A DNA stretch of 64,000 nt from Candidatus Micrarchaeota archaeon. Its GTDB lineage: Archaea > Micrarchaeota > Micrarchaeia > Anstonellales > Bilamarchaeaceae. The stretch spans positions 7,133 to 71,132 of the forward strand of contig JAFGCC010000025.1 of NCBI GenBank assembly GCA_016932815.1, in the 5' to 3' direction. The position numbers and the translations under genes are program-made. The notes below the pieces were generated by a model. The model searched no databases, had not been told where the DNA came from, and was given only the letters and a program-made list of their open reading frames with translations. Of the stretch, positions 1 to 64,000 are shown one piece after another (positions within the stretch are counted from its first letter, which is position 1; each line of letters starts with the position of its first letter).

Positions 1-476
<476 letters not shown>

Positions 477-477
477 C

Positions 478-744
478 TTGTACGTCGTAATCGCCTATGA
501 TATCTCGATTGAGCGGGTAAACAAGGTTAAGGGTTATCTGCGTACGCAACTTACTTGGGTGCAGAATTCGCTTTTTGAGGGAGAACTGACCAACTCGCGC
601 TTTTTGGAAGTCAAATCAAGGTTGGCGGAGTTTGTTCAGAGTCCAGACGATAGCATAATAATTTATATCCTTTCTGATAAACGCTTTGTATCGAGGGAGG
701 TCATGGGTATGAAAAAGGGCAGCCCGGAGGATACGATTTTATGA
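478..744 (+). CDS. cas2: CRISPR-associated endoribonuclease Cas2
   Basis: The translation LYVVIAYDISIERVNKVKGYLRTQLTWVQNSLFEGELT...IIIYILSDKRF is a typical Cas2 fold signature (VxxYDI...VQ.SVFE). The likely start is the TTG at 478, right after the cas1 stop at 474-476. The longer ORF from 331 overlaps cas1 and is unlikely. Confidence 0.8.
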   Translation: MYVVIAYDISIERVNKVKGYLRTQLTWVQNSLFEGELTNSRFLEVKSRLAEFVQSPDDSIIIYILSDKRFVSREVMGMKKGSPEDTIL

Positions 745-847
745 CCATCGCGAGTCACGCCGTGTTTTTTCATTATCGGCGTTTCGCGGAAGCAAACATG
801 CCAAAGTTGGGTGTGTGTCAGACGCAGACCCTCCGTGAAAACGGCCT
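745..847 (+). promoter_or_regulatory. CRISPR leader region (between cas2 stop and first repeat)
   Basis: This is a roughly 100-bp non-coding stretch directly upstream of repeat 1. The degenerate repeat lies at the far (3') end of the array, so this end is the leader-proximal, acquisition side. Confidence 0.5.
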
Positions 848-1681
848 GTCAAAATAAGACTATTGTAGGATTGAAACAACGAAAACAAAGCGAGGAACAA
901 GGTGTAAATATGTGCAAGTCAAAATAAGACTATTGTAGGATTGAAACACTATCTATAACATGCTCCAGAAAATCAAAAAAAAGTCAAAATAAGACTATTG
1001 TAGGATTGAAACATAGACATCAACACTACCGTATCATCCAATCTCGTTGATGTCAAAATAAGACTATTGTAGGATTGAAACACAGGGACGCTCTGAAGCC
1101 CCGCAGCACCTCTCGCCTGTCAAAATAAGACTATTGTAGGATTGAAACGTGGCAACTCCCGTAAGAGCGGATTGCCCGGAAAGGTCAAAATAAGACTATT
1201 GTAGGATTGAAACCCCTTGTTCCCCCCATGCTTGAAGGCTTCCGGGGGGTGTCAAAATAAGACTATTGTAGGATTGAAACTCTTCAAAACCGGCGCCTTT
1301 TATGGGGTAGTGGATAAAGTCAAAATAAGACTATTGTAGGATTGAAACAAATCTTTGCGCGCAAGGCCATTAAGCCAATGCTCGGTCAAAATAAGACTAT
1401 TGTAGGATTGAAACTGGAATAGACAAGCAGACCGTGCAGGTGTTAGAGGGGTCAAAATAAGACTATTGTAGGATTGAAACATGGCAGGAGTAGGAGATAT
1501 TTCAGGGCAAAATCTGGCGTCAAAATAAGACTATTGTAGGATTGAAACAAGCTTCATTATTGATTTGGATAGGTATGCCATAGCCGTCAAAATAAGACTA
1601 TTGTAGGATTGAAACAAAACAAACGCCTCCGCGAACTCATAAGCAAGACCGGTCAAAATAAGACTATTGTAGGATTGAATG
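848..1681 (+). CRISPR. CRISPR array with 13 direct repeats of 30 bp (GTCAAAATAAGACTATTGTAGGATTGAAAC) and 12 unique spacers of 35-40 bp
   Basis: Repeats start at 848, 918, 983, 1052, 1119, 1184, 1251, 1319, 1385, 1451, 1519, 1586 and 1652. The last repeat is degenerate at its 3' end (..GATTGAATG). The repeat ends in ATTGAAAC, the usual 8-nt crRNA 5' handle of Cas6-processed type I/III repeats, so transcription is left to right. Confidence 0.97.
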
Positions 1682-3241
1682 TCACAAGAAAGCTTCCAAC
1701 TCCTCCTCGTCTTCCTCATCCGTTTTGGAAGCAGCACTTTCGTATTCAATCGCCTGCAAGTGCAAAGGCTTCCCCTTTTCAAACTTCCGCGACTTCCTGT
1801 CCCGAATCTCCACAAAGATTGGATACCGCACAGCCTCCCCAACGATTATGCCCTCCCCGACCTTCAAGGAAGTAATTGAGCGCGCCATCCGCGAATCAAT
1901 CCCCTCCGCAGACTCTTCAATGTGCTTTAGGTCATTCGGGTTGGTAACTCGTAGTAATACGTGGGTATTACATTGGCTAAGGGTAGTAGTAGAAAGATTA
2001 ACCGGCCTCTGCGAAACAACCCCCAGGCAAATCCCGAATTTCCTCCCCTCGCGCGCAATCTTCTCAATTATGGATTTGGATGGGTTGTGCGCCATCTTCG
2101 CCTTCTCAGGGGCAAAGTTGTGCGCCTCCTCAACGAGCAAAAACACGGGAGGGACCTGCCCCTTCATCCGAAGCTTGAACAACCGGTTAGCCGCATAAGA
2201 AACAATCAGTTTCTTCTTGCGCATATCCTCCAAATCGGACAAATCAAGGACGAGCATCTCGCCTGGGATAACCTGCTTCCTAAATGCAGGGCTCTCCTTG
2301 GACTGCGAAATGAGGTTAATGGATTTCAATTCATAAAGGGCACGAAGAATCGGCTCCTGCACGTTCTTGCGGATGCTGCTTCCTTCCACCCGCTTAATCA
2401 GGTCGGTAATCCCAAAGAGCCTCCTTTCATTTTTCTCCTGGGAAGACATCTCCCGCAGGATTTTCCCAAGCTCGTTCCTCCCGACTCCCGAAACCTCCGG
2501 GAACCATGAAGAAAACATCCCAGGGGTGAGCTGCCTAAAAGGAATGCAAATCTCCGAGCCATTAACAACCCGGACGCGCCTCCCATACGAAGGGTCCCGC
2601 TTAAAGCCCGAATACTCCCCATGAATATCAATTATGACTGTGGCAATCCGCCCATCCTCCAAACGCCTATCAAGCAGTTCCTCAAGCATTACAGAAGCAA
2701 GGTGCGACTTCCCCGCACCGGACTGGGCAAGGATGGCAAGGTGCTTCTGGAAGAGCCGCGTCAAATCAATGCGAGCCTCAACATCATGGTTCTGCAGTTT
2801 CCCAAGCATGAGTCCGTTATCCATAAACCCGACGAAATCCTTAAGCAGGGATTCATCCGCGCTCACAACCGGAGTCCCAGGCGAAGGGGGAAGGGAAACC
2901 CTCTGCTGCATAAAGCGCTCCCCCATCTTTTCCATGCGCCCAAGAACACGGACCTGCGCAACCGCATACTCCCAACTCTTTATGGGAAAATGCGAGGAAA
3001 CCGGGGCTTCTTTCTCATACTCCGCAACCGATTCGGCACGCTCAAAGTAGCGGTTGGCACGGGTAATCTCGGCAACGTAGCCGAAAACAATCCCCTCCTC
3101 GGAAGTAGTCTGCACGAACTGGCCTTTCTTGACCGGGGACTTCTCCTCCAAAACAAAGGAATACTCCAGGGTAGTGGGGGAATCCTCGGTTGAAATTACG
3201 GTTCCAAGGCCATTCATACAATAAAGATTGTCTATAGGCAT
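1682..3241 (-). CDS. herA: HerA-like DUF87 P-loop ATPase (FtsK/HerA superfamily)
   Basis: 519 aa with an N-terminal barrel-like region. Walker A is AILAQSGAGKSHLASVMLEEL and Walker B is VFLLVEEAHNFAP, which is the HerA/DUF87 architecture. A NurA gene lies on the same strand 3.2 kb upstream. The stop codon directly abuts the terminal CRISPR repeat. Confidence 0.65.
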   Translation of the reverse strand: MPIDNLYCMNGLGTVISTEDSPTTLEYSFVLEEKSPVKKGQFVQTTSEEGIVFGYVAEITRANRYFERAESVAEYEKEAPVSSHFPIKSWEYAVAQVRVLGRMEKMGERFMQQRVSLPPSPGTPVVSADESLLKDFVGFMDNGLMLGKLQNHDVEARIDLTRLFQKHLAILAQSGAGKSHLASVMLEELLDRRLEDGRIATVIIDIHGEYSGFKRDPSYGRRVRVVNGSEICIPFRQLTPGMFSSWFPEVSGVGRNELGKILREMSSQEKNERRLFGITDLIKRVEGSSIRKNVQEPILRALYELKSINLISQSKESPAFRKQVIPGEMLVLDLSDLEDMRKKKLIVSYAANRLFKLRMKGQVPPVFLLVEEAHNFAPEKAKMAHNPSKSIIEKIAREGRKFGICLGVVSQRPVNLSTTTLSQCNTHVLLRVTNPNDLKHIEESAEGIDSRMARSITSLKVGEGIIVGEAVRYPIFVEIRDRKSRKFEKGKPLHLQAIEYESAASKTDEEDEEELEAFL

Positions 3242-3279
3242 TTATAAACAATTCGAGGGGAGGTTTCCGGCTTTCCGAA

Positions 3280-3609
3280 TTACCCCAGTATCGAGGATAT
3301 CCCCCTCACAACCCCGTCCCCGTATTCCCTGGAAACCTTTGCAACTCTCCGTATTAATTCTGTTTTGGCAACCCTTCTGATTGTATCATGCCTTACTCCG
3401 CTGCCTGGACATACGCTTCCAAGTGTCAAGTCCATCTTGCCTATCTCCAAAAAACAATCGTGGCTGCTGTTGCTCGTGATTGAACAGATAATGACGTCCG
3501 GGTGGCTATTGTTGTATCTCTTGCCTGAAATTATCAAGGCCGGACGGACTTTGCTTCCAGAGGAATCTATAAAGCTCACGTCCACTAGCCACACCTCCCT
3601 GCAGTTCAT
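3280..3609 (-). CDS. MazF/PemK-family toxin (mRNA interferase)
   Basis: EVWLVDVSFIDSSGSKVRPALIIS...VIICSITS matches the MazF/PemK consensus. There is a 4-nt overlap with the upstream antitoxin ORF. Confidence 0.7.
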   Translation of the reverse strand: MNCREVWLVDVSFIDSSGSKVRPALIISGKRYNNSHPDVIICSITSNSSHDCFLEIGKMDLTLGSVCPGSGVRHDTIRRVAKTELIRRVAKVSREYGDGVVRGISSILG

Positions 3610-3863
3610 ACTTCTTTGCCCTCATAAAATTTTGATGCTTTCTCATCTGCTGGGTTATCCCAGACTTCCCTGAACGAACGCTCTGCTAGAAGGCGGTATT
3701 CCGCTTCTTCGGATAGCCCCAGCTCCTTGTCGAGATTTGCCAGTGCCATGCGCACAACTTCTGTTTTGGAGGTTGCATATCCCCTTTCTATTGCTCTTTC
3801 CACGATTCTTTCCATGACGCCCCTCAATTGCAAGTGTATATTCATTGTATCACAGATATACAT
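3606..3863 (-). CDS. Ribbon-helix-helix (CopG-like) antitoxin partner of the MazF toxin
   Basis: This small ORF (MNIHLQLRGVMERIVERAIERGYATSKTEVVRMALANL) looks like an RHH fold. It is translationally coupled to the toxin by an ATGA overlap. An alternative start lies at Met7 (3845). Confidence 0.55.
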   Translation of the reverse strand: MYICDTMNIHLQLRGVMERIVERAIERGYATSKTEVVRMALANLDKELGLSEEAEYRLLAERSFREVWDNPADEKASKFYEGKEV

Positions 3864-3977
3864 TAGATGTACATATGCTTATAATCTTATCATCTGCATG
3901 TGGCCTTTAAAACAGGAGGAGAGGGTGCCTTTCCGTTGTGCCCCTAAATGGGCACCAACCAGCGTAATGGGATGCAC

Positions 3978-4370
3978 TTATGGTGTTTCCCCAAGTTCCT
4001 TAATCATGTTCTTGTCGTAGGTAGCTGCCCCGCACCCCATTCTCCTGCAAAGGTAGATTACGGTACAATCCGCATAACTAAGCTGGTGCCTCTGTTTCTT
4101 GAAAATCGAGATTATGCAGGAAATCTCGTGCTTGCTCTCAATCGGGAAGATGCCAAAATTCTCTTTTGCATAATCCAGGAAGGCAGAGGCCTGTTTCAAT
4201 CCAGCGTGGTATAAGATTACGGTCGCGGTTTCCCCCAGAATGGATTCACTTACCGTAAAGTAGCCATCTTCCTCTTCATACTTCCGCATTTCCTCAATAG
4301 CCCTCCCATGCAGCGAATCGCTCTCATCAAAAAGCGCAACAAGGAACGAACTATCAAGCACCCTCATCAT
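3978..4370 (-). CDS. vapC: PIN-domain VapC-like toxin
   Basis: M(M)RVLDSSFLVALFDESD...EISCIISIF is a PIN-domain acidic signature. The start was chosen at the Met preceding RVLDSSF. The longer ORF to 4391 is possible. It overlaps the 3' end of the upstream antitoxin ORF. Confidence 0.6.
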   Translation of the reverse strand: MMRVLDSSFLVALFDESDSLHGRAIEEMRKYEEEDGYFTVSESILGETATVILYHAGLKQASAFLDYAKENFGIFPIESKHEISCIISIFKKQRHQLSYADCTVIYLCRRMGCGAATYDKNMIKELGETP

Positions 4371-4638
4371 GCCCACCTTTGCGCTTCCCATACAAAACCG
4401 TATCTATTTCCCTGCTGAGATTCGGGTTTCCGCTGGAGAATTTTATCTTCTCATATGCACTAAACACGCTGGTAGAGCGCTTGCCCTTTTTCTCCTGCAT
4501 TTTTTTCTGGGCAAGAAGGGCAATCTCGCGCATTGCTTCTGCCATGCTCAGCTTGTGCTCCCTTGCATAGTTGGAAATAAACTCCTTTGTTGCATCATCC
4601 AGATTCCGCACCGCGAAGAAATTCGTCATGTTTAACAT
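4354..4638 (-). CDS. VapB-like antitoxin (small DNA-binding protein)
   Basis: MLNMTNFFAVRNLDDATKEFISNYAREHKLSMAEAMREIALLAQ is a small basic protein upstream of and overlapping vapC. A TATA-like TTAAAAAA lies about 20 nt upstream of the ATG on the minus strand. The ORF track extends it to 4722, but the N-terminal extension looks non-native. Confidence 0.5.
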   Translation of the reverse strand: MLNMTNFFAVRNLDDATKEFISNYAREHKLSMAEAMREIALLAQKKMQEKKGKRSTSVFSAYEKIKFSSGNPNLSREIDTVLYGKRKGGHDEGA

Positions 4639-4746
4639 GTTTAACAAACCTTTTTTAATGCTTATGGCAAGTGGCTTGCAGGAGGACACATAAAAAGCGA
4701 TTAAGAGGGGGGCTTTCCGCATTTCCGCACTACTCCATGAGGTAGG

Positions 4747-5127
4747 TCAGATGTATTCGCTATCCACCAAAACCATCTGTTTGGAGGGGTTGTGCACACG
4801 GAAGGAGAGCCGTACTTCATCAGTATCCATGCCCGGAATCTCTTCGCGCATTAATTTGTATGCGAGCAGCCTGATGACTTGCCTGTCATCATCTATCAAA
4901 TAGTTCGATTTCGTCTTTTTCCTATCGTTTGAAATGGCATCCAGAACTACTTTTGAGATATTGTCCACGTCTTGCCATGCGTATCTTTGTTTGTTGACAT
5001 ATATCAAGATGGAAACGTCTAGTTCCTTGTCCCGGATGCCTTCGAATTTGTTATTTTCCATCCACTCGCGTATGTTTCGGATTATTCTTTCTTTGCTTTC
5101 CGCCTTTTTGCTGGTGCATACTTCCAT
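4747..5127 (-). CDS. rusA: RusA-family Holliday-junction resolvase-like endonuclease
   Basis: DVDNISKVVLDAISND...YLIDDDRQVIRL aligns with the RusA catalytic motifs (DLDNLxKAxxDAL...DDxQV). The start was chosen at an internal Met, giving about 126 aa. The ORF is open to 5208. Confidence 0.55.
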   Translation of the reverse strand: MEVCTSKKAESKERIIRNIREWMENNKFEGIRDKELDVSILIYVNKQRYAWQDVDNISKVVLDAISNDRKKTKSNYLIDDDRQVIRLLAYKLMREEIPGMDTDEVRLSFRVHNPSKQMVLVDSEYI

Positions 5128-5304
5128 TAAGATGTTGGAGGCCCCCATGGCATCTTCCAATCGAAGGTTGGCACTATTGGCTGTTTTACCTTTCATCAAG
5201 TGCTGCAAGCCATCATCTCCCGTCTGTTGCTGTTGAGCTTTGGAGTCTAGGCATTAACCCGAATATTTTAATAGCTTGCGAAGGAAGCGTTAAGCGGTGA
5301 TATA

Positions 5305-5625
5305 TTGGCGGTCAAAAAGAGAAACCCCCTTTTCGTGATAGTGGCAAGCTTCATCACGTTCGGGATATATGCGCTATACTGGTTCTATAGCACGACCAAG
5401 GAACTCGGGGAAGTGAACAAGTCCGAGGTTAACCCAATCGTCTGGACCATTGCGCTATTCATCCCGTTTGTGAACCTCTATTTCCTCTGGAAGTACTCAG
5501 GTGAAGCGGAGAAGCTCATGAACAAGAAGCACAGCCAGCTCGTGCTATTTATTGCATGGCTAGTGTTCTTCCCGATTGTGCAGTATCTGGTGCAGAATGA
5601 GCTAAATGCAAAGGCTGCGGCATAA
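5305..5625 (+). CDS. DUF4234-like small membrane protein
   Basis: The FITFGIYALYWFY motif and two further TM helices are present. A TTG start is inferred. Confidence 0.4.
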   Translation: MAVKKRNPLFVIVASFITFGIYALYWFYSTTKELGEVNKSEVNPIVWTIALFIPFVNLYFLWKYSGEAEKLMNKKHSQLVLFIAWLVFFPIVQYLVQNELNAKAAA

Positions 5626-5676
5626 ACGCTGCAGCCCCAATTTTCCTTTTTTCCTTTTGATTAGAAGCAGGTTTGC

Positions 5677-6279
5677 CTAGTCGCTCCCGGTCCTGCGGAG
5701 CATCTTATGGGGAGAAGCCTTCTTCGGGGGCATGGGGATGTCCCTGCGCATCCTAACCGATTTTAGCCCCCCCTCCAGGTCCATCCCGTAGCGGCGGATT
5801 ATCGCTTCAAGCTTCGCCTTCTCCTTGGTTGATGAAAGCTGGAAGATGGTGCTCACAGTGGAGCGCATCTTGTTTGCGGCTTCCTTCTCTCCGGAGTCGC
5901 TAATCTCTTCTAGCAGTATGGGGACTGCCCGCTCCACGAAATCCTTCGCCAGGACCATCGCAGCGCTTTCTGCGGTGGTGCTTACCGAGTCGTCGGAATC
6001 CCCTATTGCGCGCACGATAACGCGGATGCTGCCGTCGTTTATGCAGCGCGGGTTCCCAAGAAGGGTGTTCATAAGCCCCCAGATTGCGCACTCGCGCACT
6101 TCGGCTTCGCAGCCGCGCTCAACCAAGGAGCTGAGGCCGGACACTGCAATCGTAAACCTCCTTGAGGCTACCCCCTCATCCGCAAGCTTGGCTAGGATAT
6201 GGACCCTTGCTAGCTCCTCTGCCGGGGATTTCCGTATAACGCCTTTTGGATGAATATGACTAACACTCCCACACATCAA
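5677..6279 (-). CDS. Hypothetical protein with HEAT/PBS-lyase-like repeats
   Basis: 200 aa with repeating VRxxAIxALGxIGD-like segments. It sits between nurA and the AT-rich islet on the same strand. Confidence 0.35.
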   Translation of the reverse strand: MMCGSVSHIHPKGVIRKSPAEELARVHILAKLADEGVASRRFTIAVSGLSSLVERGCEAEVRECAIWGLMNTLLGNPRCINDGSIRVIVRAIGDSDDSVSTTAESAAMVLAKDFVERAVPILLEEISDSGEKEAANKMRSTVSTIFQLSSTKEKAKLEAIIRRYGMDLEGGLKSVRMRRDIPMPPKKASPHKMLRRTGSD

Positions 6280-6424
6280 ACCTATTTGGGTAGGGAAACC
6301 CTTTTAATACCACATTTTGGGACAAACTACGCCCATTTTTGCACAAAACCGCCTTTTAGTGGGAATGCGGCACCAGCGCTGCAAACCTCCCACGCCTGCG
6401 GAGGGAGCCCGAAAAATCCTCTTT

Positions 6425-7450
6425 TCACCTAAACGGACGTGAGTTCCTCTTTAGGTCCAGGAGCGTGGGCCCTGCAAAGAGGGACAGCGATTTCTTCGCC
6501 CTCTCAAGCTCGTTTGGGTCCATCATTGCGCGCAAATCCGCATCAATTAATACCGCGGGATAAGCGTAAAAGCGGTTTATCGCGCAAAGCGAGGACAATG
6601 TATCCGCAATCCCGGAAAAGCCCGCCTGCCCGTTCAAGAATTCCATCCTGACTGGCCTGTCTCCCGCAACCGGCTTGGAATAAAGGGCGCATATTTTCTC
6701 CCCCCACGCCCCAAGCTCCCGCAGAACGTTGTTTTTCTGCGGAGAATCCGAATACCGGAATGCAAATGTCCTCTCCCCCCCGCCAAGAAGGTGGTTCAGG
6801 AATACGGTATCAGAAGAGCGCTCCCCGGCTCCGGGGGGCAGCATCTCAACAAACCGCCTGGAGCGCGAATCCTTTATTATGCCCGCAAGGACAATGGAAT
6901 TCTCCATGCAATAGGAATAGAGTTCCTTATACAAATTCAAAAGCCCCATGTATTTGGGGAAAAGCTTGGATTCCTCTGCCGGCCTGTCCGATGCAAGCGG
7001 GCACAATGAGCCATCTAGGAGCAAATACGATGGCTTCTCCTTCTTCGCCGTCTCAAGCGCGTTCCCAATCTCAAGCTCAAGGCGGACAAGCGACTTGTGC
7101 CAGAGGAGTTCGCGTTCATCAAGCCCGGTTTCCACGCGGTATTCCGGCTGGGGGAAAGCCCGCGGGAAGTAGGTATGCGAAACTACTCTTCCAGAAGAAT
7201 ATGTAAAAGTGGATGAAACCGCCTTCGCAATCAACAGGTCCGCCCCGTGCATCTCATAGGAGAGTATCCCCCCATCCACTGCGGAAACCTTCCCCTCCAC
7301 CCTTTTGGAAGCGTCAACGGGCAGTATGAATTCCGGCTCAAGCGAACCCCCCGGCAGCTTCCCGGATTCTTTTACCCTTGCTGCGGCCTTAGCGCGCGAA
7401 TCCTCAATCTCGCGTATGTGCGCCGCCGCCATCCGAAGCTGCTCAAGCAT
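6425..7450 (-). CDS. nurA: NurA 5'-3' nuclease
   Basis: The NurA-domain motifs AVDGG, YLLLDGSL, IIKDSRSR and YPAVLIDADLRA are present. It is on the same strand as the HerA-like ATPase. Confidence 0.65.
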   Translation of the reverse strand: MLEQLRMAAAHIREIEDSRAKAAARVKESGKLPGGSLEPEFILPVDASKRVEGKVSAVDGGILSYEMHGADLLIAKAVSSTFTYSSGRVVSHTYFPRAFPQPEYRVETGLDERELLWHKSLVRLELEIGNALETAKKEKPSYLLLDGSLCPLASDRPAEESKLFPKYMGLLNLYKELYSYCMENSIVLAGIIKDSRSRRFVEMLPPGAGERSSDTVFLNHLLGGGERTFAFRYSDSPQKNNVLRELGAWGEKICALYSKPVAGDRPVRMEFLNGQAGFSGIADTLSSLCAINRFYAYPAVLIDADLRAMMDPNELERAKKSLSLFAGPTLLDLKRNSRPFR

Positions 7451-7602
7451 AAGCGCATCTTTTGCATTCCACCTTTAAAAACCAATTGAGGGCGGCATTC
7501 CGCAAAACCCCCCTGGAAGCCAACCTCCCATAAACCCTGCCCGCAGGAACGCGCTTACCCCCCCGCTTATTAATCTTGCTGCCCAATCCCAAAGGTGGTC
7601 AA

Positions 7603-8265
7603 ATGATTGAGGAAACCTGCAGGAAGATGTTCCTGTCCCTGCTCCCGGAAAACATAGACAAGTTCTCAAAAGAGAAAAAGAGTTCCCCCAAAGACGGGCT
7701 GAAAGTTTACGCCCTAGCATGGGCGGCAACCTTCACCCTCTCATTAATCGTCCTTGCAATAGGAATATTCCGCGACGGGATGGACACCGCGGTAAGCAAC
7801 TACCTGGGATTCGCCGTTTCCGGAGCCTTCTCCTTTGCAGCATTCCTCCTAATCTCCATTTTCGGGCTAATATGGGGGATTGCGGCAACCTACGCCGCGC
7901 AGTATGCGGGCAACTGGGTTGCGAAAAACGCATTCAACGGGAAAGCCGATTTCCCAAGCCAGTTCTGGCTAATAATGCTATTTAGCGGGGCGCTAATGGT
8001 CGCAGATTCAATCCTAGGGCTCCTAAGCTACCTTGCCCCCATCCTGGAAATCCCAATAGGCCTCTTTTCCCTCCTCCTTGGGATTTACGGGGTCTACCTT
8101 ATGTATTATGGGATGAAGTCCATCCACAAGCTTGAGGCTTCCGGGGCGATAGTATCAGTTCTCTCAATCATGCTGGTCCAGGCATTAATCTTCATGGCAA
8201 TAGCGTTCTTTGTGGGGATGCTCATGGTGCTCCTTGGCGTGACTGCGCTCGCCCCTCAACTGTGA
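7603..8265 (+). CDS. Yip1-domain-like multi-pass membrane protein
   Basis: Five or six predicted TM helices. GGTGG lies 8 nt upstream of the ATG at 7603. Confidence 0.35.
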   Translation: MIEETCRKMFLSLLPENIDKFSKEKKSSPKDGLKVYALAWAATFTLSLIVLAIGIFRDGMDTAVSNYLGFAVSGAFSFAAFLLISIFGLIWGIAATYAAQYAGNWVAKNAFNGKADFPSQFWLIMLFSGALMVADSILGLLSYLAPILEIPIGLFSLLLGIYGVYLMYYGMKSIHKLEASGAIVSVLSIMLVQALIFMAIAFFVGMLMVLLGVTALAPQL

Positions 8266-8374
8266 GCAAAGCTCTCCGCGCTGCGGCAGCTTGCCCCAGA
8301 GATGGATAGCCGCCATTGAAGGCAGGAATCCCCTGCCCCACCCCTTTTTCTTCTTTTGCTTCCTAATCCAACAC

Positions 8375-8722
8375 ATGTTTTCATACAAACAGGCAATCGT
8401 GCTGCGCACCGACCTTGGGATGGGCAAGGGGAAGCTGGTTGCGCAGGGCTCCCACGCCGCCCTGGTTGCTTATTCCAAAGCCGGAGAGGTTGAAAAGAAG
8501 GCATGGGATTTATCCGGCCAGAAAAAAATAGTGCTCAAAGCATCCTCGGAAGAGGAACTGCTTGAATTCTTCATGCGGTGCAAGGAAGCGGGGCTCAAGC
8601 CCGCCCTAATCCGCGATGCCGGGCACACCCAGATTCCAGCAGGCAGCATAACCGCTTTCGCAGTAGGCCCCGCAGAAGAGGGGAAAATCGATTCGATTTT
8701 GGGGCAGCTCAAGCTCCTCTGA
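8375..8722 (+). CDS. pth2: Peptidyl-tRNA hydrolase, archaeal type (Pth2)
   Basis: KQAIVLRTDLGMGKGKLVAQGSHAALVAY...LIRDAGHTQIPAGSITAFAVGP is a near-canonical Pth2 sequence. Confidence 0.85.
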   Translation: MFSYKQAIVLRTDLGMGKGKLVAQGSHAALVAYSKAGEVEKKAWDLSGQKKIVLKASSEEELLEFFMRCKEAGLKPALIRDAGHTQIPAGSITAFAVGPAEEGKIDSILGQLKLL

Positions 8723-8799
8723 AGGGGAAGGATGCTACCTATTTAAAAAAGTTCTTCCACATATCTTGTCTTCTAACAACTTAATGGAGACGGATTGCG

Positions 8800-9477
8800 A
8801 TGGATGATGAGTTCATAGAGGATTATGGGGAGTTTGTGGACAATGCAAGGGATTCTTCTAAATCCCTGAGGGAGAGGGAAACGAGTGCCTCCCTGCTGCT
8901 CGAAGACGATTTTGCAACTTCAAAGCTGGACCTAGAAACCCTGGTGATATGCAGGCTGCTGCGCGCGCAGGGCGAAGACCTTTCCGATTTGATGGGTGGT
9001 GCGGCCACCAGGAACAAACTGCACGAAGTGCGCAGCATACTGCACAAGGTTGCCCTAACCGAGAATGAACCCGACGTCCTAGTAAGGGTTTCGGACCTGC
9101 TCTCTTTCTGCGGCTGCAGGGATTCAATTAGCTCCCTCATCCTCATAATCAGCAGGGACGAGAGTGCAGGCAGCAGGGCGGCAAACGCCGCAATCGACGC
9201 CATCTCGGCACTAGCGGTAAATGCGCGCCCCAAGGACGTGGACGTTTTCTCAAAGAGGGTGCAGGCTGCAAGGTCCCAAAAGGAAATCTCCCGCTATTAC
9301 GGAAAGCCATTGGAGAGAGTCCTCTCCGTACTCGCGCAGAAAAAGAAATGCCCCGATACCCCCGAACTAATGAGGTGGGTAGCAAGGAACAAGCCTGAAC
9401 TCTCCGGGCGCATCGAAGGCCCAAAAAGGAGGATGGCCGCAAGGCAGATGGCCTGCATGGGAACGGCCAAGCGGTAA
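8800..9477 (+). CDS. Hypothetical HEAT-like repeat protein, tandem paralog A (225 aa)
   Basis: It shares the CRLLRA, AANAAIDA and NKPELSGRIEGPKRRMAARQ motifs with the adjacent ORF. A TATA-like ATTTAAAAAA lies at 8741-8750. Confidence 0.5.
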   Translation: MDDEFIEDYGEFVDNARDSSKSLRERETSASLLLEDDFATSKLDLETLVICRLLRAQGEDLSDLMGGAATRNKLHEVRSILHKVALTENEPDVLVRVSDLLSFCGCRDSISSLILIISRDESAGSRAANAAIDAISALAVNARPKDVDVFSKRVQAARSQKEISRYYGKPLERVLSVLAQKKKCPDTPELMRWVARNKPELSGRIEGPKRRMAARQMACMGTAKR

Positions 9478-9506
9478 TATCCGCAAAAACAGGAGGACCG
9501 GTTGAA

Positions 9507-10184
9507 ATGGATAATCCGCATAATTATGGATCCTCGGAAACAAGGAAGCTGGAAACGATAAGCGACCCTTTAGTGCCGCTGCAAATTAGGAAAAAACTTG
9601 CATCAGAAGCGATAGTGGAGTTCGTCAGCCTATTTGACAGGGAGATGTCCGTGCTATGCAGGCTCCTGCGCGCGGACCCAAAAGATTTTTCGTACCTGCT
9701 TGACCCGGAAGAGTTCCTCCCGACAGAACTCCTGCCGGTATTGCACCGCTTCCTCATGCGGGAAGAGGACGAGAGGGTCCACCTGCGCGCCTGCGACGTG
9801 CTCGCCTTCCGCGGAGACAGGACTTCCGTAACCCCCCTCAGCATACTGCTTGCGATGCGGGGCATAGGAGATACGGCCGCAAATGCCGCAATCGACGCTT
9901 TCTTCATGCTCTCAATTAGGTCCCCCAAGCCGGAACTGCACGTTTTCCTGCGGGGCCTTAACGCAGCAAAGCGCGATAGGTCAATAGCTGCCCAGCACAG
10001 GGAAACAATTTCGCAGATTTCCGATGTCATCTACACTAGGAAGAGGTTCAATATGTCCATGGGGGAAACCCTTTACTGGATGGAAAAGAACCGCCCCGGG
10101 CTGGAAAAAAGGTTCAACCGCCCAAAAAGAAGGATGGAGAAGAGGGGCGTGCCCGGTTTCGTGAGAGCAAGGCAAACCTGCTAA
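9507..10184 (+). CDS. Hypothetical HEAT-like repeat protein, tandem paralog B (225 aa)
   Basis: Same length and shared motifs as paralog A (CRLLRAD, AANAAIDAF, NRPGLEKRFNRPKRRMEKR). Confidence 0.5.
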   Translation: MDNPHNYGSSETRKLETISDPLVPLQIRKKLASEAIVEFVSLFDREMSVLCRLLRADPKDFSYLLDPEEFLPTELLPVLHRFLMREEDERVHLRACDVLAFRGDRTSVTPLSILLAMRGIGDTAANAAIDAFFMLSIRSPKPELHVFLRGLNAAKRDRSIAAQHRETISQISDVIYTRKRFNMSMGETLYWMEKNRPGLEKRFNRPKRRMEKRGVPGFVRARQTC

Positions 10185-10256
10185 GCACCAAAAAAGAAAA
10201 CGAATGAAAGATAAAATTAAAGGGGGGGGCGGGAGGCCAAAAGGGAGCGGGGAAAA

Positions 10257-11177
10257 CTATTCCCCAAGCTCCTTTTTGCGCTCGGTATCGACTTTCTCCC
10301 GCCATACCCAGCCTTCCCAGCGCTCATCTACCATTTTCTGGATTTCGGAAACGTCTTCGGGGGTAAGGTGCTTGAACCTCTTTTGCCCCTTAAGGTAAGT
10401 TTCCACGGGCTTCTTCTCCGGCTTCATGTTCATCTTGAGATACCCATTCTCAATCTCAAGCAGGGGCCAGACATGAGTATCCACAGCGTCTTTCAAATAC
10501 TGTATGCTCAGTGATGGGTCGGTTCCCCACCCCGGCACGCACGTACATAACACGTTTAGGAACTTGGGCCCCCTAATAGAGAGCGCCTTCTTTACTTTCA
10601 TCTCCAAATCCGTATAATGCGCGCTAGTTGAGCTTGCAACATATGGAATCCCGTGTGCTGCGACAATCTCGGTCATGGGCTTCTTGTTCTGCAGTTTCCC
10701 GCGGATTTTGCTCCCAACCTGCGAAGTAGTCGTATACGCTTTCCACGGGGTTGCCCCGCTCCTCTGCACGCCCGTGTTCATGTATGCCTCATTGTCATAG
10801 GAGATATACAGGACGTCGTGCCCGCGCTCTAGCATCCCGGATAGGTGCCCAAAGCCGATATCATAGGAAGCGCCGTCTCCGGCTAGCACGACCACTTTCG
10901 TGTGGTCGTTGCCCATGGCACGCAGGGCTTCCACTACCCCGGCAGCCACCGGAGCCGCGTTCTCAAATACGCAGTGCACATACGGGACTTCCCATGCGCT
11001 CTTAGGATATGCGCTGGTAAAGATTTCACTGCACCCGGTTGCATTCACGATTACGCAGTCTTTCCCAACGGCACGCATTATGTGCCTGAATCCCGTGGCG
11101 ACCGCACATCCTGCGCACGCGGTGTGCCCGCTCTTGAAGAGTTCCTTGTTTTCAAATACGCCGCTCATTTTAGTCAC
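10257..11177 (-). CDS. porB: Pyruvate/2-oxoacid:ferredoxin oxidoreductase beta subunit (TPP-binding)
   Basis: GHTACAGCAVATGFRH and the TPP motif VVLAGDGASYDIGFGHL are present. It follows porA. Confidence 0.9.
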   Translation of the reverse strand: MTKMSGVFENKELFKSGHTACAGCAVATGFRHIMRAVGKDCVIVNATGCSEIFTSAYPKSAWEVPYVHCVFENAAPVAAGVVEALRAMGNDHTKVVVLAGDGASYDIGFGHLSGMLERGHDVLYISYDNEAYMNTGVQRSGATPWKAYTTTSQVGSKIRGKLQNKKPMTEIVAAHGIPYVASSTSAHYTDLEMKVKKALSIRGPKFLNVLCTCVPGWGTDPSLSIQYLKDAVDTHVWPLLEIENGYLKMNMKPEKKPVETYLKGQKRFKHLTPEDVSEIQKMVDERWEGWVWREKVDTERKKELGE

Positions 11178-12303
11178 CCCACACTTTCTTCACCACGCCG
11201 GCTTCCGCTTCCGAAAGCATCGCCTCAATGTCCGCAACGGTCACGTCCTTTCCGCCGAGCCCCCCGATAATAGAGGAGAGCTCGCAGTCCACCCCGGCTT
11301 CCTTTGCGCAGGTGCAAAGTTCCGAGTAGAGCGGCGCATCCGCTCCCATGCTCAGGGCCTTCTCAAACACGACCGCTTTCTTTCCCGCAAGGGCCTTTAC
11401 CGCTTCTGAGGGGAAAGGCCTGTAGCACCTAATGCGCAGGATTCCCGCTTTCTTGCCATCTTTTCTCATCTTCTCAATTGCAAGTTCCGCGTTCTCCATC
11501 ACGCTTCCCATGCCGATGAAAACGACTTCCGCATCGGAGAGCCCAATCTCCTCCCAGAGCCCGTTTCCATAAGAGCGCCCGGAAACCTTTGCCCAGGCTT
11601 CCATCTCTTCTTTGATGTTCTTCGCAGAAGCAATTACGTCCTCATGCAAATCAATCCTGAATCCCTGGTATGTTGCGGGCAGCGCATACATCCCCATCGT
11701 AATCGGGTTCTCCGGGTCCAGTTTATACAAAGCCTTCCTTGGGGGAAGGTAGCCGGAAATCATGTCCCTCTGCGGAACGTCTATCTGCTCAACTAAGTGC
11801 GTAAGGTAGAATCCGTCCATGCACACCATCACCGGGATGTTCGTGTCTTCTGATATCTTGAATGCCTGCGGAACGGTATCCACGACCTCCTGGTTGTTCT
11901 TGCAGTAAAGCTGTATCCAGCCCGAATCCCTCTCGGAAACCGAGTCCTGGTGGTCGTTCCAGATGCTCAAAGGCGCGCTAAGGGAGCGGTTCGCATTCAC
12001 AATGACCATGGGCAGCCTCATTCCCGAAGCCGCAAAAATCACCTCGTGCATGAGCGCCAGCCCCTGCGAGTCGGTCGTGGTAAAAGCGCGCGCACCGGCA
12101 GCGCTTGCCCCAACAATCATTGAAATAGCGGAGAACTCGCTCTCAACAGCCGTGTAGCTTTTTATCTCCCCGTTTGCGTACATCTTGTCCAATTCCTCGG
12201 CAATGTGCGTGGAGGGCGTAATCGGGAAGCACGCAACAACATCGGGAGAGCAATCGCGCACGACTTCCGCCACGGCAAAGCTGCCTTCAATAGTCTTCTT
12301 CAT
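11170..12303 (-). CDS. porA: Pyruvate:ferredoxin oxidoreductase alpha subunit
   Basis: MKKTIEGSFAVAEVVRDCSPDVVACFPITPSTHIAEEL is a PorA N-terminus. The start is chosen at the internal Met just after the porD stop. Confidence 0.9.
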   Translation of the reverse strand: MKKTIEGSFAVAEVVRDCSPDVVACFPITPSTHIAEELDKMYANGEIKSYTAVESEFSAISMIVGASAAGARAFTTTDSQGLALMHEVIFAASGMRLPMVIVNANRSLSAPLSIWNDHQDSVSERDSGWIQLYCKNNQEVVDTVPQAFKISEDTNIPVMVCMDGFYLTHLVEQIDVPQRDMISGYLPPRKALYKLDPENPITMGMYALPATYQGFRIDLHEDVIASAKNIKEEMEAWAKVSGRSYGNGLWEEIGLSDAEVVFIGMGSVMENAELAIEKMRKDGKKAGILRIRCYRPFPSEAVKALAGKKAVVFEKALSMGADAPLYSELCTCAKEAGVDCELSSIIGGLGGKDVTVADIEAMLSEAEAGVVKKVWGD

Positions 12304-12308
12304 GAAAA

Positions 12309-12557
12309 TCACTTCTCCTCCGTAACCATCTTTATGCATTTTACCGGGCACACCTGCGAGCAGATTCCGCAGCCCTTGCAGTATTCGTAGTTGGGCTGTG
12401 CTCCGTTGGGGGTCACGAATATGCACCCATCGGGGCAGTTCATCGCGCATTGCCCGCACTTGATGCATTTCTCCTTGTCCACAACCGGCATCTGCGTCCT
12501 CCAGGAGCCGGTCTTGTTCTCCATGCTCGTTCCGGGTTTTCCGTTTGCCGGTTTCAT
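12309..12557 (-). CDS. porD: Pyruvate:ferredoxin oxidoreductase delta subunit (2x[4Fe-4S] ferredoxin)
   Basis: Two CxxCxxCxxxCP clusters (CIKCGQCAMNCP and CKGCGICSQVCP). Confidence 0.85.
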   Translation of the reverse strand: MKPANGKPGTSMENKTGSWRTQMPVVDKEKCIKCGQCAMNCPDGCIFVTPNGAQPNYEYCKGCGICSQVCPVKCIKMVTEEK

Positions 12558-13093
12558 TCTTTCACCTGTTCATAGCACGCCTTTACGGCTTCCACGTTCT
12601 TCTCCCCCAATTTCTCCCCGAAGTGCTCTTTCACTTCTTCTAGGAGCCCCTCAAGCCCCACGGCCCCGGTAACTTTAACGAATGCGCCAAGCATCGCCGT
12701 ATTCACAATCGGCCTGCCGAGTTTGTCTAGCGCAACCGAAGTCGCATCCACAGTATATACGCTGAAATCGCCTTCCAGCCCCAGCGAACCAGGCTCCGCT
12801 TTCGTATTTACTATAATCTTGCCGCCCTTCTTGAGCCCCGCTGCCACATCCACCGCGCCAATTAGGCTAGCGTCCATGACGACTACCAGGTCCGGCTCGT
12901 AGAGCTCCTGGTGTATCCTGATTCTCTCCGAATCAATCCGGCAGTAGCTCTGCACGGGTGCGCCCCTCCTCTCAACCCCGAACTTGGGGAAAGACTGGGA
13001 CCACTTGCCTTCTTTTCCCGCGGTCTTTGCAAGCAGTTCGCCTGCTGTGACCGCTCCCTGCCCGCCTCTTCCATGAAGCCGTATCTCAAGCAT
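12554..13093 (-). CDS. porG: Pyruvate:ferredoxin oxidoreductase gamma subunit
   Basis: MLEIRLHGRGGQGAVTAGELLA is a PorG signature. AGGTGA lies upstream of the ATG at 13093. Together with the three genes above this gives the canonical porGDAB order. Confidence 0.85.
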   Translation of the reverse strand: MLEIRLHGRGGQGAVTAGELLAKTAGKEGKWSQSFPKFGVERRGAPVQSYCRIDSERIRIHQELYEPDLVVVMDASLIGAVDVAAGLKKGGKIIVNTKAEPGSLGLEGDFSVYTVDATSVALDKLGRPIVNTAMLGAFVKVTGAVGLEGLLEEVKEHFGEKLGEKNVEAVKACYEQVKE

Positions 13094-13261
13094 TGGTTCA
13101 CCTTGTGTTTTTGCCCAAATCGCACCCAACTATTAAAATCCTTATTAGGGGAATTTCGGCAAAGAGCGAAATTCCGCCTGCCTTCCCGGTGCTCCCTACG
13201 CCTCCCTGCTGGAGGGAACTGCCACTGAATGCTTTTTATAATTTGCCTGAAAGTCCCCCCC

Positions 13262-16200
13262 ATGCAAAAATGCAATATACCTCCCTTTTTGGTGCTCATG
13301 GTTGCACTAATCATGAGCGCAGCTTCATTCTCTTACTATGAGTATGGGGGAGCCCTCTACTGCAACACTACCTGCGACGACTGCGAGGACGCGCTCAACA
13401 ACGCAACCTACACTACCGTTTACCTGAACTCCTCCCTTTCTTCGCCAGGCGCAACCTGCATAAGCAATCCCAGCGGCTTCTCCAACAAGGTCTTTGACTG
13501 CCAGGGGAACACAATCACGGGCACGGGAAGCGGCTACGGAATCTACATCTACTCCCCAGCCAAGACCAACCTCACAATAAAGAACTGCCAGGTTTCGGGC
13601 TTCAACTACAACGTATATGCAAGATACCTATCATATTCCCACCTGGACAACCTCACAATCTTCAACTCCTCCACGGATACGCTGTACATCCGCCAGATGG
13701 GCAACTCCACTATCTCCAACACCACGGCCTGCAACTCCTCCCACGAGGCGTTCGGCTTCGACTATTCCGGTGACACCCTCATAATAAACAACACATTCTG
13801 CAATGCCACCCAGCAGGCCCTAGAAGTAAGGGGGTCAATCAACAACACTTTCATCTACAATAACTTCTACAATGCGACTGCGGGAATAGACTTCCACTAT
13901 GCGATGGAGGACTACCTCTACAACACGATTGCCAACAACACGATTTACGACGTTTACCGCGGAATCGCCTTAGCCGAGGGTTTCGTGCACAACCTGATAG
14001 TGAACAATACAATAACCAGCCTCGCCTATTGCCCCCTCGACAGCCGTGAAGGCCACTACCTCTCCATGGAATACTATTATGCTTCAAGCTGTGACAACAC
14101 GATTGAGAACAATACCGGGGACGGAAGGCCCATCTACCACTACCACGATGAAGCGGTGGACCTCAGCGATTTCGAGGCGGCAGAACTCATGCTCTGCAAT
14201 GCGGACGACAGCACGGTGCAGAACGTAACCCTGATAGGGGGAGGAGGAGGCCTATTCAGCATGTTCTCAGACAACCTCATCGTAAACTCGAGCTACTCTT
14301 ACAATGCATCCTGCGGATTCAGGATAAACTACTGCGCATTTACCCTGGTAAACAGCGTAGCCCAGGAAAACGCCCACAGGGACGTGGGCATCAGCCCCTA
14401 TTCCGAAGCCTTCAACATAATCTGCGACCAGCTGAACATCACCAACGTCACGGGTTCCGGAGGCCTCCCCATAAACTTCACCAACGTGCCGGTGGAATGG
14501 AGCGATTTCGAATCATCGCAGGTAATCCTGTGTGGCGCCAACTATTCCAACATAAGCGGGATGACCGTTTCCGGCTCCAGCACGCACAGGAACAACGGCG
14601 TTGACTTATACTCCGCTTACAACATCAACATAAGCTCGTCCACGTCCGATTCCAACTTTTTCGGTTTCCACTACTATTACTGCCACAACATCTGGCTCTA
14701 CAACAGTTCTGCAAGCGGCAATGCGGCAGATGGGATTTACGCGTATTCGTACCCCTACAGCAACAACCTCTCCATAATAGGGAACACCGCAAACGGCAAC
14801 GGGGAGCACGGCATCTACCTGTGGCCGGCAAGGGACAGCACGATTTCGTCCAACACCGCCTCGGACAACGAGTTTTCGGGCATAAACGTGGATTACGAGT
14901 CATCCAACATAACAGTGGATTCGAACACCGCCTCCGGAAACGGAATGGAGGGAATCGGGGTATATTCCTCCTTCAACGTAACCGTTTCCAACAACAGGGT
15001 ATATTCCAACGGGGATTCGGATTCCGAAGTAATCGCGGACGACCCGTTTTTCAATTTTGACTGGTTCCCATACCCCGCCTTTGCGGGGATAAGGATTGAG
15101 TATTCCGACTCATCCTACAGCGCGGACATAACGCTGGCCAACAACACGGTTTACGGAAACGAGTATTACGGCATAGTCGCAAACCTCTCGGACAACGTCT
15201 CCTCCACCAACGACCGCGTTTATGGCAACGGCTTAGCGGAGATATACGCGGGTACCGACGGTACGGCAAGGGAGGTTTACTTTACCGCAATGCTCCTTGA
15301 TTCCTCGGATTACCCGAACGTGACAATCAGCGACCGGCTCGACTCCAGCACTGCATATACAATCGCGAAGGTTTCGTCTCCCAACACCAACTATCCAGGC
15401 GGAACCGCAGTCCAGAACAGGCTAATCAACGTAACCTACATAACCGGCTCCCCGACAATAGATTCATTAACCTGGGCCTGGGGAAACCCGGAGCAGAACG
15501 ATTACGATGAGTCCACTTTCGACTTGTGGAGGTACGTAATAAGCTGGGTGGACCTCAATGCAACCAGCAACACTGCCTCCAATGAACTCAACTACTCTTC
15601 AATAAGCACTGCGGGGGTTTATGGGATGCTCGGAACTTATTTCTGGGGAGACACGGACGATGGCGGCAACGGGCCTGAGCCTGAGTGCGAATCCGATTCC
15701 GACTGCGGAACCTGCGAGGAATGCAGTCGGGGCGAATGCATCCTCCCAAGCGGGGCGTGCCGCTCCGTTTCGGGCTGCACCGGAGCCGGATACTTATGCA
15801 TATCCTGCGAATGCGTCCCTCCCGAATGCATATCTGATTCCGATTGCAATGAGGGATACGAATGCGAGGATTACGAGTGCGTTGAAATTTACATTGAGCC
15901 AGAATGCGCCTCGGACCAAGACTGTGGAGGATGCGAAGAATGCATTGGGGGTGAGTGCGTTCTCCCAAGCGGGGTTTGCTTGTCCGATTCGGAGTGTGCA
16001 GGCGAGGGGGAAGTGTGCGAATCGTGCGGATGCGTGCCTCCCGAGTGCACCAGGGATTCCGACTGCACGGGGGAAGGCGAATCCTGCGTGGATTATGCAT
16101 GCATCCTGCCCGAATGCACAACGGATTCGGAGTGCGCACAGAATGAAGAATGCAGCGATTATGCCTGCGTGGAAAACAAATCCCCACAGGGGGGCACCAC

Positions 16201-16387
16201 CGGAGGCAATGAGCGGGGGCAATCCCAGGAAGTCCCGGGCGCTGGAACCGGAGAGCCCGGAGCCGGTGAAGAAACCGGGGCCGGAATGCCCTCCCCAATC
16301 GAACTGCTCCTTGGAGCGGGAATCGGGGTGGCGGTGCTCTACTTCGCCTGGAAGTTCCTCCTGGGAGGAGCCAGTGCGGGAAAGTGA
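13262..16387 (+). CDS. Large secreted surface protein, paralog 1: signal peptide, right-handed beta-helix (NosD/PbH1-like) repeats, conserved GSPTID..W.W module, Cys-rich repeats, C-terminal TM anchor
   Basis: N-terminal signal peptide MQKCNIPPFLVLMVALIMSAASFS. Many NxxT/NxS-containing beta-helix turns. C-terminal tandem CxSDSDCxxCEECxxGECxLPSGxC units. Terminal hydrophobic helix GAGIGVAVLYFAWKFLLGG. Very high N-glycosylation sequon density. Confidence 0.75.
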   Translation: MQKCNIPPFLVLMVALIMSAASFSYYEYGGALYCNTTCDDCEDALNNATYTTVYLNSSLSSPGATCISNPSGFSNKVFDCQGNTITGTGSGYGIYIYSPAKTNLTIKNCQVSGFNYNVYARYLSYSHLDNLTIFNSSTDTLYIRQMGNSTISNTTACNSSHEAFGFDYSGDTLIINNTFCNATQQALEVRGSINNTFIYNNFYNATAGIDFHYAMEDYLYNTIANNTIYDVYRGIALAEGFVHNLIVNNTITSLAYCPLDSREGHYLSMEYYYASSCDNTIENNTGDGRPIYHYHDEAVDLSDFEAAELMLCNADDSTVQNVTLIGGGGGLFSMFSDNLIVNSSYSYNASCGFRINYCAFTLVNSVAQENAHRDVGISPYSEAFNIICDQLNITNVTGSGGLPINFTNVPVEWSDFESSQVILCGANYSNISGMTVSGSSTHRNNGVDLYSAYNINISSSTSDSNFFGFHYYYCHNIWLYNSSASGNAADGIYAYSYPYSNNLSIIGNTANGNGEHGIYLWPARDSTISSNTASDNEFSGINVDYESSNITVDSNTASGNGMEGIGVYSSFNVTVSNNRVYSNGDSDSEVIADDPFFNFDWFPYPAFAGIRIEYSDSSYSADITLANNTVYGNEYYGIVANLSDNVSSTNDRVYGNGLAEIYAGTDGTAREVYFTAMLLDSSDYPNVTISDRLDSSTAYTIAKVSSPNTNYPGGTAVQNRLINVTYITGSPTIDSLTWAWGNPEQNDYDESTFDLWRYVISWVDLNATSNTASNELNYSSISTAGVYGMLGTYFWGDTDDGGNGPEPECESDSDCGTCEECSRGECILPSGACRSVSGCTGAGYLCISCECVPPECISDSDCNEGYECEDYECVEIYIEPECASDQDCGGCEECIGGECVLPSGVCLSDSECAGEGEVCESCGCVPPECTRDSDCTGEGESCVDYACILPECTTDSECAQNEECSDYACVENKSPQGGTTGGNERGQSQEVPGAGTGEPGAGEETGAGMPSPIELLLGAGIGVAVLYFAWKFLLGGASAGK

Positions 16388-16477
16388 AGCCTCCAAAAGC
16401 CCCCCCAACGGGGCATCTTTATTATCCTGCCCGCAGCCGCACGCGAAGGGGGGAGGCGCCCCCCATGCTTGCGCGTT

Positions 16478-16939
16478 TCATATCCCCTCAAACTCGTCAA
16501 GGCGCTTGACAACGTTCAGCACGATATTCGTATTCGTCTTGTCCACTCCCTCTATTGCAAGTAGCTTTTTTACAAGGGCGGACAATTCCCCCCTGCTCCG
16601 GCATATTAGTATCGCAACCGCGTCGTATTTTCCGGTGGTGTCGTAAACCGCCGCAACCCCGCGCAATTTCGCCATTTTCTCCTGCACTTTGAGCATGTCC
16701 CCTGAAATTGCTATCTGGGTTACCGCCATGAATTCAAAACCGAGCTTTAGGTAGTTGATTCTCGCAGAATAGCCCTCAATCACCCCGCGGCCCTCAAGCT
16801 TCTTTATCCTCTCTATTACTGCGGCCGGGCTCATCCCGATTTCCGCTGCAAGCTCCCTATAAGAGCGCCTGCAGTTCTTCCGCAGTTCCAAGAGTATCAG
16901 CCTGTCCTGTTCTTTTAGCTCCACGTGTTTGCTTTCCAT
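16478..16939 (-). CDS. lrp: Lrp/AsnC-family transcriptional regulator
   Basis: N-terminal HTH (LDRLILLELRKNCRRSYRELAAEIGMSPAAVIERIKKLE) plus a C-terminal RAM domain. Confidence 0.85.
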   Translation of the reverse strand: MESKHVELKEQDRLILLELRKNCRRSYRELAAEIGMSPAAVIERIKKLEGRGVIEGYSARINYLKLGFEFMAVTQIAISGDMLKVQEKMAKLRGVAAVYDTTGKYDAVAILICRSRGELSALVKKLLAIEGVDKTNTNIVLNVVKRLDEFEGI

Positions 16940-17017
16940 ATAAACTCACCGCACAATCCCAAACATTTGTGATAAAAGTTTATTAATCTTCCTAATCTTT
17001 GTCTGGAAAATTTGAGA

Positions 17018-17031
17018 AAAATAATAAATAC
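17018..17031 (+). promoter_or_regulatory. Putative archaeal TATA box for glnA
   Basis: AAAAATAATAAATA lies about 45 nt upstream of the glnA ATG, in a 135-bp AT-rich divergent intergenic region shared with lrp. Confidence 0.35.
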
Positions 17032-17073
17032 TTCCAAATTTCCACCCCAATCACAAACAAAAGGGTGCGAACA

Positions 17074-18399
17074 ATGCAAGATGAGATACTAGAGCGGGCG
17101 GAAAAGGACAACGTGGATTTCGTGAACCTGCAGTTCACGGACCTGATGGGAACGGTGAAGTCCCTCACAATCCCCGTGGGGCATCTCCAGAATTCCCTTG
17201 AATACGGGACCTGGTTTGACGGCTCCTCAATTGAGGGGTTCACGAGGATACACGAGAGCGACATGTACCTCAAGCCGGACACATCCACCTACGCGATTTT
17301 GCCCTGGCAGAGCTCGGAGGGGGGAGTGACCGCCCGCTTCATCTGCGACGTTTACCGCCCGGACGGGACTCCTTTTGAAGGCGACCCGCGCGGAATCCTA
17401 AAGAGGGCAATGGCTGCCGCAAAAGAGCAGGGCTTTGAATATAATACCGGGCCGGAGCTTGAATTCTTCCTTCTGCGCAAGGAAAACGGGAAGCTCCTCC
17501 CCCTGCCGCATGACAAGGGCGGCTATTTCGATTTCACCGCAGATGATGCCTTCCACATAAGAAAGGAAATGGGGCTTGCGCTAAAGAACTTCAACATAGA
17601 CTTAGAGGCAAGCCACCACGAAGTGGCGCTTGGCCAGCATGAAATAGATTTCAAGTATGCAGACGCGCTAACTTCCGCGGACAACGCGACCACGGTGAAA
17701 TTCGTCGCCAAGGCGGTTGCGCAAAAGCACGGGCTCCACGCAACCTTCATGCCCAAGCCGATTGCGGGAATAAACGGCTCCGGGATGCACGTGCACCAGA
17801 GCCTCTTCAAAGACGGAACGAATGCATTCGTGGACGAATCCGACAAGTATTCTTTATCGGAAACCGCATACGGGTTCATAGCAGGGCAGCTATCCCATGC
17901 AAGGGCGCTCTCTGCAATCTTGTCTCCTACCGTGAATTCTTATAAGCGCTTAGTCCCGGGATACGAGGCCCCTGTTTACGTCTGCTGGGGAAGGGTGAAC
18001 CGCTCCGCCCTAATCCGCATCCCCCGCTATTCCAATGGGAAAACGCAGTCCGCCCGCTGCGAGCTTCGCTGCCCGGACCCCGCCTGCAACCCGTATCTCG
18101 CGTTTGCCGCGATGCTGCACGCCGGGCTTGATGGCATAAGCAAGAAGATGTCCCCGCCCGAACCAATTGAAGAGAACATCTACCATTTCGATGGCAAGAT
18201 GCTAAAAGAGAGGAAGGTGGAAACCCTGCCCGGCTCCCTTGGCGAGGCAATTGCCTGCATGAAGGAGGACGCGGTGGTTACAGGTGCCCTCGGCAAGCAC
18301 GCAACCTCAAAATTCATTGAGGCAAAGAGCTGCGAGTGGGACTCGTACCGCCTCCAGGTATCCCCCTGGGAGATAGACGCCTACCTGGATAGGTATTGA
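17074..18399 (+). CDS. glnA: Glutamine synthetase type I
   Basis: VDFVNLQFTDLMGTVKSLTIPV...GSSIEGF and the downstream GS catalytic-domain motifs. Confidence 0.9.
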   Translation: MQDEILERAEKDNVDFVNLQFTDLMGTVKSLTIPVGHLQNSLEYGTWFDGSSIEGFTRIHESDMYLKPDTSTYAILPWQSSEGGVTARFICDVYRPDGTPFEGDPRGILKRAMAAAKEQGFEYNTGPELEFFLLRKENGKLLPLPHDKGGYFDFTADDAFHIRKEMGLALKNFNIDLEASHHEVALGQHEIDFKYADALTSADNATTVKFVAKAVAQKHGLHATFMPKPIAGINGSGMHVHQSLFKDGTNAFVDESDKYSLSETAYGFIAGQLSHARALSAILSPTVNSYKRLVPGYEAPVYVCWGRVNRSALIRIPRYSNGKTQSARCELRCPDPACNPYLAFAAMLHAGLDGISKKMSPPEPIEENIYHFDGKMLKERKVETLPGSLGEAIACMKEDAVVTGALGKHATSKFIEAKSCEWDSYRLQVSPWEIDAYLDRY

Positions 18400-18512
18400 G
18401 CCCGCATCAGGCTGCAGCATCCTTGGGGCCGGAAGCTTCCCCCTTGAATACTGGGGGGAACTCCGGTCCCTCCCTGCATTTTGTTTTTCCTTGCTGCCTC
18501 TATGTTGCCGGC

Positions 18513-19028
18513 TTACTGCTTCCTTGCTATTTTTCCGTGTTTGGCATAAGGTTTGGAAGTAGGAGATTCAAGCCGAGAGAAAACGACCTGGCTAATCCTC
18601 ATTCCCGAATTCAGAACAATCGTAAACGGCGCATTATTGACAATCTCGAAAACCTGGTGGTTGCTGCTTCCCGGCTGTACGACCGCAGAGGTGACGTGCA
18701 CTCCCAGCCCCATCCTCGCATACCTGCTGCGCCCCTCCAACCTTCCCATCAGGTTCGGCGCAAGCGTGAGCTTTTCCCTGCTTACTCCCAGGCACATCTC
18801 TCCCTCGCCTAAAACCACGGAGTCCGCCACCACCTTTTTTGTGGCACTCTTGAAATCCACCTTGCCCAAATCCACCACGGAATTCAGGTATTTCTCCTTG
18901 AAGAACCAGAACACGCTGCCCAGGCTCAAGTCCACGCTTGCCTGCCCGATTTGCCCAGGCTCAAGGGGCGAGATTTTCAATTCCCCCTTCTTTATCGCCT
19001 TCTTTATGTCAACATCCGAAAGGAACAT
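18513..19028 (-). CDS. dcd: dCTP deaminase (dUTPase superfamily)
   Basis: MFLSDVDIKKAIKKGELKISPLEPGQIGQASVDLSLG matches the Dcd N-terminal consensus. Confidence 0.8.
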   Translation of the reverse strand: MFLSDVDIKKAIKKGELKISPLEPGQIGQASVDLSLGSVFWFFKEKYLNSVVDLGKVDFKSATKKVVADSVVLGEGEMCLGVSREKLTLAPNLMGRLEGRSRYARMGLGVHVTSAVVQPGSSNHQVFEIVNNAPFTIVLNSGMRISQVVFSRLESPTSKPYAKHGKIARKQ

Positions 19029-19131
19029 GGTTCAAGTAATTCAGGGGAAACTTTATTTAGGTTCGCAAAACACTTCCCTGCAGAGTGCAACAAACCAAAC
19101 GTTTTTATAGATTGCCTCCAAATCCCGAAGT

Positions 19132-22071
19132 ATGTGCAAAAACTACGCATTTACCGCAGCAATTTTGCTGTTTCTGGCGTTCTCGGCATCGTTTGCGATA
19201 GACGTTTCCTCGTGCAACACCACGATTAACGCCTCCGGCGAATACGTCCTGACCTCCAACCTGAGTGGCGCAGGAATTAGCGTAACCGGAATCGACCAGG
19301 TCGCTGAGGCGTGCATACTAATCCAGGCGAGCGACGTTTCAATTGACTGCAACGGGTACAACATTTCCAACAACGGCACATCCGATGCAGCGGGAATAGC
19401 CGCAAACGGCACGGCTTCCAGCACATACACCAACATAACAATCAAGAACTGCCCTTCAATAGACGGATACTTCTCCCAGGTAATACTCAACCACACTGCC
19501 AATGGCAGCATACAAAACGTAAGCGCCCACAACAGCGCTGCGGTAGGCGTATACCTTATCTACACTTCCGGCACCAACCTGACCAACAGCACGTTCTATG
19601 ACGTGGATTATGGGGCATATATCTACAAGTCCAACTCCACTTTCGTTGCTAACACCACAGCATATGCAATCGGGACCATGGGCATACTCCTTGAAAATTC
19701 AAGCTACTGCACAGTGGCAGAGAACATGGTGCACAACTGCTCCACGTATGGGGGCATTGCCATGTATTACGATTCCGATTACAACATGATAATAAACAAC
19801 AGTGTCTGGAACTCCACAGTCGGGGTTGAGCTAAACAGGGTTTCCCACAACAACTTCACCCGGAACCTGCTCTGGGACAATGCATATGCGGGAGTCTATG
19901 CCAATAACGTGTCATGGGAGAGATTCGAGTCTAATACGATATACAATAATACCGATTGCGGGATGAATCTTAGTGCTTTCTCCAACAACACTCTCCTAAA
20001 CAACACCGTGCGCAACCATACCAACACGTATGGGATATACCTGCACACGTACTCTGGATGGAACAACCTCACCAATAACACGGTTTATGGGAATGAAGAC
20101 AGCATATACTTTACCGGCTCAACATACAATGTCCTGCGCGGGAACTTCGTGTACGACAACGAAGAGGGGATTTACTTTATTGGTTCGGCACACAACCTGG
20201 TGTGGGGAAACTTCGCGTATGACAATAATGATGTAGGGATATATCTGGACACTGGTTGCAATTACACCAATATTACAAATAACACAGTCTATGGTAATTA
20301 CGATGGATTTTTTCTGGAAGGGGGCGTAGGTAATAGGGTCTGGGAGAACCAGGCTCGGGATAATTCTGAAGGATTATACGTGCATTCTACAGGATATAGC
20401 TACTTTTATGACAATGACCTGCACCTTAATGTAGATGGCGGAGTCATATTCGTCAGCCACTCGGACAACAATACTCTGGCAAACAATACCGTGCGCAACT
20501 GCCAGGACTATACGTCGGTATCCATTGCCGATTCCGACAACAACACCATAACTGGCAACATGGTGTATGGTTCGTTGGATTACGAGGGATTCTATTTCGA
20601 CACCGTTATGGAAACGCTCGTTGCAGACAATGTGGTGTATGATTGCGGCGACGATGGGATATCCATGTATTATGGCGTGGAAACAACGATTGCCAATAAT
20701 ACTATATACAATGGTTCCAACGAGGGTATCTACCTCTACCGCTGTACAAACGTTACAGTTGAGGGCAATACAATACACTACAGCCCGGATTATCCTGGTA
20801 TCTCCATGTATCGTTGCCCCAACGTTACCCTATCCAGCAACATCCTCTATGCAAACCTTCAGGCGGTATATCTGCGTGACAGCAACTACACGATGGTGGA
20901 AAATGAACTGCGCGGACCAACCGGGGCACAGGCAGACTACACGGTGCTCTCGGCAGAGGACATATTGAATGTGACGGAGCAGTACAGCATAAACTGGAGC
21001 GATTCCCCCTCAACCTTCCCGAGCGGGAAGGCTTCCTTTGCGGGCAAGTTCATCAACATAACGACCGTTGCGGGAAGCCCCAGCATAGACACGATTTCCT
21101 GGTCCTGGCTCCAGGCCGAACTCTCAGGCTACGATGAGGACACCTTTGAATTATGGAGGTACAACGGCTCCAACTGGACGCTCCTCAACGAAACTCCGGA
21201 CACTTCATCCAACCTGTTTACCCAGGGAGACCTGGTACCCTCAAGCATATACGGAATCCTCCAAACCCCCTCGAATGAATCCGGAGGCACTGATGTGGAG
21301 GACTACGAATGCCTCTCCTCGTCCGAATGCCCCGACTGCTACATCTGCAGCGGCCACGAGTGCGTGCTTCCTTCGGGCTCATGCGCAACTGCCTCGGATT
21401 GCTCAGGAGGATACCCGTTCTACACCTGCGAGGAGTGCTCCTGTGTAGGGCACCAATGCAACGTTGATTCTGATTGCGGCGCGGGATACTCCTGTGAAAA
21501 CGGGGCGTGCGTCCCGCCAGAATGCACGCAGGATTCGGACTGCGATGCGGGATATTCGTGCGAGAATTACGAGTGCACTCCCCCGGAGTGCCTTGAAGAT
21601 TCCGACTGCACAGCAGGAGCAACCTGCTCAAACTACGAATGTACTCCTCCAGAATGCACGGTGGATTCCAACTGCAAATCCGGGGAGATGTGCGAGAACT
21701 ACGTGTGCGTCCCATGGAAGTGCAAGGCCAACGCAGACTGCCAGAATGGCTTCTACTGCGACAAGGGGGCGTGCAAGAAAGAGAGCATCCCCGGAGGCCC
21801 GGGAAGCAGCAGCGGAGGAACTCCCTCGGGAACACCCGGAGGAACCGGGGAAGCGGAAGTTCCCCAACCTGAAGAAGAGGGCCCCGGAACGGAACAGGTG
21901 GAATATGCGTTCCCGTTCCTTGAAGGGGAAGCCGGAAGCGGCATAATGCCCGCAATCCAGGTTAGCGAGGAACTAAAGGTTTCAGGATGGTGGATATTCC
22001 TGTTCCTCCTGATTCTTGTGGGAGCATTCTACTTCCTGCAAACTAGGAACAAGGGAAGGCGGGAAGAGTAG
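19132..22071 (+). CDS. Large secreted surface protein, paralog 2 (beta-helix + GSPSID module + Cys-rich repeats + C-terminal TM anchor)
   Basis: Signal peptide MCKNYAFTAAILLFLAFSASFA. NosD-like PbH1 repeats. The module FINITTVAGSPSIDTISWSWLQ...FELWRYNGSNWTLLNETPDTSSN. A C-terminal cysteine-rich array ending in a TM helix (WWIFLFLLILVGAFYFL) followed by a basic tail. Confidence 0.75.
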   Translation: MCKNYAFTAAILLFLAFSASFAIDVSSCNTTINASGEYVLTSNLSGAGISVTGIDQVAEACILIQASDVSIDCNGYNISNNGTSDAAGIAANGTASSTYTNITIKNCPSIDGYFSQVILNHTANGSIQNVSAHNSAAVGVYLIYTSGTNLTNSTFYDVDYGAYIYKSNSTFVANTTAYAIGTMGILLENSSYCTVAENMVHNCSTYGGIAMYYDSDYNMIINNSVWNSTVGVELNRVSHNNFTRNLLWDNAYAGVYANNVSWERFESNTIYNNTDCGMNLSAFSNNTLLNNTVRNHTNTYGIYLHTYSGWNNLTNNTVYGNEDSIYFTGSTYNVLRGNFVYDNEEGIYFIGSAHNLVWGNFAYDNNDVGIYLDTGCNYTNITNNTVYGNYDGFFLEGGVGNRVWENQARDNSEGLYVHSTGYSYFYDNDLHLNVDGGVIFVSHSDNNTLANNTVRNCQDYTSVSIADSDNNTITGNMVYGSLDYEGFYFDTVMETLVADNVVYDCGDDGISMYYGVETTIANNTIYNGSNEGIYLYRCTNVTVEGNTIHYSPDYPGISMYRCPNVTLSSNILYANLQAVYLRDSNYTMVENELRGPTGAQADYTVLSAEDILNVTEQYSINWSDSPSTFPSGKASFAGKFINITTVAGSPSIDTISWSWLQAELSGYDEDTFELWRYNGSNWTLLNETPDTSSNLFTQGDLVPSSIYGILQTPSNESGGTDVEDYECLSSSECPDCYICSGHECVLPSGSCATASDCSGGYPFYTCEECSCVGHQCNVDSDCGAGYSCENGACVPPECTQDSDCDAGYSCENYECTPPECLEDSDCTAGATCSNYECTPPECTVDSNCKSGEMCENYVCVPWKCKANADCQNGFYCDKGACKKESIPGGPGSSSGGTPSGTPGGTGEAEVPQPEEEGPGTEQVEYAFPFLEGEAGSGIMPAIQVSEELKVSGWWIFLFLLILVGAFYFLQTRNKGRREE
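21290..22071. repeat. Roughly 0.8 kb dispersed repeat copy A (3' Cys-rich/anchor region of surface-protein gene 2), highly similar at DNA level to 29520-30325
   Basis: Long runs of identical nucleotides are visible, for example ..TACATCTGCAGCGGCCA.GAGTGCGTGCTTCCTTCGGG.. and ..TGGAA.TGCAAGGCCAACGC.GACTGCCAGAA.GGCTTCTACTGCGA... Confidence 0.7.
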
Positions 22072-22306
22072 GCGCAGGGGGAATTTCTCCCTGCCCATAT
22101 CCTTTTTCTTATTCTTGGGCCCCAAGGGGCTCCTCCAGCTTTTTTGCAGCCGCAGCCTCAATAAAGTTTATATATTTTTGCCTTGTTATCCTGCTATTGC
22201 AACGGGTGTGGGTCCGAACCGCCGCATAATGGGCATTTGCATAAAATGCGCATTTAACGGGAGAGGCGGCAGCGGATTTGATGGGAATGCTAGCATATTG
22301 CAGCAT

Positions 22307-25300
22307 ATGGTGAAGACAATGAACAAAGGATTGGTTTTGCTTGGAATTCTGGTGCTTTTTGGGGCGGTTTTTTCAGCCGGGATGGGACATAGGGAAGTTT
22401 CGTACAGGGACAACGACAAGGTTGCGGAAATCTGGCACGATTCTTCCAAGATGGCAACCGTTGAAATCAGGAATTCAATGGAAAAGCGCGGCGGCCTCAA
22501 TTACCTGACCGACTGCGGAATCCTTACCTGCTCCCTTTATCTTAGCGTTTCCGCAGAATCCGCAATGGGAATTAGCGGGGCCGCAAGCAACCTCCACGCA
22601 ACGTACGCAGGAACATATTACAAAAGCATAGAACCCGTTGAAATAAAAGAGCCAATCTACGAATTCGTTGAAGAAGAATACACTTATGAAGAATGCGCAA
22701 ACACGACAATCGAGGAGGATGGCAGAAACGAGACCTCCCTCGAGTGCACCGAATCAACAGGCACCAGGACTGCAAGGATAATCACCGGATACGAAACGCA
22801 CATGGAAATGCGGGAAGTGTGGAAAGAGGAGCCCGGAAGGTTCGGCCACGGCCCCGTGGAAGTGAGGATTGATTTCGTAAAAGACGACCCCGCCGCGGTA
22901 GTGGACCTCTTTGCGGTAGTTGACAATGCCCGCATTGAGAGGTGGGCATGGTGGGATAGCAGTTGGCTCTACAAAGTCAGGGTAAACCTCACTTCCGGAG
23001 TGGAGGAAACCCTGAATGATTATCCCGCGCATTTCCAGCTGGACACCGCCACCCTGATTGGCGATTCTAAGATGCAGTCAGACTGCGGCGACCTCCGCGT
23101 AGTAAGCTGCGATGAGAGCGGGGAGGTCCCATTCGAGATGGAATATTGCAACCAGGGCAACACCGACATTTACGCAAGAGCGACCCTTGAGCCTTCCCCC
23201 GCGCTAAACTGCGTCTACGTATACTACGGGAACCCCGGAGCAGAAGACGGGCAGGACACCTGCAACGTCTGGAGCAACAATTTCACGAGGGTTTACCACT
23301 TCGAAGAGCCTATTTATTCGGGAAGCATGTTCGACAGCTCCTGCCACGCAAACGGAAGCTACAACGGGACAGGCTACATGGAAGATGGCATATGGGGAAA
23401 CGGAGTCCGGCTCTACGCCAACTCGGTAACATACGTGGAATTCCCCAATACGTACGAATGGGCGGACGGGAACGCATCATTTAGCATATGGGCAATCGCA
23501 AACTCCTCCCAATATGTGGGCAATACAATCTTCTCCCTGGTCAGCGCCTACACGGACCGCACGGGCCTTTGGGGGTGGAGCGTGAAACTATATCCCCAGA
23601 ACATTATAGCAAACGCGCGCATGGCGGATGTAATAGTTGAGTCACAGCCAAGCGGCGACACGAGCATGACCGGGAAATGGAACTCATGGATGCTCTGGTC
23701 GGTATCCCAGAACTTCTCAGGATACGGAAGCGCAATGTTCGTAAACGGGAGCCTGGTCGCAACCCAGGCCAACTCAGCCGTGAACAACGGCTACCCGGGG
23801 GTGCACATCGGCAACGATTACATATACCAGAATAGGGCCTGGAGAGGGGCCTTTGATGAGTACCGCGAGAGCAACGTAACAAGGAGCGCAAACTGGACGA
23901 TGGCGGAATTCCTGCAGGATTATGTGGTTGGAAACGAGGAATACCCCGAATCCACTCTTGCCAGGACGTCAATGGCCCTATCTCCTTCCACGCTGTACAT
24001 AGACGTGGTGGATGTTACCTGCTCTGTGAGCTATGACTCATCTGTGGACGAAGAATTCACCGCAAGCATGGGCCTGGCCATAAACGGGGTCCCAATAGGG
24101 GAATTCAACGTTACAAACAGCACATACCAGAACAAGGTTGTGTGGAACCAGACTTTCAGCGTGGAGGATTATACGCCCCTGGGGTCAAACCTCTCCTGCT
24201 GGAGCGAGGCCCACGATATTGAAACAACGCTTGAGATAGCATACACCGAGAACAAGAGCATAACCAACCTCGTGCCAGGATGCATGGTCTTAGATGAGGC
24301 GGGAACCTTTGAGCTAGAGGGCGGCATCTACGGAGCAGAAGACGTAAGCGGGGTATCCGGAATCTCAAGCGCGTGCGTGATAATCAACCATGGCGAAGTT
24401 ACGCTAAACTGCAGCGGCTACTCAATGGACGCAAACAACACCCCGGATTCTGCGGGCATACTGGTAAATGCAACCGGGGCATTGATTACTAACTGCCCCT
24501 CAATTTCCAGCTATGAAAAGGGAATCTATTTCCAGAACGTGCAGCAGGGGGCGGCGGAAAATACGAGCGCCTACAATTCAACCGAGGCAATAGCAGTCTA
24601 TGCCTCCTCTGGGATAAACCTCACAGGATGCATCTCCCACAACAGCACAAAAGGGATAATGCTTGATGGTGCGACCGGAATCCGCCTGGAAGGCAACATC
24701 TTCTTTGGCAACGGCTACGATTTCCATGTGGGCAACAGCAACTACACGATGCTCACCAATTACTTTACCCCGGATGGAACATTTACCAATTACACGAACC
24801 TCAGCGTGGCTGATGCCGTAACGCTTTCCGGGGCTTACATGGTTAGCTGGAGCGCAAACCCCGGCGTCGCGATTGCGGGCACGAGCTTTGCACAGAAATT
24901 CATCAACATCACCACAATTGGCGGAACGCCATCAATAGATGAATTGAACTGGAGCTGGAGCTGTTCGGAGTCATTGTGCTACAAGGAGGAAACGCTCAAC
25001 CTCCACCACCTCAATTCCACGGGGGGCTGGACACTCTTGAACGACACCCCGGACACGGCCAACAACGTCCTCACGCTCTATGATTTGGAGCCAGAAGGCG
25101 TTTATGGGATTTTTGACAACAACCTGCCTCCAGGGGTGGGGAACGTGACATTGAACACAACCAACGCAACCAACTCATCTTTGGAAAACCTGACATTGTA
25201 CATGGATTCCTATGACCCCAACGGGAACAGGATAAAGAACATAACCAACTGGTATTATGGCAACAATTACAAGGGCCCCAATGCGCCGACTAGTTCCATA

Positions 25301-26401
25301 ACCGCCCTCAATATGCCCTTTGAAGGCGGAAGCTGCCCGGAGTACACAAAGGACTACTCCAACCACTCCTACAACGGGACCGTGGTCGGGGCGACCTGGA
25401 ACGCAACCGGAGGGCACGACGGGTACGGAGCCTACCATTTTGACGGGGACGATTACATCACGGCTTCCGACTCTTTGCTTAACCTGCCAAGAGGATATAC
25501 GATGTCCGCCTGGTTCAACACTTCGGACAAGAGCCGCGACCACTTCGTCTTGTCCTGGGGGAGCAACACCCCGCTTGGCGCAAGGAGCATATTCGTGGAA
25601 GAAGGTACGGGATATTTCTCCTTCTCAGGATACGTGGAAACCTACCACACGTCTGTTGATGTGGCAGACGGGGAATGGCACCTGCTGAACGCAGTGCACG
25701 CTTCCGATGACATGGTAACCTTCTACGTTGATGGGGAATATGCGGGAGGGGACGGGCTGCCCCTGACTCAGACAATTACCTACACGGAAACGGTAATCGG
25801 GGCCGACCCTGACAAGGCGCAGAACGCCAATGCGACAATAGATGACGTGGTGATTTTCAACCGCGCCCTGAGCGCGGAGCAGATCCAGGCACTCTATGAG
25901 AACCGGACGGACATAATCGTGCCAGAAGAAACAGAGCTTTCGGACAAATGGTACACCTGCGTGACTCCCAACGACGGGACGCTGGATGGGAACGAAACCT
26001 GCTCAAACGACATGTTCCTAAGTGGCATCACATCATGCATGCAATTAAACTCCATAGCGAATTACACCCTGGTAAACGACATATATGGCGCCCCTTTTGA
26101 GCTTGACCCGTCAATGGGCGTTTTAGATGTGTGCCTGGCCCCCTACGCATGGGCAACCATAGACTGCAATGGCCATAGCATAATAAACGATGGCACCCCC
26201 AACGCTGCAGGAGTGATACTCAGGGATTACGGAGAGAACACGCGGGACTGCGCGTTTATTGCAGGCTATGAGGTAGGCATTTACTTCCACGGCGCAGACC
26301 ACTCGGAAATCAGGAATGTAACAACCGCAAACTCGACGGGGTCCGGAATATACATCTATAGCTCCGAACACATTAGTATCGTCAATTCCACCCTCGGGTA
26401 A
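22307..26401 (+). CDS. Large secreted surface protein, paralog 3, with two LamG/ConA-like lectin domains and beta-helix repeats; C-terminally truncated relative to its paralogs
   Basis: Signal peptide MVKTMNKGLVLLGILVLFGAVFSAG (ATG at 22307; the ORF is open from 22016 but overlaps gene 2). It carries the Laminin_G_3 hallmark ATIDDVVIFNRALSAEQIQALYE plus a second degenerate copy. It has a GTPSID module. It ends inside a beta-helix head domain without Cys-rich repeats or a TM anchor. Confidence 0.7.
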   Translation: MVKTMNKGLVLLGILVLFGAVFSAGMGHREVSYRDNDKVAEIWHDSSKMATVEIRNSMEKRGGLNYLTDCGILTCSLYLSVSAESAMGISGAASNLHATYAGTYYKSIEPVEIKEPIYEFVEEEYTYEECANTTIEEDGRNETSLECTESTGTRTARIITGYETHMEMREVWKEEPGRFGHGPVEVRIDFVKDDPAAVVDLFAVVDNARIERWAWWDSSWLYKVRVNLTSGVEETLNDYPAHFQLDTATLIGDSKMQSDCGDLRVVSCDESGEVPFEMEYCNQGNTDIYARATLEPSPALNCVYVYYGNPGAEDGQDTCNVWSNNFTRVYHFEEPIYSGSMFDSSCHANGSYNGTGYMEDGIWGNGVRLYANSVTYVEFPNTYEWADGNASFSIWAIANSSQYVGNTIFSLVSAYTDRTGLWGWSVKLYPQNIIANARMADVIVESQPSGDTSMTGKWNSWMLWSVSQNFSGYGSAMFVNGSLVATQANSAVNNGYPGVHIGNDYIYQNRAWRGAFDEYRESNVTRSANWTMAEFLQDYVVGNEEYPESTLARTSMALSPSTLYIDVVDVTCSVSYDSSVDEEFTASMGLAINGVPIGEFNVTNSTYQNKVVWNQTFSVEDYTPLGSNLSCWSEAHDIETTLEIAYTENKSITNLVPGCMVLDEAGTFELEGGIYGAEDVSGVSGISSACVIINHGEVTLNCSGYSMDANNTPDSAGILVNATGALITNCPSISSYEKGIYFQNVQQGAAENTSAYNSTEAIAVYASSGINLTGCISHNSTKGIMLDGATGIRLEGNIFFGNGYDFHVGNSNYTMLTNYFTPDGTFTNYTNLSVADAVTLSGAYMVSWSANPGVAIAGTSFAQKFINITTIGGTPSIDELNWSWSCSESLCYKEETLNLHHLNSTGGWTLLNDTPDTANNVLTLYDLEPEGVYGIFDNNLPPGVGNVTLNTTNATNSSLENLTLYMDSYDPNGNRIKNITNWYYGNNYKGPNAPTSSITALNMPFEGGSCPEYTKDYSNHSYNGTVVGATWNATGGHDGYGAYHFDGDDYITASDSLLNLPRGYTMSAWFNTSDKSRDHFVLSWGSNTPLGARSIFVEEGTGYFSFSGYVETYHTSVDVADGEWHLLNAVHASDDMVTFYVDGEYAGGDGLPLTQTITYTETVIGADPDKAQNANATIDDVVIFNRALSAEQIQALYENRTDIIVPEETELSDKWYTCVTPNDGTLDGNETCSNDMFLSGITSCMQLNSIANYTLVNDIYGAPFELDPSMGVLDVCLAPYAWATIDCNGHSIINDGTPNAAGVILRDYGENTRDCAFIAGYEVGIYFHGADHSEIRNVTTANSTGSGIYIYSSEHISIVNSTLG

Positions 26402-26632
26402 GCCTGAACCGGGGAGGCAGAGCGCCGCCGGCACGCTGAGCGCATGGCAGCAGGGGCACACGGCAAGCGGGGCGCCCCCCTGCAATCGGCATTCCGCCTG
26501 CGCCTCCCGCTTCCTAGGAAACGGGGCGTGCGGGCGCAGGGGCATCCCGGCATTGGGCGCAATCGCCCCACCCCCGCTTCTCTGAGGGCACCCATCACAA
26601 CATTTATATCCGTTGTCTGCAATCCATTTGGT

Positions 26633-29600
26633 ATGTGCAAGAATTTCGTTAAATTGGCAGTATTGTTGGCATTTTTCGCATTCTCCCTCTCCTTTGCGGT
26701 GGATGTCAGCACGTGCCAGGCGATTACCTCTTCTGACACGTATGACCTTACAACCGACCTTACGGGGGCGCCAATAGCAATAACCGGAATATCGCAGATA
26801 GATCAGGCGTGCCTGGCAATCCAGGCTGACAACGTAGTCATAGACTGCCATGGCCACTCAATTAGCAACACAGGGGTTTCCGATGCTGCAGGGATAGCGA
26901 GGAACCTGACTTCCACAAGCACGGTGACAATCCGCAACTGCAGGATTGCATATTACCACCAGGGTATCTCCCTGAGATACCTCTCGGGGGGAGCCGTGTT
27001 GAACAACACGATATTCAACACCTCGCACTACGGGCTTTCGATGTCCCAGAGCTGCTCTGGCACCGTAGTTTCCAACAACACGTTCCACAACAACACCGAC
27101 CATGCGTTGTACATTGGGGGGAACTCCGATAACAACATCATTACCAACAACACCCTATGCAACACAAGCGGCGCGTTTTCGGCCTTTAATCTGGGCAGCA
27201 ACTGCGAATACAATACTTTCGAAGGGAACCTCCTCTATGGAAACTATGTGGGCATAGAGCTTGGCTATGCCTCCAACAACAGCATCGAGAACAACACCAT
27301 AAGGAACAATAGCTGGCATGCAGTCGTCATGGACCATGGCGGGGACAACAACCTGACCAACAACATAGCCTATGGCAACTATTACGGGTTCTACGTTGAC
27401 CCCTATTCGCAGGGAAACGTTTTCGTAAACAATACTGCCTACGACCACATCTATTACGGGTTTTACGTCTACCGCGATAACGAGGGCACAACCCTAATCA
27501 ATAACACCGCCTACGGCAACAGGTATGGTTTCACGGTCGGTGCAGATTCCCACAACACCACCCTGTGGGGGAACACCGCCTACGAAAACGAGGACGGTTT
27601 CAGCATAGCCTCAAGCGACAACACCCTGACCAACAACACCGCATACAACAACACCCACCGTGGGTTCTACCTGTATACCGGCTACGGGAACACGCTCATA
27701 AACGACACTGCATACAACAATGGGGATGAGTTCTGCGTAATAGGCAGCAACTACACGCTGGAGTCGTTCCTCTTCCTAAACCCGTCCGGCTCCCAGGTGA
27801 ATTACACCAACCTTTCAATAGGCGACATCATGGACACCTCCTCGGAGGAATATGCGATAGGGTGGGGCGAATCCCCCGGCTCTTCCCCCAGCGACAGGAG
27901 TTCATTCGAAAACAAGTACCTCACGATATCCGCTGCGGGCGGCAGCCCAAGCATAGATACAATAACCTGGCACTGGCAGGATTCGGAGACTTCCGGATAT
28001 GTGGAAGCAATGCTTGAACTCTGGAAGTACAATGCTTCGGGTTGGACGCTCCTAAACAACACTCCTGACACTTCCGCCAATACGCTAACGCAGTATGCAA
28101 TGTCCCCTTCAAGCACATATGCGATATTCGAAAACGTTTCCGTGGACTGCGAAGTTATCTCCTCCCCGGGCACTTACAACCTCTCCTCCAACCTCAGCGG
28201 CGCCCCGAACCCGCTCTCCACCGTGGCGGGGACTACCGCCGCGTGCATAATAATCGCCTCTTTGGGCGTAACCCTAGATTGCAAGGGCTTTACCATAACC
28301 AACAACGGCACTTCCGATGCGGTAGGAATAGCCGTAAACGGCTCTTCCACGATAGATTACACCGGAGTGGCGATACAAAACTGCCCGGATATCCATGGCT
28401 ATGAAAACGGGGTGCAGCTATACCGCACCGCCGCAGGCACAATACGGAATTCAAGCATGTCGGATGGGCGGTATGGGATATACGTGTATGCTTCCCAGAA
28501 CAATTCGATAACCAACAACACCGTGCACAACAACTCCCAGGATGGGATATACCTGTATTCAAGCGTGGGCAACAACGTAACGGGCAACACCGTGCACAGC
28601 CATTTCTCAGCAGGGATTGCCCTCAGCACGCTGTCTATGCACAACAACCTCTCCAACAACGTGCTATACAACAATTCCGACCCGAGCTTCTACATCTCGC
28701 TTAGCTCCAACAACACGATTTCCAACAATACCGTCTACAACACTTCTGGTTCCGGGATATACCTCTTCTCATCCTCCGAATGCAACCTTACCGGCAATAC
28801 GGTATATGATAGCACCAGCGGAATAGAACTCAACTCGAATTCAATGCGCAACAGGGTAAGCGGCAACACGCTTTATGATAACGCAATGTGCGGAATCTGG
28901 CTCCAGTCCAGCTCTTCCAACAACACGGTATACGATACCTCGGTGTCCAACAACACTTACGGGATTTTCGCGCTCCAGAGCCACGACAACAACTTTACCG
29001 AAAGCTTCATCTGCAACAATTCGGATTACGGGCTTTACATGGTCTCTAGTTACGGGAACAGGCTGGCCAACTACAGCATCTACGGCGACCAGTATGGCGT
29101 ATACTCTTCGAGCAGCAAGTACGTGCTGGATACTGTCAGCTTCCTTCCCTATGGCGGTGAGTCCGTGGATTATTCCGCCCTCTCGCTCACCGATTCCAAC
29201 GGGGCAGGCGCATACAGGATAAACTGGAGTGCCACCCCGGGAAGCTCCCCTTCCTCGCGGAGCAGTTTCGAGAACAAGTTCCTCAACATTTCAACCGCTT
29301 CCGGGAGCCCCAACATAACCAGCATAGAGTGGAGCTGGGAAGATTCGGAATCATCCGGATACACTGAATCGGACTTTGAGCTCTGGAAGTACAACGCTTC
29401 CGGCTGGACGCTCCTAAACGACACCCCTAATGTCTTTTCCAATACGCTAACCCAGTATGCAATGCTGCCAGGAAGCATATACGGAATCTTCGCATATGAA
29501 ACTCCCACTTCCACAGGAGGGGATGATGAGGATTATTCGTGCATGACTTCCTCGGACTGCCCGGAATGTTACATCTGCAGCGGCCATGAGTGCGTGCTTC

Positions 29601-30325
29601 CTTCGGGTTCGTGTGCAACCTCTTCCGATTGCTCGGGCAGCGCCCCATTCTACAACTGCGAGGGCTGCTCGTGCGTTGGATACGAGTGCAATTCCGCTTC
29701 GGACTGCGGCGCAGGGTACTCATGTGAAGAAGGCGAATGCGTGCCCCCAGAATGCACGCAGGATTCCGACTGCGATTCCTTTGGGGCAGGATATTCATGC
29801 GAGAACTATGAATGCGTGCCCCCGCAGTGCCTAAATGACTCTGCCTGCGGTGCAGGCGGAACCTGCTCAAACTACGTTTGCATCCCCCCAGAATGCACAA
29901 GCAATTCCAATTGCGGTTCAGGCAAGGTGTGCGAAAACTACAAGTGCGTGCCCTGGAAATGCAAGGCCAACGCCGACTGCCAGAACGGCTTCTACTGCGA
30001 CAGCGGAGTATGCAGGAAAGAGAGCATACCCGGAGGCCCTGGCGGAAGCAGCGGGGGCAACGGAGGCTCCGGAGGCAAGCAGGCAGGTGAATCAGTTGGC
30101 GAAGCGGAAGTGCCACAGGAGCAGGAGCCAGAAACCGAGCAGGTAACCCAGCCATTCCCGTTCCTAGAAGGAGACACTGAGGGGGGAATAATCCCCAACG
30201 TAGTGATAAACGAGGAAACCAAGATTTCAGGCGGATGGGTGTTCCTATTTGCGCTTGCGGCAGTTGCGGTGCTCTACTTTGCGTTCCACAGGGGAAGGAG
30301 AAGGGGAAGGGAAAAAGAGGAGTAG
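26633..30325 (+). CDS. Large secreted surface protein, paralog 4 (internally duplicated beta-helix + module, Cys-rich repeats, C-terminal TM anchor)
   Basis: Signal peptide MCKNFVKLAVLLAFFAFSLSFA, homologous to the gene 2 N-terminus. Two beta-helix plus GSPSID/GSPNIT module units. The C-terminal Cys-rich region is near-identical to gene 2. TM helix GWVFLFALAAVAVLYFAF followed by RGRRRGREKEE. Confidence 0.75.
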   Translation: MCKNFVKLAVLLAFFAFSLSFAVDVSTCQAITSSDTYDLTTDLTGAPIAITGISQIDQACLAIQADNVVIDCHGHSISNTGVSDAAGIARNLTSTSTVTIRNCRIAYYHQGISLRYLSGGAVLNNTIFNTSHYGLSMSQSCSGTVVSNNTFHNNTDHALYIGGNSDNNIITNNTLCNTSGAFSAFNLGSNCEYNTFEGNLLYGNYVGIELGYASNNSIENNTIRNNSWHAVVMDHGGDNNLTNNIAYGNYYGFYVDPYSQGNVFVNNTAYDHIYYGFYVYRDNEGTTLINNTAYGNRYGFTVGADSHNTTLWGNTAYENEDGFSIASSDNTLTNNTAYNNTHRGFYLYTGYGNTLINDTAYNNGDEFCVIGSNYTLESFLFLNPSGSQVNYTNLSIGDIMDTSSEEYAIGWGESPGSSPSDRSSFENKYLTISAAGGSPSIDTITWHWQDSETSGYVEAMLELWKYNASGWTLLNNTPDTSANTLTQYAMSPSSTYAIFENVSVDCEVISSPGTYNLSSNLSGAPNPLSTVAGTTAACIIIASLGVTLDCKGFTITNNGTSDAVGIAVNGSSTIDYTGVAIQNCPDIHGYENGVQLYRTAAGTIRNSSMSDGRYGIYVYASQNNSITNNTVHNNSQDGIYLYSSVGNNVTGNTVHSHFSAGIALSTLSMHNNLSNNVLYNNSDPSFYISLSSNNTISNNTVYNTSGSGIYLFSSSECNLTGNTVYDSTSGIELNSNSMRNRVSGNTLYDNAMCGIWLQSSSSNNTVYDTSVSNNTYGIFALQSHDNNFTESFICNNSDYGLYMVSSYGNRLANYSIYGDQYGVYSSSSKYVLDTVSFLPYGGESVDYSALSLTDSNGAGAYRINWSATPGSSPSSRSSFENKFLNISTASGSPNITSIEWSWEDSESSGYTESDFELWKYNASGWTLLNDTPNVFSNTLTQYAMLPGSIYGIFAYETPTSTGGDDEDYSCMTSSDCPECYICSGHECVLPSGSCATSSDCSGSAPFYNCEGCSCVGYECNSASDCGAGYSCEEGECVPPECTQDSDCDSFGAGYSCENYECVPPQCLNDSACGAGGTCSNYVCIPPECTSNSNCGSGKVCENYKCVPWKCKANADCQNGFYCDSGVCRKESIPGGPGGSSGGNGGSGGKQAGESVGEAEVPQEQEPETEQVTQPFPFLEGDTEGGIIPNVVINEETKISGGWVFLFALAAVAVLYFAFHRGRRRGREKEE
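29520..30325. repeat. Roughly 0.8 kb dispersed repeat copy B (3' region of surface-protein gene 4)
   Basis: It pairs with 21290-22071. The encoded peptides differ at only a handful of positions. Confidence 0.7.
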
Positions 30326-30475
30326 CTGCCAGGAGGGGAAAGGATAGCCGCGGGAAAAGGGGAATGGGCAGGGGCGAAGAGAAGAATGGCAGGCCAAAGT
30401 GGGGGGAGCATAGCGGAAGAGCGGAAAGCCACCCCCTCAATCGCTTAAAAAGGCTCCTCTGCGCCCCCAATCCGT

Positions 30476-31732
30476 ATGGTCCCCATGGAAAAGGTGCGCA
30501 AGCTCTCCGAATTGTCCTCATTCGACATGGAGCAGGAGGAGAGCCTAAAAAGCGTCCGCCTGGGGCTAAGAGGGGGCACACTCCCCCTCTATCAAGCTAA
30601 AACCCCAAGGGGCAAATGCACGCTTTTCAAAACCCTGATGGCCAATTCCTGCAAGATGGATTGCCGCTATTGCGTGAACTCCAAATGCTCAAGGGGGCAG
30701 CAGGATTACGCTTACACCCCGGAAGAACTCGCCCACGTATTCATGCTATTATACAGGCGCCGCGCAGCAGAAGGGCTGTTTTTGAGCTCTGCAATTGTGG
30801 ACCCGATAAACAGCATGGAGGGGATATTGGAAGCTGCGCACATCCTTCGCACAAAGGAGGGTTACAGGGGTTATATGCACCTCAAAATCCTCCCCGGCTC
30901 TTCCATGGACCAGGTAAAGAGGGCGGCATCCCTGGCCAACCGGGTATCAATAAACCTGGAAACCGTTTCCCCTTCGCACCTATCCGAAATCGCCTCCAAC
31001 AAGGATTTCCGCAACGACATACTAAAGAGGCAGGCATGGGTGCGGGGAATCGTGAATTCTGCAAAAAGCGGGAAGGCTTCCGAATGGGGCCCCTCCTGCA
31101 ATCAAGAGCGGGAATCCACCCGCAATCACGCTCAAGGGCACTCCGGGGGCACACCTTGTACCCCTCCCCGGAGTCCCGCACAGTCCGAAGCCGATGGCTC
31201 TTGTCGCCTTCGGACTGTGTCCCACACGTCCCAGGTAATGGTCGGGGTAAACGGGGAGTCGGACAGGGAAATCTTCTCCCTCGCAGCCTCGGAATACGAC
31301 CACATTGGGCTAAACCGGATGTATTATTCGGCATTCAAGCCGCTTGAAGGGACTCCGCTTGAGGATGTTCCCGCAGCGCCCCTGTGGAGGCAGAACCGCC
31401 TCTACCAGCTGGATTGGCTCTACAGGGTGTATGGATATTCAAGGGAGGAGGCGCACCTCGCATTTGAGGGTGACTTCCTGGAGAACCTTGACCCGAAGAC
31501 CGCCATAGCCAGGACTTTTTTTGAACGGCCCCTGGAAATAAACGGTGCCGAGGAAGGGGACCTCTTGCGGGTCCCCGGAATCGGCCCCAAAACCGCGAAA
31601 TCGATTGCACGCTCAAAAGAAAAGCTCAAGGGCCTCACCGACCTAAAGAGGCATGGGGCAATACTCCCGCGCGCCCTTCCTTTCATAAAGATAAACGGGC
31701 GCGTGCAGACAACACTCCATTCGTTCAACTGA
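30476..31732 (+). CDS. Radical SAM protein of the putative DNA modification/repair type (TIGR03916-like) with C-terminal helix-hairpin-helix
   Basis: CKMDCRYC radical-SAM cluster motif. C-terminal LLRVPGIGPKTAKSI HhH. An odd Ser/Pro/Gly-rich insertion lies around residues 200-250. Confidence 0.65.
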   Translation: MVPMEKVRKLSELSSFDMEQEESLKSVRLGLRGGTLPLYQAKTPRGKCTLFKTLMANSCKMDCRYCVNSKCSRGQQDYAYTPEELAHVFMLLYRRRAAEGLFLSSAIVDPINSMEGILEAAHILRTKEGYRGYMHLKILPGSSMDQVKRAASLANRVSINLETVSPSHLSEIASNKDFRNDILKRQAWVRGIVNSAKSGKASEWGPSCNQERESTRNHAQGHSGGTPCTPPRSPAQSEADGSCRLRTVSHTSQVMVGVNGESDREIFSLAASEYDHIGLNRMYYSAFKPLEGTPLEDVPAAPLWRQNRLYQLDWLYRVYGYSREEAHLAFEGDFLENLDPKTAIARTFFERPLEINGAEEGDLLRVPGIGPKTAKSIARSKEKLKGLTDLKRHGAILPRALPFIKINGRVQTTLHSFN

Positions 31733-31792
31733 ATATCGGAGATAATCCACAAAAAGCAACGTTTAAAAACATGTTCTTCCACATTTTAATGC

Positions 31793-32851
31793 ATGAGCGA
31801 AAAGACGCGCAAAGTGCGCGAGGCACCCCCTAAAAAGATGCAGCCCCCCAAGGCAAGGAGGGATGGCATCCGGCCTTTTGCAAATGCCCACCGCGTAAGG
31901 GTTCCCCTGCTGCTAAATGAGGAGCAGCTGAAAGCAAACGCCTACACCGCACGGTTCATGCACCCAGATAACATGGAAACGGCAGAGCGCATTGCAGTCT
32001 CCTGCTTCTCCTGGGACTCCTTCCTAAAGGATGCTGGAAAATCGAAAAAGGCTGAGATGAAGGATGCGCTAGAAGAGTTCATAACCTCCGCATTTTCCCT
32101 AATCCAGCACTCAGGCAATATGCGCGTTGCAAAGGGAATGCTCGCTTCGCTTTATATGCTCATGCCCCATGCCCCCCGCAAAACGTTTTCCTCGATGGTG
32201 GAGCTCTGCTGCAGCCGCGAACAAGACGCAGTTTCAGCCCGCGCATCTTCATTAATCGTGCAGTCCTACAAGTGGCTGCTCACGTTCCCGCCCGGTGAGG
32301 AATCGGTATACAATGCAGTTGAGTTCTTCGCAGGCAACCTTGAGCAGGATGCCGCAAGAGGCGCTCCCACGGAGCTTGAAACCTCCAAGAAGTTCAGCTC
32401 TTTCATGGCGGCTGCCTCTACGCGGATACTAGGCGATTCCGGGCTTCTAGAGGGGGGCACCCTCCTAGTGCCAGAAGAGCACACCAGTATAATAGCATAC
32501 GGGATACTATTCGGAATCGGGTTCACGCAGGAAGCGCGCCTCTCTGCCATGGACCAGGCCCAGGAGATTCTCACAAGGGAGGGGCAGGTTGCCCTCTTCT
32601 CGCGAATCCATGCTGCCGGAATCCTGCTTCCCACAATGATTGAACACCCAAAGAGCGAAGGGTATCGCCTAATGGAAATCCCCGAGAGCGGCCCCCTCCT
32701 CCAAATCTGGAAGGAGGAGCTTGAGGCGAGGGAGCAGGGCCCGCAGGATGAGAGGATACGCAAGCAGATGATTTCCTCTGCCGCCATGCACCTTGATGCG
32801 CTTGGGATATCCCCCACCCTAAGAGGCAAGGATTCCCCAACGCTCCAGTAA
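31793..32851 (+). CDS. Hypothetical protein (352 aa)
   Basis: Long ORF with coding-like composition. No recognisable motif. Confidence 0.4.
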   Translation: MSEKTRKVREAPPKKMQPPKARRDGIRPFANAHRVRVPLLLNEEQLKANAYTARFMHPDNMETAERIAVSCFSWDSFLKDAGKSKKAEMKDALEEFITSAFSLIQHSGNMRVAKGMLASLYMLMPHAPRKTFSSMVELCCSREQDAVSARASSLIVQSYKWLLTFPPGEESVYNAVEFFAGNLEQDAARGAPTELETSKKFSSFMAAASTRILGDSGLLEGGTLLVPEEHTSIIAYGILFGIGFTQEARLSAMDQAQEILTREGQVALFSRIHAAGILLPTMIEHPKSEGYRLMEIPESGPLLQIWKEELEAREQGPQDERIRKQMISSAAMHLDALGISPTLRGKDSPTLQ

Positions 32852-32883
32852 GCGTTAATAACCCAATCGCAGTAGCTCCTAGC

Positions 32884-34197
32884 ATGGCGGGCAAAGGCAA
32901 CAGGCGCAGGGCGCTCATAATGGGTGCAGCCGGAAGGGATTTCCACAATTTCAACTCGTTTTTCCGCAACAACAAAGAGTATGAGGTGGTGTGCTTCACC
33001 GCCGCCCAAATCCCCGGAATAGCTGGCAGGAAGTATCCTCCTTGCCTTGCTGGGAGGCTTTACCCCAAGGGAATCCCCATATATCCTGAAGAAAAGCTCG
33101 AATCCCTCATAAACTCCAAGAGGATAGACGAGGTTTTCTTTTCCTATTCGGACGTTTCCCATGAATACGTTATGCACATGGCTTGCCGCGCAATGGCCGC
33201 AGGCGCATCGTTTTCCCTCCTAGGCCCCAATGACACGTGCATAAAAAGCAAAAAGCCCGTATTCGCAATCTGCGCAACCCGCACCGGGGCCGGAAAGTCC
33301 CCCCTCTCAAAATTAATCTCGAAAAAGCTCGTGGAAAAAGGCGCAAGGCTCGCGGTAATCCGCCACCCCATGCCCTATGGCGACCTAAAAGCCCAGGCGG
33401 TGCAGAGATTCTCCCGCCTAGAAGACCTGGACAAATACAAGTGCACAATCGAAGAGCGCGAGGAATACGAAGGGCACATGCGAAACGGCGCCATCCTCTT
33501 TGCGGGGGTGGACTACCACCGCATAATAAAAGAGGCGGAAAAGGAAGCCGATATAATAATGTGGGACGGGGGAAACAACGACTACCCGTTTTTCTTCCCG
33601 GATTTCCACGTGTGCGTTGCGGATGCCCTGCGCCCAACGCACGCTTCAACCTATTATCCTGGGGAAGTGAATTTCCGCATGGCGGATTTAATCCTAATTA
33701 GCAAGCATTCACAGAATCCCAGGGGCGCAAGGCAGTTGCAGGAACTAGCGCGGGAGCTAAATCCCAAAGCAAATATCCTCAAAGCCAACATTGAAGTTTC
33801 CCGCCCAAGGGGAATCAAGGGAAAGAAAGTGCTAATCGTAGAAGACGGCCCCACCCTTACCCACGGGGGAATGGAATACGGAGCAGGCCTCTTAGCTGCA
33901 AGGCGCGCGGGAGCAAAGCCGATAAACCCCCAAAAGTACGCAGAAGGCTCGCTAAAGAAGGTATTCGCGGCATACCCCCACCTAAGGGAGGTGCTCCCCG
34001 CAATGGGCTATGGGAAGAAGCAGGTCGCAGAACTCCAGAACTCCATAAACAACTCTCCTGCGGAAATAGTGGTCTCGGGAACGCCCATAAGCCTTTCTTC
34101 CCTCATAAAAACGAACAAGAGGATAGTGGATGTTTCCTATTCGTACCCTGAAAAAAGCGTGGAGGCAATCCTTAAGCGGATATATTCCATGTGCTAA
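32884..34197 (+). CDS. COG2403-family P-loop protein (predicted GTPase / cyclic 2,3-diphosphoglycerate synthetase-like)
   Basis: N-terminal Rossmann-like ALIMGAAGRDFHNF and central P-loop AICATRTGAGKSPLS. The architecture resembles the CPGS/COG2403 family. Confidence 0.4.
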   Translation: MAGKGNRRRALIMGAAGRDFHNFNSFFRNNKEYEVVCFTAAQIPGIAGRKYPPCLAGRLYPKGIPIYPEEKLESLINSKRIDEVFFSYSDVSHEYVMHMACRAMAAGASFSLLGPNDTCIKSKKPVFAICATRTGAGKSPLSKLISKKLVEKGARLAVIRHPMPYGDLKAQAVQRFSRLEDLDKYKCTIEEREEYEGHMRNGAILFAGVDYHRIIKEAEKEADIIMWDGGNNDYPFFFPDFHVCVADALRPTHASTYYPGEVNFRMADLILISKHSQNPRGARQLQELARELNPKANILKANIEVSRPRGIKGKKVLIVEDGPTLTHGGMEYGAGLLAARRAGAKPINPQKYAEGSLKKVFAAYPHLREVLPAMGYGKKQVAELQNSINNSPAEIVVSGTPISLSSLIKTNKRIVDVSYSYPEKSVEAILKRIYSMC

Positions 34198-34225
34198 ACA
34201 GGTCTATTTTTAAATATATCCAAAT

Positions 34226-34642
34226 ATGGATATATCCATGGCTTCCTTCGGCAAGCTCGAAAAGCAAATCCCGCCTTCTATAAAGCCCCTCTTCAAGGGC
34301 TTCTGCTCCGGCAGGGAGAAGAGCCCGGAGAAGATGCTGCACAAGATGGCGATGACGTTTGTGCTCTGGATAATGAACCGGGAGCCAATGACCGGCTATG
34401 AGCTCATGAAGCTGCTGAAGAGCGATCACCACGGCCCCTCCGCAACGCCTTCGCGCATTTATCCCCTCTTATCCGCTATGGAGGAAGATGGGCTGCTGCG
34501 CTCAAAAATCCTTAAAAAGGGAAAGAGGGAAAGCAAGCAGTATTCGATAACCGCAAAGGGAAAGCTCGTATTGAAAGTGACCAACCGGATTCTCTCGAAA
34601 ATGAGGTGGGGGGAATTCCTCAGGGATATCTCAAGGAAGTGA
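34226..34642 (+). CDS. PadR-family transcriptional regulator
   Basis: LWIMNREPMTGYELMKLLKS...IYPLLSAMEEDGLLRS...YSITAKGK is the PadR wHTH signature. The true start may be the internal Met at 34334. Confidence 0.65.
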   Translation: MDISMASFGKLEKQIPPSIKPLFKGFCSGREKSPEKMLHKMAMTFVLWIMNREPMTGYELMKLLKSDHHGPSATPSRIYPLLSAMEEDGLLRSKILKKGKRESKQYSITAKGKLVLKVTNRILSKMRWGEFLRDISRK

Positions 34643-34646
34643 AAAT

Positions 34647-35399
34647 GTGGCAGGAAAAAAAGACGCCCCCGTGCTTGAGCTTCGGAACGTTTCCAAGGTG
34701 TACAAGATGGGGGAGGAGGAGGTCCACGCGCTCTGCGGCTTCAACCTCATAGTAGACGACAACGATTACATGAGCATAGTGGGGCCTTCTGGAAGCGGGA
34801 AGAGCACCCTGCTGCACATGCTGGGCCTGCTTGACGTTCCCACGGGCGGGGAGATATTCATAGACGGCACTCCCGTCTCCAGGCTATCGGAGAACGAGCG
34901 AGCCACGATGCGCGGAAAGAAAATCGGGTTCGTTTTCCAGGTCTTCAATCTCGTCCCATCCCTTACCGCACTCGAGAACGTGGCGCTTCCCATGATGATA
35001 CAGGGCGTTTCGCGGCAAGAGCGGGAGGAGAAAGCCGCAAGGACACTAGAAGGGCTGGGGATGGGAGAGCGCCTCCACCACCTTCCAAGCGAGCTCTCAG
35101 GAGGGCAGCGCCAGCGCGTCGCAATGGCACGCGCCCTGGTAAACGACCCCGAACTAATCCTCGCAGACGAGCCCACCGGAAACCTGGATTCCAAGACGGG
35201 CGAGGAAGTGGTGAAGCTCTTCGACAAATTGCACAAGGAAGGCAGGACGCTAATAATAGTTACGCACGACCCGGACATTGCCCGCCACGCAAAAGAGCAG
35301 GTGCACATACGAGATGGCAGGGTGGAAAAGCACTTGGGCGACCACCGGGGAGACAGGTATTACGATAACGAAAAGAAGGAAAAATGCACTACAAGGTGA
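34647..35399 (+). CDS. ABC transporter ATP-binding protein (MacB/LolD-like)
   Basis: Walker [13 protein letters not shown] signature [15 protein letters not shown], Walker [12 protein letters not shown]. Confidence 0.9.
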
Positions 35400-36884
35400 A
35401 TGATAAAAATGGAACTTCGCTACGCGCTTTTTGCGCTTTTGGTCTTTGGAATGGCGTTTGCCGGCATTAGCATCAGCGATTACACGCTTACCCCCAGCGT
35501 AATAGAGCCTGGGGCATCGGGTGTGCTCGAAATCACGATTGCGAACACCGGCACTACCGACGCGGTAGAAAGCGTTTCGGTTACGGTTGGTTCCGCAACG
35601 GCTTTGGGCATAGACAGGACGTTTGCGGTAGGGGACGTGGAAGCTTCCTCATCCGTAGTGGTCTCGGTGCCATTTACCGCAGAGGATACAATCCCCAGCG
35701 GGTACTATACGGTAAGCGTGCGCGCAATAGGCCGCACCGCGGAGTATTACCTTGGGAGTGACGGGACGCTCAAATCCAGCAAGGAAACCTTTGAGAAGAC
35801 CGCGACCCTGCCCGTGCAGGTGGTCGAAGAGCCCGTAATCTCAATATCCCTCTCAGAAGAGAGCGTAGAGGACCTCACACAGGAGGTATTCACCTTCACC
35901 AACGATGGGGGCAAGGCACAGAAGCTTAAAGTGACAATCCTAAATAGCGGAATCGGGTTCCTCAACGCAGACCAGCTGTATGTGGCGGAACTAGGCGAAT
36001 CCGAATCGGTGGCCGCAACACTGGATGCAAGGGGTGCAACCGAAGGCGCAACCAAGCTCCGGATATACCTGGAATACCAGAACGAGCTTGGAACGCAGAT
36101 GAACGAGACCAAGGAGATTCCCATCACCGTAAAAAAGGCGGAGGGCAATTTCGTTTTCGTCCAGCAAGCCCCGATAGTGACCGGAGAGGACGAGTCGCTG
36201 AAACTTACCTTTACCAACGAGGGAAACGCGGTTTCGGACCTCCGCTTTACCTTCTCAAACGAGTCGGTGCGCTTTAGGGGCCTAAACGAGTTCAAGGTGG
36301 GCAGCGTGGGCGCGGGAGAGGTAAAATCCCTTGAAGTCCCGCTTGTGGCGGAACTCCAGCCGGGAACCCAGAACGTGGTCCTCAGCCTCAAATGGGTTGA
36401 GGCGGGAAAAGACCGCACCGGAACGATTACCGTTCCCCTTGAAGTGGTCTTGGATGCGAGAGTGGGCGTTTTCCTGGAAGCCAAGCCCGCGCCGCTCCAG
36501 GCAGGAGGCGAGCACACGATTTCGGTGACCGTATCCAACCTTGGCTCATACGACATAGAGGGCACGACGGTTGAGTTTGCAAGCGATGCATTGACACTGC
36601 TCACAATACAGCCCCAGCAATACATAGGGGGGCTTGAGAGCGACGACTTTAGCAGCGTCCAGTACAAGGTCCGCGTAGGATGCGTGGAGCCTGGAACCTA
36701 CCCCGCAACCGTGAACGTCACTTTCCGCGACGCTTCGAGCAAGTGGGTTACCGTTGAAACGGAAGCGAACATAGCGGTAGTCTCGCCCCCGCAGGAGGAA
36801 GGCTCGGCAATCCCGCTGCTCTTTGGGCTATTAATAATAGGCGGCGCCCTGTACTGGTGGTTTAAGAAGAGGAAAAAGGCATGA
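35400..36884 (+). CDS. Secreted COG1361/CARDB-like beta-sandwich repeat protein with C-terminal TM anchor, ABC-transporter associated
   Basis: Signal peptide MELRYALFALLVFGMAFAG. Repeated Ig-like segments. C-terminal LLFGLLIIGGALYWWFKKRKKA. Confidence 0.55.
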   Translation: MIKMELRYALFALLVFGMAFAGISISDYTLTPSVIEPGASGVLEITIANTGTTDAVESVSVTVGSATALGIDRTFAVGDVEASSSVVVSVPFTAEDTIPSGYYTVSVRAIGRTAEYYLGSDGTLKSSKETFEKTATLPVQVVEEPVISISLSEESVEDLTQEVFTFTNDGGKAQKLKVTILNSGIGFLNADQLYVAELGESESVAATLDARGATEGATKLRIYLEYQNELGTQMNETKEIPITVKKAEGNFVFVQQAPIVTGEDESLKLTFTNEGNAVSDLRFTFSNESVRFRGLNEFKVGSVGAGEVKSLEVPLVAELQPGTQNVVLSLKWVEAGKDRTGTITVPLEVVLDARVGVFLEAKPAPLQAGGEHTISVTVSNLGSYDIEGTTVEFASDALTLLTIQPQQYIGGLESDDFSSVQYKVRVGCVEPGTYPATVNVTFRDASSKWVTVETEANIAVVSPPQEEGSAIPLLFGLLIIGGALYWWFKKRKKA

Positions 36885-38092
36885 ACTTTTTTGACCTCTT
36901 CAATTATTCGTTCGTCCACCTAAAGCACAGGGGGCTTCGCACCTGGCTTACCCTGCTGGGCATAGTAGTGGGGATTTCCGCGGTGGTGGTGCTAGTGGGG
37001 ATAGCCGACGGGCTCAAGCACAGCGTTTCAGAAGAGCTGGAAATGTTCGGGCCCGACCTCCTCATAATCACCTCCATCTCCACCTCCTCTGACCTCACGG
37101 TCCCTTCGCAGTTCCGCTCCACAGTAGGCAAGCTGTTTGAAAAGGACGCGCAGGTAATAAGCAGGGTTGAAGGAGTGGATACGGTTTCCAACACCATTAC
37201 CACAAGTGCCGTGATGAAATACAAGGATGAGGAAGTAGGGGGCAGCATCTATGGGGTGGAGCTGGACAATTACCTGGATGCTATGGTAACCCTGGAACTC
37301 GAAGAGGGGAGGTTCCTAGAACCCGGCGACCGCAAGGCCGTGCTCTTAGGCGCCAAGGCCGCGACGGACACCTTCGACGACCCCCTGGACGTCAATTCCG
37401 TTTTCGAGATAAGCGGAGAGAAGTTCAGGGTGGTGGGCATCCTAACTGAAACCGGAAGCAGCTACTCGAACATGGATTCAATCATGGTCCTCCCAATCGA
37501 GGATGCGCGCAGGATTGCGGGCAACACCATAGCAAACAGGGAACTCTCGGCAATACGCGTAAAGGTTGCAGAGGGCTATGACCCAGTTGAGGTGGAGGAC
37601 AACATAGAATGGATGCTAATGCAGCACCGCAAGGTCACAGAAGACGAGAAGGATTTCGGGATAGTGAGCGCCCGCTTCATTCAAGAGCAGGTCGACAGCA
37701 TCCTGGGGGCATTGACGCTCTTCCTCTCAATCGTTTCCGGCATCTCCCTGGTAGTTGGCGCAATAGGGATTTCCAACACGATGTTCATGAGCGTCCTTGA
37801 GCGCACAAGGGAAATCGGGGTGCTAAAATCCCTTGGGGCGACATCCAACCAGATACAGGACCTCTTCCTAATGGAGTCCGCATTAATCGGGCTCTCAGGG
37901 GGAATAGGCGGGATGGTAATAGGCGGCCTCCTGCTACAGGTAATAAGCCTCCTGGGCTTTGATGCGGTCATATCAGTGGAAGTGACCGTTTTCGCATTCG
38001 CATTTTCCGTTGCGATAGGGGTTTTCGCAGGCTCTTTCCCCGCAAAGGAGGCATCGCTGAAGCCGGCAATAGAAGCGCTGAGGTACGAATAA
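36881..38092 (+). CDS. ABC transporter permease, FtsX/MacB family
   Basis: N-terminal TM, large extracellular loop and C-terminal FtsX 4-TM domain. The start overlaps the previous stop (ATGA). Confidence 0.85.
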   Translation: MNFFDLFNYSFVHLKHRGLRTWLTLLGIVVGISAVVVLVGIADGLKHSVSEELEMFGPDLLIITSISTSSDLTVPSQFRSTVGKLFEKDAQVISRVEGVDTVSNTITTSAVMKYKDEEVGGSIYGVELDNYLDAMVTLELEEGRFLEPGDRKAVLLGAKAATDTFDDPLDVNSVFEISGEKFRVVGILTETGSSYSNMDSIMVLPIEDARRIAGNTIANRELSAIRVKVAEGYDPVEVEDNIEWMLMQHRKVTEDEKDFGIVSARFIQEQVDSILGALTLFLSIVSGISLVVGAIGISNTMFMSVLERTREIGVLKSLGATSNQIQDLFLMESALIGLSGGIGGMVIGGLLLQVISLLGFDAVISVEVTVFAFAFSVAIGVFAGSFPAKEASLKPAIEALRYE

Positions 38093-38093
38093 C

Positions 38094-39308
38094 ATGAAAA
38101 GCAGCGACATCTTCCGCTATGGATTCCTGAACCTCCAGCGCAGGCAATTGCGCTCCTGGCTAACGATAATAGGAATCATAATAGGCATCGCAACGATAGT
38201 CGTGCTCGTTTCGGTAGGAGAAGGCGTGAAAAAGGACATCTACGACCAGATGGAAGCCTTTGGCTCCAACATGATTATAGTCTACCCGATGAGCATAGAG
38301 GACTTGGGGAGCGTGGGGCCTTCGATGGGCTCTGCGGGCAAGCTTTTTGAGCGCGACATAGATTACATAAAAAAGGTCCCGGGAATAGACGACATATCCA
38401 AATTCATCTACGGGAGGGTTTCGCTGCGGTTTAAAGACAAGGAGCTAGCGGGCCTGGTTTACCCCTCCTCCGCCAACATCTTTGAGATGTTCCCCGACCA
38501 GTATGAAATAGAAGAGGGGCGCTACATACAAGAAGGCGAGAGCAAGGTTGCCTTCCTCATGAACGATGCGGCAAACGAGATGTTCGGAAAAGACAAGGTT
38601 AAAGTGAACAGCTACCTCCATATAGCCGGAGAGAAATTCCGCGTAGTGGGAATTGCCAAGAAAATAGGGGCCTCCATGTCCAGCACCGACGATGCGGCAA
38701 TATATGTTCCCTTTGATGACAAGGACCTGATTATGGGAGACACCATTGCAGAAGGCGAAATAGGGGGCATCATGATTTCCACAGTAGAAGGCGCAGACGT
38801 TGAGGAGGTTGCAGAGCGGATTGAAGAGCAATTAGCCTCCGCCCACAGGACCACGGTGGAGGACGCGGATTTCTCGGTTATGACCTCCAAAACGATAAAC
38901 GAGATGATGGACACCATAACCGGCCTGCTTACAGGCTCGCTTTTCCTAATCGGCCTGATTTCCGCAGTTGTGGGGGGAATAGGAATTGCAAACACCATGT
39001 TCATGGGCGTAATTGAGCGCACAAAGGAAATAGGAATCCTAAAATCGCTTGGCGCAAAATCCTTCCAGATTCTCGCCATCTTCTTAGTTGAAGCGGGATT
39101 GATTGGAGGAGTTGGGGGGCTAATCGGCCTTGGGATAGGGATGGTGGTAATAGGCATAATCCCCTATTTCGGGGTAATCCCCTATCTTTCTGCGGAGGTT
39201 GCAGTGGGCTCGGTCCTCTTTGCGATACTAGTGGGGATGGTTGCGGGGCTGATTCCCGCCCGCAACGCCGCCAAGATTCCGCCGATTGAAGCCCTAAGGT
39301 ACGATTAA
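38094..39308 (+). CDS. ABC transporter permease, FtsX/MacB family (second copy)
   Basis: Same architecture as 36881-38092. The start is 1 nt after the previous stop. Confidence 0.85.
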   Translation: MKSSDIFRYGFLNLQRRQLRSWLTIIGIIIGIATIVVLVSVGEGVKKDIYDQMEAFGSNMIIVYPMSIEDLGSVGPSMGSAGKLFERDIDYIKKVPGIDDISKFIYGRVSLRFKDKELAGLVYPSSANIFEMFPDQYEIEEGRYIQEGESKVAFLMNDAANEMFGKDKVKVNSYLHIAGEKFRVVGIAKKIGASMSSTDDAAIYVPFDDKDLIMGDTIAEGEIGGIMISTVEGADVEEVAERIEEQLASAHRTTVEDADFSVMTSKTINEMMDTITGLLTGSLFLIGLISAVVGGIGIANTMFMGVIERTKEIGILKSLGAKSFQILAIFLVEAGLIGGVGGLIGLGIGMVVIGIIPYFGVIPYLSAEVAVGSVLFAILVGMVAGLIPARNAAKIPPIEALRYD

Positions 39309-39329
39309 TCCGGAGCAGGGTTCTTTTCC

Positions 39330-41009
39330 CTACTTCCTAATCTGGAGCCTCGCTTGCGCACCCGCGGGATTTTGCGGCATCAATGCCCCGGATTCCTTCC
39401 TGCGAATCCTCTGCGGCATCTCCCTTGCGGCTTTGCGGTATGCTTCCACGTTGGTTATCACATCCGACAATGCGTTCCTGCCATTTGGGCCAGAATCCCA
39501 TTCCCTAAGCCTCCTGGCAATCCGCATTGCGGACTCATAATCCACAACCTGTGATGTCTCGGTTTCAAGTAATGCCCTGTTTTCTGTGGCAAACCTGTCG
39601 TTTCCCCTAGCATCCGTGAGCCTTAGGAGTATGTAGACGATAGTTGCCTTGACCTTTATCCCATTAGGGGCATTGCGCGAGAATTCCGCATCATCCATGT
39701 TGAGGAGGGCAAACATCCTATCCTCCATCTTGCGCGCATTTGCCAGTGCTTCCTCTCTTGCCCCTGCCGCCTTGGCGGCATTGTTGCAATCGGATATTAT
39801 CATGTCAATGCGGCCATCTGGCTCTAAGCCCCCAAACCCTTCTTTTTCCAGAGTGCGCATTTCCCTCTTTTCACTCTGCGTCATTCCGTGCTTTCCCTTC
39901 TTCCGGCCAACTTCCCACCTGCTATCCCCATCGGGCAATTGCACGAGCTCCCTGCGCAGCTTCCTCCTTCCACCGCCAATCGGCTTGGAAATGCCCGCAC
40001 CCTCTTCTATGCATTTAATTGCGGATTCAGGCAGGCTGCAACCAACTTGCTTCATGCATCTTAGAACCTTCACATCACCGACCTCTCCTGCAAGGGATTC
40101 TAGTATTCCGCGCAGTTCCCTCCTATCCCCCTCGGATGCCCCCGGCTTCCCAATCCTTGCCAGCACGGATTCTGCTGCGGATTCAATGAACCTTTTCCTC
40201 CCTCTCTCATCCTGGATGCTCCACAGATACAAAATTTTCTCCGCCGCTTCCCCGGACTCGTATTCCAATCCCCCTATTTTTCCTAATACGCTGCCCAATG
40301 AAGGCTGCGGAGCATAATACGCCCTTCGCGTGGGCAATACCCCCCACTCCCTCATCTGGTTTGAGATATTCACAACGGCCCTGCCAAAAACCGCTTCGTC
40401 CCCTTTGAGTATCGCTTTTCGTATATCCTCATTGGATATGCACATTATTATTGGGAATTCAAGGGGTTTCCCATAAGAATCATGCGCCGGCCCAAGAACA
40501 ATATCTATCCTCTTCCTCAAATCGGGGGGGTGCCTGATTCCGGTAAGTATCAAATCCCTCAAAAGTTCGATGCACACTTCCTGGGTGTGCGCAATCTCCA
40601 GGTATTCCACGGCGTTCCCCAGCTTGTGGCCTACAGACTGAAAATTATGTTTCTCATCCTGCATATTCCACTTCCTGAGCCGTTGGATTATCCTGGTTGC
40701 GGAGTCATAATCTATGGACTGGCTGCGGTCAATTATGGCAAGAGTGGAAGGCGGCTCGTAGAGCGCACCGTTCTCGCGGGAGTCAAAGAGCCGCATGATG
40801 ATGTTTGCAACGTCCTCCTTGCGGTGTACCCCCGCAGGCTTGCTGCGGGCGAATTCCGCATCATCCATCTCCAGGAGTTCAAACAGCCTCTCCTCAACGG
40901 CCTCCGCATTTCTTAGGATTTGCTCCCTCTGCGGCCCTTTCCATGGATATAACGCGAAATCACTTATCATTCCGTCAATTTGTTCGTTCATGTTCCTGCA
41001 CCTTTGCAT
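39330..41009 (-). CDS. Hypothetical protein with internally duplicated N- and C-terminal domains
   Basis: N-terminal ...LFELLEMDDAEFARSKPAGV...DYDSATRIIQRLRKW and C-terminal ...MFALLNMDDAEFSRNAPNGI...DYESAMRIARRLREW are clear repeats. The ORF is open to 41123, so the start is uncertain. Confidence 0.4.
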   Translation of the reverse strand: MQRCRNMNEQIDGMISDFALYPWKGPQREQILRNAEAVEERLFELLEMDDAEFARSKPAGVHRKEDVANIIMRLFDSRENGALYEPPSTLAIIDRSQSIDYDSATRIIQRLRKWNMQDEKHNFQSVGHKLGNAVEYLEIAHTQEVCIELLRDLILTGIRHPPDLRKRIDIVLGPAHDSYGKPLEFPIIMCISNEDIRKAILKGDEAVFGRAVVNISNQMREWGVLPTRRAYYAPQPSLGSVLGKIGGLEYESGEAAEKILYLWSIQDERGRKRFIESAAESVLARIGKPGASEGDRRELRGILESLAGEVGDVKVLRCMKQVGCSLPESAIKCIEEGAGISKPIGGGRRKLRRELVQLPDGDSRWEVGRKKGKHGMTQSEKREMRTLEKEGFGGLEPDGRIDMIISDCNNAAKAAGAREEALANARKMEDRMFALLNMDDAEFSRNAPNGIKVKATIVYILLRLTDARGNDRFATENRALLETETSQVVDYESAMRIARRLREWDSGPNGRNALSDVITNVEAYRKAAREMPQRIRRKESGALMPQNPAGAQARLQIRK

Positions 41010-41169
41010 CCTATTGATTCTAGCCCCCAGCCTGCCCGTGAGGGGCTTACTGAGAACAATAGGGTAAATAGTAGTGAATTGTGCCCATATAAGTTTATAA
41101 ACAGGCTTTGTCCCAACTCCCAAAAAATCCGCGGGTTCTAAAAATACAAACGTCCATTTCCCAACTGCA

Positions 41170-42345
41170 ATGGACGAATTGAAGAAGACCTACCTCTCGG
41201 CAATCATATACGGCCTGATTGCGGGGGCGGGCTCGGTGTCGGTGCCCCTCTTCCTGGATTCAATAGGGTACAGCATCTCCAACATAGGCATAATCCTGGG
41301 AATCGCAACGCTAATTAGCGGGGCAATAGGCATAGGGATAGGCGCCCACAGCGACGTTGTGGGAAGGAAGAGGCTCCTCGCATCCACAAGCGTGCTATAT
41401 TCACTAAGCATATTCGCCCTGGTTCCCTTAAAGTCCGTTTTTACCTACGTTTTCTCGCAGGCGGGAGCGAAGTTCTCCTCGGCAACAATCTGGAACCTGT
41501 TTATTACCCGCATAACCGACCTCACAAAAAAGCACGAGCGGGGCAAGCACCTGGGCTATTACACAGCTTCATTTGCAATCGCATTCGCTTCCGCGCACTT
41601 CCTTGCCGGAACAATCTTCGATTCGTTGGGCCCGGACACGGTCTTCCTCCTAATCTCTTTTGCCTGCATAGTGCTTGCGGCATCAACCCTCACCTTCAGG
41701 GAAGCAAAATCCGAAAAGAAGAAGCATGAACTCTCCCTGGACATCCTAAAAACGAGAAACGGGATTGCAAACGCAATCGTGTGCTTCATGAACGGGGGGC
41801 AGAGGAGCATAATCTACGGCTATGCAATCTACCTCTTTTTGGCCCACCAGTATTCGTTTAGCGCCGCGGAAATAGGCTTTTACTGCTCAATCTTCCTGGG
41901 CGTATGGGGAATCTCCTCGGTCTTCCTGGGAAAGGTGGCGGACCGCTGGGGCTCAATGAACACGCTCGTTGCGGGAGCGCTCATAAACGGCTCAATCTGG
42001 ATTGCCGCGGCCTTCCTCCAGTCCTGGGAAGTCTTCTTCACCCTCATGGTGGCCGAGAACCTCCTCTACCCATTATACGGAGTGTCCACGGTAAAGATAA
42101 GCTCAATCCTCGCCCACAAGGAGAACAAGGGGAGGGACGTTTCCATTTTCGGGTATTTTGACCTCCTAGGCGCAATAGCAGCAATATTCGTAGCCGGAAT
42201 CCTGGCCGAAATCTCGTTCTCCTACGTTTTCCTCCTGCGCGCGGCAATGATGCTCTTCTCGGCGGCAGTCGCATTCTTCTTCATAAGGCTCGGCGAAGAT
42301 GGCGGCAGGGAAGTCCCGTATAAGACCGAGGGAATGGTCGCATAG
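41170..42345 (+). CDS. MFS transporter
   Basis: 12 predicted TM helices and the VVGRKR motif in loop 2-3. Confidence 0.8.
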   Translation: MDELKKTYLSAIIYGLIAGAGSVSVPLFLDSIGYSISNIGIILGIATLISGAIGIGIGAHSDVVGRKRLLASTSVLYSLSIFALVPLKSVFTYVFSQAGAKFSSATIWNLFITRITDLTKKHERGKHLGYYTASFAIAFASAHFLAGTIFDSLGPDTVFLLISFACIVLAASTLTFREAKSEKKKHELSLDILKTRNGIANAIVCFMNGGQRSIIYGYAIYLFLAHQYSFSAAEIGFYCSIFLGVWGISSVFLGKVADRWGSMNTLVAGALINGSIWIAAAFLQSWEVFFTLMVAENLLYPLYGVSTVKISSILAHKENKGRDVSIFGYFDLLGAIAAIFVAGILAEISFSYVFLLRAAMMLFSAAVAFFFIRLGEDGGREVPYKTEGMVA

Positions 42346-42421
42346 GGACAAGCCCTACCGCAGCAGCAGCGCACGGATTTATATTGATTATCCAATAAAG
42401 TCCCCCCAAGGGTGTTTTTAC

Positions 42422-43528
42422 ATGTATGATGTTGATGAGACTGGGCCAGAGAGAATCATAGAAGTATATGACCAGAAAACCAATATGCACGGCGTTGCGG
42501 TAATAGACAATACCGCAAGGGGGCCTGGAAAGGGGGGAATCCGCATGGTCCCGGACCTCACGACCGCGGAAGTGCGCGGCCTGGCTCGCGCAATGACCTG
42601 GAAGAATGCAATGGCGGACATTCCCTTTGGCGGCGCAAAAAGCGGCATAAAGGCGGACCCGCGTGCCATGACTCCGCAGCAGAAGGAGGCGGTGGTCCGC
42701 GCATTCGCAAGGAAGATTTCCGAAGTGCTTCCAAAGCACTACATCGCAGGGCCGGACATGAACATGACAGAGAGGGAAATGGCCTACATCGCAGACGAGC
42801 TCCAAGATGGCAGGGTGACAACCGGAAAGCCCTCCCAGATGGGCGGCCTCCCGCACGAACTAGGCTCAACCGGATACGGGGTTGCGCTCTGCACAAAAGT
42901 TGCAGTGGAATTCAAGGGCGAGTCCCTGGAGGGCAAGACCGTTGCAATAGAAGGATATGGGAACGTGGGGACGTTTGCGCACAAGTTTCTGGAAGAATGG
43001 GGCGCAAAAGTGGTCGCAGTCTCCGATTCGAAGGGGACAATCCTTTCCGAATCCAGCCTGGAATACGAAGCGCTCCTAAAGACCAAGATGGAGCAGCGCA
43101 CCGTAACCGCGCACGAAGGAGAGAAGAAGGAGGCGGCAGCCCTCTTTGAACTACCAGTTGACATCCTAATCCCAGGGGCCCGCCCGGACGTAATCCACGC
43201 GGGAAACGTGGCAAACGTGAAGGCGAAATACGTTGCGGAAGCGGCGAACCTCCCGGCCAAATACGAAATTGAGAAGGCGCTAATGGACAAGGGAGTGGTG
43301 GTCCTTCCGGATTTCGTCGCAAACGCGGGAGGCGTAATCTCCTCCTATTGTGAAACCATGGGCTGGAGCCCGGACACGATGTTCAAGGTGGTCACAGAAA
43401 AAATCTCCGCGAACACCAAAATCATGATGGAGAGGGCGCAGCAAGACAACGACACCCGCAAGTCCGCAATGAGTGTTGCGCGCGAGAGAGTGGAAGAAGC
43501 GATGGCATTTAGGGGCTGGAAACAGTAG
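42422..43528 (+). CDS. gdhA: Glutamate dehydrogenase (Glu/Leu/Phe/Val dehydrogenase family)
   Basis: GPGKGGIRMVPDLTTAEVRGLARAMTWKNAMADIPFGGAKSGI is the GDH catalytic motif. The ATG is at 42422. Confidence 0.9.
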   Translation: MYDVDETGPERIIEVYDQKTNMHGVAVIDNTARGPGKGGIRMVPDLTTAEVRGLARAMTWKNAMADIPFGGAKSGIKADPRAMTPQQKEAVVRAFARKISEVLPKHYIAGPDMNMTEREMAYIADELQDGRVTTGKPSQMGGLPHELGSTGYGVALCTKVAVEFKGESLEGKTVAIEGYGNVGTFAHKFLEEWGAKVVAVSDSKGTILSESSLEYEALLKTKMEQRTVTAHEGEKKEAAALFELPVDILIPGARPDVIHAGNVANVKAKYVAEAANLPAKYEIEKALMDKGVVVLPDFVANAGGVISSYCETMGWSPDTMFKVVTEKISANTKIMMERAQQDNDTRKSAMSVARERVEEAMAFRGWKQ

Positions 43529-43560
43529 CCCCTTCCCACCCTTTTTTCCAATCCGGATAG
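43529..43560 (+). terminator. Putative oligo-T archaeal terminator after gdh
   Basis: CCCTTTTTTCC and further T tracts lie immediately after the stop. Confidence 0.3.
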
Positions 43561-43716
43561 GATGCGCGGGGCGAATCCTTTTTCCCCGCAATCCCCTTTT
43601 ATTTGCCCGCCCCCGGCTTACTCTCTTCTATTTGCCCCTTTTCGCAGGCCGGGAATCCCACCCATACACTTATAAATTCCTTTATCTTTAATCCACCTGC
43701 TTAAACATCTAATTCA

Positions 43717-44841
43717 ATGGTGAGCAAAATGGCTGACAAGAATGAGCAGAAGGATGCCGCAGAACCTTGCGGCTGCTCCTTTTGCATTGACGGGAACAAG
43801 GCCCTGATGGCCGGAATCCTTGGGCTGCTAGTGGGCCTGCTCGTAATGTACGTGGCATACCCCGCGCTCGTCCCAGCGGAAACCGCCCCCGGGACCGGGG
43901 AGATTGTGGAGGAGGAATTCCATATCAACGAGGCAAAGGCGCAGGAAATAGGCGAACTGCTCTCCGATACCTTCTTCCTCAACACCGGAGAGGAAGCGGA
44001 CGTGCTCTACTCAAGGTATGAGGACATGGGCTCCCACCTCGCGATCTACTACAACGTGAGCGGGCAGGAGGTCCCCATAATAGTCTCCAAAGACTATGAA
44101 TACCTCTACCCCAGCGCGGTAGTCTACGACCAGATGGTTGCGGAAGTTTCCGAGGCCATGGCCGAATACGAATCCGGGCTTGAGGCGGAACCGGAGCCCG
44201 AAGGCTACCCGACTTCCGCGGAGCCGCAGGTCATGCTCTTTGTAATGAGCAACTGCCCCTACGGCAACCAGGCGGAGAACGGGCTAGTGGACGCGGTAAC
44301 CCTCTTAGCAGACGGCATTGCGTTTGAGCCGGTCTACATAATCTACGATGAGACAATCCACCCCTCATACAGCGCGGAGAACCCCGAATGCTATGTGGAC
44401 TCCGGGAATGTGACCTACTGCTCAATGCACGGCAAATACGAGCTTGACCAGGGCATTCGCGAGAAGATGGTCTACAACCGCTACGGGGAAGCGATGTGGG
44501 CACAATACGCAGTTGCGGTGAACACCCAGTGCTTTGGCACCGGCGCGGACATCGAAACCTGCTGGAAGACCACCGCGGAATCCCTTGGGATAGATGCGCA
44601 GGAAATCGAGGACAACTTTGAGGCGGAGAAGTTTGGCATTCTCGCGCACGAAAAAGGCCTCACTTTCTCCATGCAGCAGTTCGGTTCGCCCGGACTCCTG
44701 ATAAACGGGGTTGATTATTCCGGAAGCAGGAGCTCCGAGGCTTTCAAGACCGCAATCTGCAGCGCATTCGAGACCGAGCCTGAAGACTGCACTACCGAGC
44801 TTTCGGAAGCGGCGTCTGCGGCATCCGGGTCCTGCGGGTAA
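43717..44841 (+). CDS. Membrane-anchored hypothetical protein, possible thioredoxin-fold/DsbA-like domain with degenerate CPYG motif
   Basis: N-terminal TM (LMAGILGLLVGLLVMYVAY), an acidic linker, then MLFVMSNCPYGNQAE. It lacks the second Cys of a CxxC. Confidence 0.4.
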   Translation: MVSKMADKNEQKDAAEPCGCSFCIDGNKALMAGILGLLVGLLVMYVAYPALVPAETAPGTGEIVEEEFHINEAKAQEIGELLSDTFFLNTGEEADVLYSRYEDMGSHLAIYYNVSGQEVPIIVSKDYEYLYPSAVVYDQMVAEVSEAMAEYESGLEAEPEPEGYPTSAEPQVMLFVMSNCPYGNQAENGLVDAVTLLADGIAFEPVYIIYDETIHPSYSAENPECYVDSGNVTYCSMHGKYELDQGIREKMVYNRYGEAMWAQYAVAVNTQCFGTGADIETCWKTTAESLGIDAQEIEDNFEAEKFGILAHEKGLTFSMQQFGSPGLLINGVDYSGSRSSEAFKTAICSAFETEPEDCTTELSEAASAASGSCG

Positions 44842-44973
44842 TTTTTACCCGCACCCCTCTTTTCTTTTTATTTCCTTATTTTCCTTTTCCCACTTTCCAA
44901 TGGCTTCCGCTATTCCTGCAATTATCAACCCTCTCCTTTTTTGGGAAGCTGCCGCCGGGTTTTGGCCTTGGGG
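44842..44973. terminator. T-rich convergent intergenic region (putative bidirectional terminator)
   Basis: TTTTCTTTTTATTTCCTTATTTTCCTTTTCCC lies between convergent genes. Confidence 0.3.
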
Positions 44974-47361
44974 TTAGCAGACTTTTCCATCCTGCACTTT
45001 GGATGCTTTTAGTTCACTGCCAGCGCACATGAGCTTTTTCTCCCCGTGCAGTATGCTTCCCCCTTTTGCGGAGAGCTTGACCTTGGAGAACTCCTTGAAA
45101 GTAATCTGCTTTTTCTGCGCAGAACCGGGAGATTCCCCTTCAAGGTAAATCTTATCGCCCACAGCAGTTCCCTCTAGCACCTCCACTTCCCCCTCTTTCC
45201 CTTCAACCACCAATAGCATTCCCTGCGACTCCACCCCGCGCAGTTTCGCAGGGGCGAGGTTCTTTACGATAATAACCTTCTTCCCAAGGAGCTCCTCTTT
45301 TTCCACTTCTCCCGCAAGGCCGGAAACGACCTGTATTTCTTCACCCCCCATGCGCACCTTCTCAACATACAGCCTGTCCGCATCCGGATGGTTCTCAACC
45401 GAGAGGACTTCTCCCACTTCCAAATCCAAGTCGGAAAAGCCAACCTTCTTCTCCGCGGCATCCTTGGATTCCCCACTTCCGCTTCCGCCTGAGAACCTCT
45501 CTTTGAGTTGCGCAATCTCCTTATCCTCAATCTTCCTAAAGAGTATCTGCGGCTCCCCGATTGCAGAGCCTGAATCGAGCCCAAGCTTCCCGGCTTCTTC
45601 CCATCCGCAGGAGGATTCTCCGCCCCCGCATCCGGGGGCAGGTTCCCCACCTTTGCCATTGAGCATTCCCGCAATCTTCGCGGAAGTTTCCGGCAAATAC
45701 GGCGAGCATAGGATTCCTATGTCCCGGACCTGGTTTGCAAGGACATACAGCACGGTTGCCGCACGCTCCCTATCCTCCTTTACGAGAACCCATGGCGCAT
45801 TCTCCTGGAAATACCTGTTTGCGTTCTTGCAGAATTCAAGGATGTGCTGCAAGCCCTCCTTTAGCTTCACAGAATCCAGCGCGCAGTCCACCTGAGAGAT
45901 AACTTCTTTTTGCGAATTGAGGAATACGATATCCCCCGGAGTTAGCTCGCCCCCTGGAGGCACCCTCCCCTCAAAGTTGTTCTTTATGAACACAAGCGTC
46001 CGATTGACAAGATTCCCAAGGTTCGCAACCAGTTCGTTGTTGTTTTTCTCCCCGAAATCCTGCCACGCGAAATTAGTGTCCGCATTCTCGGGCCTGTTCC
46101 TAATGAGGTAGTATCTCCACACATCGGCACTAACGCCCGATTCCATCGCGCCGTTCCCGAATACCCCCGTATTCCGCGATTTGGAGAACTTCCCGCCTTC
46201 ATAGTTTAGGAACTCGGTCGTGCTAATATGATGCAGGAGCGTCCAGCCCTGCCTGCTCCCAATCAGGCTTGAAGGGAAAACGACCGTGTGGAAGGGGACG
46301 TTGTCTTTTCCCATGAACTGGTATAGCGCAACATCATCTGGGTTCTTCCACCATTTTTCCCAATCCGGAACGCAGTTTGCGGTAATGGAGATGTAGCCTA
46401 TTGGCGCATCAAACCACACGTAGAACTTTTTCCCCTCAAACCCTTCAAGGGGAACGGGGACTCCCCACTCCAAATCGCGCGTAATCGCCCTCTTGCGCAG
46501 CCCCTCGTTCAACCATCCTTTGGTAATCGCAACCGCATTCTCATCCCAGCAGCCCTCCACGGATGCTTTTGCAATCCACTCTTTTAGCTCCCCTTCTATT
46601 TTTGGGAGGCTGATAAAGAGGTGCTTTGTCTTCTTCTTTATTGGCGTGCTCTTTGTAACCTTGCTAACAGGATTCAGGAGTTCGGTGGGGGAAAGGAGCG
46701 TTCCGCATTTTTCGCACTGGTCCCCGCGCGCGCCTTCGTATGAGCACTTGGGGCAGGTCCCCTCAACGTAGCGGTCTGCAAGGAACATCTTCGCTTCCGC
46801 ATCGTAGAGCTGCTCCACTTCCTCTTCTTCAATGTAGCCATTATCGTAGAGCCCCATGAATATTGATTGCGTTATCTCCGCGTGCTTGGGCGTGGACGTC
46901 CTCCCAAAATAATCAAAGGAAATCCCGAACCACTCATAGACGCCCTTGTGTATTGCGTGGTACTTGTCGCAGATTTCCTTGGGCGTTAGCCCCTCTTCGC
47001 GGGCCTTGATTTCGGTTGCAGTCCCGTATTCGTCGGTTCCGCAGATGTAGAGGGTTTCGTATCCTTTTAGCCTGCAATATCTGGCATAAACGTCGGCACT
47101 GAGCACACAGCCCACGATGTTTCCAAGGTGCGGCACGTTATTTACGTACGGAAGCGCGGAGGTAATTAGTATTCTCTTGTCCGCAGGCGTCTGGGTCTTC
47201 CCCTCCCCGTTTCCGGAACCTCCCCCGGAGCCGCCTACAGAACCGCTTGCGCCCCCACCCACGCTTCCCGCTTCCCCTGCTGCCGCTTCCTCTTTCCCGC
47301 TGCTTCCGCAGGCACATCCGCAGCATCCATGAGCATTAGAATCATCTGTAATTTGAACCAC
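44974..47361 (-). CDS. metG: Methionyl-tRNA synthetase with C-terminal EMAP/Trbp111-like tRNA-binding domain and unusual Gly/Ser/Cys-rich N-terminal extension
   Basis: HIGH-region PYVNNVPHLGN and KMSKS-region KFSKS. Zn knuckle CPKCSYEGARGDQCEKCG. C-terminal VLSVENHPDADRLYVEKVRMG. GTG start at 47361, with an alternative GTG about 30 codons downstream. Confidence 0.9.
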   Translation of the reverse strand: MVQITDDSNAHGCCGCACGSSGKEEAAAGEAGSVGGGASGSVGGSGGGSGNGEGKTQTPADKRILITSALPYVNNVPHLGNIVGCVLSADVYARYCRLKGYETLYICGTDEYGTATEIKAREEGLTPKEICDKYHAIHKGVYEWFGISFDYFGRTSTPKHAEITQSIFMGLYDNGYIEEEEVEQLYDAEAKMFLADRYVEGTCPKCSYEGARGDQCEKCGTLLSPTELLNPVSKVTKSTPIKKKTKHLFISLPKIEGELKEWIAKASVEGCWDENAVAITKGWLNEGLRKRAITRDLEWGVPVPLEGFEGKKFYVWFDAPIGYISITANCVPDWEKWWKNPDDVALYQFMGKDNVPFHTVVFPSSLIGSRQGWTLLHHISTTEFLNYEGGKFSKSRNTGVFGNGAMESGVSADVWRYYLIRNRPENADTNFAWQDFGEKNNNELVANLGNLVNRTLVFIKNNFEGRVPPGGELTPGDIVFLNSQKEVISQVDCALDSVKLKEGLQHILEFCKNANRYFQENAPWVLVKEDRERAATVLYVLANQVRDIGILCSPYLPETSAKIAGMLNGKGGEPAPGCGGGESSCGWEEAGKLGLDSGSAIGEPQILFRKIEDKEIAQLKERFSGGSGSGESKDAAEKKVGFSDLDLEVGEVLSVENHPDADRLYVEKVRMGGEEIQVVSGLAGEVEKEELLGKKVIIVKNLAPAKLRGVESQGMLLVVEGKEGEVEVLEGTAVGDKIYLEGESPGSAQKKQITFKEFSKVKLSAKGGSILHGEKKLMCAGSELKASKVQDGKVC

Positions 47362-47468
47362 CTTCTGGTATAGTCTGCCTCAAAGTTTTTTTAAGGCAGT
47401 ATCCCGCTGCTGCCTGCAGCGGCAGGCTCATTCATGCATTTAAATAAACTTCGCGGCAGGTTTTAACC

Positions 47469-48452
47469 ATGAGCGAAGCCAATCGCCCAATCCCCATCCC
47501 CGCAGGCAGGCAGAAGCCCGGCCTAAAGCGCGGCAGGCTCAACTTTAAACTAGGAAGGGGCAGCTACGGAATCAATTGGGGCTCAAAAAAGAGTAATCCG
47601 GAGGGAACAAGGAGGCTTGCGGGCATCAATTTCCATGGGCTCGCAGAGTGCCAGGCAAAAACGCAGGCAGGCATAAACCTCTCCGCAGTTTCCGTTTCAA
47701 GCCACCAGGGGCGGCACGCCGGAAGCCAGTATGGGGTGAATGCCGCACTGGCTTCAACGCGCAGGAGCACCTTTGGCCTCAACATGTCCCTTGGCTCAAT
47801 AGTTTATAGGGCGCAGTCGGGCATCAATCTTGGCGTATTCCAGTGCGGGAGGCACAGCAGCGCATCCCAGAATGGAATATCCATCGGAGCCCTCAATGTC
47901 TTTCCAAAGCAGAGGGGCATCAACATAGGAGCCCTAAATATCGCAAACCAGTTCGGGATAAATATCGGGCTTGTAAACCAGGATTCTAACCAGATTGCCT
48001 ATTGCACAAAAGGCGGCACCCGGTTTAGGGGGCAGAAGGGAGTAACCTTAGGATTGACAAATGCAGTGGACTACCAGGACGGGGTTTCCTTCGGAGTAAT
48101 AGATTTCGTCTGGATTGCGGCAAGGGGGCTAAAAATTTCCATATTTTCCTTTGTCGAGAAGCTCAGGGGGGTGGCATTGGGCGCATTCTTGCGCATAAAC
48201 GATGCAAAGGGAATGGCGCTCTCCGCAGTCTCCAAAATCGCAAACCTTACGGGGCTATCCGTATCAGCCCTTCATGCAAGCGCGCAAACCCTAAGCAAGG
48301 GCGTGCTCATTGCCCCCATAACGCGGGTGGATGAGGGCCGCAATTCAACCGGGCTCCAGATAGGGCTCCTCAACATACGCAATGATGCGAGAATCAGGTA
48401 TCTCCCATTAATCGCAATCAGCGTTAGGAAAACCGGGGATGGGCCCTACTGA
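47469..48452 (+). CDS. Hypothetical repeat protein with roughly 9 tandem GINxG-type repeats
   Basis: GINWG, GINFHG, GINLSAV, GVNAAL, GLNMSLG, GINLGVF, GISIGAL, GINIGAL and GINIGLV recur at a period of about 18-22 aa. Confidence 0.4.
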   Translation: MSEANRPIPIPAGRQKPGLKRGRLNFKLGRGSYGINWGSKKSNPEGTRRLAGINFHGLAECQAKTQAGINLSAVSVSSHQGRHAGSQYGVNAALASTRRSTFGLNMSLGSIVYRAQSGINLGVFQCGRHSSASQNGISIGALNVFPKQRGINIGALNIANQFGINIGLVNQDSNQIAYCTKGGTRFRGQKGVTLGLTNAVDYQDGVSFGVIDFVWIAARGLKISIFSFVEKLRGVALGAFLRINDAKGMALSAVSKIANLTGLSVSALHASAQTLSKGVLIAPITRVDEGRNSTGLQIGLLNIRNDARIRYLPLIAISVRKTGDGPY

Positions 48453-48564
48453 CACCCCACCAATCGCAGAAGAAAAACCGTGCAACTGGCCAAAAAATGG
48501 AAAACGGAAAAATCCGAAAAAAGGGGAGAAAAGAAAACTCCCTCTGGGAAAAGGAGAAAAGAAT

Positions 48565-48948
48565 TCAATTTACGAGAACGCCGTTTACGAGGCCGTCCTG
48601 GCCCACGCGGTTGGTTACGCGGACTTTTCCCAGCGAAGTGTTGAGGATTGCGCCCTTGGTAATTATGTTCTGCCTCGCGTAGTGCGGGTTGTGGCTCTCT
48701 ATTACGCCCTCGATTTTCGCCTTCTGGCTCTTGCCCTCAACGACCACGTTCACGTACGCCGCCCTCTTGATTCTCGGGCGGGTGGTTCCGCCGCGCTTCC
48801 TCATGGTTTCCTTGCGCCCTTCTTCTGCCACCTTGGTAGCGGAGAACACGCCTCCCATGTGAGAGAGCTTCTTGTCCCTGTAGCGGCCCTTTCTTCCCCC
48901 GCTGCCGGAGGAGACCTTCTTTTTGCGAGCTTCATGATATTCGTCCAT
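48565..48948 (-). CDS. rps8e: 30S ribosomal protein S8e
   Basis: NPHYARQNIITKGAILNTSLGKVRVTNRVGQDGLVNGVLV matches the S8e C-terminal consensus. Confidence 0.75.
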   Translation of the reverse strand: MDEYHEARKKKVSSGSGGRKGRYRDKKLSHMGGVFSATKVAEEGRKETMRKRGGTTRPRIKRAAYVNVVVEGKSQKAKIEGVIESHNPHYARQNIITKGAILNTSLGKVRVTNRVGQDGLVNGVLVN

Positions 48949-49031
48949 TCCAATTCCACCTGATTCTATGAATAGTAAGCTTCATTTATAGGATAGTAAT
49001 ATTTTAATACCTGCCCCTTCCCAATCCATCC

Positions 49032-49430
49032 ATGCTCGCGGTTTTTGGCTCCTCGGATTTAAGCGCACAAGAGCTTGAAAAAAAGGCAAAAGGGGAGGGA
49101 ATCCTCCTCATAAACCCCAAAAAGGTAAATTGCCTAGAAGAGCTCAATCTGGCCGAGGCGCTCTCAAGTGCCGCAATAAGAGAGGGGAGGAACATCGCAA
49201 AGAAAGAGGAAGCGGAATTCCTTCTTTGGCTCTCTGCGAAAACCAACATAAAAAGCGCATTCGATTCCCATTCTTTCAAAACCCCAAAAGAGCTGCTCCT
49301 AGTCTCGCTCAACAAAAAGCACTCAAAGCCAAGGCTCTTAGAACTCTTCATGATGAAGGAAGAACAGCCGGAGTTAAGGGAGGAGGCGACCCCGGATGAA
49401 ATAGAGGGAATCTCGCTTTCAAGAATCTAG
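49032..49430 (+). CDS. Possible Cgi121-like KEOPS subunit
   Basis: VFGSSDLSAQELEKK...LINPKKVNCLEELNLAEALSSA...EFLLWLSAKTNIKSAF resembles the Cgi121 pattern. This is a weak assignment. Confidence 0.3.
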   Translation: MLAVFGSSDLSAQELEKKAKGEGILLINPKKVNCLEELNLAEALSSAAIREGRNIAKKEEAEFLLWLSAKTNIKSAFDSHSFKTPKELLLVSLNKKHSKPRLLELFMMKEEQPELREEATPDEIEGISLSRI

Positions 49431-49479
49431 CTCCTGGATAATAGCATGCTCGTTGCAAGCCTTCTGCGGAACCCGCCAC

Positions 49480-51180
49480 TCAGGCGCTTCCTTCTTTTAG
49501 CCCCTCAAGGAGCACGTCCTCATCAATTGGCAGTTCGATTCCCAGGAGCTTGTGTATGAACATGAAGATTTGCACGACTTTTTCGGTGTCCTTGGAGGTC
49601 TGCCTCGCCATCTCACGAAGGTCCATGTCCTTGCCGATTAGCTGGTAGAGCATTACGCCCTCCCTGCCGTATCTCTTGTAAACAGAATACCCGTCTTCCC
49701 CGTATTTCCTCTGGATTTCGGGGCGCGCGGCGGGCTCTAGTTTCACAACCCCGTCGCGCTGCAAAACATCCAGTATCTCGCAAACAGTATAGAGGGGCAG
49801 CCCGGTTTTTATGGAAAGCTCCACCGCGTCCCGGCTCCCGTTGATTAATTCAAGCACCTTTACACCCGGCTGCTTGTATTTTAGCATAAGGTTGGTCTTT
49901 GCCTGGAGCTCCTTTATCATCCCGCCCCCGACCTTGTTTGGCACTGTGAGGGTAAATGCCTTCCCTTCCTCTCCCCCAAGCGGCTTGTCGGGGGTGCTCT
50001 GCTCTTCTAGCATCGGCGCAAAGCCGATGTCCGCTTTGGCAGTGGCCGCAGCGGAGGATGCGGGCGCCGATGGCCCGGAAGACGGCTTTTTCGCCCCCGG
50101 GTGCTCAAGCTTGATTATGCCCTCTTTCTCCATGAAATCGAGCATCTCAATTAGCGTTTTCTCGGTTACCCCGGTTGAGCGCATAATCTCTTCTGCGGTC
50201 CTCTGCCCGTCTATTAAGTTATATACCTTGATTCCCTTCTCCCCGTATTTTGCTTTTATCTTCTTCTCTCCGGGGGTAAGGAAAATGTCCTCTTCGTCTT
50301 CTTCTGAGGATTCCTCACCGGGGCCTTCCCCGCTATCTGGCGCAATCTCCCTCTCGGAAGTGCCGAATTCCTCCTCCCCAGGCTCCTCCTTTTGCTTCCC
50401 CTTCTTGGGCTTTTCCTCCTCTTCCTCTTCGGCAGGCTCTTCCGGCGCGGCTTCCTCCTCGCCGAAATCAAGTGGCATTAGCTCGTCTTCTTCCGCCGCG
50501 GGAGCCTCCTCCTCCTTTGCAGCAGGCTCAGGCTCCTCCTCTTGCTTCCCCTCCTTGGGCTTTTCCTCTTCGGCGGGCTCCTTGGTTTCCCCCTCCTTGG
50601 GCTCCCCTTCCTCCTCTTTCTCTGCGGCCTCTTCCACCCCGAATTCCATTTCAGGGCTGATTTCGGAGTCGTCTCCAATGGGCGTTATCTCCTCTTCCTC
50701 CTCCGGAGCTATTTCCTCTTCGGGAGCAATCGTTATGGGGGTTGGCTCCTTGGGCTTGCCCTTCTTGGGTTTTGGCTCCTCCTCTTCCTCCGGCTCAGGC
50801 TTCTCCTCTTCCTTCTTCCCGGGCGCCTCCTTCTCCCCCTCTTTTTCCTCTTTTGCAGGCGCCTTCTTCGCGGGCTCTTCCTCTTTGGCTTCGCCCACGT
50901 CCTCAATCATCCCTTTTTTCTCAAAGAAGCCTAGTATCTCAAGGACGTCTTTTTTCTCCATGCCGGTTTTCTCAAGGAGCTCCTTTACGCTGATGCCGCT
51001 TTTCCTAACTGAGCGGTATACTTTTAGCCCGTCTTTCTTGAATTTCTTGAGTATTATGTTCTGGTTCTTGAATTTCTGGAGGCTGTTTTTCTCAACCTTC
51101 CGGATTTCCCTTGCGAGTTCCTTGTCGCCTGCCATTTTTTTCGTTTTCTCCTGCTGCTCTTGCGAGTTTACGCATAACAT
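49480..51180 (-). CDS. Hypothetical protein with four repeats of a roughly 50-aa winged-helix-like module separated by very long acidic Glu/Pro/Lys-rich low-complexity linkers
   Basis: The repeats are KKFKKDGLKVYRSVRKSGISVKELLEKTGMEKKDVLEILGFFEKKGMIE, KYGEKGIKVYNLIDGQRTAEEIMRSTGVTEKTLIEMLDFMEKEGIIKL, KYKQPGVKVLELINGSRDAVELSIKTGLPLYTVCEILDVLQRDGVVKL and KYGEDGYSVYKRYGREGVMLYQLIGKDMDLREMARQTSKD. An alternative start is at 51135. Confidence 0.5.
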   Translation of the reverse strand: MLCVNSQEQQEKTKKMAGDKELAREIRKVEKNSLQKFKNQNIILKKFKKDGLKVYRSVRKSGISVKELLEKTGMEKKDVLEILGFFEKKGMIEDVGEAKEEEPAKKAPAKEEKEGEKEAPGKKEEEKPEPEEEEEPKPKKGKPKEPTPITIAPEEEIAPEEEEEITPIGDDSEISPEMEFGVEEAAEKEEEGEPKEGETKEPAEEEKPKEGKQEEEPEPAAKEEEAPAAEEDELMPLDFGEEEAAPEEPAEEEEEEKPKKGKQKEEPGEEEFGTSEREIAPDSGEGPGEESSEEDEEDIFLTPGEKKIKAKYGEKGIKVYNLIDGQRTAEEIMRSTGVTEKTLIEMLDFMEKEGIIKLEHPGAKKPSSGPSAPASSAAATAKADIGFAPMLEEQSTPDKPLGGEEGKAFTLTVPNKVGGGMIKELQAKTNLMLKYKQPGVKVLELINGSRDAVELSIKTGLPLYTVCEILDVLQRDGVVKLEPAARPEIQRKYGEDGYSVYKRYGREGVMLYQLIGKDMDLREMARQTSKDTEKVVQIFMFIHKLLGIELPIDEDVLLEGLKEGSA

Positions 51181-51474
51181 TCCCCATAATCTTTATTAAC
51201 CCGTATTCTCCCTTCCCGCCGCGGAAACGCCCCGCCCGCAGCGCGCAACCATCTCCAGCACCCTCCTTCCCGCCCCCGCCGGCCATGGGGATGGCCGGCG
51301 CTGTAGAAAACATGTTTGGGATGGGGCATCAGGGCAGTTTCGGGTTTTGCGTTGCGGGTTGTGCGCTCCCTCCAGAGCCCAAAACCCTAAACCCAAAACA
51401 AGGGGGCCAGGCATCCTTTCTACAAAGCCGGGATGACCGAAATCTTTTAAATACAAAATGCAGGATTAGCACGC

Positions 51475-53193
51475 ATGGAAATGGAGGACCTCCTAATAAG
51501 CACGGGTGTAGATTCACTCATACGCCTCGTAAAGGAGAGGGGGAAAGTGGAGCTCCTAATGGCCTCCGAACTCCTGGGCCTCCCGCAGGCAACCGTGGAG
51601 GACTGGGCGCACATTCTCGAGGAAGAAGGCATAATAAAGATAGACTACCAGCTCACAAAAGTCCATTTCGTCTGGGTCCCCCCGACAGCCGAGGAAATAG
51701 AAACCAAGAAACAGGTTTTCCAGAGGCGCAAGGGCCAGCTTGAAACCGACATCTCAACGCTTGAGGAAATCCAGGAAACCGGCAAGAGCGAACTCCAGGC
51801 ATACTCGGACGTTCTTGATAAAATCTCGGACAAGTTCTCCAAGGACTTTGAGAAACTAGACGAGCTATCCAAGCAGATTGAAACCGCCAGGGGCGCAAAG
51901 GAGGAAGCCTCCCGCGCATCGCTGGAGAAGATGGAGGGGTTCAATTCCAAGCTGGATGACATGGAGGAATCCCTGCAGGAACTTGAGGCCCAATTAAAGG
52001 GCGCGTCCAGGGATTTCGGGAAATCCGGCGCCAAGGACAAGATGGGCTCAATTGCAAAGTCAAAAGAGCACATAGCCGAACTAGGCGCAAAGCTAGACGA
52101 GCTTGCAAAGCGCGTGGAAACCCTGGGGGGCAAGAAAGGCTCCGGCGGCAAGGTGGACGTAGGGAGCGTAAAATCCGACTTTGAGGCCATGCGCAAGGAT
52201 TTCGCCCGCGTGCGCAAGGAATCCGAAACCCTTGGCTCGATGATTTCGGAGTTCAAGGCAAACGCGGACATGATAAAAGAGGCCATGCCCCACATAAAAC
52301 AGCTCTCAAGCGGCGCCGCACGCGCCAAGAAGGAGCTGGAAGCCGAATACGCGAAACTGGAATCGCTCAAAAAGGAGCTGCCCGCACTTGAGAAGCACAT
52401 AAAAGACGACCTTGAAGTGGCAGGTCAGTACGCGGAAACAATCCGCATCGCCCACGATGTCCTAGACAAGGTCCCCTCAAAGGGGGAAATCCTAAAGCGC
52501 ATGGACGCGCTTGAGAAAGAGGAGGGCCGCATGGCCTCCGAGTTCCGCAAGATGGAATCCCTGCTCTCTGGAGTAGAAGGCAGCGTCCTCTCAATTGGCG
52601 ACCTCATGGAGGAGCTTGAGGCGATGAAGGATGAAATTGAGGGCGCCCGCGAGCAGCTCTCATCCGATGCGGAAGAGGTCCTCTCCTCAATAGAGGAGGA
52701 AACCTCCACCTACTCAACATTCCAGAAGATAAAGGCAAAGGCAAAGACCTCAATAGATGCATACCTCGCCCAGCTTGCGAAAATCCGCAAGGAGAGCGCC
52801 CAGATAAAAAAGGAAATTGAGGAGGCCGAGAAGGCGGGCAGGGACAAGGCGCAGGAGCTATCCAAGTCCGTTTCCCCGCAAACCGCCAAGGAGGCGCTTG
52901 AACTAGTGGAGCAGCTCCGCAAGAAGAGGGAGGAGCTCCAGAAAATCCGCAGGCTAATATCCGATTTGCACTCGCGCTCCAGCATGATAGAGAAAAACGT
53001 AAAGCTGCTATCAAAGGAAGCCAAGCTAATATCCCTCCGCGAAGGGGGGCAGGGAGCCCCTGCCAAAAAGGGGGGTTTGGAAGCGGGCAAAACAAAGGAA
53101 AAAGCGGCGCTAACTACCGAAGAGCAGCAGGACTTCGAGCGCAAAAGGAAGGAATTAAAAAGCCTAATACGTAAGTTATGGGAATCCGACTGA
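51475..53193 (+). CDS. Coiled-coil protein with N-terminal copy of the same winged-helix-like module; first gene of the pilus-type locus
   Basis: The N-terminus LLISTGVDSLIRLVKERGKVELLMASELLGLPQATVEDWAHILEEEGIIKI is followed by about 500 aa of heptad-rich, charged sequence. Confidence 0.5.
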   Translation: MEMEDLLISTGVDSLIRLVKERGKVELLMASELLGLPQATVEDWAHILEEEGIIKIDYQLTKVHFVWVPPTAEEIETKKQVFQRRKGQLETDISTLEEIQETGKSELQAYSDVLDKISDKFSKDFEKLDELSKQIETARGAKEEASRASLEKMEGFNSKLDDMEESLQELEAQLKGASRDFGKSGAKDKMGSIAKSKEHIAELGAKLDELAKRVETLGGKKGSGGKVDVGSVKSDFEAMRKDFARVRKESETLGSMISEFKANADMIKEAMPHIKQLSSGAARAKKELEAEYAKLESLKKELPALEKHIKDDLEVAGQYAETIRIAHDVLDKVPSKGEILKRMDALEKEEGRMASEFRKMESLLSGVEGSVLSIGDLMEELEAMKDEIEGAREQLSSDAEEVLSSIEEETSTYSTFQKIKAKAKTSIDAYLAQLAKIRKESAQIKKEIEEAEKAGRDKAQELSKSVSPQTAKEALELVEQLRKKREELQKIRRLISDLHSRSSMIEKNVKLLSKEAKLISLREGGQGAPAKKGGLEAGKTKEKAALTTEEQQDFERKRKELKSLIRKLWESD

Positions 53194-53203
53194 TGGTGAA
53201 TCA

Positions 53204-55087
53204 ATGGCCAGGAGCAAGAAATCATCCAAAAAACCGGGCAGCAAGCCTGCCTCAAAGAAGACCGTAGAGGAAATAGTCAAGAAAATCAAGGAATCCCGGG
53301 CCATGAGGGAACGGGAGGTTCCCGCAGATGAGCCCGAAGATGATGAAATGCCTGCATTGGAACCCTCCAGCAGGAAAGAAGACTTCCCCCGCATAGAAGA
53401 CGAGGGCGTCCCCCCGCTTGAAGATTCGGAAGAGGAAGGCGGGGATGATGGGGAAGACGATGATGAGGATGAAGGAGTGCCCTCGCCATCAGTGGGCGCT
53501 GCGCCCCCAAGCCCTTCTGAGAAAGCAGAAATTCCAAAAGAGCTTGAAGTTGCGGCAATGGTTGAGCGCACACAGGAGTTTGAGCCCATTGCAGAGAGGC
53601 CCGCCTCCAGGCACAAGGTCCTTGATTCATACACTTTCCTAAGCGAGGCAATCCCGGTTGAAATCTCCATACTCCGGAAGGAGGATTTCGTGCCCATCTA
53701 CTCAATTTCAATCCCCGGAATCGCGGGAGGCACCAAGCTCCTTTTGGAAACCAAGCTCCGGGCAGAGCTGATTTCGGATGTGAAACTCGACATAACCGAA
53801 ATCCTCGACCCAAAGAAGCAGCAGATGGTCAAGGCGAAATTCCAGGATTCGGCCATGCGCGTATTGGGCAGGAACTTTGCCCAGCTCCCGGAATCCAAGA
53901 TGAGGATTCTAGCGTCCTACCTAATCCAGAACACCCTGGGCCTAGGGGAACTGGAAACCCCCCTCCACGATGACTTCCTAGAAGAAGTCGTTGTCAACAA
54001 CTCCCGGGACCCGGTCTGGGTTTACCACAAGAAATACGGCTGGTGCAAGACCAACCTCCGCCTAAAAAACGAGGAGCGCATCTACGATTATGCGGCACTC
54101 GTTGCAAGGAAGGTGGGAAGGCAGATAAACATCCTCTCTCCGCTGCTTGATGCGCACCTCCCAAGCGGGGACCGTGTAAATGCAACCCTGTTCCCGGTTT
54201 CCAACTACGGAAACACGCTTACAATCAGGAGGTTCTCAAGAAACCCCTGGACGATTACCAACCTGATTCGGGGCAAGACGATAAGCCCCGAGGTCGCCGC
54301 CACAATCTGGCTGTGCGTGCAGAGCGAACTCTCATTGGTAGTCGCAGGAGGGACCGGAAGCGGAAAAACCTCGTTCCTAAACGCCCTCTCCGGGCTAATC
54401 CCGGCAAACCAGAGGATAATCTCAATTGAGGACACAAGGGAGCTTACGCTTCCTTCATTCCTGCACTGGGTGCCCATGGTCACAAGGGAGCCAAACCCCG
54501 AAGGCAAGGGTGAAGTCTCCATGCTTGACCTGATGGTCAATGCGCTGCGCCAGAGGCCCGACCGCATAGTTGTCGGAGAAGTCAGGAGGCAGAGGGAAGC
54601 GGAAGTGCTCTTTGAGGCGATGCACACCGGGCACTCGGTATACGCAACCCTCCACGCGGATAACGCCCAGCAGACAATCAGCAGGCTGGTGAACCCGCCA
54701 ATCAACGTGCCGGAGGAGAACCTGGATGCACTTGCGGGCGTGGTCGTCCAGTACCGCCAGAGGAGGAAGAACGTGCGCAGGACCCTTGAGTTTGCGGAAG
54801 TGCAGAAGATGGGCAAGCTAAACACCATCTACCGCTGGGACTCCAAGCGCGATGTGACCGTGAAATCCGGCAACCTCAGCTCAATTGCAAACACGATCGA
54901 ACTCTACTCCGGGCTTACCCCCAGGGAGATAGATGCGGAAATATTGGAGAAGGTGTCCGTCCTCAACTGGATGGTCAAGCACGGCTACGAAGCCGTCAAC
55001 GAGGTAGGTTCGATAGTTTCCCATTACTACCGGGACCCAGAAGAGGTTCTCGGTGCGGTAAAAAGGAAAGCCAAATGGGAGTTCTGA
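53204..55087 (+). CDS. Archaeal FlaI/ArlI-like type II/IV secretion ATPase (GspE/VirB11 superfamily) with acidic N-terminal extension
   Basis: Walker A AGGTGSGKTSFLNAL. Asp and His boxes IVVGEVRRQREAEVLFEAMHTGHSVYATLHA. N-terminal low-complexity D/E-rich region. Confidence 0.85.
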   Translation: MARSKKSSKKPGSKPASKKTVEEIVKKIKESRAMREREVPADEPEDDEMPALEPSSRKEDFPRIEDEGVPPLEDSEEEGGDDGEDDDEDEGVPSPSVGAAPPSPSEKAEIPKELEVAAMVERTQEFEPIAERPASRHKVLDSYTFLSEAIPVEISILRKEDFVPIYSISIPGIAGGTKLLLETKLRAELISDVKLDITEILDPKKQQMVKAKFQDSAMRVLGRNFAQLPESKMRILASYLIQNTLGLGELETPLHDDFLEEVVVNNSRDPVWVYHKKYGWCKTNLRLKNEERIYDYAALVARKVGRQINILSPLLDAHLPSGDRVNATLFPVSNYGNTLTIRRFSRNPWTITNLIRGKTISPEVAATIWLCVQSELSLVVAGGTGSGKTSFLNALSGLIPANQRIISIEDTRELTLPSFLHWVPMVTREPNPEGKGEVSMLDLMVNALRQRPDRIVVGEVRRQREAEVLFEAMHTGHSVYATLHADNAQQTISRLVNPPINVPEENLDALAGVVVQYRQRRKNVRRTLEFAEVQKMGKLNTIYRWDSKRDVTVKSGNLSSIANTIELYSGLTPREIDAEILEKVSVLNWMVKHGYEAVNEVGSIVSHYYRDPEEVLGAVKRKAKWEF

Positions 55088-55096
55088 GGCAGCAAA

Positions 55097-56779
55097 ATGG
55101 ATTTTCGCACGGCAACGGATGAAGTGTACCGGGTTGAGCAGAACGCAAAGGAATACGTTCCCCCAAAGGCACAAATGCAGGAGGCCAAGCGCCCCCTTGA
55201 GCTCTCGCCCCCGGACATAAGCGAAATGGAGTATAAAGACATAATCAGCCAGTATATGCGCCTAGAAAAGATAATTAGCGCCTCAAGCATGGACATGGGC
55301 CTTGGAGGCAGGGGGGGAGCGCCCTCTGCGGCAGCCCCTTCGGCAAAGAAGGTCGCGGAAGTGGAGCAGGAGATGCAGAAAATCGCAATCAAGGGCGCAA
55401 AGGAAGCCGCCCAGATTTCCGCCCCAACCCCCCAGGCAAAAGAGGAGCTTGAAGTCTCAAAGCGCCTCCCAATCACTTCTAGCGGGGCTGAGCGCGAAGA
55501 GCCTGCTTACGGGCCAGAGCCCGAAGAGGAGCCCAAGCCTCCCGAGATTCCCGCGGAGGCAGGGGAAGAAGAGCCCCAGAAGACCGTTGGGGAAGATGAG
55601 ATGGAACTCCCGTTTGAGGAGCCTTCAGCAGAAGAGGGAGAGGCTCCCGCAGAAGCAAAGGAGGAAGAAGAAAGCTGGGAAATCCCCTTAGAGAGCGGGG
55701 GCGAGCCAGCACCTTTGCAGGAGGCAAAGGAGCCGGAGCCCCCCAAGCCCCCAGAACCTACGGAAGAATCCGCAGCGGCAGGTGTGCCCTTCGGGTTTGA
55801 GGAGCTTCCAGATGAGATGCCCTCAACTTCTGCAAAACCTTCCGCCAAGGAGATGGGCATAACCCCGACAATTCGCATACCCGTTCCCGCATTCTTGTCC
55901 GAATCCCCAATAGAGAAGGCGGAAGCCGCAATCTCCAGGCTGGAAGTGCAGGTTGGCGCCCAGATGACCGGGAAGAAGACCAAGAAAGTGGATTCTGCCG
56001 AAACCAAGAAGCGCATGCTGGAACTAACAAGGGAACTCTTCAAGGAGCGCTCAATGAACCGCCGCGCGGAAATCAAGAAGGAAATAGTCATGCTAAAAGA
56101 GCTCCTCACCAAGGGAGGCAAGGGAGCCAAGGCCAAGAGCGGCGGCCTCCCGGAAGGCTCAATGTATTCTGCCCTCCGCAGCGAGCAGGATTATGAATTC
56201 AAGGAAGCCCTTGACAAGGTCCAGGAAATCTATGAGGAAAACAAGAAGATGCTCGTTTCCGCAATGGACGCAAAGCGCGCAATAGAGCACCGCGAGCCCG
56301 CATTTGAGGCATTCTCCAAGAGCATGGTGGATTTGGAGCAGGGGCTTGATTTGCTTGTGGACAAATACCAGGATTTCCTTGCCAAAAAGCACGTTTCCGA
56401 ACTAGAAAAGCTGGATGAGCGCGGGCAGGCAACCAAGGATTCTTCCAAGCTCGCAGCCAGCCTGGAAGACAAATACTCACGCGAGTTTTCCTCGCTAAAG
56501 AACACGATTGGGGAGCAAATCCACTCCCAGATAGAATCCACCCGCGCGGTGCTCTTTGAGTCCGCGGGAGACCCCGCGGCACAGAAGCTCTCGCAGGTGG
56601 CAAACGCTTCGGAGGAAACGGTATTCAACTTCCTCCAGGCAAGGGATTCGCGCACCTACGAGAGATACGCAAGGGGCGAGATTACCCGCGCCCAGGCCCT
56701 ATCAAGTGCCCGCAGGCTCATGGCAAAGGAGCTGGGCGTGGACGAAGATTCCATAAACAAGACATTCGGGGGCAAATAA
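55097..56779 (+). CDS. Hypothetical acidic/coiled-coil protein of the pilus locus
   Basis: E/P-rich low-complexity centre, predicted helical C-terminal half. It sits between the ATPase and the membrane components. Confidence 0.45.
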   Translation: MDFRTATDEVYRVEQNAKEYVPPKAQMQEAKRPLELSPPDISEMEYKDIISQYMRLEKIISASSMDMGLGGRGGAPSAAAPSAKKVAEVEQEMQKIAIKGAKEAAQISAPTPQAKEELEVSKRLPITSSGAEREEPAYGPEPEEEPKPPEIPAEAGEEEPQKTVGEDEMELPFEEPSAEEGEAPAEAKEEEESWEIPLESGGEPAPLQEAKEPEPPKPPEPTEESAAAGVPFGFEELPDEMPSTSAKPSAKEMGITPTIRIPVPAFLSESPIEKAEAAISRLEVQVGAQMTGKKTKKVDSAETKKRMLELTRELFKERSMNRRAEIKKEIVMLKELLTKGGKGAKAKSGGLPEGSMYSALRSEQDYEFKEALDKVQEIYEENKKMLVSAMDAKRAIEHREPAFEAFSKSMVDLEQGLDLLVDKYQDFLAKKHVSELEKLDERGQATKDSSKLAASLEDKYSREFSSLKNTIGEQIHSQIESTRAVLFESAGDPAAQKLSQVANASEETVFNFLQARDSRTYERYARGEITRAQALSSARRLMAKELGVDEDSINKTFGGK

Positions 56780-56804
56780 TCCGCCCCCAAAGCGGTGAAT
56801 ACAC

Positions 56805-57692
56805 ATGAACCAGAAACAACAAGTGACTCCCGTTGCCCTTCCGGCAAGGAACTACGCTTCAAGGAGCGCACTGCGCTCCATCTCAGAATACCTGCTCCCC
56901 TATTTCCCGGCAGTAAGGAAGCAGATGGTCTTGGGGGGAATGGCGGAAACCCCCGAGAGGTTCATGGACAAGGTTGTGCTCTCCGCACTATTTGCGGCGT
57001 TTGCGCTCACAATATTATCCTTCTCGGTGCTGCACGCTCTCCAGATGGAAACTATCCTCTCGCTCCTGGTTTTCCCGCTTTTTGCGATAATCGTTTTCTT
57101 CTACCTGATGATGTACCCCACAGTCATGGTGCTAAAGAGGAAGAGGGCGATAGACTATGAGCTCGTTTTCGCGGTCAGGCACCTCCTAATAGGAATCCGC
57201 TCCGGGATGCCCCTCTTTGATGCGATGGTCGGGGTTTCCCGCGGATATGGGGAAGTGAGCAGGGAGTTTAGCAAAATCGTGGAAAAAGTCACCCTCGGAA
57301 TGCCGATTTCCCAGGCAATGCGCGAAATCGTGCAGGTAAACCCTTCTCCCGCATTCAGGAGGGTAATGATACAGCTTGCAAACGCCGTGGGTTCCGGAGG
57401 CGATGTCGCAGACGCCCTTGAAGTGGTCCTAAACCAGATTTTCAAGGAGCAGGTAATTGAGCTAAAAGCTTATGGGCAGAAGCTCAACCCGCTAATAATG
57501 TTCTACATGATTTTCGGCATAATCTTCCCCTCATTGGGGCTCGCATTTGCGATAATACTGTTCTCCTTCCTGGGTTCTGGGAGGTTTGAGCTCAACGCGT
57601 TTGTGCTCCTGCTGTTTTTGCTGATGGTATCTGTAATACAGTTCATGTTCCTTTCAATAGTGGAGAGCTCAAGGCCGAAGTATGCATTCTGA
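56805..57692 (+). CDS. FlaJ/TadB-like membrane protein (T2SS-F domain), first half of a split FlaJ
   Basis: T2SSF-type cytoplasmic domain (VFAVRHLLIGIRSGMPLFDAMVGV...) flanked by TM helices. Confidence 0.7.
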   Translation: MNQKQQVTPVALPARNYASRSALRSISEYLLPYFPAVRKQMVLGGMAETPERFMDKVVLSALFAAFALTILSFSVLHALQMETILSLLVFPLFAIIVFFYLMMYPTVMVLKRKRAIDYELVFAVRHLLIGIRSGMPLFDAMVGVSRGYGEVSREFSKIVEKVTLGMPISQAMREIVQVNPSPAFRRVMIQLANAVGSGGDVADALEVVLNQIFKEQVIELKAYGQKLNPLIMFYMIFGIIFPSLGLAFAIILFSFLGSGRFELNAFVLLLFLLMVSVIQFMFLSIVESSRPKYAF

Positions 57693-57695
57693 GGG

Positions 57696-58766
57696 ATGAA
57701 AATGAACACGCTAATGGGTTTTTACGAAACAATCGGGAGGCTTCTCTCAAGGAAGAAAATCAAGGCAATTGAGCGCGCCCTAAGCGGGGCGGGAGTCACG
57801 ATTCCCGCAGAATCCTTTGTGGGCTTCTTCCTCATAGTGGGAGCCCTGGCATCGCTTTTCGTGTTCTTGATATTCCTGCACATCTCCGCAGTGCCAAGGT
57901 TCATATACGCGCTATCTCCAGGGATGATGCTTCCTGATTTCGCGCTCATAATCCTGAGCCTAATAGCCGCAATAGTGGTCACTTTCGGGGCAACCTTCCT
58001 TGCGTTCTGGGCGGTAATCCTGCTCCAGACGGAAGCGAGGAAATCCGCGGTAGAAGAGGTCCTTCCGGACTTCCTGACCCTGATGGCCGCCAATATCCGC
58101 TCCGGGATGACAATAGACCAGGCAATGTGGTATGCGGCAAAGCCAGAATACGGCCTCTTTTCAATAGAAGTCCGCAGGGTCGTAAAGAACGCATTCTCCG
58201 GGGAGGCAATTGAGAAATCCCTTGACAGGCTGGATATGCGCTTCAATTCCCGCGTGCTGCACAGGACCCTCCTGCTCCTAAAGCAGGCCCTTGCAACAGG
58301 GGGTGAAACCGCGGAAATCCTGGAGGAGACCGCGCAGGATGCTCGCGACGTTGCAATGCACAAGAAGGACATCGCCTCCACCCTCCTAGTCTACATCATT
58401 TTCCTGGTGTTCGCTTCCGCAGTCGGAGCGCCTTTCCTGTTTTCTGTCTCCAAAACCCTCATTGCGGTATTGGCAAGCGCGTTTGCATACATGCCCGCAG
58501 GGGGACTGGACTCCTCTGCAGGGGTATTCACCAGCTTCCTGATAACCCCCTCTGCGCCATCGGTGAGCACGGATGAATTCTTCTGGTTCAGCATGGCGCT
58601 GGTATTTGTTACTTCGCTTATAGGTTCGCTCCTGCTTGGAATAGTCCAGGCCGGCTCGAAAACCCAGGGCATAAAGTTCTTCCCGCTCATGCTGGGAGCC
58701 TCTTATGCGGTATATTTCCTGGTGTCTTCGGCCCTGGAGTCGATGTTTGCGAGTATGTTCTTCTAG
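57696..58766 (+). CDS. FlaJ/TadC-like membrane protein (T2SS-F domain), second half of a split FlaJ
   Basis: Second T2SSF domain (DFLTLMAANIRSGMTIDQAMWYAA...) with flanking TM helices. The start is 4 nt after the previous stop. Confidence 0.7.
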   Translation: MKMNTLMGFYETIGRLLSRKKIKAIERALSGAGVTIPAESFVGFFLIVGALASLFVFLIFLHISAVPRFIYALSPGMMLPDFALIILSLIAAIVVTFGATFLAFWAVILLQTEARKSAVEEVLPDFLTLMAANIRSGMTIDQAMWYAAKPEYGLFSIEVRRVVKNAFSGEAIEKSLDRLDMRFNSRVLHRTLLLLKQALATGGETAEILEETAQDARDVAMHKKDIASTLLVYIIFLVFASAVGAPFLFSVSKTLIAVLASAFAYMPAGGLDSSAGVFTSFLITPSAPSVSTDEFFWFSMALVFVTSLIGSLLLGIVQAGSKTQGIKFFPLMLGASYAVYFLVSSALESMFASMFF

Positions 58767-58783
58767 AAGAGGTGTAATGAAAT

Positions 58784-59332
58784 ATGAAAATGAAAAAAGG
58801 GCAAGCCGCCATGGAGTACCTAATGACGTACGGGTGGGCGATACTTGCAATCATAATCGTGATTGCCGCTCTCATCTACCTTAATCCGTTTAGCGCTCCT
58901 GAGCTGTGCCTGTTCCAGCAGCAGGGCTTCTCTTGCAGCGAGCCCCAGCCACAGGTTTACCTAAACGACCAGGGCGAGGTCATGATGAACGTCCGCATCT
59001 GGAATAAGCTTGGGAAGAGCATAGAGATCAAGAGGGTGTTCTGCACTACCGCGCAGACTTCCGAAGTGGACTCTAGTAATTCCCATGTGCATGTCGTTCC
59101 CGGTGATGATGGGCACTTGGTCCCCACGGGTTCGTACATGACCTTCAGCGGAGACCCCAACGCACATGATACTGGCATCGCCTGCTACAATGCAGACGAC
59201 AACGAATTGCAGCTGGCCCCGAACCAGGAGTTCCGCGGAAGGCTGATTGTCTGGTACAACTACGAGAATGACCTTGACAAGACAATCCTCCACGAATCTC
59301 AGGCAAACGTAATCTCGCTGGTAGTCGAGTGA
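58784..59332 (+). CDS. Archaeal type IV pilin (class III signal peptide, EppA/FlaK-type substrate)
   Basis: MKMKKGQ|AAMEYLMTYGWAILAIIIVIAALIYL has the basic n-region, KG followed by Q at +1, Glu at +5 and a hydrophobic stretch. It is preceded by the secretion ATPase and FlaJ-like genes. Confidence 0.7.
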   Translation: MKMKKGQAAMEYLMTYGWAILAIIIVIAALIYLNPFSAPELCLFQQQGFSCSEPQPQVYLNDQGEVMMNVRIWNKLGKSIEIKRVFCTTAQTSEVDSSNSHVHVVPGDDGHLVPTGSYMTFSGDPNAHDTGIACYNADDNELQLAPNQEFRGRLIVWYNYENDLDKTILHESQANVISLVVE

Positions 59333-59374
59333 GCCTGGAATTCCTTCTTTATTTTATTTTTTCCTTTTTTATAT

Positions 59375-59386
59375 CCCTTTAAAAAC
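59375..59386 (+). promoter_or_regulatory. Putative TATA box (CCCTTTAAAAAC) about 23 nt upstream of the ATG at 59408
   Basis: Consensus-like archaeal TATA in an AT-rich 75-bp intergenic region. This implies a near-leaderless transcript. Confidence 0.35.
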
Positions 59387-59407
59387 ATTCTCTAACACAT
59401 TTTATCC

Positions 59408-62389
59408 ATGCCGTCTGGACCTACGAGCATTGGCAGGGTAAATTCCATCCGTGCAGTCCCAAGAAGGTGCGCATCTTTCCCCTCCACATCCATAATGGAG
59501 CCAGAGAAGCACAGCCGCTTTTATAATCTGGCGAACTTCCTAAAAGACAGATTTCTGAATGCTATTTTGACATTCTCTGCGGCAATCGTATCCAAACCTG
59601 GAACATCCGGCTTTGGGAGGAAGGGCCTGCTCTTTGCAGGCATGGTCCTGGGTGCGATAGCAGCCTCCTGTTCTTCCCCAGCCCCCAATCCGGATGCTGG
59701 CCAAACCGACCAGAGCCAAGAGATTGTGGTATCGGAGAATGTGCACGTGATTCCAGATGATCAGGCGGCACAGGCAAGGCTCCTTGGGGATGATGTGGTT
59801 TTCCCGGCAGATGGGAACGAAGACTTGATAACTCTGGATAAAGAAGACATAATCGTTTCTGGGTACGAGAGGGGGTTCCTTCGTGAAGTGAGGGGAGTTG
59901 AGGAAACGGACGATGAGATAATCCTCCGTACGAAGCAGGCAACCCTTGAGCAGGTTTTTGAGAAGGCACATTTTGAATACACAATCTCCATCAAGCAAGA
60001 AGAACAGCCTGCATCCCCAGTAACAAGTTACGCCCTGCTTCCGGAAAGGCCAGAAGATGAGATTGATAGCTCCTTTTTTTGGGATTTCAGCGGAACAGTT
60101 CTTTGCGATGGAGAGTCTAGCAAATGTGGTTTGCCACTATATGTTGAGATAGAACATGGAAGAGTGGAGTTCGCCCCCCACCTGGAAGCGGAAATTGTGA
60201 TAACCGATAATCAATTGGATTACTTTAGGTTTGAGGCTGGAGGGGACTTTGCTGCGAGTATAGAGCTGGAGGCCAAGCCCGAAAGACAACTCAAGGCGGA
60301 ATTCAAAGAAGAGATAAAGATTGGTGAATATTGGACTGTGTTCTGGACCCCTAGCGTCCCCCCAATTCCTATAGTTAACGGGACCGTAGGGTATCTGGTG
60401 CCTGGTTTCGAGATAGATGCCGGTGCGGAAGTTTCATTTGGTGCCGGAGCTAAGTCCAGTCTGAGAGTGGGGGCAGAGTACGATTCTGGAAAATGGGAAA
60501 CCATAAACGAGTTCTCTTTTGATTATTCAAGTTATGGTCCCAGTTTGGATTTTGAGGTGGGTGTGGAAGCCAAAGCATATATCTATCCAACATACTACTT
60601 CAATCTTTATGGGGTTGCTGGACCTTATCTTTACATGGGCCCGAATGCATATCTCGATTTGGAGGTATTTCCTGATTGTGAATGGGAATTGGGCGCAGGC
60701 GCATATGGGGAAATTGGGGTTCAGGTTAATGTTCTGGGAGAAACGATAGCAGGGTATGGGGAAACATTATTCAATGAGAGGGTACCGATTACTGAGGGAG
60801 TCTGTTGGGAGGGAGATAGTGCTCTGGATACCGATTATAATTTGGATACTGGAACTTGGGACGAGTTAGATACTGAAAATTGGGATAGTGGGGACGCGGG
60901 CACAGTTCTGGATGCGGGGATCCCCCAGGATACGGACACTGATTCAGAGAATGATAGTGAAGGTGATTCTGAATCAGCAGTAACTGTTGATCTGCCTGGA
61001 ACACTTGCGTGGGCAAAGCACGTTGGCAGCGAAGGTTGGGATTATCCAGAAGACATTGCAGTATTTGAGGATGGATCCTTCACACTCATTGGTGTTGTCC
61101 GGGGTAAGAATGATTGGGAGAGCATATCCTTTGGTGAGGATGAGCAAAACAGAATGGATTTGCCATACGTTGGAGGGCAGTCAGGAGATTTTTTCATTGC
61201 AAGATACGACAAAGAAGGTTCACTATCTTGGGCTAGGTCTGCCGGAAGTGCAGATGGAGATGATGCCCGGGGCGTACTTGCTCTTCCTGATGGCTCGTCA
61301 GTAGTGGTAGGGGAATTTACACGGAGCCCAGTAATCTTCGGGAGGGGCGAATCCGATGAAATTTCTTTGAGCACTGAAAAAGAATCAGATTACGTTTCTT
61401 TTGCTACAGGTCCAGGCCTTGGTTCGTTTATAGCTAAATACTCTCAGGATGGCACTCTTCTCTGGGCTGAAGCTAACGAAGCAGACTGGTGCGAAGATGT
61501 TTCATTCCTTTCCGATGGCTCGTTTGTTATGGTTGGAAACTTTAGGGGTCCCGAAACGGTTTTTGGCGAAGGAATGCCAAACGAAACAATTCTAGCCGAG
61601 ACAGATGGGTCCATTTTTATTGCAAGATATAGTTCTGATGGGGAGTTTCTCTGGGTAAAATCCGCGGGCATGGGCGGAGGAGAGCTTACTGGTCGTTCGT
61701 TATATGATAAGGTTAATGCTGTAGATTCTGTTTCAGGCGATTCAGTGGTGCTCGCAGGACACTCTACTGCGGGGGTTCTTTTCGCTAAAGGGGAATCCAA
61801 TGAAACTATGACCCGCCGTATTGATGGTTTGTTCATAGCAGAATATTCTGCAGACGGAACCTTTGGTGGTGTTAAACTGTTTGATGATGCATATCCTCAT
61901 GATATGGGGGTTTCTTCAGATGGTTCAATTCTTTTAGTGGGGGATCAGAGTCGTTTGGGGGATACTCCCTTTATTTCTAAGTATGTCTCTGGAGATACCT
62001 TCTCTTGGCTTAATTCCGTATCCGGGGAAGGGGAGGGGGTGGCATCCGACCTCGCAGTTTTTCAGGATGGTTCTTCTGCAGTAATAGGCACGTTTGAAGG
62101 TTCCGCGACCTTTGGTGAAGGAGAGGCTAATGAGACGACTTTGGATACCGGGGAGGACGCAGGAACATTTGTTGCCAGGTACACTCAAAGTGGGAGCCTT
62201 CTATGGGTAACTATGGAAGGAAATCCCGCGTATGATTTTGGCAACGCCTTGGAAGCACTCCCTGATGGTTCCCTTCTATTGACTGGAACTTTTACCGGAA
62301 GGGTTGTCTTTGGCAAAGGTACTCAAAACGAAACTATTTTGGAAGCCCCAGAGGATCGCGAGGACATCTTTATTGTGAAGTATTACTAA
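59408..62389 (+). CDS. Large secreted lipobox-containing protein with C-terminal beta-propeller-type repeats; compositionally distinct gene
   Basis: Lipobox-like LGAIAASC. An acidic D/E/T-rich linker. At least 7 repeats of the DGSxxxxGxF.......FIARYxxDGxLxW type. It is noticeably more AT-rich and uses more A/T-ending codons than its neighbours. The exact start is uncertain. Confidence 0.5.
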   Translation: MPSGPTSIGRVNSIRAVPRRCASFPSTSIMEPEKHSRFYNLANFLKDRFLNAILTFSAAIVSKPGTSGFGRKGLLFAGMVLGAIAASCSSPAPNPDAGQTDQSQEIVVSENVHVIPDDQAAQARLLGDDVVFPADGNEDLITLDKEDIIVSGYERGFLREVRGVEETDDEIILRTKQATLEQVFEKAHFEYTISIKQEEQPASPVTSYALLPERPEDEIDSSFFWDFSGTVLCDGESSKCGLPLYVEIEHGRVEFAPHLEAEIVITDNQLDYFRFEAGGDFAASIELEAKPERQLKAEFKEEIKIGEYWTVFWTPSVPPIPIVNGTVGYLVPGFEIDAGAEVSFGAGAKSSLRVGAEYDSGKWETINEFSFDYSSYGPSLDFEVGVEAKAYIYPTYYFNLYGVAGPYLYMGPNAYLDLEVFPDCEWELGAGAYGEIGVQVNVLGETIAGYGETLFNERVPITEGVCWEGDSALDTDYNLDTGTWDELDTENWDSGDAGTVLDAGIPQDTDTDSENDSEGDSESAVTVDLPGTLAWAKHVGSEGWDYPEDIAVFEDGSFTLIGVVRGKNDWESISFGEDEQNRMDLPYVGGQSGDFFIARYDKEGSLSWARSAGSADGDDARGVLALPDGSSVVVGEFTRSPVIFGRGESDEISLSTEKESDYVSFATGPGLGSFIAKYSQDGTLLWAEANEADWCEDVSFLSDGSFVMVGNFRGPETVFGEGMPNETILAETDGSIFIARYSSDGEFLWVKSAGMGGGELTGRSLYDKVNAVDSVSGDSVVLAGHSTAGVLFAKGESNETMTRRIDGLFIAEYSADGTFGGVKLFDDAYPHDMGVSSDGSILLVGDQSRLGDTPFISKYVSGDTFSWLNSVSGEGEGVASDLAVFQDGSSAVIGTFEGSATFGEGEANETTLDTGEDAGTFVARYTQSGSLLWVTMEGNPAYDFGNALEALPDGSLLLTGTFTGRVVFGKGTQNETILEAPEDREDIFIVKYY

Positions 62390-63582
62390 GTCCCAACTTT
62401 CTTCCCGCGCCCCATCGCATTCACAATAACCGGGAACAAATCCCAGCCATCCATGTGCCCCATTCCCCCTTCCATGCAAGAAAATTCATCGAACTTCTTA
62501 ACAGAATCCTTCCTGAACCCGTCCCCGCAGAAGAGTATGGGAACCTCGTGCCCGCTGTGCTTTCCGCTGGCGCATAAGGTGGAGTGGTCCCCGGTAAGGA
62601 CAATCCCCGCTTTCGTTTTCGCAAGGAGCGGGATGAGCTCTTTATCCACCCTTTCTATGAACTTGCGCTTTCCCCCGCAGTCCCCATCATGCGAAAAGCT
62701 GTCCGTAGCTTTTACGTGCACGAAAACGAAATCATGGTTTTTAAGCGCGGCAGCAGCCTTCTTCCCCTTGTTCTTCAAATTGGTATCCTTGGCCCCGGTT
62801 GCCCCCTCAACTTCCAAAACGTCCATCCCGATGTACCTTGCAACCCCTTTATACAGCGCCCCGCCTGCGATGCAAGCGCCGCTAAAGCCGTTTTTCTTTG
62901 CAAAAGGCTCAACCTCGCAGTATGCGCCTGCGCCCCTGCACAAGACCGCGTTTGCGGGCAGTTTCCGCCCCTTGTTCTCAGGCGCCTTGCCAAGTGCCGC
63001 CATCGCCCTTTTAGTGAACTCATTTAGTATTTTGGCAGTCTTCTCCGAGCCCTTCTTTAGCGCCCTAGACTGTGGCACCGCAACCTTTGCGTGCGGGTCG
63101 GTATCAGAAACCTCCGCCCCAAGATTGGAGCCGCGGATAACCAGCATCCCCCTATGCTCAACTGTGCTCCTAAACATCACCGTGCACCCCTCAATCTCCA
63201 TGTCCCTTATATACTTTTCCAACTTCATTGCAGCCGAAGTCTCAATCCTCCCTGCCCTCCTGTCTATGATTTCCCCATTCTCCACAGTGGCAAAGTTCGC
63301 CCTGAATGCAACGTCCCCCTTCCTTAGTTCCATCCCGGAGCCCAGAGCCTCAAGCGGGCCCCTCCCGCAATAAGATTCCCAGTAAGGGTACCCAAGCAGG
63401 GTAAGGTGCGAGGTGTCGCTTCCTGGGACGTTTCCCCTCCCGATGGGAGAGAGCATCCCGCAGATTCCCGCTTTCGCGAGCTTGTCCATGTTCGGGGTTT
63501 TCGCACCCGACAAAGGAGTCTTCCCCCTGGAATCCGGGAGGTCCCCAAGCCCGTCTAGTATAATGAGTATCGCTTTTTGCAT
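62386..63582 (-). CDS. apgM: 2,3-bisphosphoglycerate-independent phosphoglycerate mutase, archaeal type
   Basis: MQKAILIILDGLGD...VFVHVKATDSFSHDGD...GDHSTLCASGKHSGHEVPILF matches ApgM. Confidence 0.85.
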   Translation of the reverse strand: MQKAILIILDGLGDLPDSRGKTPLSGAKTPNMDKLAKAGICGMLSPIGRGNVPGSDTSHLTLLGYPYWESYCGRGPLEALGSGMELRKGDVAFRANFATVENGEIIDRRAGRIETSAAMKLEKYIRDMEIEGCTVMFRSTVEHRGMLVIRGSNLGAEVSDTDPHAKVAVPQSRALKKGSEKTAKILNEFTKRAMAALGKAPENKGRKLPANAVLCRGAGAYCEVEPFAKKNGFSGACIAGGALYKGVARYIGMDVLEVEGATGAKDTNLKNKGKKAAAALKNHDFVFVHVKATDSFSHDGDCGGKRKFIERVDKELIPLLAKTKAGIVLTGDHSTLCASGKHSGHEVPILFCGDGFRKDSVKKFDEFSCMEGGMGHMDGWDLFPVIVNAMGRGKKVGT

Positions 63583-63801
63583 ACTCCCAAACTCCAAAAC
63601 AATAAATTAAAGCTTTTTGGAGTTCAGAGCCTCTCCAAAGCAATATGCCATTTAGGGCCCATAGCCCTCCCCGCCATTAGTATACATATTGCGCAATTTT
63701 AAAGAAATCTGCCAGATGCACAGAATAGCGGAAACGCGATTATCAGACGTAATTGCGGAATAGCGGAAACGTACCCTCTTCTTCCAAATGCTTATTAAAC
63801 C

Positions 63802-64000
63802 ATGCCAATATACATCCTTAATCCTATGAGCGAGCAGGATACTTCTTCTCTGGTTTCGGTCTTCGAGGACTTCTTCACTAATATCTATAAGGAAAGAATC
63901 AACGACGTCCTCTCCTCGTATCCGAGCACCCGGAGCTTAGAGGTGGATTTCGAGGACATAGACAAGTTCGACACAACCGTTGCAGACCAGCTAATCCACG
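63802..64000 (+). CDS. mcm: MCM helicase, N-terminal fragment (gene continues past window end)
   Basis: MPIYILNPMSEQDTSSLVSVFEDFFTNIYKERINDVLSSYPSTRSLEVDFEDIDKFDTTVADQLI fits the MCM N-terminal pattern (..F.EFL.......I..L..YP.KRSL.VDF.DL..FD..LAD.L). Confidence 0.45.
   Translation, partial: MPIYILNPMSEQDTSSLVSVFEDFFTNIYKERINDVLSSYPSTRSLEVDFEDIDKFDTTVADQLIH

Follow-up and report, generated by a model that had tools for sequence, protein, structure and literature searches.

Gene content of the pilus locus

The locus described here spans positions 49480-59332 of a 64,000-nt stretch of DNA (the window) from a Micrarchaeota (DPANN) archaeon, and is best explained as encoding an archaeal type IV pilus of the Epd/Tad-like kind, in which the platform is split. 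It comprises seven genes, named A to G, whose ORFs are all present at the coordinates given by a first-pass annotation. Six of them follow one another on the plus strand in the order B, C (ATPase), D, E and F (platform proteins) and G (pilin), separated by 10, 9, 25, 3 and 17 nt, and A is transcribed divergently from the minus strand (Table 1).

The canonical archaeal type IV pilus core recognized by that annotation is borne out, i.e. a T2SSE ATPase, two T2SSF proteins and a pilin carrying a class III signal peptide. The product of gene C matches Pfam T2SSE with 127.6 bits (cutoff 24.9; 6e-37) and the NCBIfam FlaI and TadA models with 276.6 bits (cutoff 550) and 199.7 bits, both under the cutoffs of these models. 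Its N-terminal extension, about 130 aa long, is of low complexity and rich in Lys, Glu and Asp, and the tblastn matches of homologues start at residues ~91-140. The E protein aligns to positions 10-248 of 555 of the ArlJ model and 15-246 of 484 of UpsF, and the F protein to positions 268-437 of 484 of UpsF. The pilin, for which the Pfam scan gave no match, has 182 aa and keeps a sizeable mature domain. Its signal peptide reads KKG|QAAMEYLMTYGW, with the cleavage context also given as KKG|QAAMEYLMTYGWAILAIIIV, and most of the 46 pilin homologues among the matches listed have an N-terminal [KR]GQA[AV]MEYL[MI]TYG core.

Three features are shared with the Epd (EppA-dependent) pili of Methanococcus and with the Tad pili of bacteria ('system 1' or subsystem 4A of the archaeal TFF): the FlaI/TadA-type ATPase, a class III signal peptide of the G|xxxxEY type on the pilin, and two contiguous platform genes that encode one T2SSF domain each and represent the N- and C-terminal halves, this split platform being a hallmark of Epd/Tad systems (PMC6668835; 2026 bioRxiv census). 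However, the locus departs from these systems by its gene order (ATPase, D, two platform genes, pilin), by the size of its pilin, by the lack of an operon-encoded second ATPase like the TadZ of Tad or the FlaH of Epd systems and by the presence of A, B and D, which have no counterparts in described Epd or Tad loci. Indeed, none of the genes from 49480 to 62389 showed a KaiC, ParA or MinD-type domain in the Pfam and NCBIfam scans; a related locus (L080) does carry a KaiC-like gene. The search for a prepilin peptidase advocated by the first-pass annotation was carried out at the scale of the window: none (PibD/FlaK/EppA) was found among the scanned ORFs, the TM-rich ones being Yip1, MFS and FtsX, and the enzyme may be encoded in another part of the genome. 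The identification of the locus as an archaellum was rejected on the basis of the FlaI score, under the cutoff of this model, and of the lack of any archaellin, ArlF/G/H or other Arl accessory match at the locus.

The remaining three proteins, A, B and D, had been noted to have no obvious counterparts among the named archaellum, Aap or Ups accessory proteins, and this still holds: none of these families was matched, and nothing specific was retrieved from Pfam, NCBIfam or PDB sequences. The position of the acidic protein D between the ATPase and the membrane subunits, noted previously, was confirmed. It has no relatives in Pfam, NCBIfam or PDB sequences and is not related to the winged-helix modules described below; its C-terminal region is probably helical. 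Like A, D is confined to Micrarchaeota among the Micrarchaeota and Aenigmatarchaeota loci surveyed.

Table 1. Coordinates of the genes and features of the locus (positions in the window)
Feature	Position	Strand	Basis or remark
Gene A, cytoplasmic, four extended winged-helix (eWH) modules, Glu/Pro/Lys-rich disordered linkers	49480..51180	-	
A module 4 (aa ~486-566)	49483..49725	-	AF2; hhalign vs module 1 96.1%, vs module 2 94.7%
A module 3 (aa ~410-485)	49726..49953	-	AF2; hhalign vs module 1 97.7%, vs module 2 98.0%
A module 2 (aa 298-362)	50095..50289	-	AF2, hhalign
Acidic linker of A, low-complexity, rich in Glu/Pro/Lys (aa ~99-297)	50290..50886	-	read from translation
A module 1 (aa ~36-98)	50887..51075	-	hhalign vs module 2: 99.3%, E 2e-20
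Divergent A/B promoter region	51181..51474		
B TATA-like box TTTAAATA	51447-51454		21-28 nt ahead of ATG
Gene B, first operon gene, winged helix + long helices	51475..53193	+	AF2, alignments, profile match
Winged helix at the N-terminus of B (aa 1-68)	51475-51678	+	AF2 (fold at residues 12-67)
B long helices, ~450 aa (residues 72-524)	51688-53046	+	AF2
B disordered linker	residues 525-546	+	AF2
B conserved C-terminal amphipathic helix EFxxKRxELKxLIxKLWE (residues 548-571)	53113-53190	+	AF2, alignments
Gene C, FlaI/TadA-like secretion ATPase	53204..55087	+	Pfam T2SSE
Gene D, N-terminal 60 aa and C-terminal region of ~300 aa conserved, acidic Pro/Glu linker (aa ~63-262)	55097..56779	+	alignment of 30 homologues
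Gene E, platform, N-terminal-half type (TadC-like), one T2SSF	56805..57692	+	T2SSF 72.8 bits
Gene F, platform, C-terminal-half type (TadB-like), one T2SSF	57696..58766	+	T2SSF 57.1 bits
Gene G, pilin, class III signal peptide, Flp-like G|QxxxEY motif	58784..59332	+	sequence, recurring motif

Winged helices of the A and B proteins

The four module copies previously noticed in A are real homologous repeats, as five of the six pairs are matched by hhalign at 94-99%, the lowest value (57%) being that of modules 3 and 4. The AF2 model of modules 2-4 (pLDDT 85.5) includes helices at 6-27, 32-39 and 43-55 (fragment numbering) in module 2 and packs modules 3 and 4 together. The modules are near neutral in charge, and the linker separating modules 1 and 2 is variable and mostly unconserved in the homologue alignment. 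Since homologues begin at the equivalent of M16, the true start of gene A is probably this codon, at 51135.

Some A homologues are annotated at source as 'DNA-binding Lrp family transcriptional regulator' or 'transcriptional regulator'. The Pfam matches of A to HTH_24 (30.0 bits, cutoff 21.9) and TrmB (29.2 bits, cutoff 25.6) are marginal, as they sum the repeats and no single stretch passes, whereas a genuine Lrp/AsnC gene of the same window reaches 51 bits on HTH_24. The eWH of TFE-alpha/TFIIE-alpha (identity 17-21%) and the multi-WH scaffolds RPC62 and NPRL2/3 (12-19%) resemble A at the fold level only, and the zinc ribbon and other features of TFE are absent here.

The AF2 model of B agrees with the layout proposed by the first-pass annotation, a winged-helix-like domain followed by a long coiled coil. 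The same annotation regarded this domain as a fifth copy of the A module, which stands only in part: it matches A modules 1 and 2 at 85%, the values for modules 3 and 4 being 39% and 0.4% (hhalign). The five modules do not form one family; instead, A carries four eWH repeats and B a distinct winged helix with its own family. The latter belongs to a separate, large and unnamed family, which includes at least 914 clusters (50% identity) at E<=1e-10. This count comes from a full HMM scan, used instead of a word-indexed homologue search with an 80-aa B-head profile, which retrieved 3 proteins only and was uninformative. As to the relationship with known DNA-binding winged helices, raised by the first-pass annotation, the B-family profile matches the LrpA HTH (E 3.8e-5), and B has no HTH family match in Pfam. 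The winged-helix folds resemble DNA-binding regulators most closely, with Foldseek matches to ArsR, MarR and AspA (E ~3e-3).

The recognition helix of B has the consensus T-[IV]-E-[ED]-W-A-x-[IV]-L-E-[ED]-[EQ]-G. Among 32 family sequences, E42 is conserved in 27, E/D43 in 25, W44 in 30 and E49 in 30, and the median net charge of the domain is -4. This helix appears to lack basic or polar residues at the usual DNA-contact positions, at its start and centre, and, as it is both conserved and acidic, DNA binding by B is disfavoured.

Two other identities were considered for B and rejected. JGI names B homologues 'chromosome segregation ATPase', but only coiled-coil segments match SMC/Rad50 proteins, the N-terminus being a winged helix; the NCBIfam scores are 52.4 bits for ASRP (cutoff 300) and 45.3 bits for SMC (cutoff 567). 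CdvA/CdvB (ESCRT) proteins were discarded given an E-value of 0.033 with the CdvB model (13.9 bits, cutoff 370) and of 0.41 with PDB 2xvc.

The distance of the TATA-like box from the ATG of B suggests a leaderless or short-leader mRNA. A AAAATGTTTATTAA motif is conserved upstream of B in relatives, where the A-B spacers are ~70-110 bp long; the spacer found here contains ~250 bp of extra GC-rich DNA absent in relatives. This extra length was attributed neither to an ncRNA (no Rfam family at gathering score, the only weak match being a miRNA model with E 0.067; no tRNA; fold z-scores of 0.04 and 0.52) nor to a repeat element, as a 21-mer taken from the spacer occurs once in the window.

Linkage of B-type genes to the ATPase gene

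The survey covered 71 ATPase-centred loci from Micrarchaeota and Aenigmatarchaeota, all with 1.5 kb or more of upstream sequence. In 53 of them, the gene immediately preceding that of the ATPase, on the same strand, is of B type, with an estimated median gap of ~18 nt and several overlaps. The co-occurrence with FlaI homologues that the first-pass annotation proposed to examine is found, the linkage being conserved across two phyla. Homologous loci devoid of B, which were expected to speak against the earlier proposal, also exist (12/71), some of them with a different large protein in its place, alongside the 53 that carry B directly upstream.

The B-type genes preceding the ATPase gene can encode a bare winged helix of ~70 aa (L060, L066 and the second copy in L080), a winged helix followed by a coiled coil of 200-600 aa, or a CBS pair with a winged helix (L073 and L079; CBS 110-113 bits). 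The winged helix is thus their constant part. The two pilus clusters of the contig L080 each have a separate winged-helix gene, which overlaps the ATPase gene of the same cluster. In Aenigmatarchaeota, B is flanked by pilin-like genes on one side and by the ATPase gene on the other, with overlapping boundaries (L071). No fusion of the winged helix with the ATPase was found among 10 long family members checked. An A-like divergent neighbour accompanies 42 of 60 B-like genes, and the A/B pair stays together when away from the ATPase gene, as in L046, L048, L049 and L052, where it is located 5-9 kb off, beside Cgi121.

Possible roles of the A, B and D proteins

The analysis establishes gene order, conservation, domain architecture and folds; all the physical interactions proposed below, and the lack of DNA binding, are inferred. 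B can tentatively be viewed, with somewhat less than even confidence, as a cytoplasmic adaptor or scaffold of the Epd/Tad-like pilus motor. In favour of this view are its adjacency to the ATPase gene, its mid-operon position in Aenigmatarchaeota, the paired duplication in L080, the constancy of the winged helix, the acidic recognition helix and the frequent divergent A-like neighbours. It would partner the assembly ATPase in the cytoplasm, its acidic and conserved winged-helix head acting as a protein-protein adaptor at the ATPase, and the variable rest of B-type proteins would serve as a scaffold where it is a coiled coil and as a sensor where it is a CBS pair. The B protein of Micrarchaeota may be linked, through its coiled-coil stalk and its conserved C-terminal helix, to D and to A, the latter being a putative flexible hub of four eWH modules. 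A, B and D would then form a lineage-specific cytoplasmic layer for motor assembly, localization or regulation, functionally comparable to ArlX or ArlCDE of the archaellum.

ArlX (FlaX) and ArlCDE are cytoplasmic, coiled-coil, lineage-specific scaffold proteins of the archaellum motor, encoded beside a FlaI-type ATPase and thought to surround it (PMC5019145), to which B can be likened by analogy. However, B carries a winged-helix head and is devoid of the N-terminal transmembrane helix present in ArlX; no sequence similarity to ArlX/ArlCDE was detected in the Pfam and NCBIfam scans. B can also be likened, by description only, to arCOG07564, an intracellular coiled-coil protein of one archaeal T4P clade (halobacterial subclade 4F loci; Makarova 2016), which has been proposed to be regulatory but for which, unlike B, no winged helix is mentioned; the ATPase of this subclade was also noted in nanoarchaea (PMC4858521). 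Keyword searches found winged-helix accessory proteins mentioned neither in the 2016 archaeal pilus census nor in the April 2026 preprint census.

It seems unlikely, although it deserves to be weighed, that A and/or B are winged-helix transcription factors controlling the pilus operon, A as a divergent regulator and B as an autoregulator oligomerized by its coiled coil, the CBS forms being ligand-responsive. A divergently transcribed wHTH gene is a classic regulator arrangement and CBS-plus-HTH is a known regulator architecture; the A and B promoters stand back to back, within ~70-110 bp in relatives. The fold and sequence similarity to Lrp/AsnC, TrmB, MarR and ArsR factors, with which B has the three-helix winged helix in common, and the source annotations of some A homologues also fit a regulator. 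However, B lacks the ligand-binding/dimerization domains of these factors, its recognition helix is acidic, and a 450-aa coiled coil, or four modules with acidic linkers as in A, would be atypical of archaeal regulators. Furthermore, the gene encoding B is closely tied to that of the ATPase and is even mid-operon in Aenigmatarchaeota, and A scores well below the genuine Lrp/AsnC of the window. No conserved palindrome beyond the TATA/BRE-like motif was obvious by eye in the aligned upstream sequences, which is a weak point.

A general DPANN module for cytoskeletal or chromosome/cell organization, made of a coiled-coil scaffold with winged-helix heads and merely syntenic with pilus genes, is an improbable role for A and B. 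It would be consistent with the distant A/B pairs found beside Cgi121, with the 12 loci lacking B, with the centromere-binding protein AspA among the Foldseek matches and with a paralogous clade of the B family that shows no pilus linkage. In 66 of 80 metagenome loci, this clade is located downstream of the gene encoding ribosomal protein L10e (rpl10e), and its members have the same architecture, i.e. an N-terminal winged helix, an acidic linker, a coiled coil and a basic tail. But the adjacency of B and the ATPase gene with minimal gaps in two phyla, the joint duplication of the winged-helix/ATPase pair in L080, and the location of the minimal and CBS-fused forms immediately before the ATPase gene all argue against this role.

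DPANN archaea lack nucleotide biosynthesis and could benefit from DNA uptake. That the pilus is a DNA-uptake device, whose cytoplasmic winged-helix proteins handle incoming nucleic acid, is nevertheless very improbable: Epd-type pili are required for natural transformation of Methanococcus maripaludis (PMC10133366) and the winged-helix fold is common among nucleic-acid binders, but the case is purely circumstantial, the winged helix of B is acidic, the A modules are near neutral and no OB-fold, TctA-like, nuclease or helicase gene was found in the operon with Pfam and NCBIfam.

As regards the adaptor reading, a winged-helix partner found with the ATPase across phyla and sometimes fused to CBS is a testable candidate for motor regulation or scaffolding. 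More broadly, and more doubtfully, the B-type winged helix could define a previously undescribed DPANN-wide family of cytoplasmic adaptors, one branch of which would be dedicated to type IV pilus motors and would recruit scaffolds (coiled coil) or sensors (CBS) to the ATPase, along with A and D in Micrarchaeota. Type IV pili count among the few surface machines conserved in DPANN archaea, which live attached to host cells; such a family would add a new level of cytoplasmic control to the pili by which these host-dependent archaea contact their hosts. As the large rpl10e-linked clade carries the same winged helix, the partner of this domain need not be the ATPase. The loci devoid of B, the absence of winged-helix/ATPase fusions among the 10 long members checked and the resemblance of the folds to DNA-binding regulators also speak against the adaptor reading. 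The same head domain is reused there in a housekeeping context, and its binding partner would inform beyond pilus biology. One member of this clade is labelled Micrarchaeota.

Layout and core of the pilus locus

The locus is carried by a metagenome-assembled genome of Candidatus Micrarchaeota (DPANN). All seven ORFs named by the first-pass annotation are found in the window (Table), gene B is identical to the NCBI protein JW721_06020 and the locus is also present on a Logan contig. Since the gaps from B through G measure 10, 9, 25, 3 and 17 nt in turn, these genes form a tight operon, from which gene A diverges. A TATA-like TTTAAATA lies 21-28 nt 5' of the ATG of B, and AAAATGTTTATTAA is kept at the equivalent site upstream of B in relatives. 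The A-B spacer, which would measure 339 bp from the probable start of A, is GC-rich and includes several imperfect inverted repeats; spacers of relatives are about 70-110 bp long and that of the window thus carries about 250 bp extra. It gave no match in Rfam or tRNA searches, its folding is not significant and a 21-mer taken from it has no second copy in the window.

Coordinates of the features considered (positions in the window, unless residues or a related locus are indicated)
Feature	Position	Strand	Length	Remark
HerA-like gene	1682-3241			DUF87/HAS-barrel
NurA-domain gene	6425-7450
Four surface proteins	13229-30325		979-1461 aa	predicted
Short-repeat protein	47469-48452		327 aa
Cgi121 gene	49032-49430			KEOPS subunit
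A	49480-51180	-	566 aa
A-B spacer	51181-51474		294 bp
B	51475-53193	+	572 aa
B, canonical winged helix	residues 12-67			AF2
B, long helices	residues 72-524			AF2
B, disordered stretch	residues 525-546			AF2
B, C-terminal helix	residues 548-571			AF2
C	53204-55087	+	627 aa
C, N-terminal extension	53204-53600			residues 1 to ~130
D	55097-56779	+	560 aa
E	56805-57692	+	295 aa
F	57696-58766	+	356 aa
G	58784-59332	+	182 aa
Beta-propeller repeat protein	59408-62389		964-993 aa
CBS pair/B-type winged helix gene	L073, 5436-6182			Aenigmatarchaeota
CBS pair/B-type winged helix gene	L079, 9208-9957			Aenigmatarchaeota
Pilus cluster 1	L080, 9111-12360			winged-helix gene 9111-9998, ATPase 9995-11494
Pilus cluster 2	L080, 18665-21278			winged-helix gene 18665-18931, ATPase 18928-20397
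KaiC/FlaH-like ATPase	L080, 15515-16294
KW-x-HVLE[ED]EGY member	L083, 7478-9377			example

Gene C encodes a T2SSE/FlaI/TadA-type ATPase (Pfam, 127.6 bits) that scores 276.6 bits against the NCBIfam FlaI model, far under the cutoff of 550, and 199.7 bits against the TadA model. Its N-terminal low-complexity extension, rich in Lys, Glu and Asp, is predicted to be disordered and its sequence is not conserved among homologues, whose alignments start only at residues ~91-140. Long acidic low-complexity segments are common to A, C and D. Genes E and F encode one T2SSF domain each, E aligning with the N-terminal half and F with the C-terminal half of ArlJ/UpsF models. Two adjoining single-domain platform genes are given as the hallmark of Epd-like archaeal and bacterial Tad pili by two sources (PMC6668835; 2026 census preprint), and the April 2026 census on bioRxiv reports that DPANN loci of systems 1 and 4A have split platforms.

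The product of G, the pilin, has no Pfam match. Its N-terminus reads KKG/QAAMEYLMTYGW, and most of the 46 homologues listed carry [KR]GQA[AV]MEYL[MI]TYG at their N-terminus; this start is a signal peptide of class III in which the G/xxxxEY motif is Flp-like. No second ATPase of TadZ/FlaH type is encoded in the operon and no prepilin peptidase was found within the 64-kb window. The gene directly following G encodes a protein with delta-60/DUF5122 beta-propeller repeats, predicted to be secreted or lipid-anchored. This protein is probably outside the conserved pilus system, because no homologue was found in 80 related genome loci.

The accessory proteins A, B and D

As homologues of A start at the equivalent of M16, its real start is probably 51135. 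The protein comprises four modules, the extended winged helices (eWH), with Glu/Pro/Lys-rich linkers between them. Profile-profile comparison (hhalign) of module alignments from 43-49 homologues gave probabilities of 99.3% (modules 1-2), 97.7% (1-3), 96.1% (1-4), 98.0% (2-3), 94.7% (2-4) and 57% (3-4); the four modules are thus true internal repeats. Weak Pfam matches sum to 30 bits for HTH_24 and 29 bits for TrmB, HTH_24 reaching 51 bits on the genuine Lrp/AsnC gene of the window. The 57 homologues found are about 150-470 aa long (about 400-470 aa when complete), and all those with a source name are labelled Micrarchaeota.

In the AF2 model of B (pLDDT 65), the N-terminal winged helix, or head, precedes long helices and a C-terminal helix. 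Conservation is found in the head and in the C-terminal helix (EFxxKRxELKxLIxKLWE, with F554, K557, R558, E560, L561, L564 and W569 invariant), the intervening coiled coil being variable. The head profile matches the LrpA HTH (E 3.8e-5), and Foldseek retrieves ArsR, MarR and AspA-type domains (E ~3e-3). In hhalign, the head reaches 85% with both module 1 and module 2 of A, 39% with module 3 and 0.4% with module 4. Given such modest matches, A and B carry related but distinct winged helices and not a single module family. The locus is real and conserved and its first-pass annotation largely correct, but the five modules that it described as shared by A and B overstate their relation. The head is acidic (median net charge -4). 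A conserved pattern, T-[IV]-E-[ED]-W-A-x-[IV]-L-E-[ED]-[EQ]-G, marks its recognition helix, which by our own comparison lacks the basic residues usual in DNA-contacting helices.

Homologues of D (n=30) share an N-terminal block of 60 aa, an acidic Pro/Glu linker that is variable, a VPPxLxESP motif and a C-terminal region (about 300 aa). Searches of Pfam, NCBIfam and PDB sequences yielded no relatives of D, nor is it related to the winged-helix modules; in other clades of Micrarchaeota, its position is occupied by a different protein of 600 aa.

The pilus-linked cytoplasmic factors given in the 2016 arCOG-based census are Zn-ribbon, alpha-helical, coiled-coil (arCOG07564), KaiC, CBS and roadblock proteins (PMC4858521). 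Text searches found no mention of wHTH/HTH proteins in that census, nor of HTH or coiled-coil proteins in the April 2026 census. Within the literature searched, B, A and D are therefore accessory proteins not described before, which belong to a machine of a known kind.

Distribution and possible role of the winged helix

Eighty genome loci of Micrarchaeota and Aenigmatarchaeota were gathered around relatives of the ATPase (49-87% identity), 71 of which include at least 1.5 kb upstream of it. A B-type gene directly precedes the ATPase on the same strand in 53 of these 71 loci (median gap about 18 nt, several overlaps), lies elsewhere within 10 kb in six and is absent from 12, its place being taken in some by another large low-complexity protein. 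Forty-seven loci have A-like genes and 38 have D-like ones, none of these being labelled Aenigmatarchaeota. A divergent A-like neighbour accompanies 42 of 60 B-like genes, and the A/B pair is kept together 5-9 kb upstream of the ATPase in L046, L048, L049 and L052. A Cgi121 gene adjoins A in the window. In about half of the related loci of Micrarchaeota, one was detected no more than a few kb from A, in many directly adjoining it, and also beside A where the displaced pair is inverted (L046, L049 and L052); this neighbourhood is probably inherited synteny.

The length of B varies between 70 and 600 aa; at its shortest, B is a bare winged helix (L060, L066 and the second copy of L080). In L073 and L079, a CBS-pair protein (CBS, 110-113 bits) encoded before the ATPase has the winged helix as its C-terminus, which suggests that ligand sensing is coupled to the pilus ATPase or its expression. 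In Aenigmatarchaeota, B is mid-operon, after pilin-like genes and before the ATPase, with overlapping boundaries (L071). L080, labelled Micrarchaeota, has two type IV pilus clusters, in each of which a winged-helix gene overlaps its own ATPase gene; between them lie several pilin-like genes and the gene of a KaiC/FlaH-like ATPase (208 bits with Pfam KaiC).

With the head profile, a full HMM scan covering 1.84 billion representative proteins recovered 914 clusters at E<=1e-10, a number that rises to 3012 at E<=1e-3. Nearly all of its best 150 matches have the domain at the extreme N-terminus, and none of ten long members has an ATPase domain. A subfamily with the signature KW-x-HVLE[ED]EGY (about 450-730 aa: N-terminal winged helix, acidic linker, coiled coil, basic Lys-rich tail) is devoid of pilus linkage. 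One of its members, P0049, is flanked by ribosomal protein L10e and housekeeping genes. The gene of this subfamily is immediately downstream of rpl10e (Pfam Ribosomal_L16, 79.5 bits), sometimes overlapping it, in 66 of 80 metagenome loci (L086-L165), and adjoins an ATPase in one, which has the pilus-operon layout. At least two classes of context thus exist in the head family, pilus-linked and rpl10e-linked; because one rpl10e-class member is labelled Micrarchaeota, they look like paralogues within the phylum. About 30 rpl10e-linked loci share a convergent uncharacterised gene just downstream. Globally, the accessory set (A, B and D) is partly lineage-restricted and the head domain also occurs outside pilus loci.

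The constant placement of the winged helix immediately before pilus ATPases across phyla and its conserved acidic recognition helix point to a protein-level role at the motor, as do its joint duplication with the ATPase and its varied add-ons (coiled coil, CBS pair). We tentatively favour the reading that the winged helix of B may be an adaptor, scaffold or regulator of the pilus motor, a layer that the four-eWH protein A and D would elaborate in Micrarchaeota. The main rival, transcriptional regulation, is rather unlikely; the fold, the likeness to Lrp and TrmB and the way in which the promoters of A and B diverge speak for it. A more general cytoskeletal or organisational role, in keeping with the existence of rpl10e-linked paralogues and with an A/B pair that is mobile, is more doubtful still, and a role in DNA uptake, for which the case is circumstantial (PMC10133366), is improbable.

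Other genes of the window

Four very large predicted surface proteins display right-handed beta-helix/NosD repeats, one of them also carrying a Laminin_G_3 domain; their run is broken by a glutamine synthetase gene and a small ORF. Another protein consists of many short G-I-N-x-G-type repeats and weakly matches the NCBIfam VC2662 family (43.7 bits, cutoff 140). The HerA-like and NurA-domain genes are about 3 kb apart.

Follow-up and report, generated by a model that had tools for sequence, protein, structure and literature searches.

A probably acquired gene for a putative surface-anchored, adhesin-like beta-propeller protein downstream of the pilin gene in a Micrarchaeota archaeon

Closest described proteins and the locus

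Proteins of the DUF5122 (PF17164) / delta-60 (TIGR02608) / SBBP type carry a repeat of about 66 residues seven times, with the propeller at the extreme C-terminus; no experimentally known function was found in the literature for this family, and no papers turned up on 'DUF7223' or the 'delta-60 repeat'. Among solved structures, the propeller of CylK is seven-bladed, and CylK activity needs an N-terminal Ca-binding beta-roll domain (PMC8916777). Giant-virus collagen-like fibre proteins, as modelled in BFVD, carry a distal propeller head on an extended stalk. In archaea, lipobox lipoproteins (AliA/AliB pathway, Haloferax volcanii) have [A][S]-Cys at the end of a hydrophobic stretch; a frequent occurrence of predicted lipoproteins in DPANN has been reported, and so has AliA, with some gaps (PMC12462473).

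The gene described here lies in a 64,000-nucleotide stretch of DNA of Candidatus Micrarchaeota archaeon, termed the window, and its product shares the seven-fold repeat and the C-terminal position of the propeller with the DUF5122/delta-60/SBBP proteins; unlike these, it occurs in a DPANN archaeon and carries an N-region of about 70 residues and an additional N-terminal module. In our reading, the gene was probably acquired horizontally, is lineage-specific, and would encode a surface-anchored, adhesin-like propeller protein that is separate from the neighbouring pilus, with a low-GC archaeon as the probable immediate donor.

The gene comprises one complete ORF of 993 aa on the forward strand (59408..62389), and an identical gene is present on Logan contig SRR13394437_749172. 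It is preceded on the same strand by an archaeal type-IV-pilin-like gene (58784..59332; 182 aa; class III signal KGQAAMEYL), the final gene of a conserved coiled-coil / ATPase / p560 / TadC / TadC / pilin operon whose gene order is kept across the Micrarchaeota loci L002-L078; the pilus ATPase of the window is 87% identical to its counterpart in a Micrarchaeia MAG. Downstream, the TAA stop (62387-62389) overlaps the stop codon (62386-62388) of the convergent apgM (archaeal cofactor-independent phosphoglycerate mutase; 62386..63597, reverse strand), which is 72-78% identical to apgM of loci L002 and L086.

Promoter and modules of the product

The intergenic region (59333..59407, forward strand; GC 0.27) contains a T-rich run past the pilin stop and then the promoter; in L002, the nearest relative without the gene, the spacer between pilin and apgM is 44 bp long and contains a hairpin and a T-run. 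A TATA-like element had been claimed for the gene in the earlier note, and it is both present and conserved in homologues: the box CCTTTAAAAA is found at 59376..59385 (forward strand), its 8-mer TTTAAAAA ending 22 nt before the ATG, and CCTTTAAAA with the 22-nt spacing is invariant in three homologues, i.e. in the window, in P0010 (locus L086) and in P0065 (locus L109), although the G+C of the three contigs differs (about 0.41-0.48 over three genes for L109, about 0.53 for the window, and 0.58 for L086). This invariance favours a promoter of the gene's own, a leaderless mRNA and a start at M1; transcription would probably proceed from an archaeal TATA promoter, with a leaderless transcript from the ATG at 59408. 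Residues 1-29, upstream of the start picked by gene callers (M30), are also conserved with P0010. The possibility of an internal start immediately before the hydrophobic segment was discarded, for P0010 has no in-frame ATG, GTG or TTG there.

The product is modular, consisting of an N-region, a hydrophobic segment, an N-terminal module, an acidic linker and a C-terminal propeller. The N-region (aa 1-72; 59408..59623, forward strand; GC3 0.55) has the pattern MPSGP...MEPEKHSR..FLKDRFLNA..SAAIVS..GFGRKG and is 52% identical, ungapped, to that of P0010 and 36-40% identical to that of P0065; it is predicted to be cytoplasmic, or else to form an unusually long signal-peptide n-region. A Tat signal was rejected, as the RR at aa 19-20 is not kept in P0010 (NR) or in P0065, and a leader-only scan of JGI metagenomes gave no matches. 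The hydrophobic segment that follows (aa 73-87, LLFAGMVLGAIAAS; 59624..59671, forward strand) is the sole one of the protein, with a Kyte-Doolittle maximum of 2.19 (aa 81) and no other 19-aa window above 1.6, and terminates in a lipobox-like AAS-C88; Cys88 is invariant in all three leader-bearing homologues.

A bacterial-style lipobox had been read from this sequence. The motif LGAIAASC is present at residues 81-88, but it lies far from the N-terminus, its Cys being residue 88 when counted from M1 (59 from M30) and not within the usual first 15-35 residues or so, and it is no bacterial mark in itself, because predicted lipoproteins are reportedly common in DPANN (PMC12462473). A strict lipobox reads [L/V/I]-3 [A/S/T/V/I]-2 [G/A/S]-1 C+1 and comes after a hydrophobic h-region with basic residues ahead of it. 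IAAS-C88 agrees with this pattern at -2 (A) and -1 (S) but has Ala at -3, outside the strict L/V/I, and its h-region is preceded by R71 and K72. The protein is like the archaeal lipobox lipoproteins in its hydrophobic stretch and Ala-Ser-Cys, and unlike them in the position of the Cys after a long conserved N-region and in the Ala at -3. A lipobox-like motif near the N-terminus is found in 44 of the 149 top propeller relatives, several of which have D/T-rich linkers.

The N-terminal module of about 360 residues (aa ~105-465; 59720..60802, forward strand) forms a sequence family of its own, which the earlier note had overlooked. It is 27-34% identical to P0003, to L088 and to 18 other metagenome loci, and consists of a small, confidently modelled subdomain with a GFLREV motif (aa ~105-185), after which come long beta-hairpins with a LYGVAGP motif; in the AF2 model, which was built on a four-sequence alignment, the pLDDT is 43.4 and only the first 80 residues or so are confident. 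No Pfam match was obtained for the module of the window protein at E<=1, DUF7223 (PF23865) included, and DUF7223 was weakly matched by three of 16 aligned sequences of the module family (best 1.8e-07). A PDB fold search with the low-confidence model gave GFP barrels at a best E of 0.04, which is not meaningful; a profile search of PDB sequences with the module gave no matches, nor did scans of viral contigs with the module profile and with the whole protein. Word-index protein searches gave three matches with the whole protein and two with a two-sequence profile. In the family (P0003, P0005, L088-L106), as in the window protein, the module directly follows a signal or lipobox and shows GFLRKV and LYGVAGP motifs, and L088 has a lipobox and a poly-D linker. 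The partner domains differ, however, from the propeller of the window protein: the module is N-terminal in proteins with FGE-sulfatase-like, leucine-rich-repeat-like, FISUMP-like and other-repeat C-terminal parts (from reading of the translations, with no Pfam scan).

The linker (aa 466-530; 60803..60997, forward strand) is acidic and rich in Asp, Thr, Glu and Ser (D+E 32%, S+T 22%), in agreement with the Asp/Glu/Thr-rich linker noted earlier, and separates two folded modules instead of following the Cys directly; comparable D/T-rich linkers follow the lipobox in P0010, in P0065 and in many bacterial family members.

The C-terminal domain (aa 531-993; 60998..62386, forward strand) is a seven-bladed beta-propeller of the DUF5122 / delta-60 / SBBP type, as judged from its sequence and model. 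At least seven repeats had been noted, and the F[IV]x[RKE]Y motif was counted exactly seven times (aa 596, 674, 737, 809, 855, 921 and 988), with the repeat consensus DGTLxWAKxAGG..D..GIAxLxDGS..VTGxFxGxATFGxGExNETxL...G..DxFxARY; the C-terminal strand FIVKYY is placed to close the first blade, which starts at LAWAKHVG. PF17164 was matched with 36.3 bits by the C-domain and 29.5 bits by the whole protein (cutoff 27), and TIGR02608 with 38.9 bits, which is under its cutoff of 76.5. A search at E<=1e-3 yielded 23,174 propeller relatives, 144 representatives of which align end to end, over 420 or more of 469 residues, with identities of 31-39%; PF17164 is matched by 36 of 37 aligned sequences, the window C-domain included, and 77 of the 149 top relatives share the FxA[KR]Y ending. 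The window propeller is a long-branch member, with 38-40% identity to the members compared versus a family median of 46%. The AF2 model is all-beta (pLDDT 89.7, pTM 0.91), and its top PDB match is the CylK propeller (TM 0.69, E = 3.8e-17, 18-19% identity). The closest overall fold found with this model is that of the giant-virus fibre-head propellers (TM 0.75-0.84, rmsd 2.8-4 A); these are an architectural analogy only, at 16-19% identity, and their stalk is a collagen triple helix and not an acidic linker.

Composition, distribution and origin of the gene

The gene had been described as compositionally distinct and AT-richer than its flanks, and the GC and codon profile shows this deviation: GC is 0.479 and GC3 0.422, against a GC3 of 0.655 +/- 0.038 (range 0.509-0.739) for the 38 other long ORFs in the window (z = -6.1), with the 64-kb window as the 'host' baseline for composition. 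GC1 and GC2 are ordinary, and the deviation is therefore an effect of codon choice; the synonymous-codon divergence is 0.184, compared with 0.02-0.04 for other genes of about 1000 aa. T-ending codons are the true signature (gene versus rest: GGT 0.24/0.06, TCT 0.27/0.09, ACT 0.36/0.14, AAT 0.66/0.26), and the preferences listed earlier hold for GAT (0.80 vs 0.43), TTT (0.65 vs 0.33) and ATT (0.45 vs 0.25) but are marginal for TTA (0.06 vs 0.03). Over the initial 180 codons or so, GC3 takes intermediate values (0.50-0.57), the AT3 shift becomes strong from near 59950 onwards, and host-like composition resumes at apgM (GC3 0.661), as had been stated. The window's other large secreted proteins (beta-helix, 13229-30325) have a host-like GC3 of 0.63-0.69, so that a surface location alone cannot account for the shift.

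The RSCU of the gene correlates better with that of P0065 (0.57) and of the neighbour of P0065 (0.50) than with its own genome as represented by the window (0.23), and this closeness to a low-GC archaeal homologue supports horizontal acquisition. P0065 (591 aa; ENA ERZ27256772) lies in another gene neighbourhood, where its GC3 matches that of one adjacent gene (0.336 vs 0.350), both being low; no pilin was called beside it on its 5-kb contig. P0010 (701 aa; Logan SRR21285597) is a positional orthologue at the pilin/apgM slot of L086, a closer relative; it is only 39-52% identical to the window protein, whereas the flanking genes are 71-87% identical. It is largely adapted to the codon usage of its own host (r = 0.67 with its flanks, versus 0.23 for the window gene), with a GC3 of 0.61 compared with 0.78-0.81 for the flanks, i.e. 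about 0.17-0.20 lower. Both P0010 and P0065 share with the window protein the TATA box and its spacing, the leader with the invariant Cys, the acidic D/T linker and the C-terminal seven-blade propeller, and both are without the N-terminal module. Their propellers are nearer to other family members (47-49%) than to the window propeller (33-43%), as judged by identity-based nearest-neighbour resampling, and monophyly of the three leader-bearing genes is thus unsupported by simple identity.

Within the Micrarchaeota, the gene is patchily distributed at a conserved site: the pilin/apgM junction is occupied by the gene in the window and in L086, is empty in 15 relatives (pilin and apgM 44-210 bp apart), and is filled by unrelated ORFs in L004, L006 and L007. 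Across 80 Micrarchaeota and Aenigmarchaeota loci anchored on the ATPase, no homologue of either module was found. The segment 59333-62389 is not flanked by direct or inverted repeats, no integrase is adjacent, no tRNAs are present in the window, and no mobility genes mark an insertion mechanism; the CRISPR spacers of the window had no match among the sequences compared.

The foreign composition, the empty junction in many relatives and the single hydrophobic anchor or signal segment all favour the earlier reading of a horizontally acquired surface protein. The same note had named vertical orthologues in close relatives as evidence against it, and the positional orthologue P0010 is, in part, such a case; its presence in L086 implies that the acquisition predates that split or that the locus was overwritten later. 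Given the difference in codon adaptation between P0010 and the window gene, one ancestral acquisition followed by equal amelioration fits poorly, and a later overwrite of the gene body, or unequal rates, must be invoked. Alternatively, the gene could be native, vertical, fast-evolving and weakly expressed, its AT3 codons resulting from relaxed selection or local mutation bias. This is unlikely: the orthologue has the same leader and promoter, a GC3 also below its flanks, and a divergence far faster (39%) than that of the flanks, all as expected for such a gene, but the junction is empty in 15 relatives, the gene is missing from all 80 loci, the other large secreted proteins are host-like in GC3, and the codon usage agrees far better with the low-GC archaeal homologue than with the host. 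A direct transfer of a bacterial lipoprotein from a bacterium, with lipobox and acidic linker retained, is improbable. Named propeller relatives are indeed from a bacterial MAG ('Proteobacteria bacterium' GY847) or labelled only 'delta-60 repeat protein', and in P0003, L088 and many top matches a canonical N-terminal lipobox precedes a poly-D or D/T linker; against this, the promoter and 70-aa leader are common only to two other genes with archaeal-type features, and the best codon match is a low-GC genome bearing the same leader. An archaeal immediate donor is for these reasons more likely, probably a low-GC archaeon, and a bacterial origin of the modules is likely further back. The families of both passenger modules are seen here mostly in proteins with bacterial-type lipoprotein signals.

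Under horizontal acquisition, promoter, leader, linker and propeller seem to travel between archaea as a unit. A further-reaching proposal, possible though doubtful, is that the TATA box, leaderless start, leader of about 70 residues with hydrophobic segment and Cys, and acidic linker form a portable archaeal 'display cassette' that moves between DPANN genomes of very different G+C, with delta-60 propeller and DUF7223-like passengers swapped and with the pilin/apgM junction as a recurrent landing site; the long conserved N-region would then mark a kind of archaeal export or anchoring signal not recognised so far.

Proposed role and significance

The product would be exported and held at the surface by its single hydrophobic segment, which may serve as an uncleaved N-in/C-out anchor or may be cleaved, with putative lipidation at Cys88. 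Outside the cell, flexible acidic spacers would present two modules, the beta-rich N-terminal module, of a kind that heads diverse secreted multidomain proteins in many bacteria, and, distally, the propeller, probably a head that binds a ligand. Most likely, the protein serves in adhesin-like contact with another cell or a polymer surface, independently of the neighbouring pilus.

The earlier suggestion of a pilus-associated adhesin is not supported, and it is very improbable that the protein serves the adjacent archaeal type-IV-like pilus as an adhesin or accessory subunit. The gene does lie directly downstream of the pilin on the same strand, and its product is a predicted surface protein with a modelled binding-type fold; however, at least 18 relatives have a complete, conserved operon that lacks the gene (pilin followed by apgM in 15, unrelated genes at the junction in three), the gene occurs in none of the 80 loci, it is preceded by a T-rich stretch and then by a conserved TATA box of its own, no pilin was called next to P0065, and the N-terminus (MPSGPTSIGR...) is, unlike the adjacent pilin, without a class III (prepilin) signal or KGQxxxEYL-type motif. 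That the propeller is an enzyme (CylK-like alkylating or Vgb-like lyase) and not a binding module is extremely unlikely: CylK is the best solved structural match, but at low identity, its Ca-binding beta-roll domain was not detected in the window protein by domain searches, and closer fold matches, reaching a TM of 0.84, come from the distal heads of the giant-virus fibre proteins.

The gene encodes a fairly ordinary, probably acquired surface protein and no conserved part of the pilus. Micrarchaeota, like other DPANN archaea, are thought to spend their lives attached to the cells of a host, and the leading candidates for recognising that host are their variable surface proteins. The locus provides a clean, datable case of a foreign, fast-evolving surface protein inserted into an otherwise rigid gene order, with an entire domain setting one orthologue apart, and with the promoter and leader common, as a unit, to genomes of very different base composition. 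If the leader is a true export or lipidation signal, archaeal lipoproteins, a recently opened subject, would gain an atypical class with a long N-region; otherwise, the locus would represent a routine horizontal acquisition of a repeat-rich surface protein.

Composition of the gene and its insertion site

The sole long ORF of the region (59408..62389, forward strand; 993 amino acids) is AT-richer and compositionally distinct, as the earlier note had stated: its GC3 is 0.422 versus a mean of 0.655 (sd 0.038, range 0.509-0.739) for the window's other 38 long ORFs (z = -6.1), and its per-codon divergence from the remaining window is 0.184 versus 0.02-0.04 for other genes of about 1000 amino acids. 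GC1 and GC2 are ordinary, and the deviation is therefore one of synonymous codon choice. The codon preferences named in that note hold for GAT (fraction 0.80 versus 0.43 in the rest of the window), TTT (0.65 versus 0.33) and ATT (0.45 versus 0.25), and barely for TTA (0.06 versus 0.03); the general codon signature is a preference for T-ending codons. The intergenic stretch at 59333-59407 has a GC content of 0.27, the GC3 shift within the gene is graded (0.50-0.57 in the first ~180 codons, 0.25-0.47 in the remainder), and the downstream apgM returns to a host-like GC3 (0.661).

Four large secreted proteins of the right-handed beta-helix (NosD-like) type are encoded at 13229-30325 (1052, 979, 1461 and 1293 amino acids; one with a LamG domain) and probably represent a native surface coat or adhesins. 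They carry classical Sec signal peptides and have host-like GC3 (0.63-0.69); hence, low GC3 is no general trait of surface genes here. A low-GC stretch (0.44-0.48) at positions 1-5600 contains the C-terminal part of cas1 (ORF 60..476) and cas2 (331..744), both identified from translations only, followed by a CRISPR array (848-1681) with 13 copies of the 30-nt repeat GTCAAAATAAGACTATTGTAGGATTGAAAC; its spacers (35-40 nt) had no match in the window or in any retrieved locus. With a HerA/DUF87 ATPase (1682-3241), a small ORF of MazF/PemK appearance (3280-3609) and PIN/VapC-like small ORFs with a partner (3978-4722), all on the reverse strand, this stretch resembles an island of defence and toxin-antitoxin genes whose composition, like that of the gene studied here, stands apart.

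Upstream of the gene lies a conserved operon that encodes, in order, a coiled-coil protein, a FlaI/TadA-like ATPase, a protein of 560 amino acids, a pair of TadC-like membrane proteins and a pilin bearing a class III signal; downstream lies the convergent apgM, whose stop codon overlaps the TAA stop of the gene. On a matching Logan contig, an MCM gene with an intein and his genes come next after apgM; in L001 (12467-15934), the intein of the MCM helicase gene adjoining apgM carries a LAGLIDADG endonuclease. Eighty loci, nearly all labelled Micrarchaeota or Micrarchaeia, were retrieved with the ATPase of the window (best match L002, 87% identity) and searched with all window proteins. The operon order is kept across these loci, and in 15 of them 55-210 nt separate the ends of the pilin and apgM matches; the true spacer in L002 measures 44 bp and contains a hairpin and a T-run. 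No homologue of either half of the protein was found in any of the 80 loci at E<=1e-4, and at three loci the junction is occupied by unrelated ORFs (L004 9581-10783, 400 amino acids; L006 15712-16419 and L007 15662-16312, both on the reverse strand and within 216-235 amino acids). The junction is thus variable within a gene order that is rigid elsewhere and, as judged by these unrelated lineage-specific ORFs, a recurrent site of gene gain in Micrarchaeota; the gene is an insertion at this site. No tRNA, integrase or bracketing repeat that would mark an insertion mechanism was found at the gene.

Predicted start and leader

The gene callers placed the start at M30 (P0001, 964 amino acids). We favour M1, for three reasons: a 701-aa homologue, P0010 (found by exhaustive HMMER search), aligns without gaps, with conservation beginning at M1; in P0010, the stretch from M30 to its hydrophobic segment contains no in-frame start codon; and a box CCTTTAAAA(A) at 59376-59385 precedes the ATG by exactly 22 nt. 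This box, with identical spacing, also precedes P0010 and a second homologue, P0065 (591 amino acids). Such a box-to-ATG spacing can be read as the geometry of an archaeal TATA box ahead of a leaderless mRNA, and the gene would be transcribed from its own TATA box as a leaderless mRNA.

With the M1 start, the precursor has a conserved N-region of ~70 residues, directly followed by the sole hydrophobic segment of the protein (aa 73-87) and a Cys that is invariant in the leader-bearing homologues (contexts AAS-C, ASS-C and ATS-C). A Tat signal was rejected, since the motif is not conserved in the homologues. The hydrophobic segment with its Cys does resemble the 'bacterial-style lipobox' reported earlier, but the Cys is at residue 88, with Ala at position -3; furthermore, predicted lipoproteins and a candidate lipidation enzyme, AliA, have been reported in DPANN (PMC12462473), so that a lipobox-like motif alone is no bacterial mark. 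The hydrophobic segment may be subject to cleavage and lipidation, or may serve as an uncleaved N-in/C-out anchor.

Propeller and N-terminal module

Residues 531-993 match PF17164 (DUF5122) over threshold and TIGR02608 (delta-60 repeat) under threshold, and belong to a very large family (HMMER, 23,174 representatives at E<=1e-3; 854 at E<=1e-30); at least 144 among the matches listed align end to end, with 31-39% identity. Their consensus consists of seven copies of a ~66-aa unit. The claim of at least seven beta-propeller repeats is borne out by the seven occurrences of F[IV]x[RKE]Y, of which the last (FIVKYY) lies at the extreme C-terminus, in a position to join the first blade in closing the ring, and by an all-beta AlphaFold2 propeller model (37-sequence alignment; pLDDT 89.7, pTM 0.91). 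The best match to a solved structure was the propeller of CylK (E = 3.8e-17, TM 0.69, 18-19% identity), which is seven-bladed (PMC8916777); unlike CylK, the protein has no Ca-binding N-domain. Closer fold matches (TM 0.75-0.84) were the terminal propellers of giant-virus collagen-like fibre proteins, which have the 'stalk plus distal head' layout in common with the protein, and some phage structural proteins. Among the 149 top propeller relatives, 77 terminate in the last strand of the propeller and 44 have a lipobox-like motif near the N-terminus, and several have D/T-rich linkers. The few named relatives either stem from the MAG of a 'Proteobacteria bacterium' or bear the label 'delta-60 repeat protein'. 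Two close relatives lie in mobile-element or phage-like settings (L108 8001-11498; L107 6100-10098): P0024 adjoins DnaN, Rad52, a PDDEXK nuclease and an AEP primase, and P0053 is downstream of a Peptidase_S74 (tail-spike chaperone type) protein, which hints that such propellers travel on viruses or act as receptor-binding heads.

The N-terminal module (aa ~105-465) matches P0003 at 27-32% and P0005 at 22%. P0003 has 1077 amino acids and carries a lipoprotein signal of the canonical bacterial type. P0005 has a lipobox-like LNGC and is encoded between secE and spt5(nusG)-rpl11 in an AT-rich archaeon (L082 294-1985; a contig with the same protein has a GC content of 0.30), and is another case of a conserved gene cluster broken by a member of this family. 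A metagenome scan yielded 19 loci, the best (L088, 33-34%) encoding a protein with a lipobox and poly-Asp linkers. At L088 717-6560, several paralogues were observed, each with the signal MKTRLTLLLV...ACAGG, poly-Asp linkers and repeats LKYATNATGSW...YTSIALDS..HISYYD. Across the proteins matched by the module, it always follows directly after the signal or lipobox, and the regions behind it vary (FGE-sulfatase-like, leucine-rich-repeat-like, FISUMP-like and other repeats, judged from translations). No Pfam model matched the module of the protein itself; DUF7223 was weakly matched by three of 16 aligned family sequences. No relative of known structure was found, and a fold search with the AF2 model was uninformative; the model is confident in the first ~80 residues only, the remainder being long beta-hairpins with pLDDT 25-40. 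A word-index homology search with the module alone gave zero matches and missed even the identical P0001; its negatives are thus unreliable for this sequence.

Origin and predicted role

P0010 occupies the same junction: its contig reads TadC, pilin, P0010, convergent apgM and a partial ORF at the contig end, with flanks closer to the window (TadC 87%, pilin 71%, apgM 78% identity) than those of L002. Its identity to the protein is only 39% in the propeller and 52% in residues 1-103, and residues ~105-465 are wholly missing. These positional orthologues have thus diverged very fast, with a domain gained or lost. The earlier note would have taken vertical orthologues in close relatives as evidence against transfer, and P0010 partly fits that description: either the gene was already at the site in the common ancestor of both organisms, or insertion or overwriting took place there repeatedly. 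The GC3 of P0010 (0.61) is also under that of its flanks (0.78-0.81). Its RSCU correlation with these flanks is 0.67 versus 0.23 for the gene with its own genome, which argues against simple shared ancestry with equal amelioration.

P0065 has the same promoter box, leader and Cys, followed by a D/T linker and the propeller; its GC3 (0.336) equals that of one neighbour (0.350), the other, partial neighbour having 0.61. The RSCU correlation of the gene is 0.57 with P0065 and 0.50 with the low-GC3 neighbour of P0065, versus 0.23 with the genome in which the gene lies. A low-GC archaeon with this cassette is therefore the probable immediate source. Both modules belong to families in which many members have bacterial-type lipoprotein signals. 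The propellers of P0010 and P0065 show 47-49% simple identity to other family members versus 33-43% to the protein, which forms a long branch (nearest neighbour P0010 in 165 of 200 resamplings), attributable either to rate differences or to module replacement behind the conserved leader. Overall, the evidence supports the proposal that this surface beta-propeller protein was acquired horizontally, with a history older and more complex than one recent transfer.

Encoded behind a promoter of its own, and with acidic low-complexity spacers, one membrane-targeting segment and two extracellular-type modules, the protein is predicted to be displayed on the cell surface and to bind a ligand via the propeller and/or the N-terminal module. 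The results do not support an association with the pilus, as had been suggested: a prepilin signal is lacking, the pilus operon is conserved in loci that do not have the gene, and no pilin was called beside P0065 (5-kb contig). The protein would plausibly mediate contact with a host cell or a surface, in line with expectations for a DPANN episymbiont. It is a further member of an already known kind; of broader interest is only its conserved promoter-leader cassette, which is common to genomes of different G+C.
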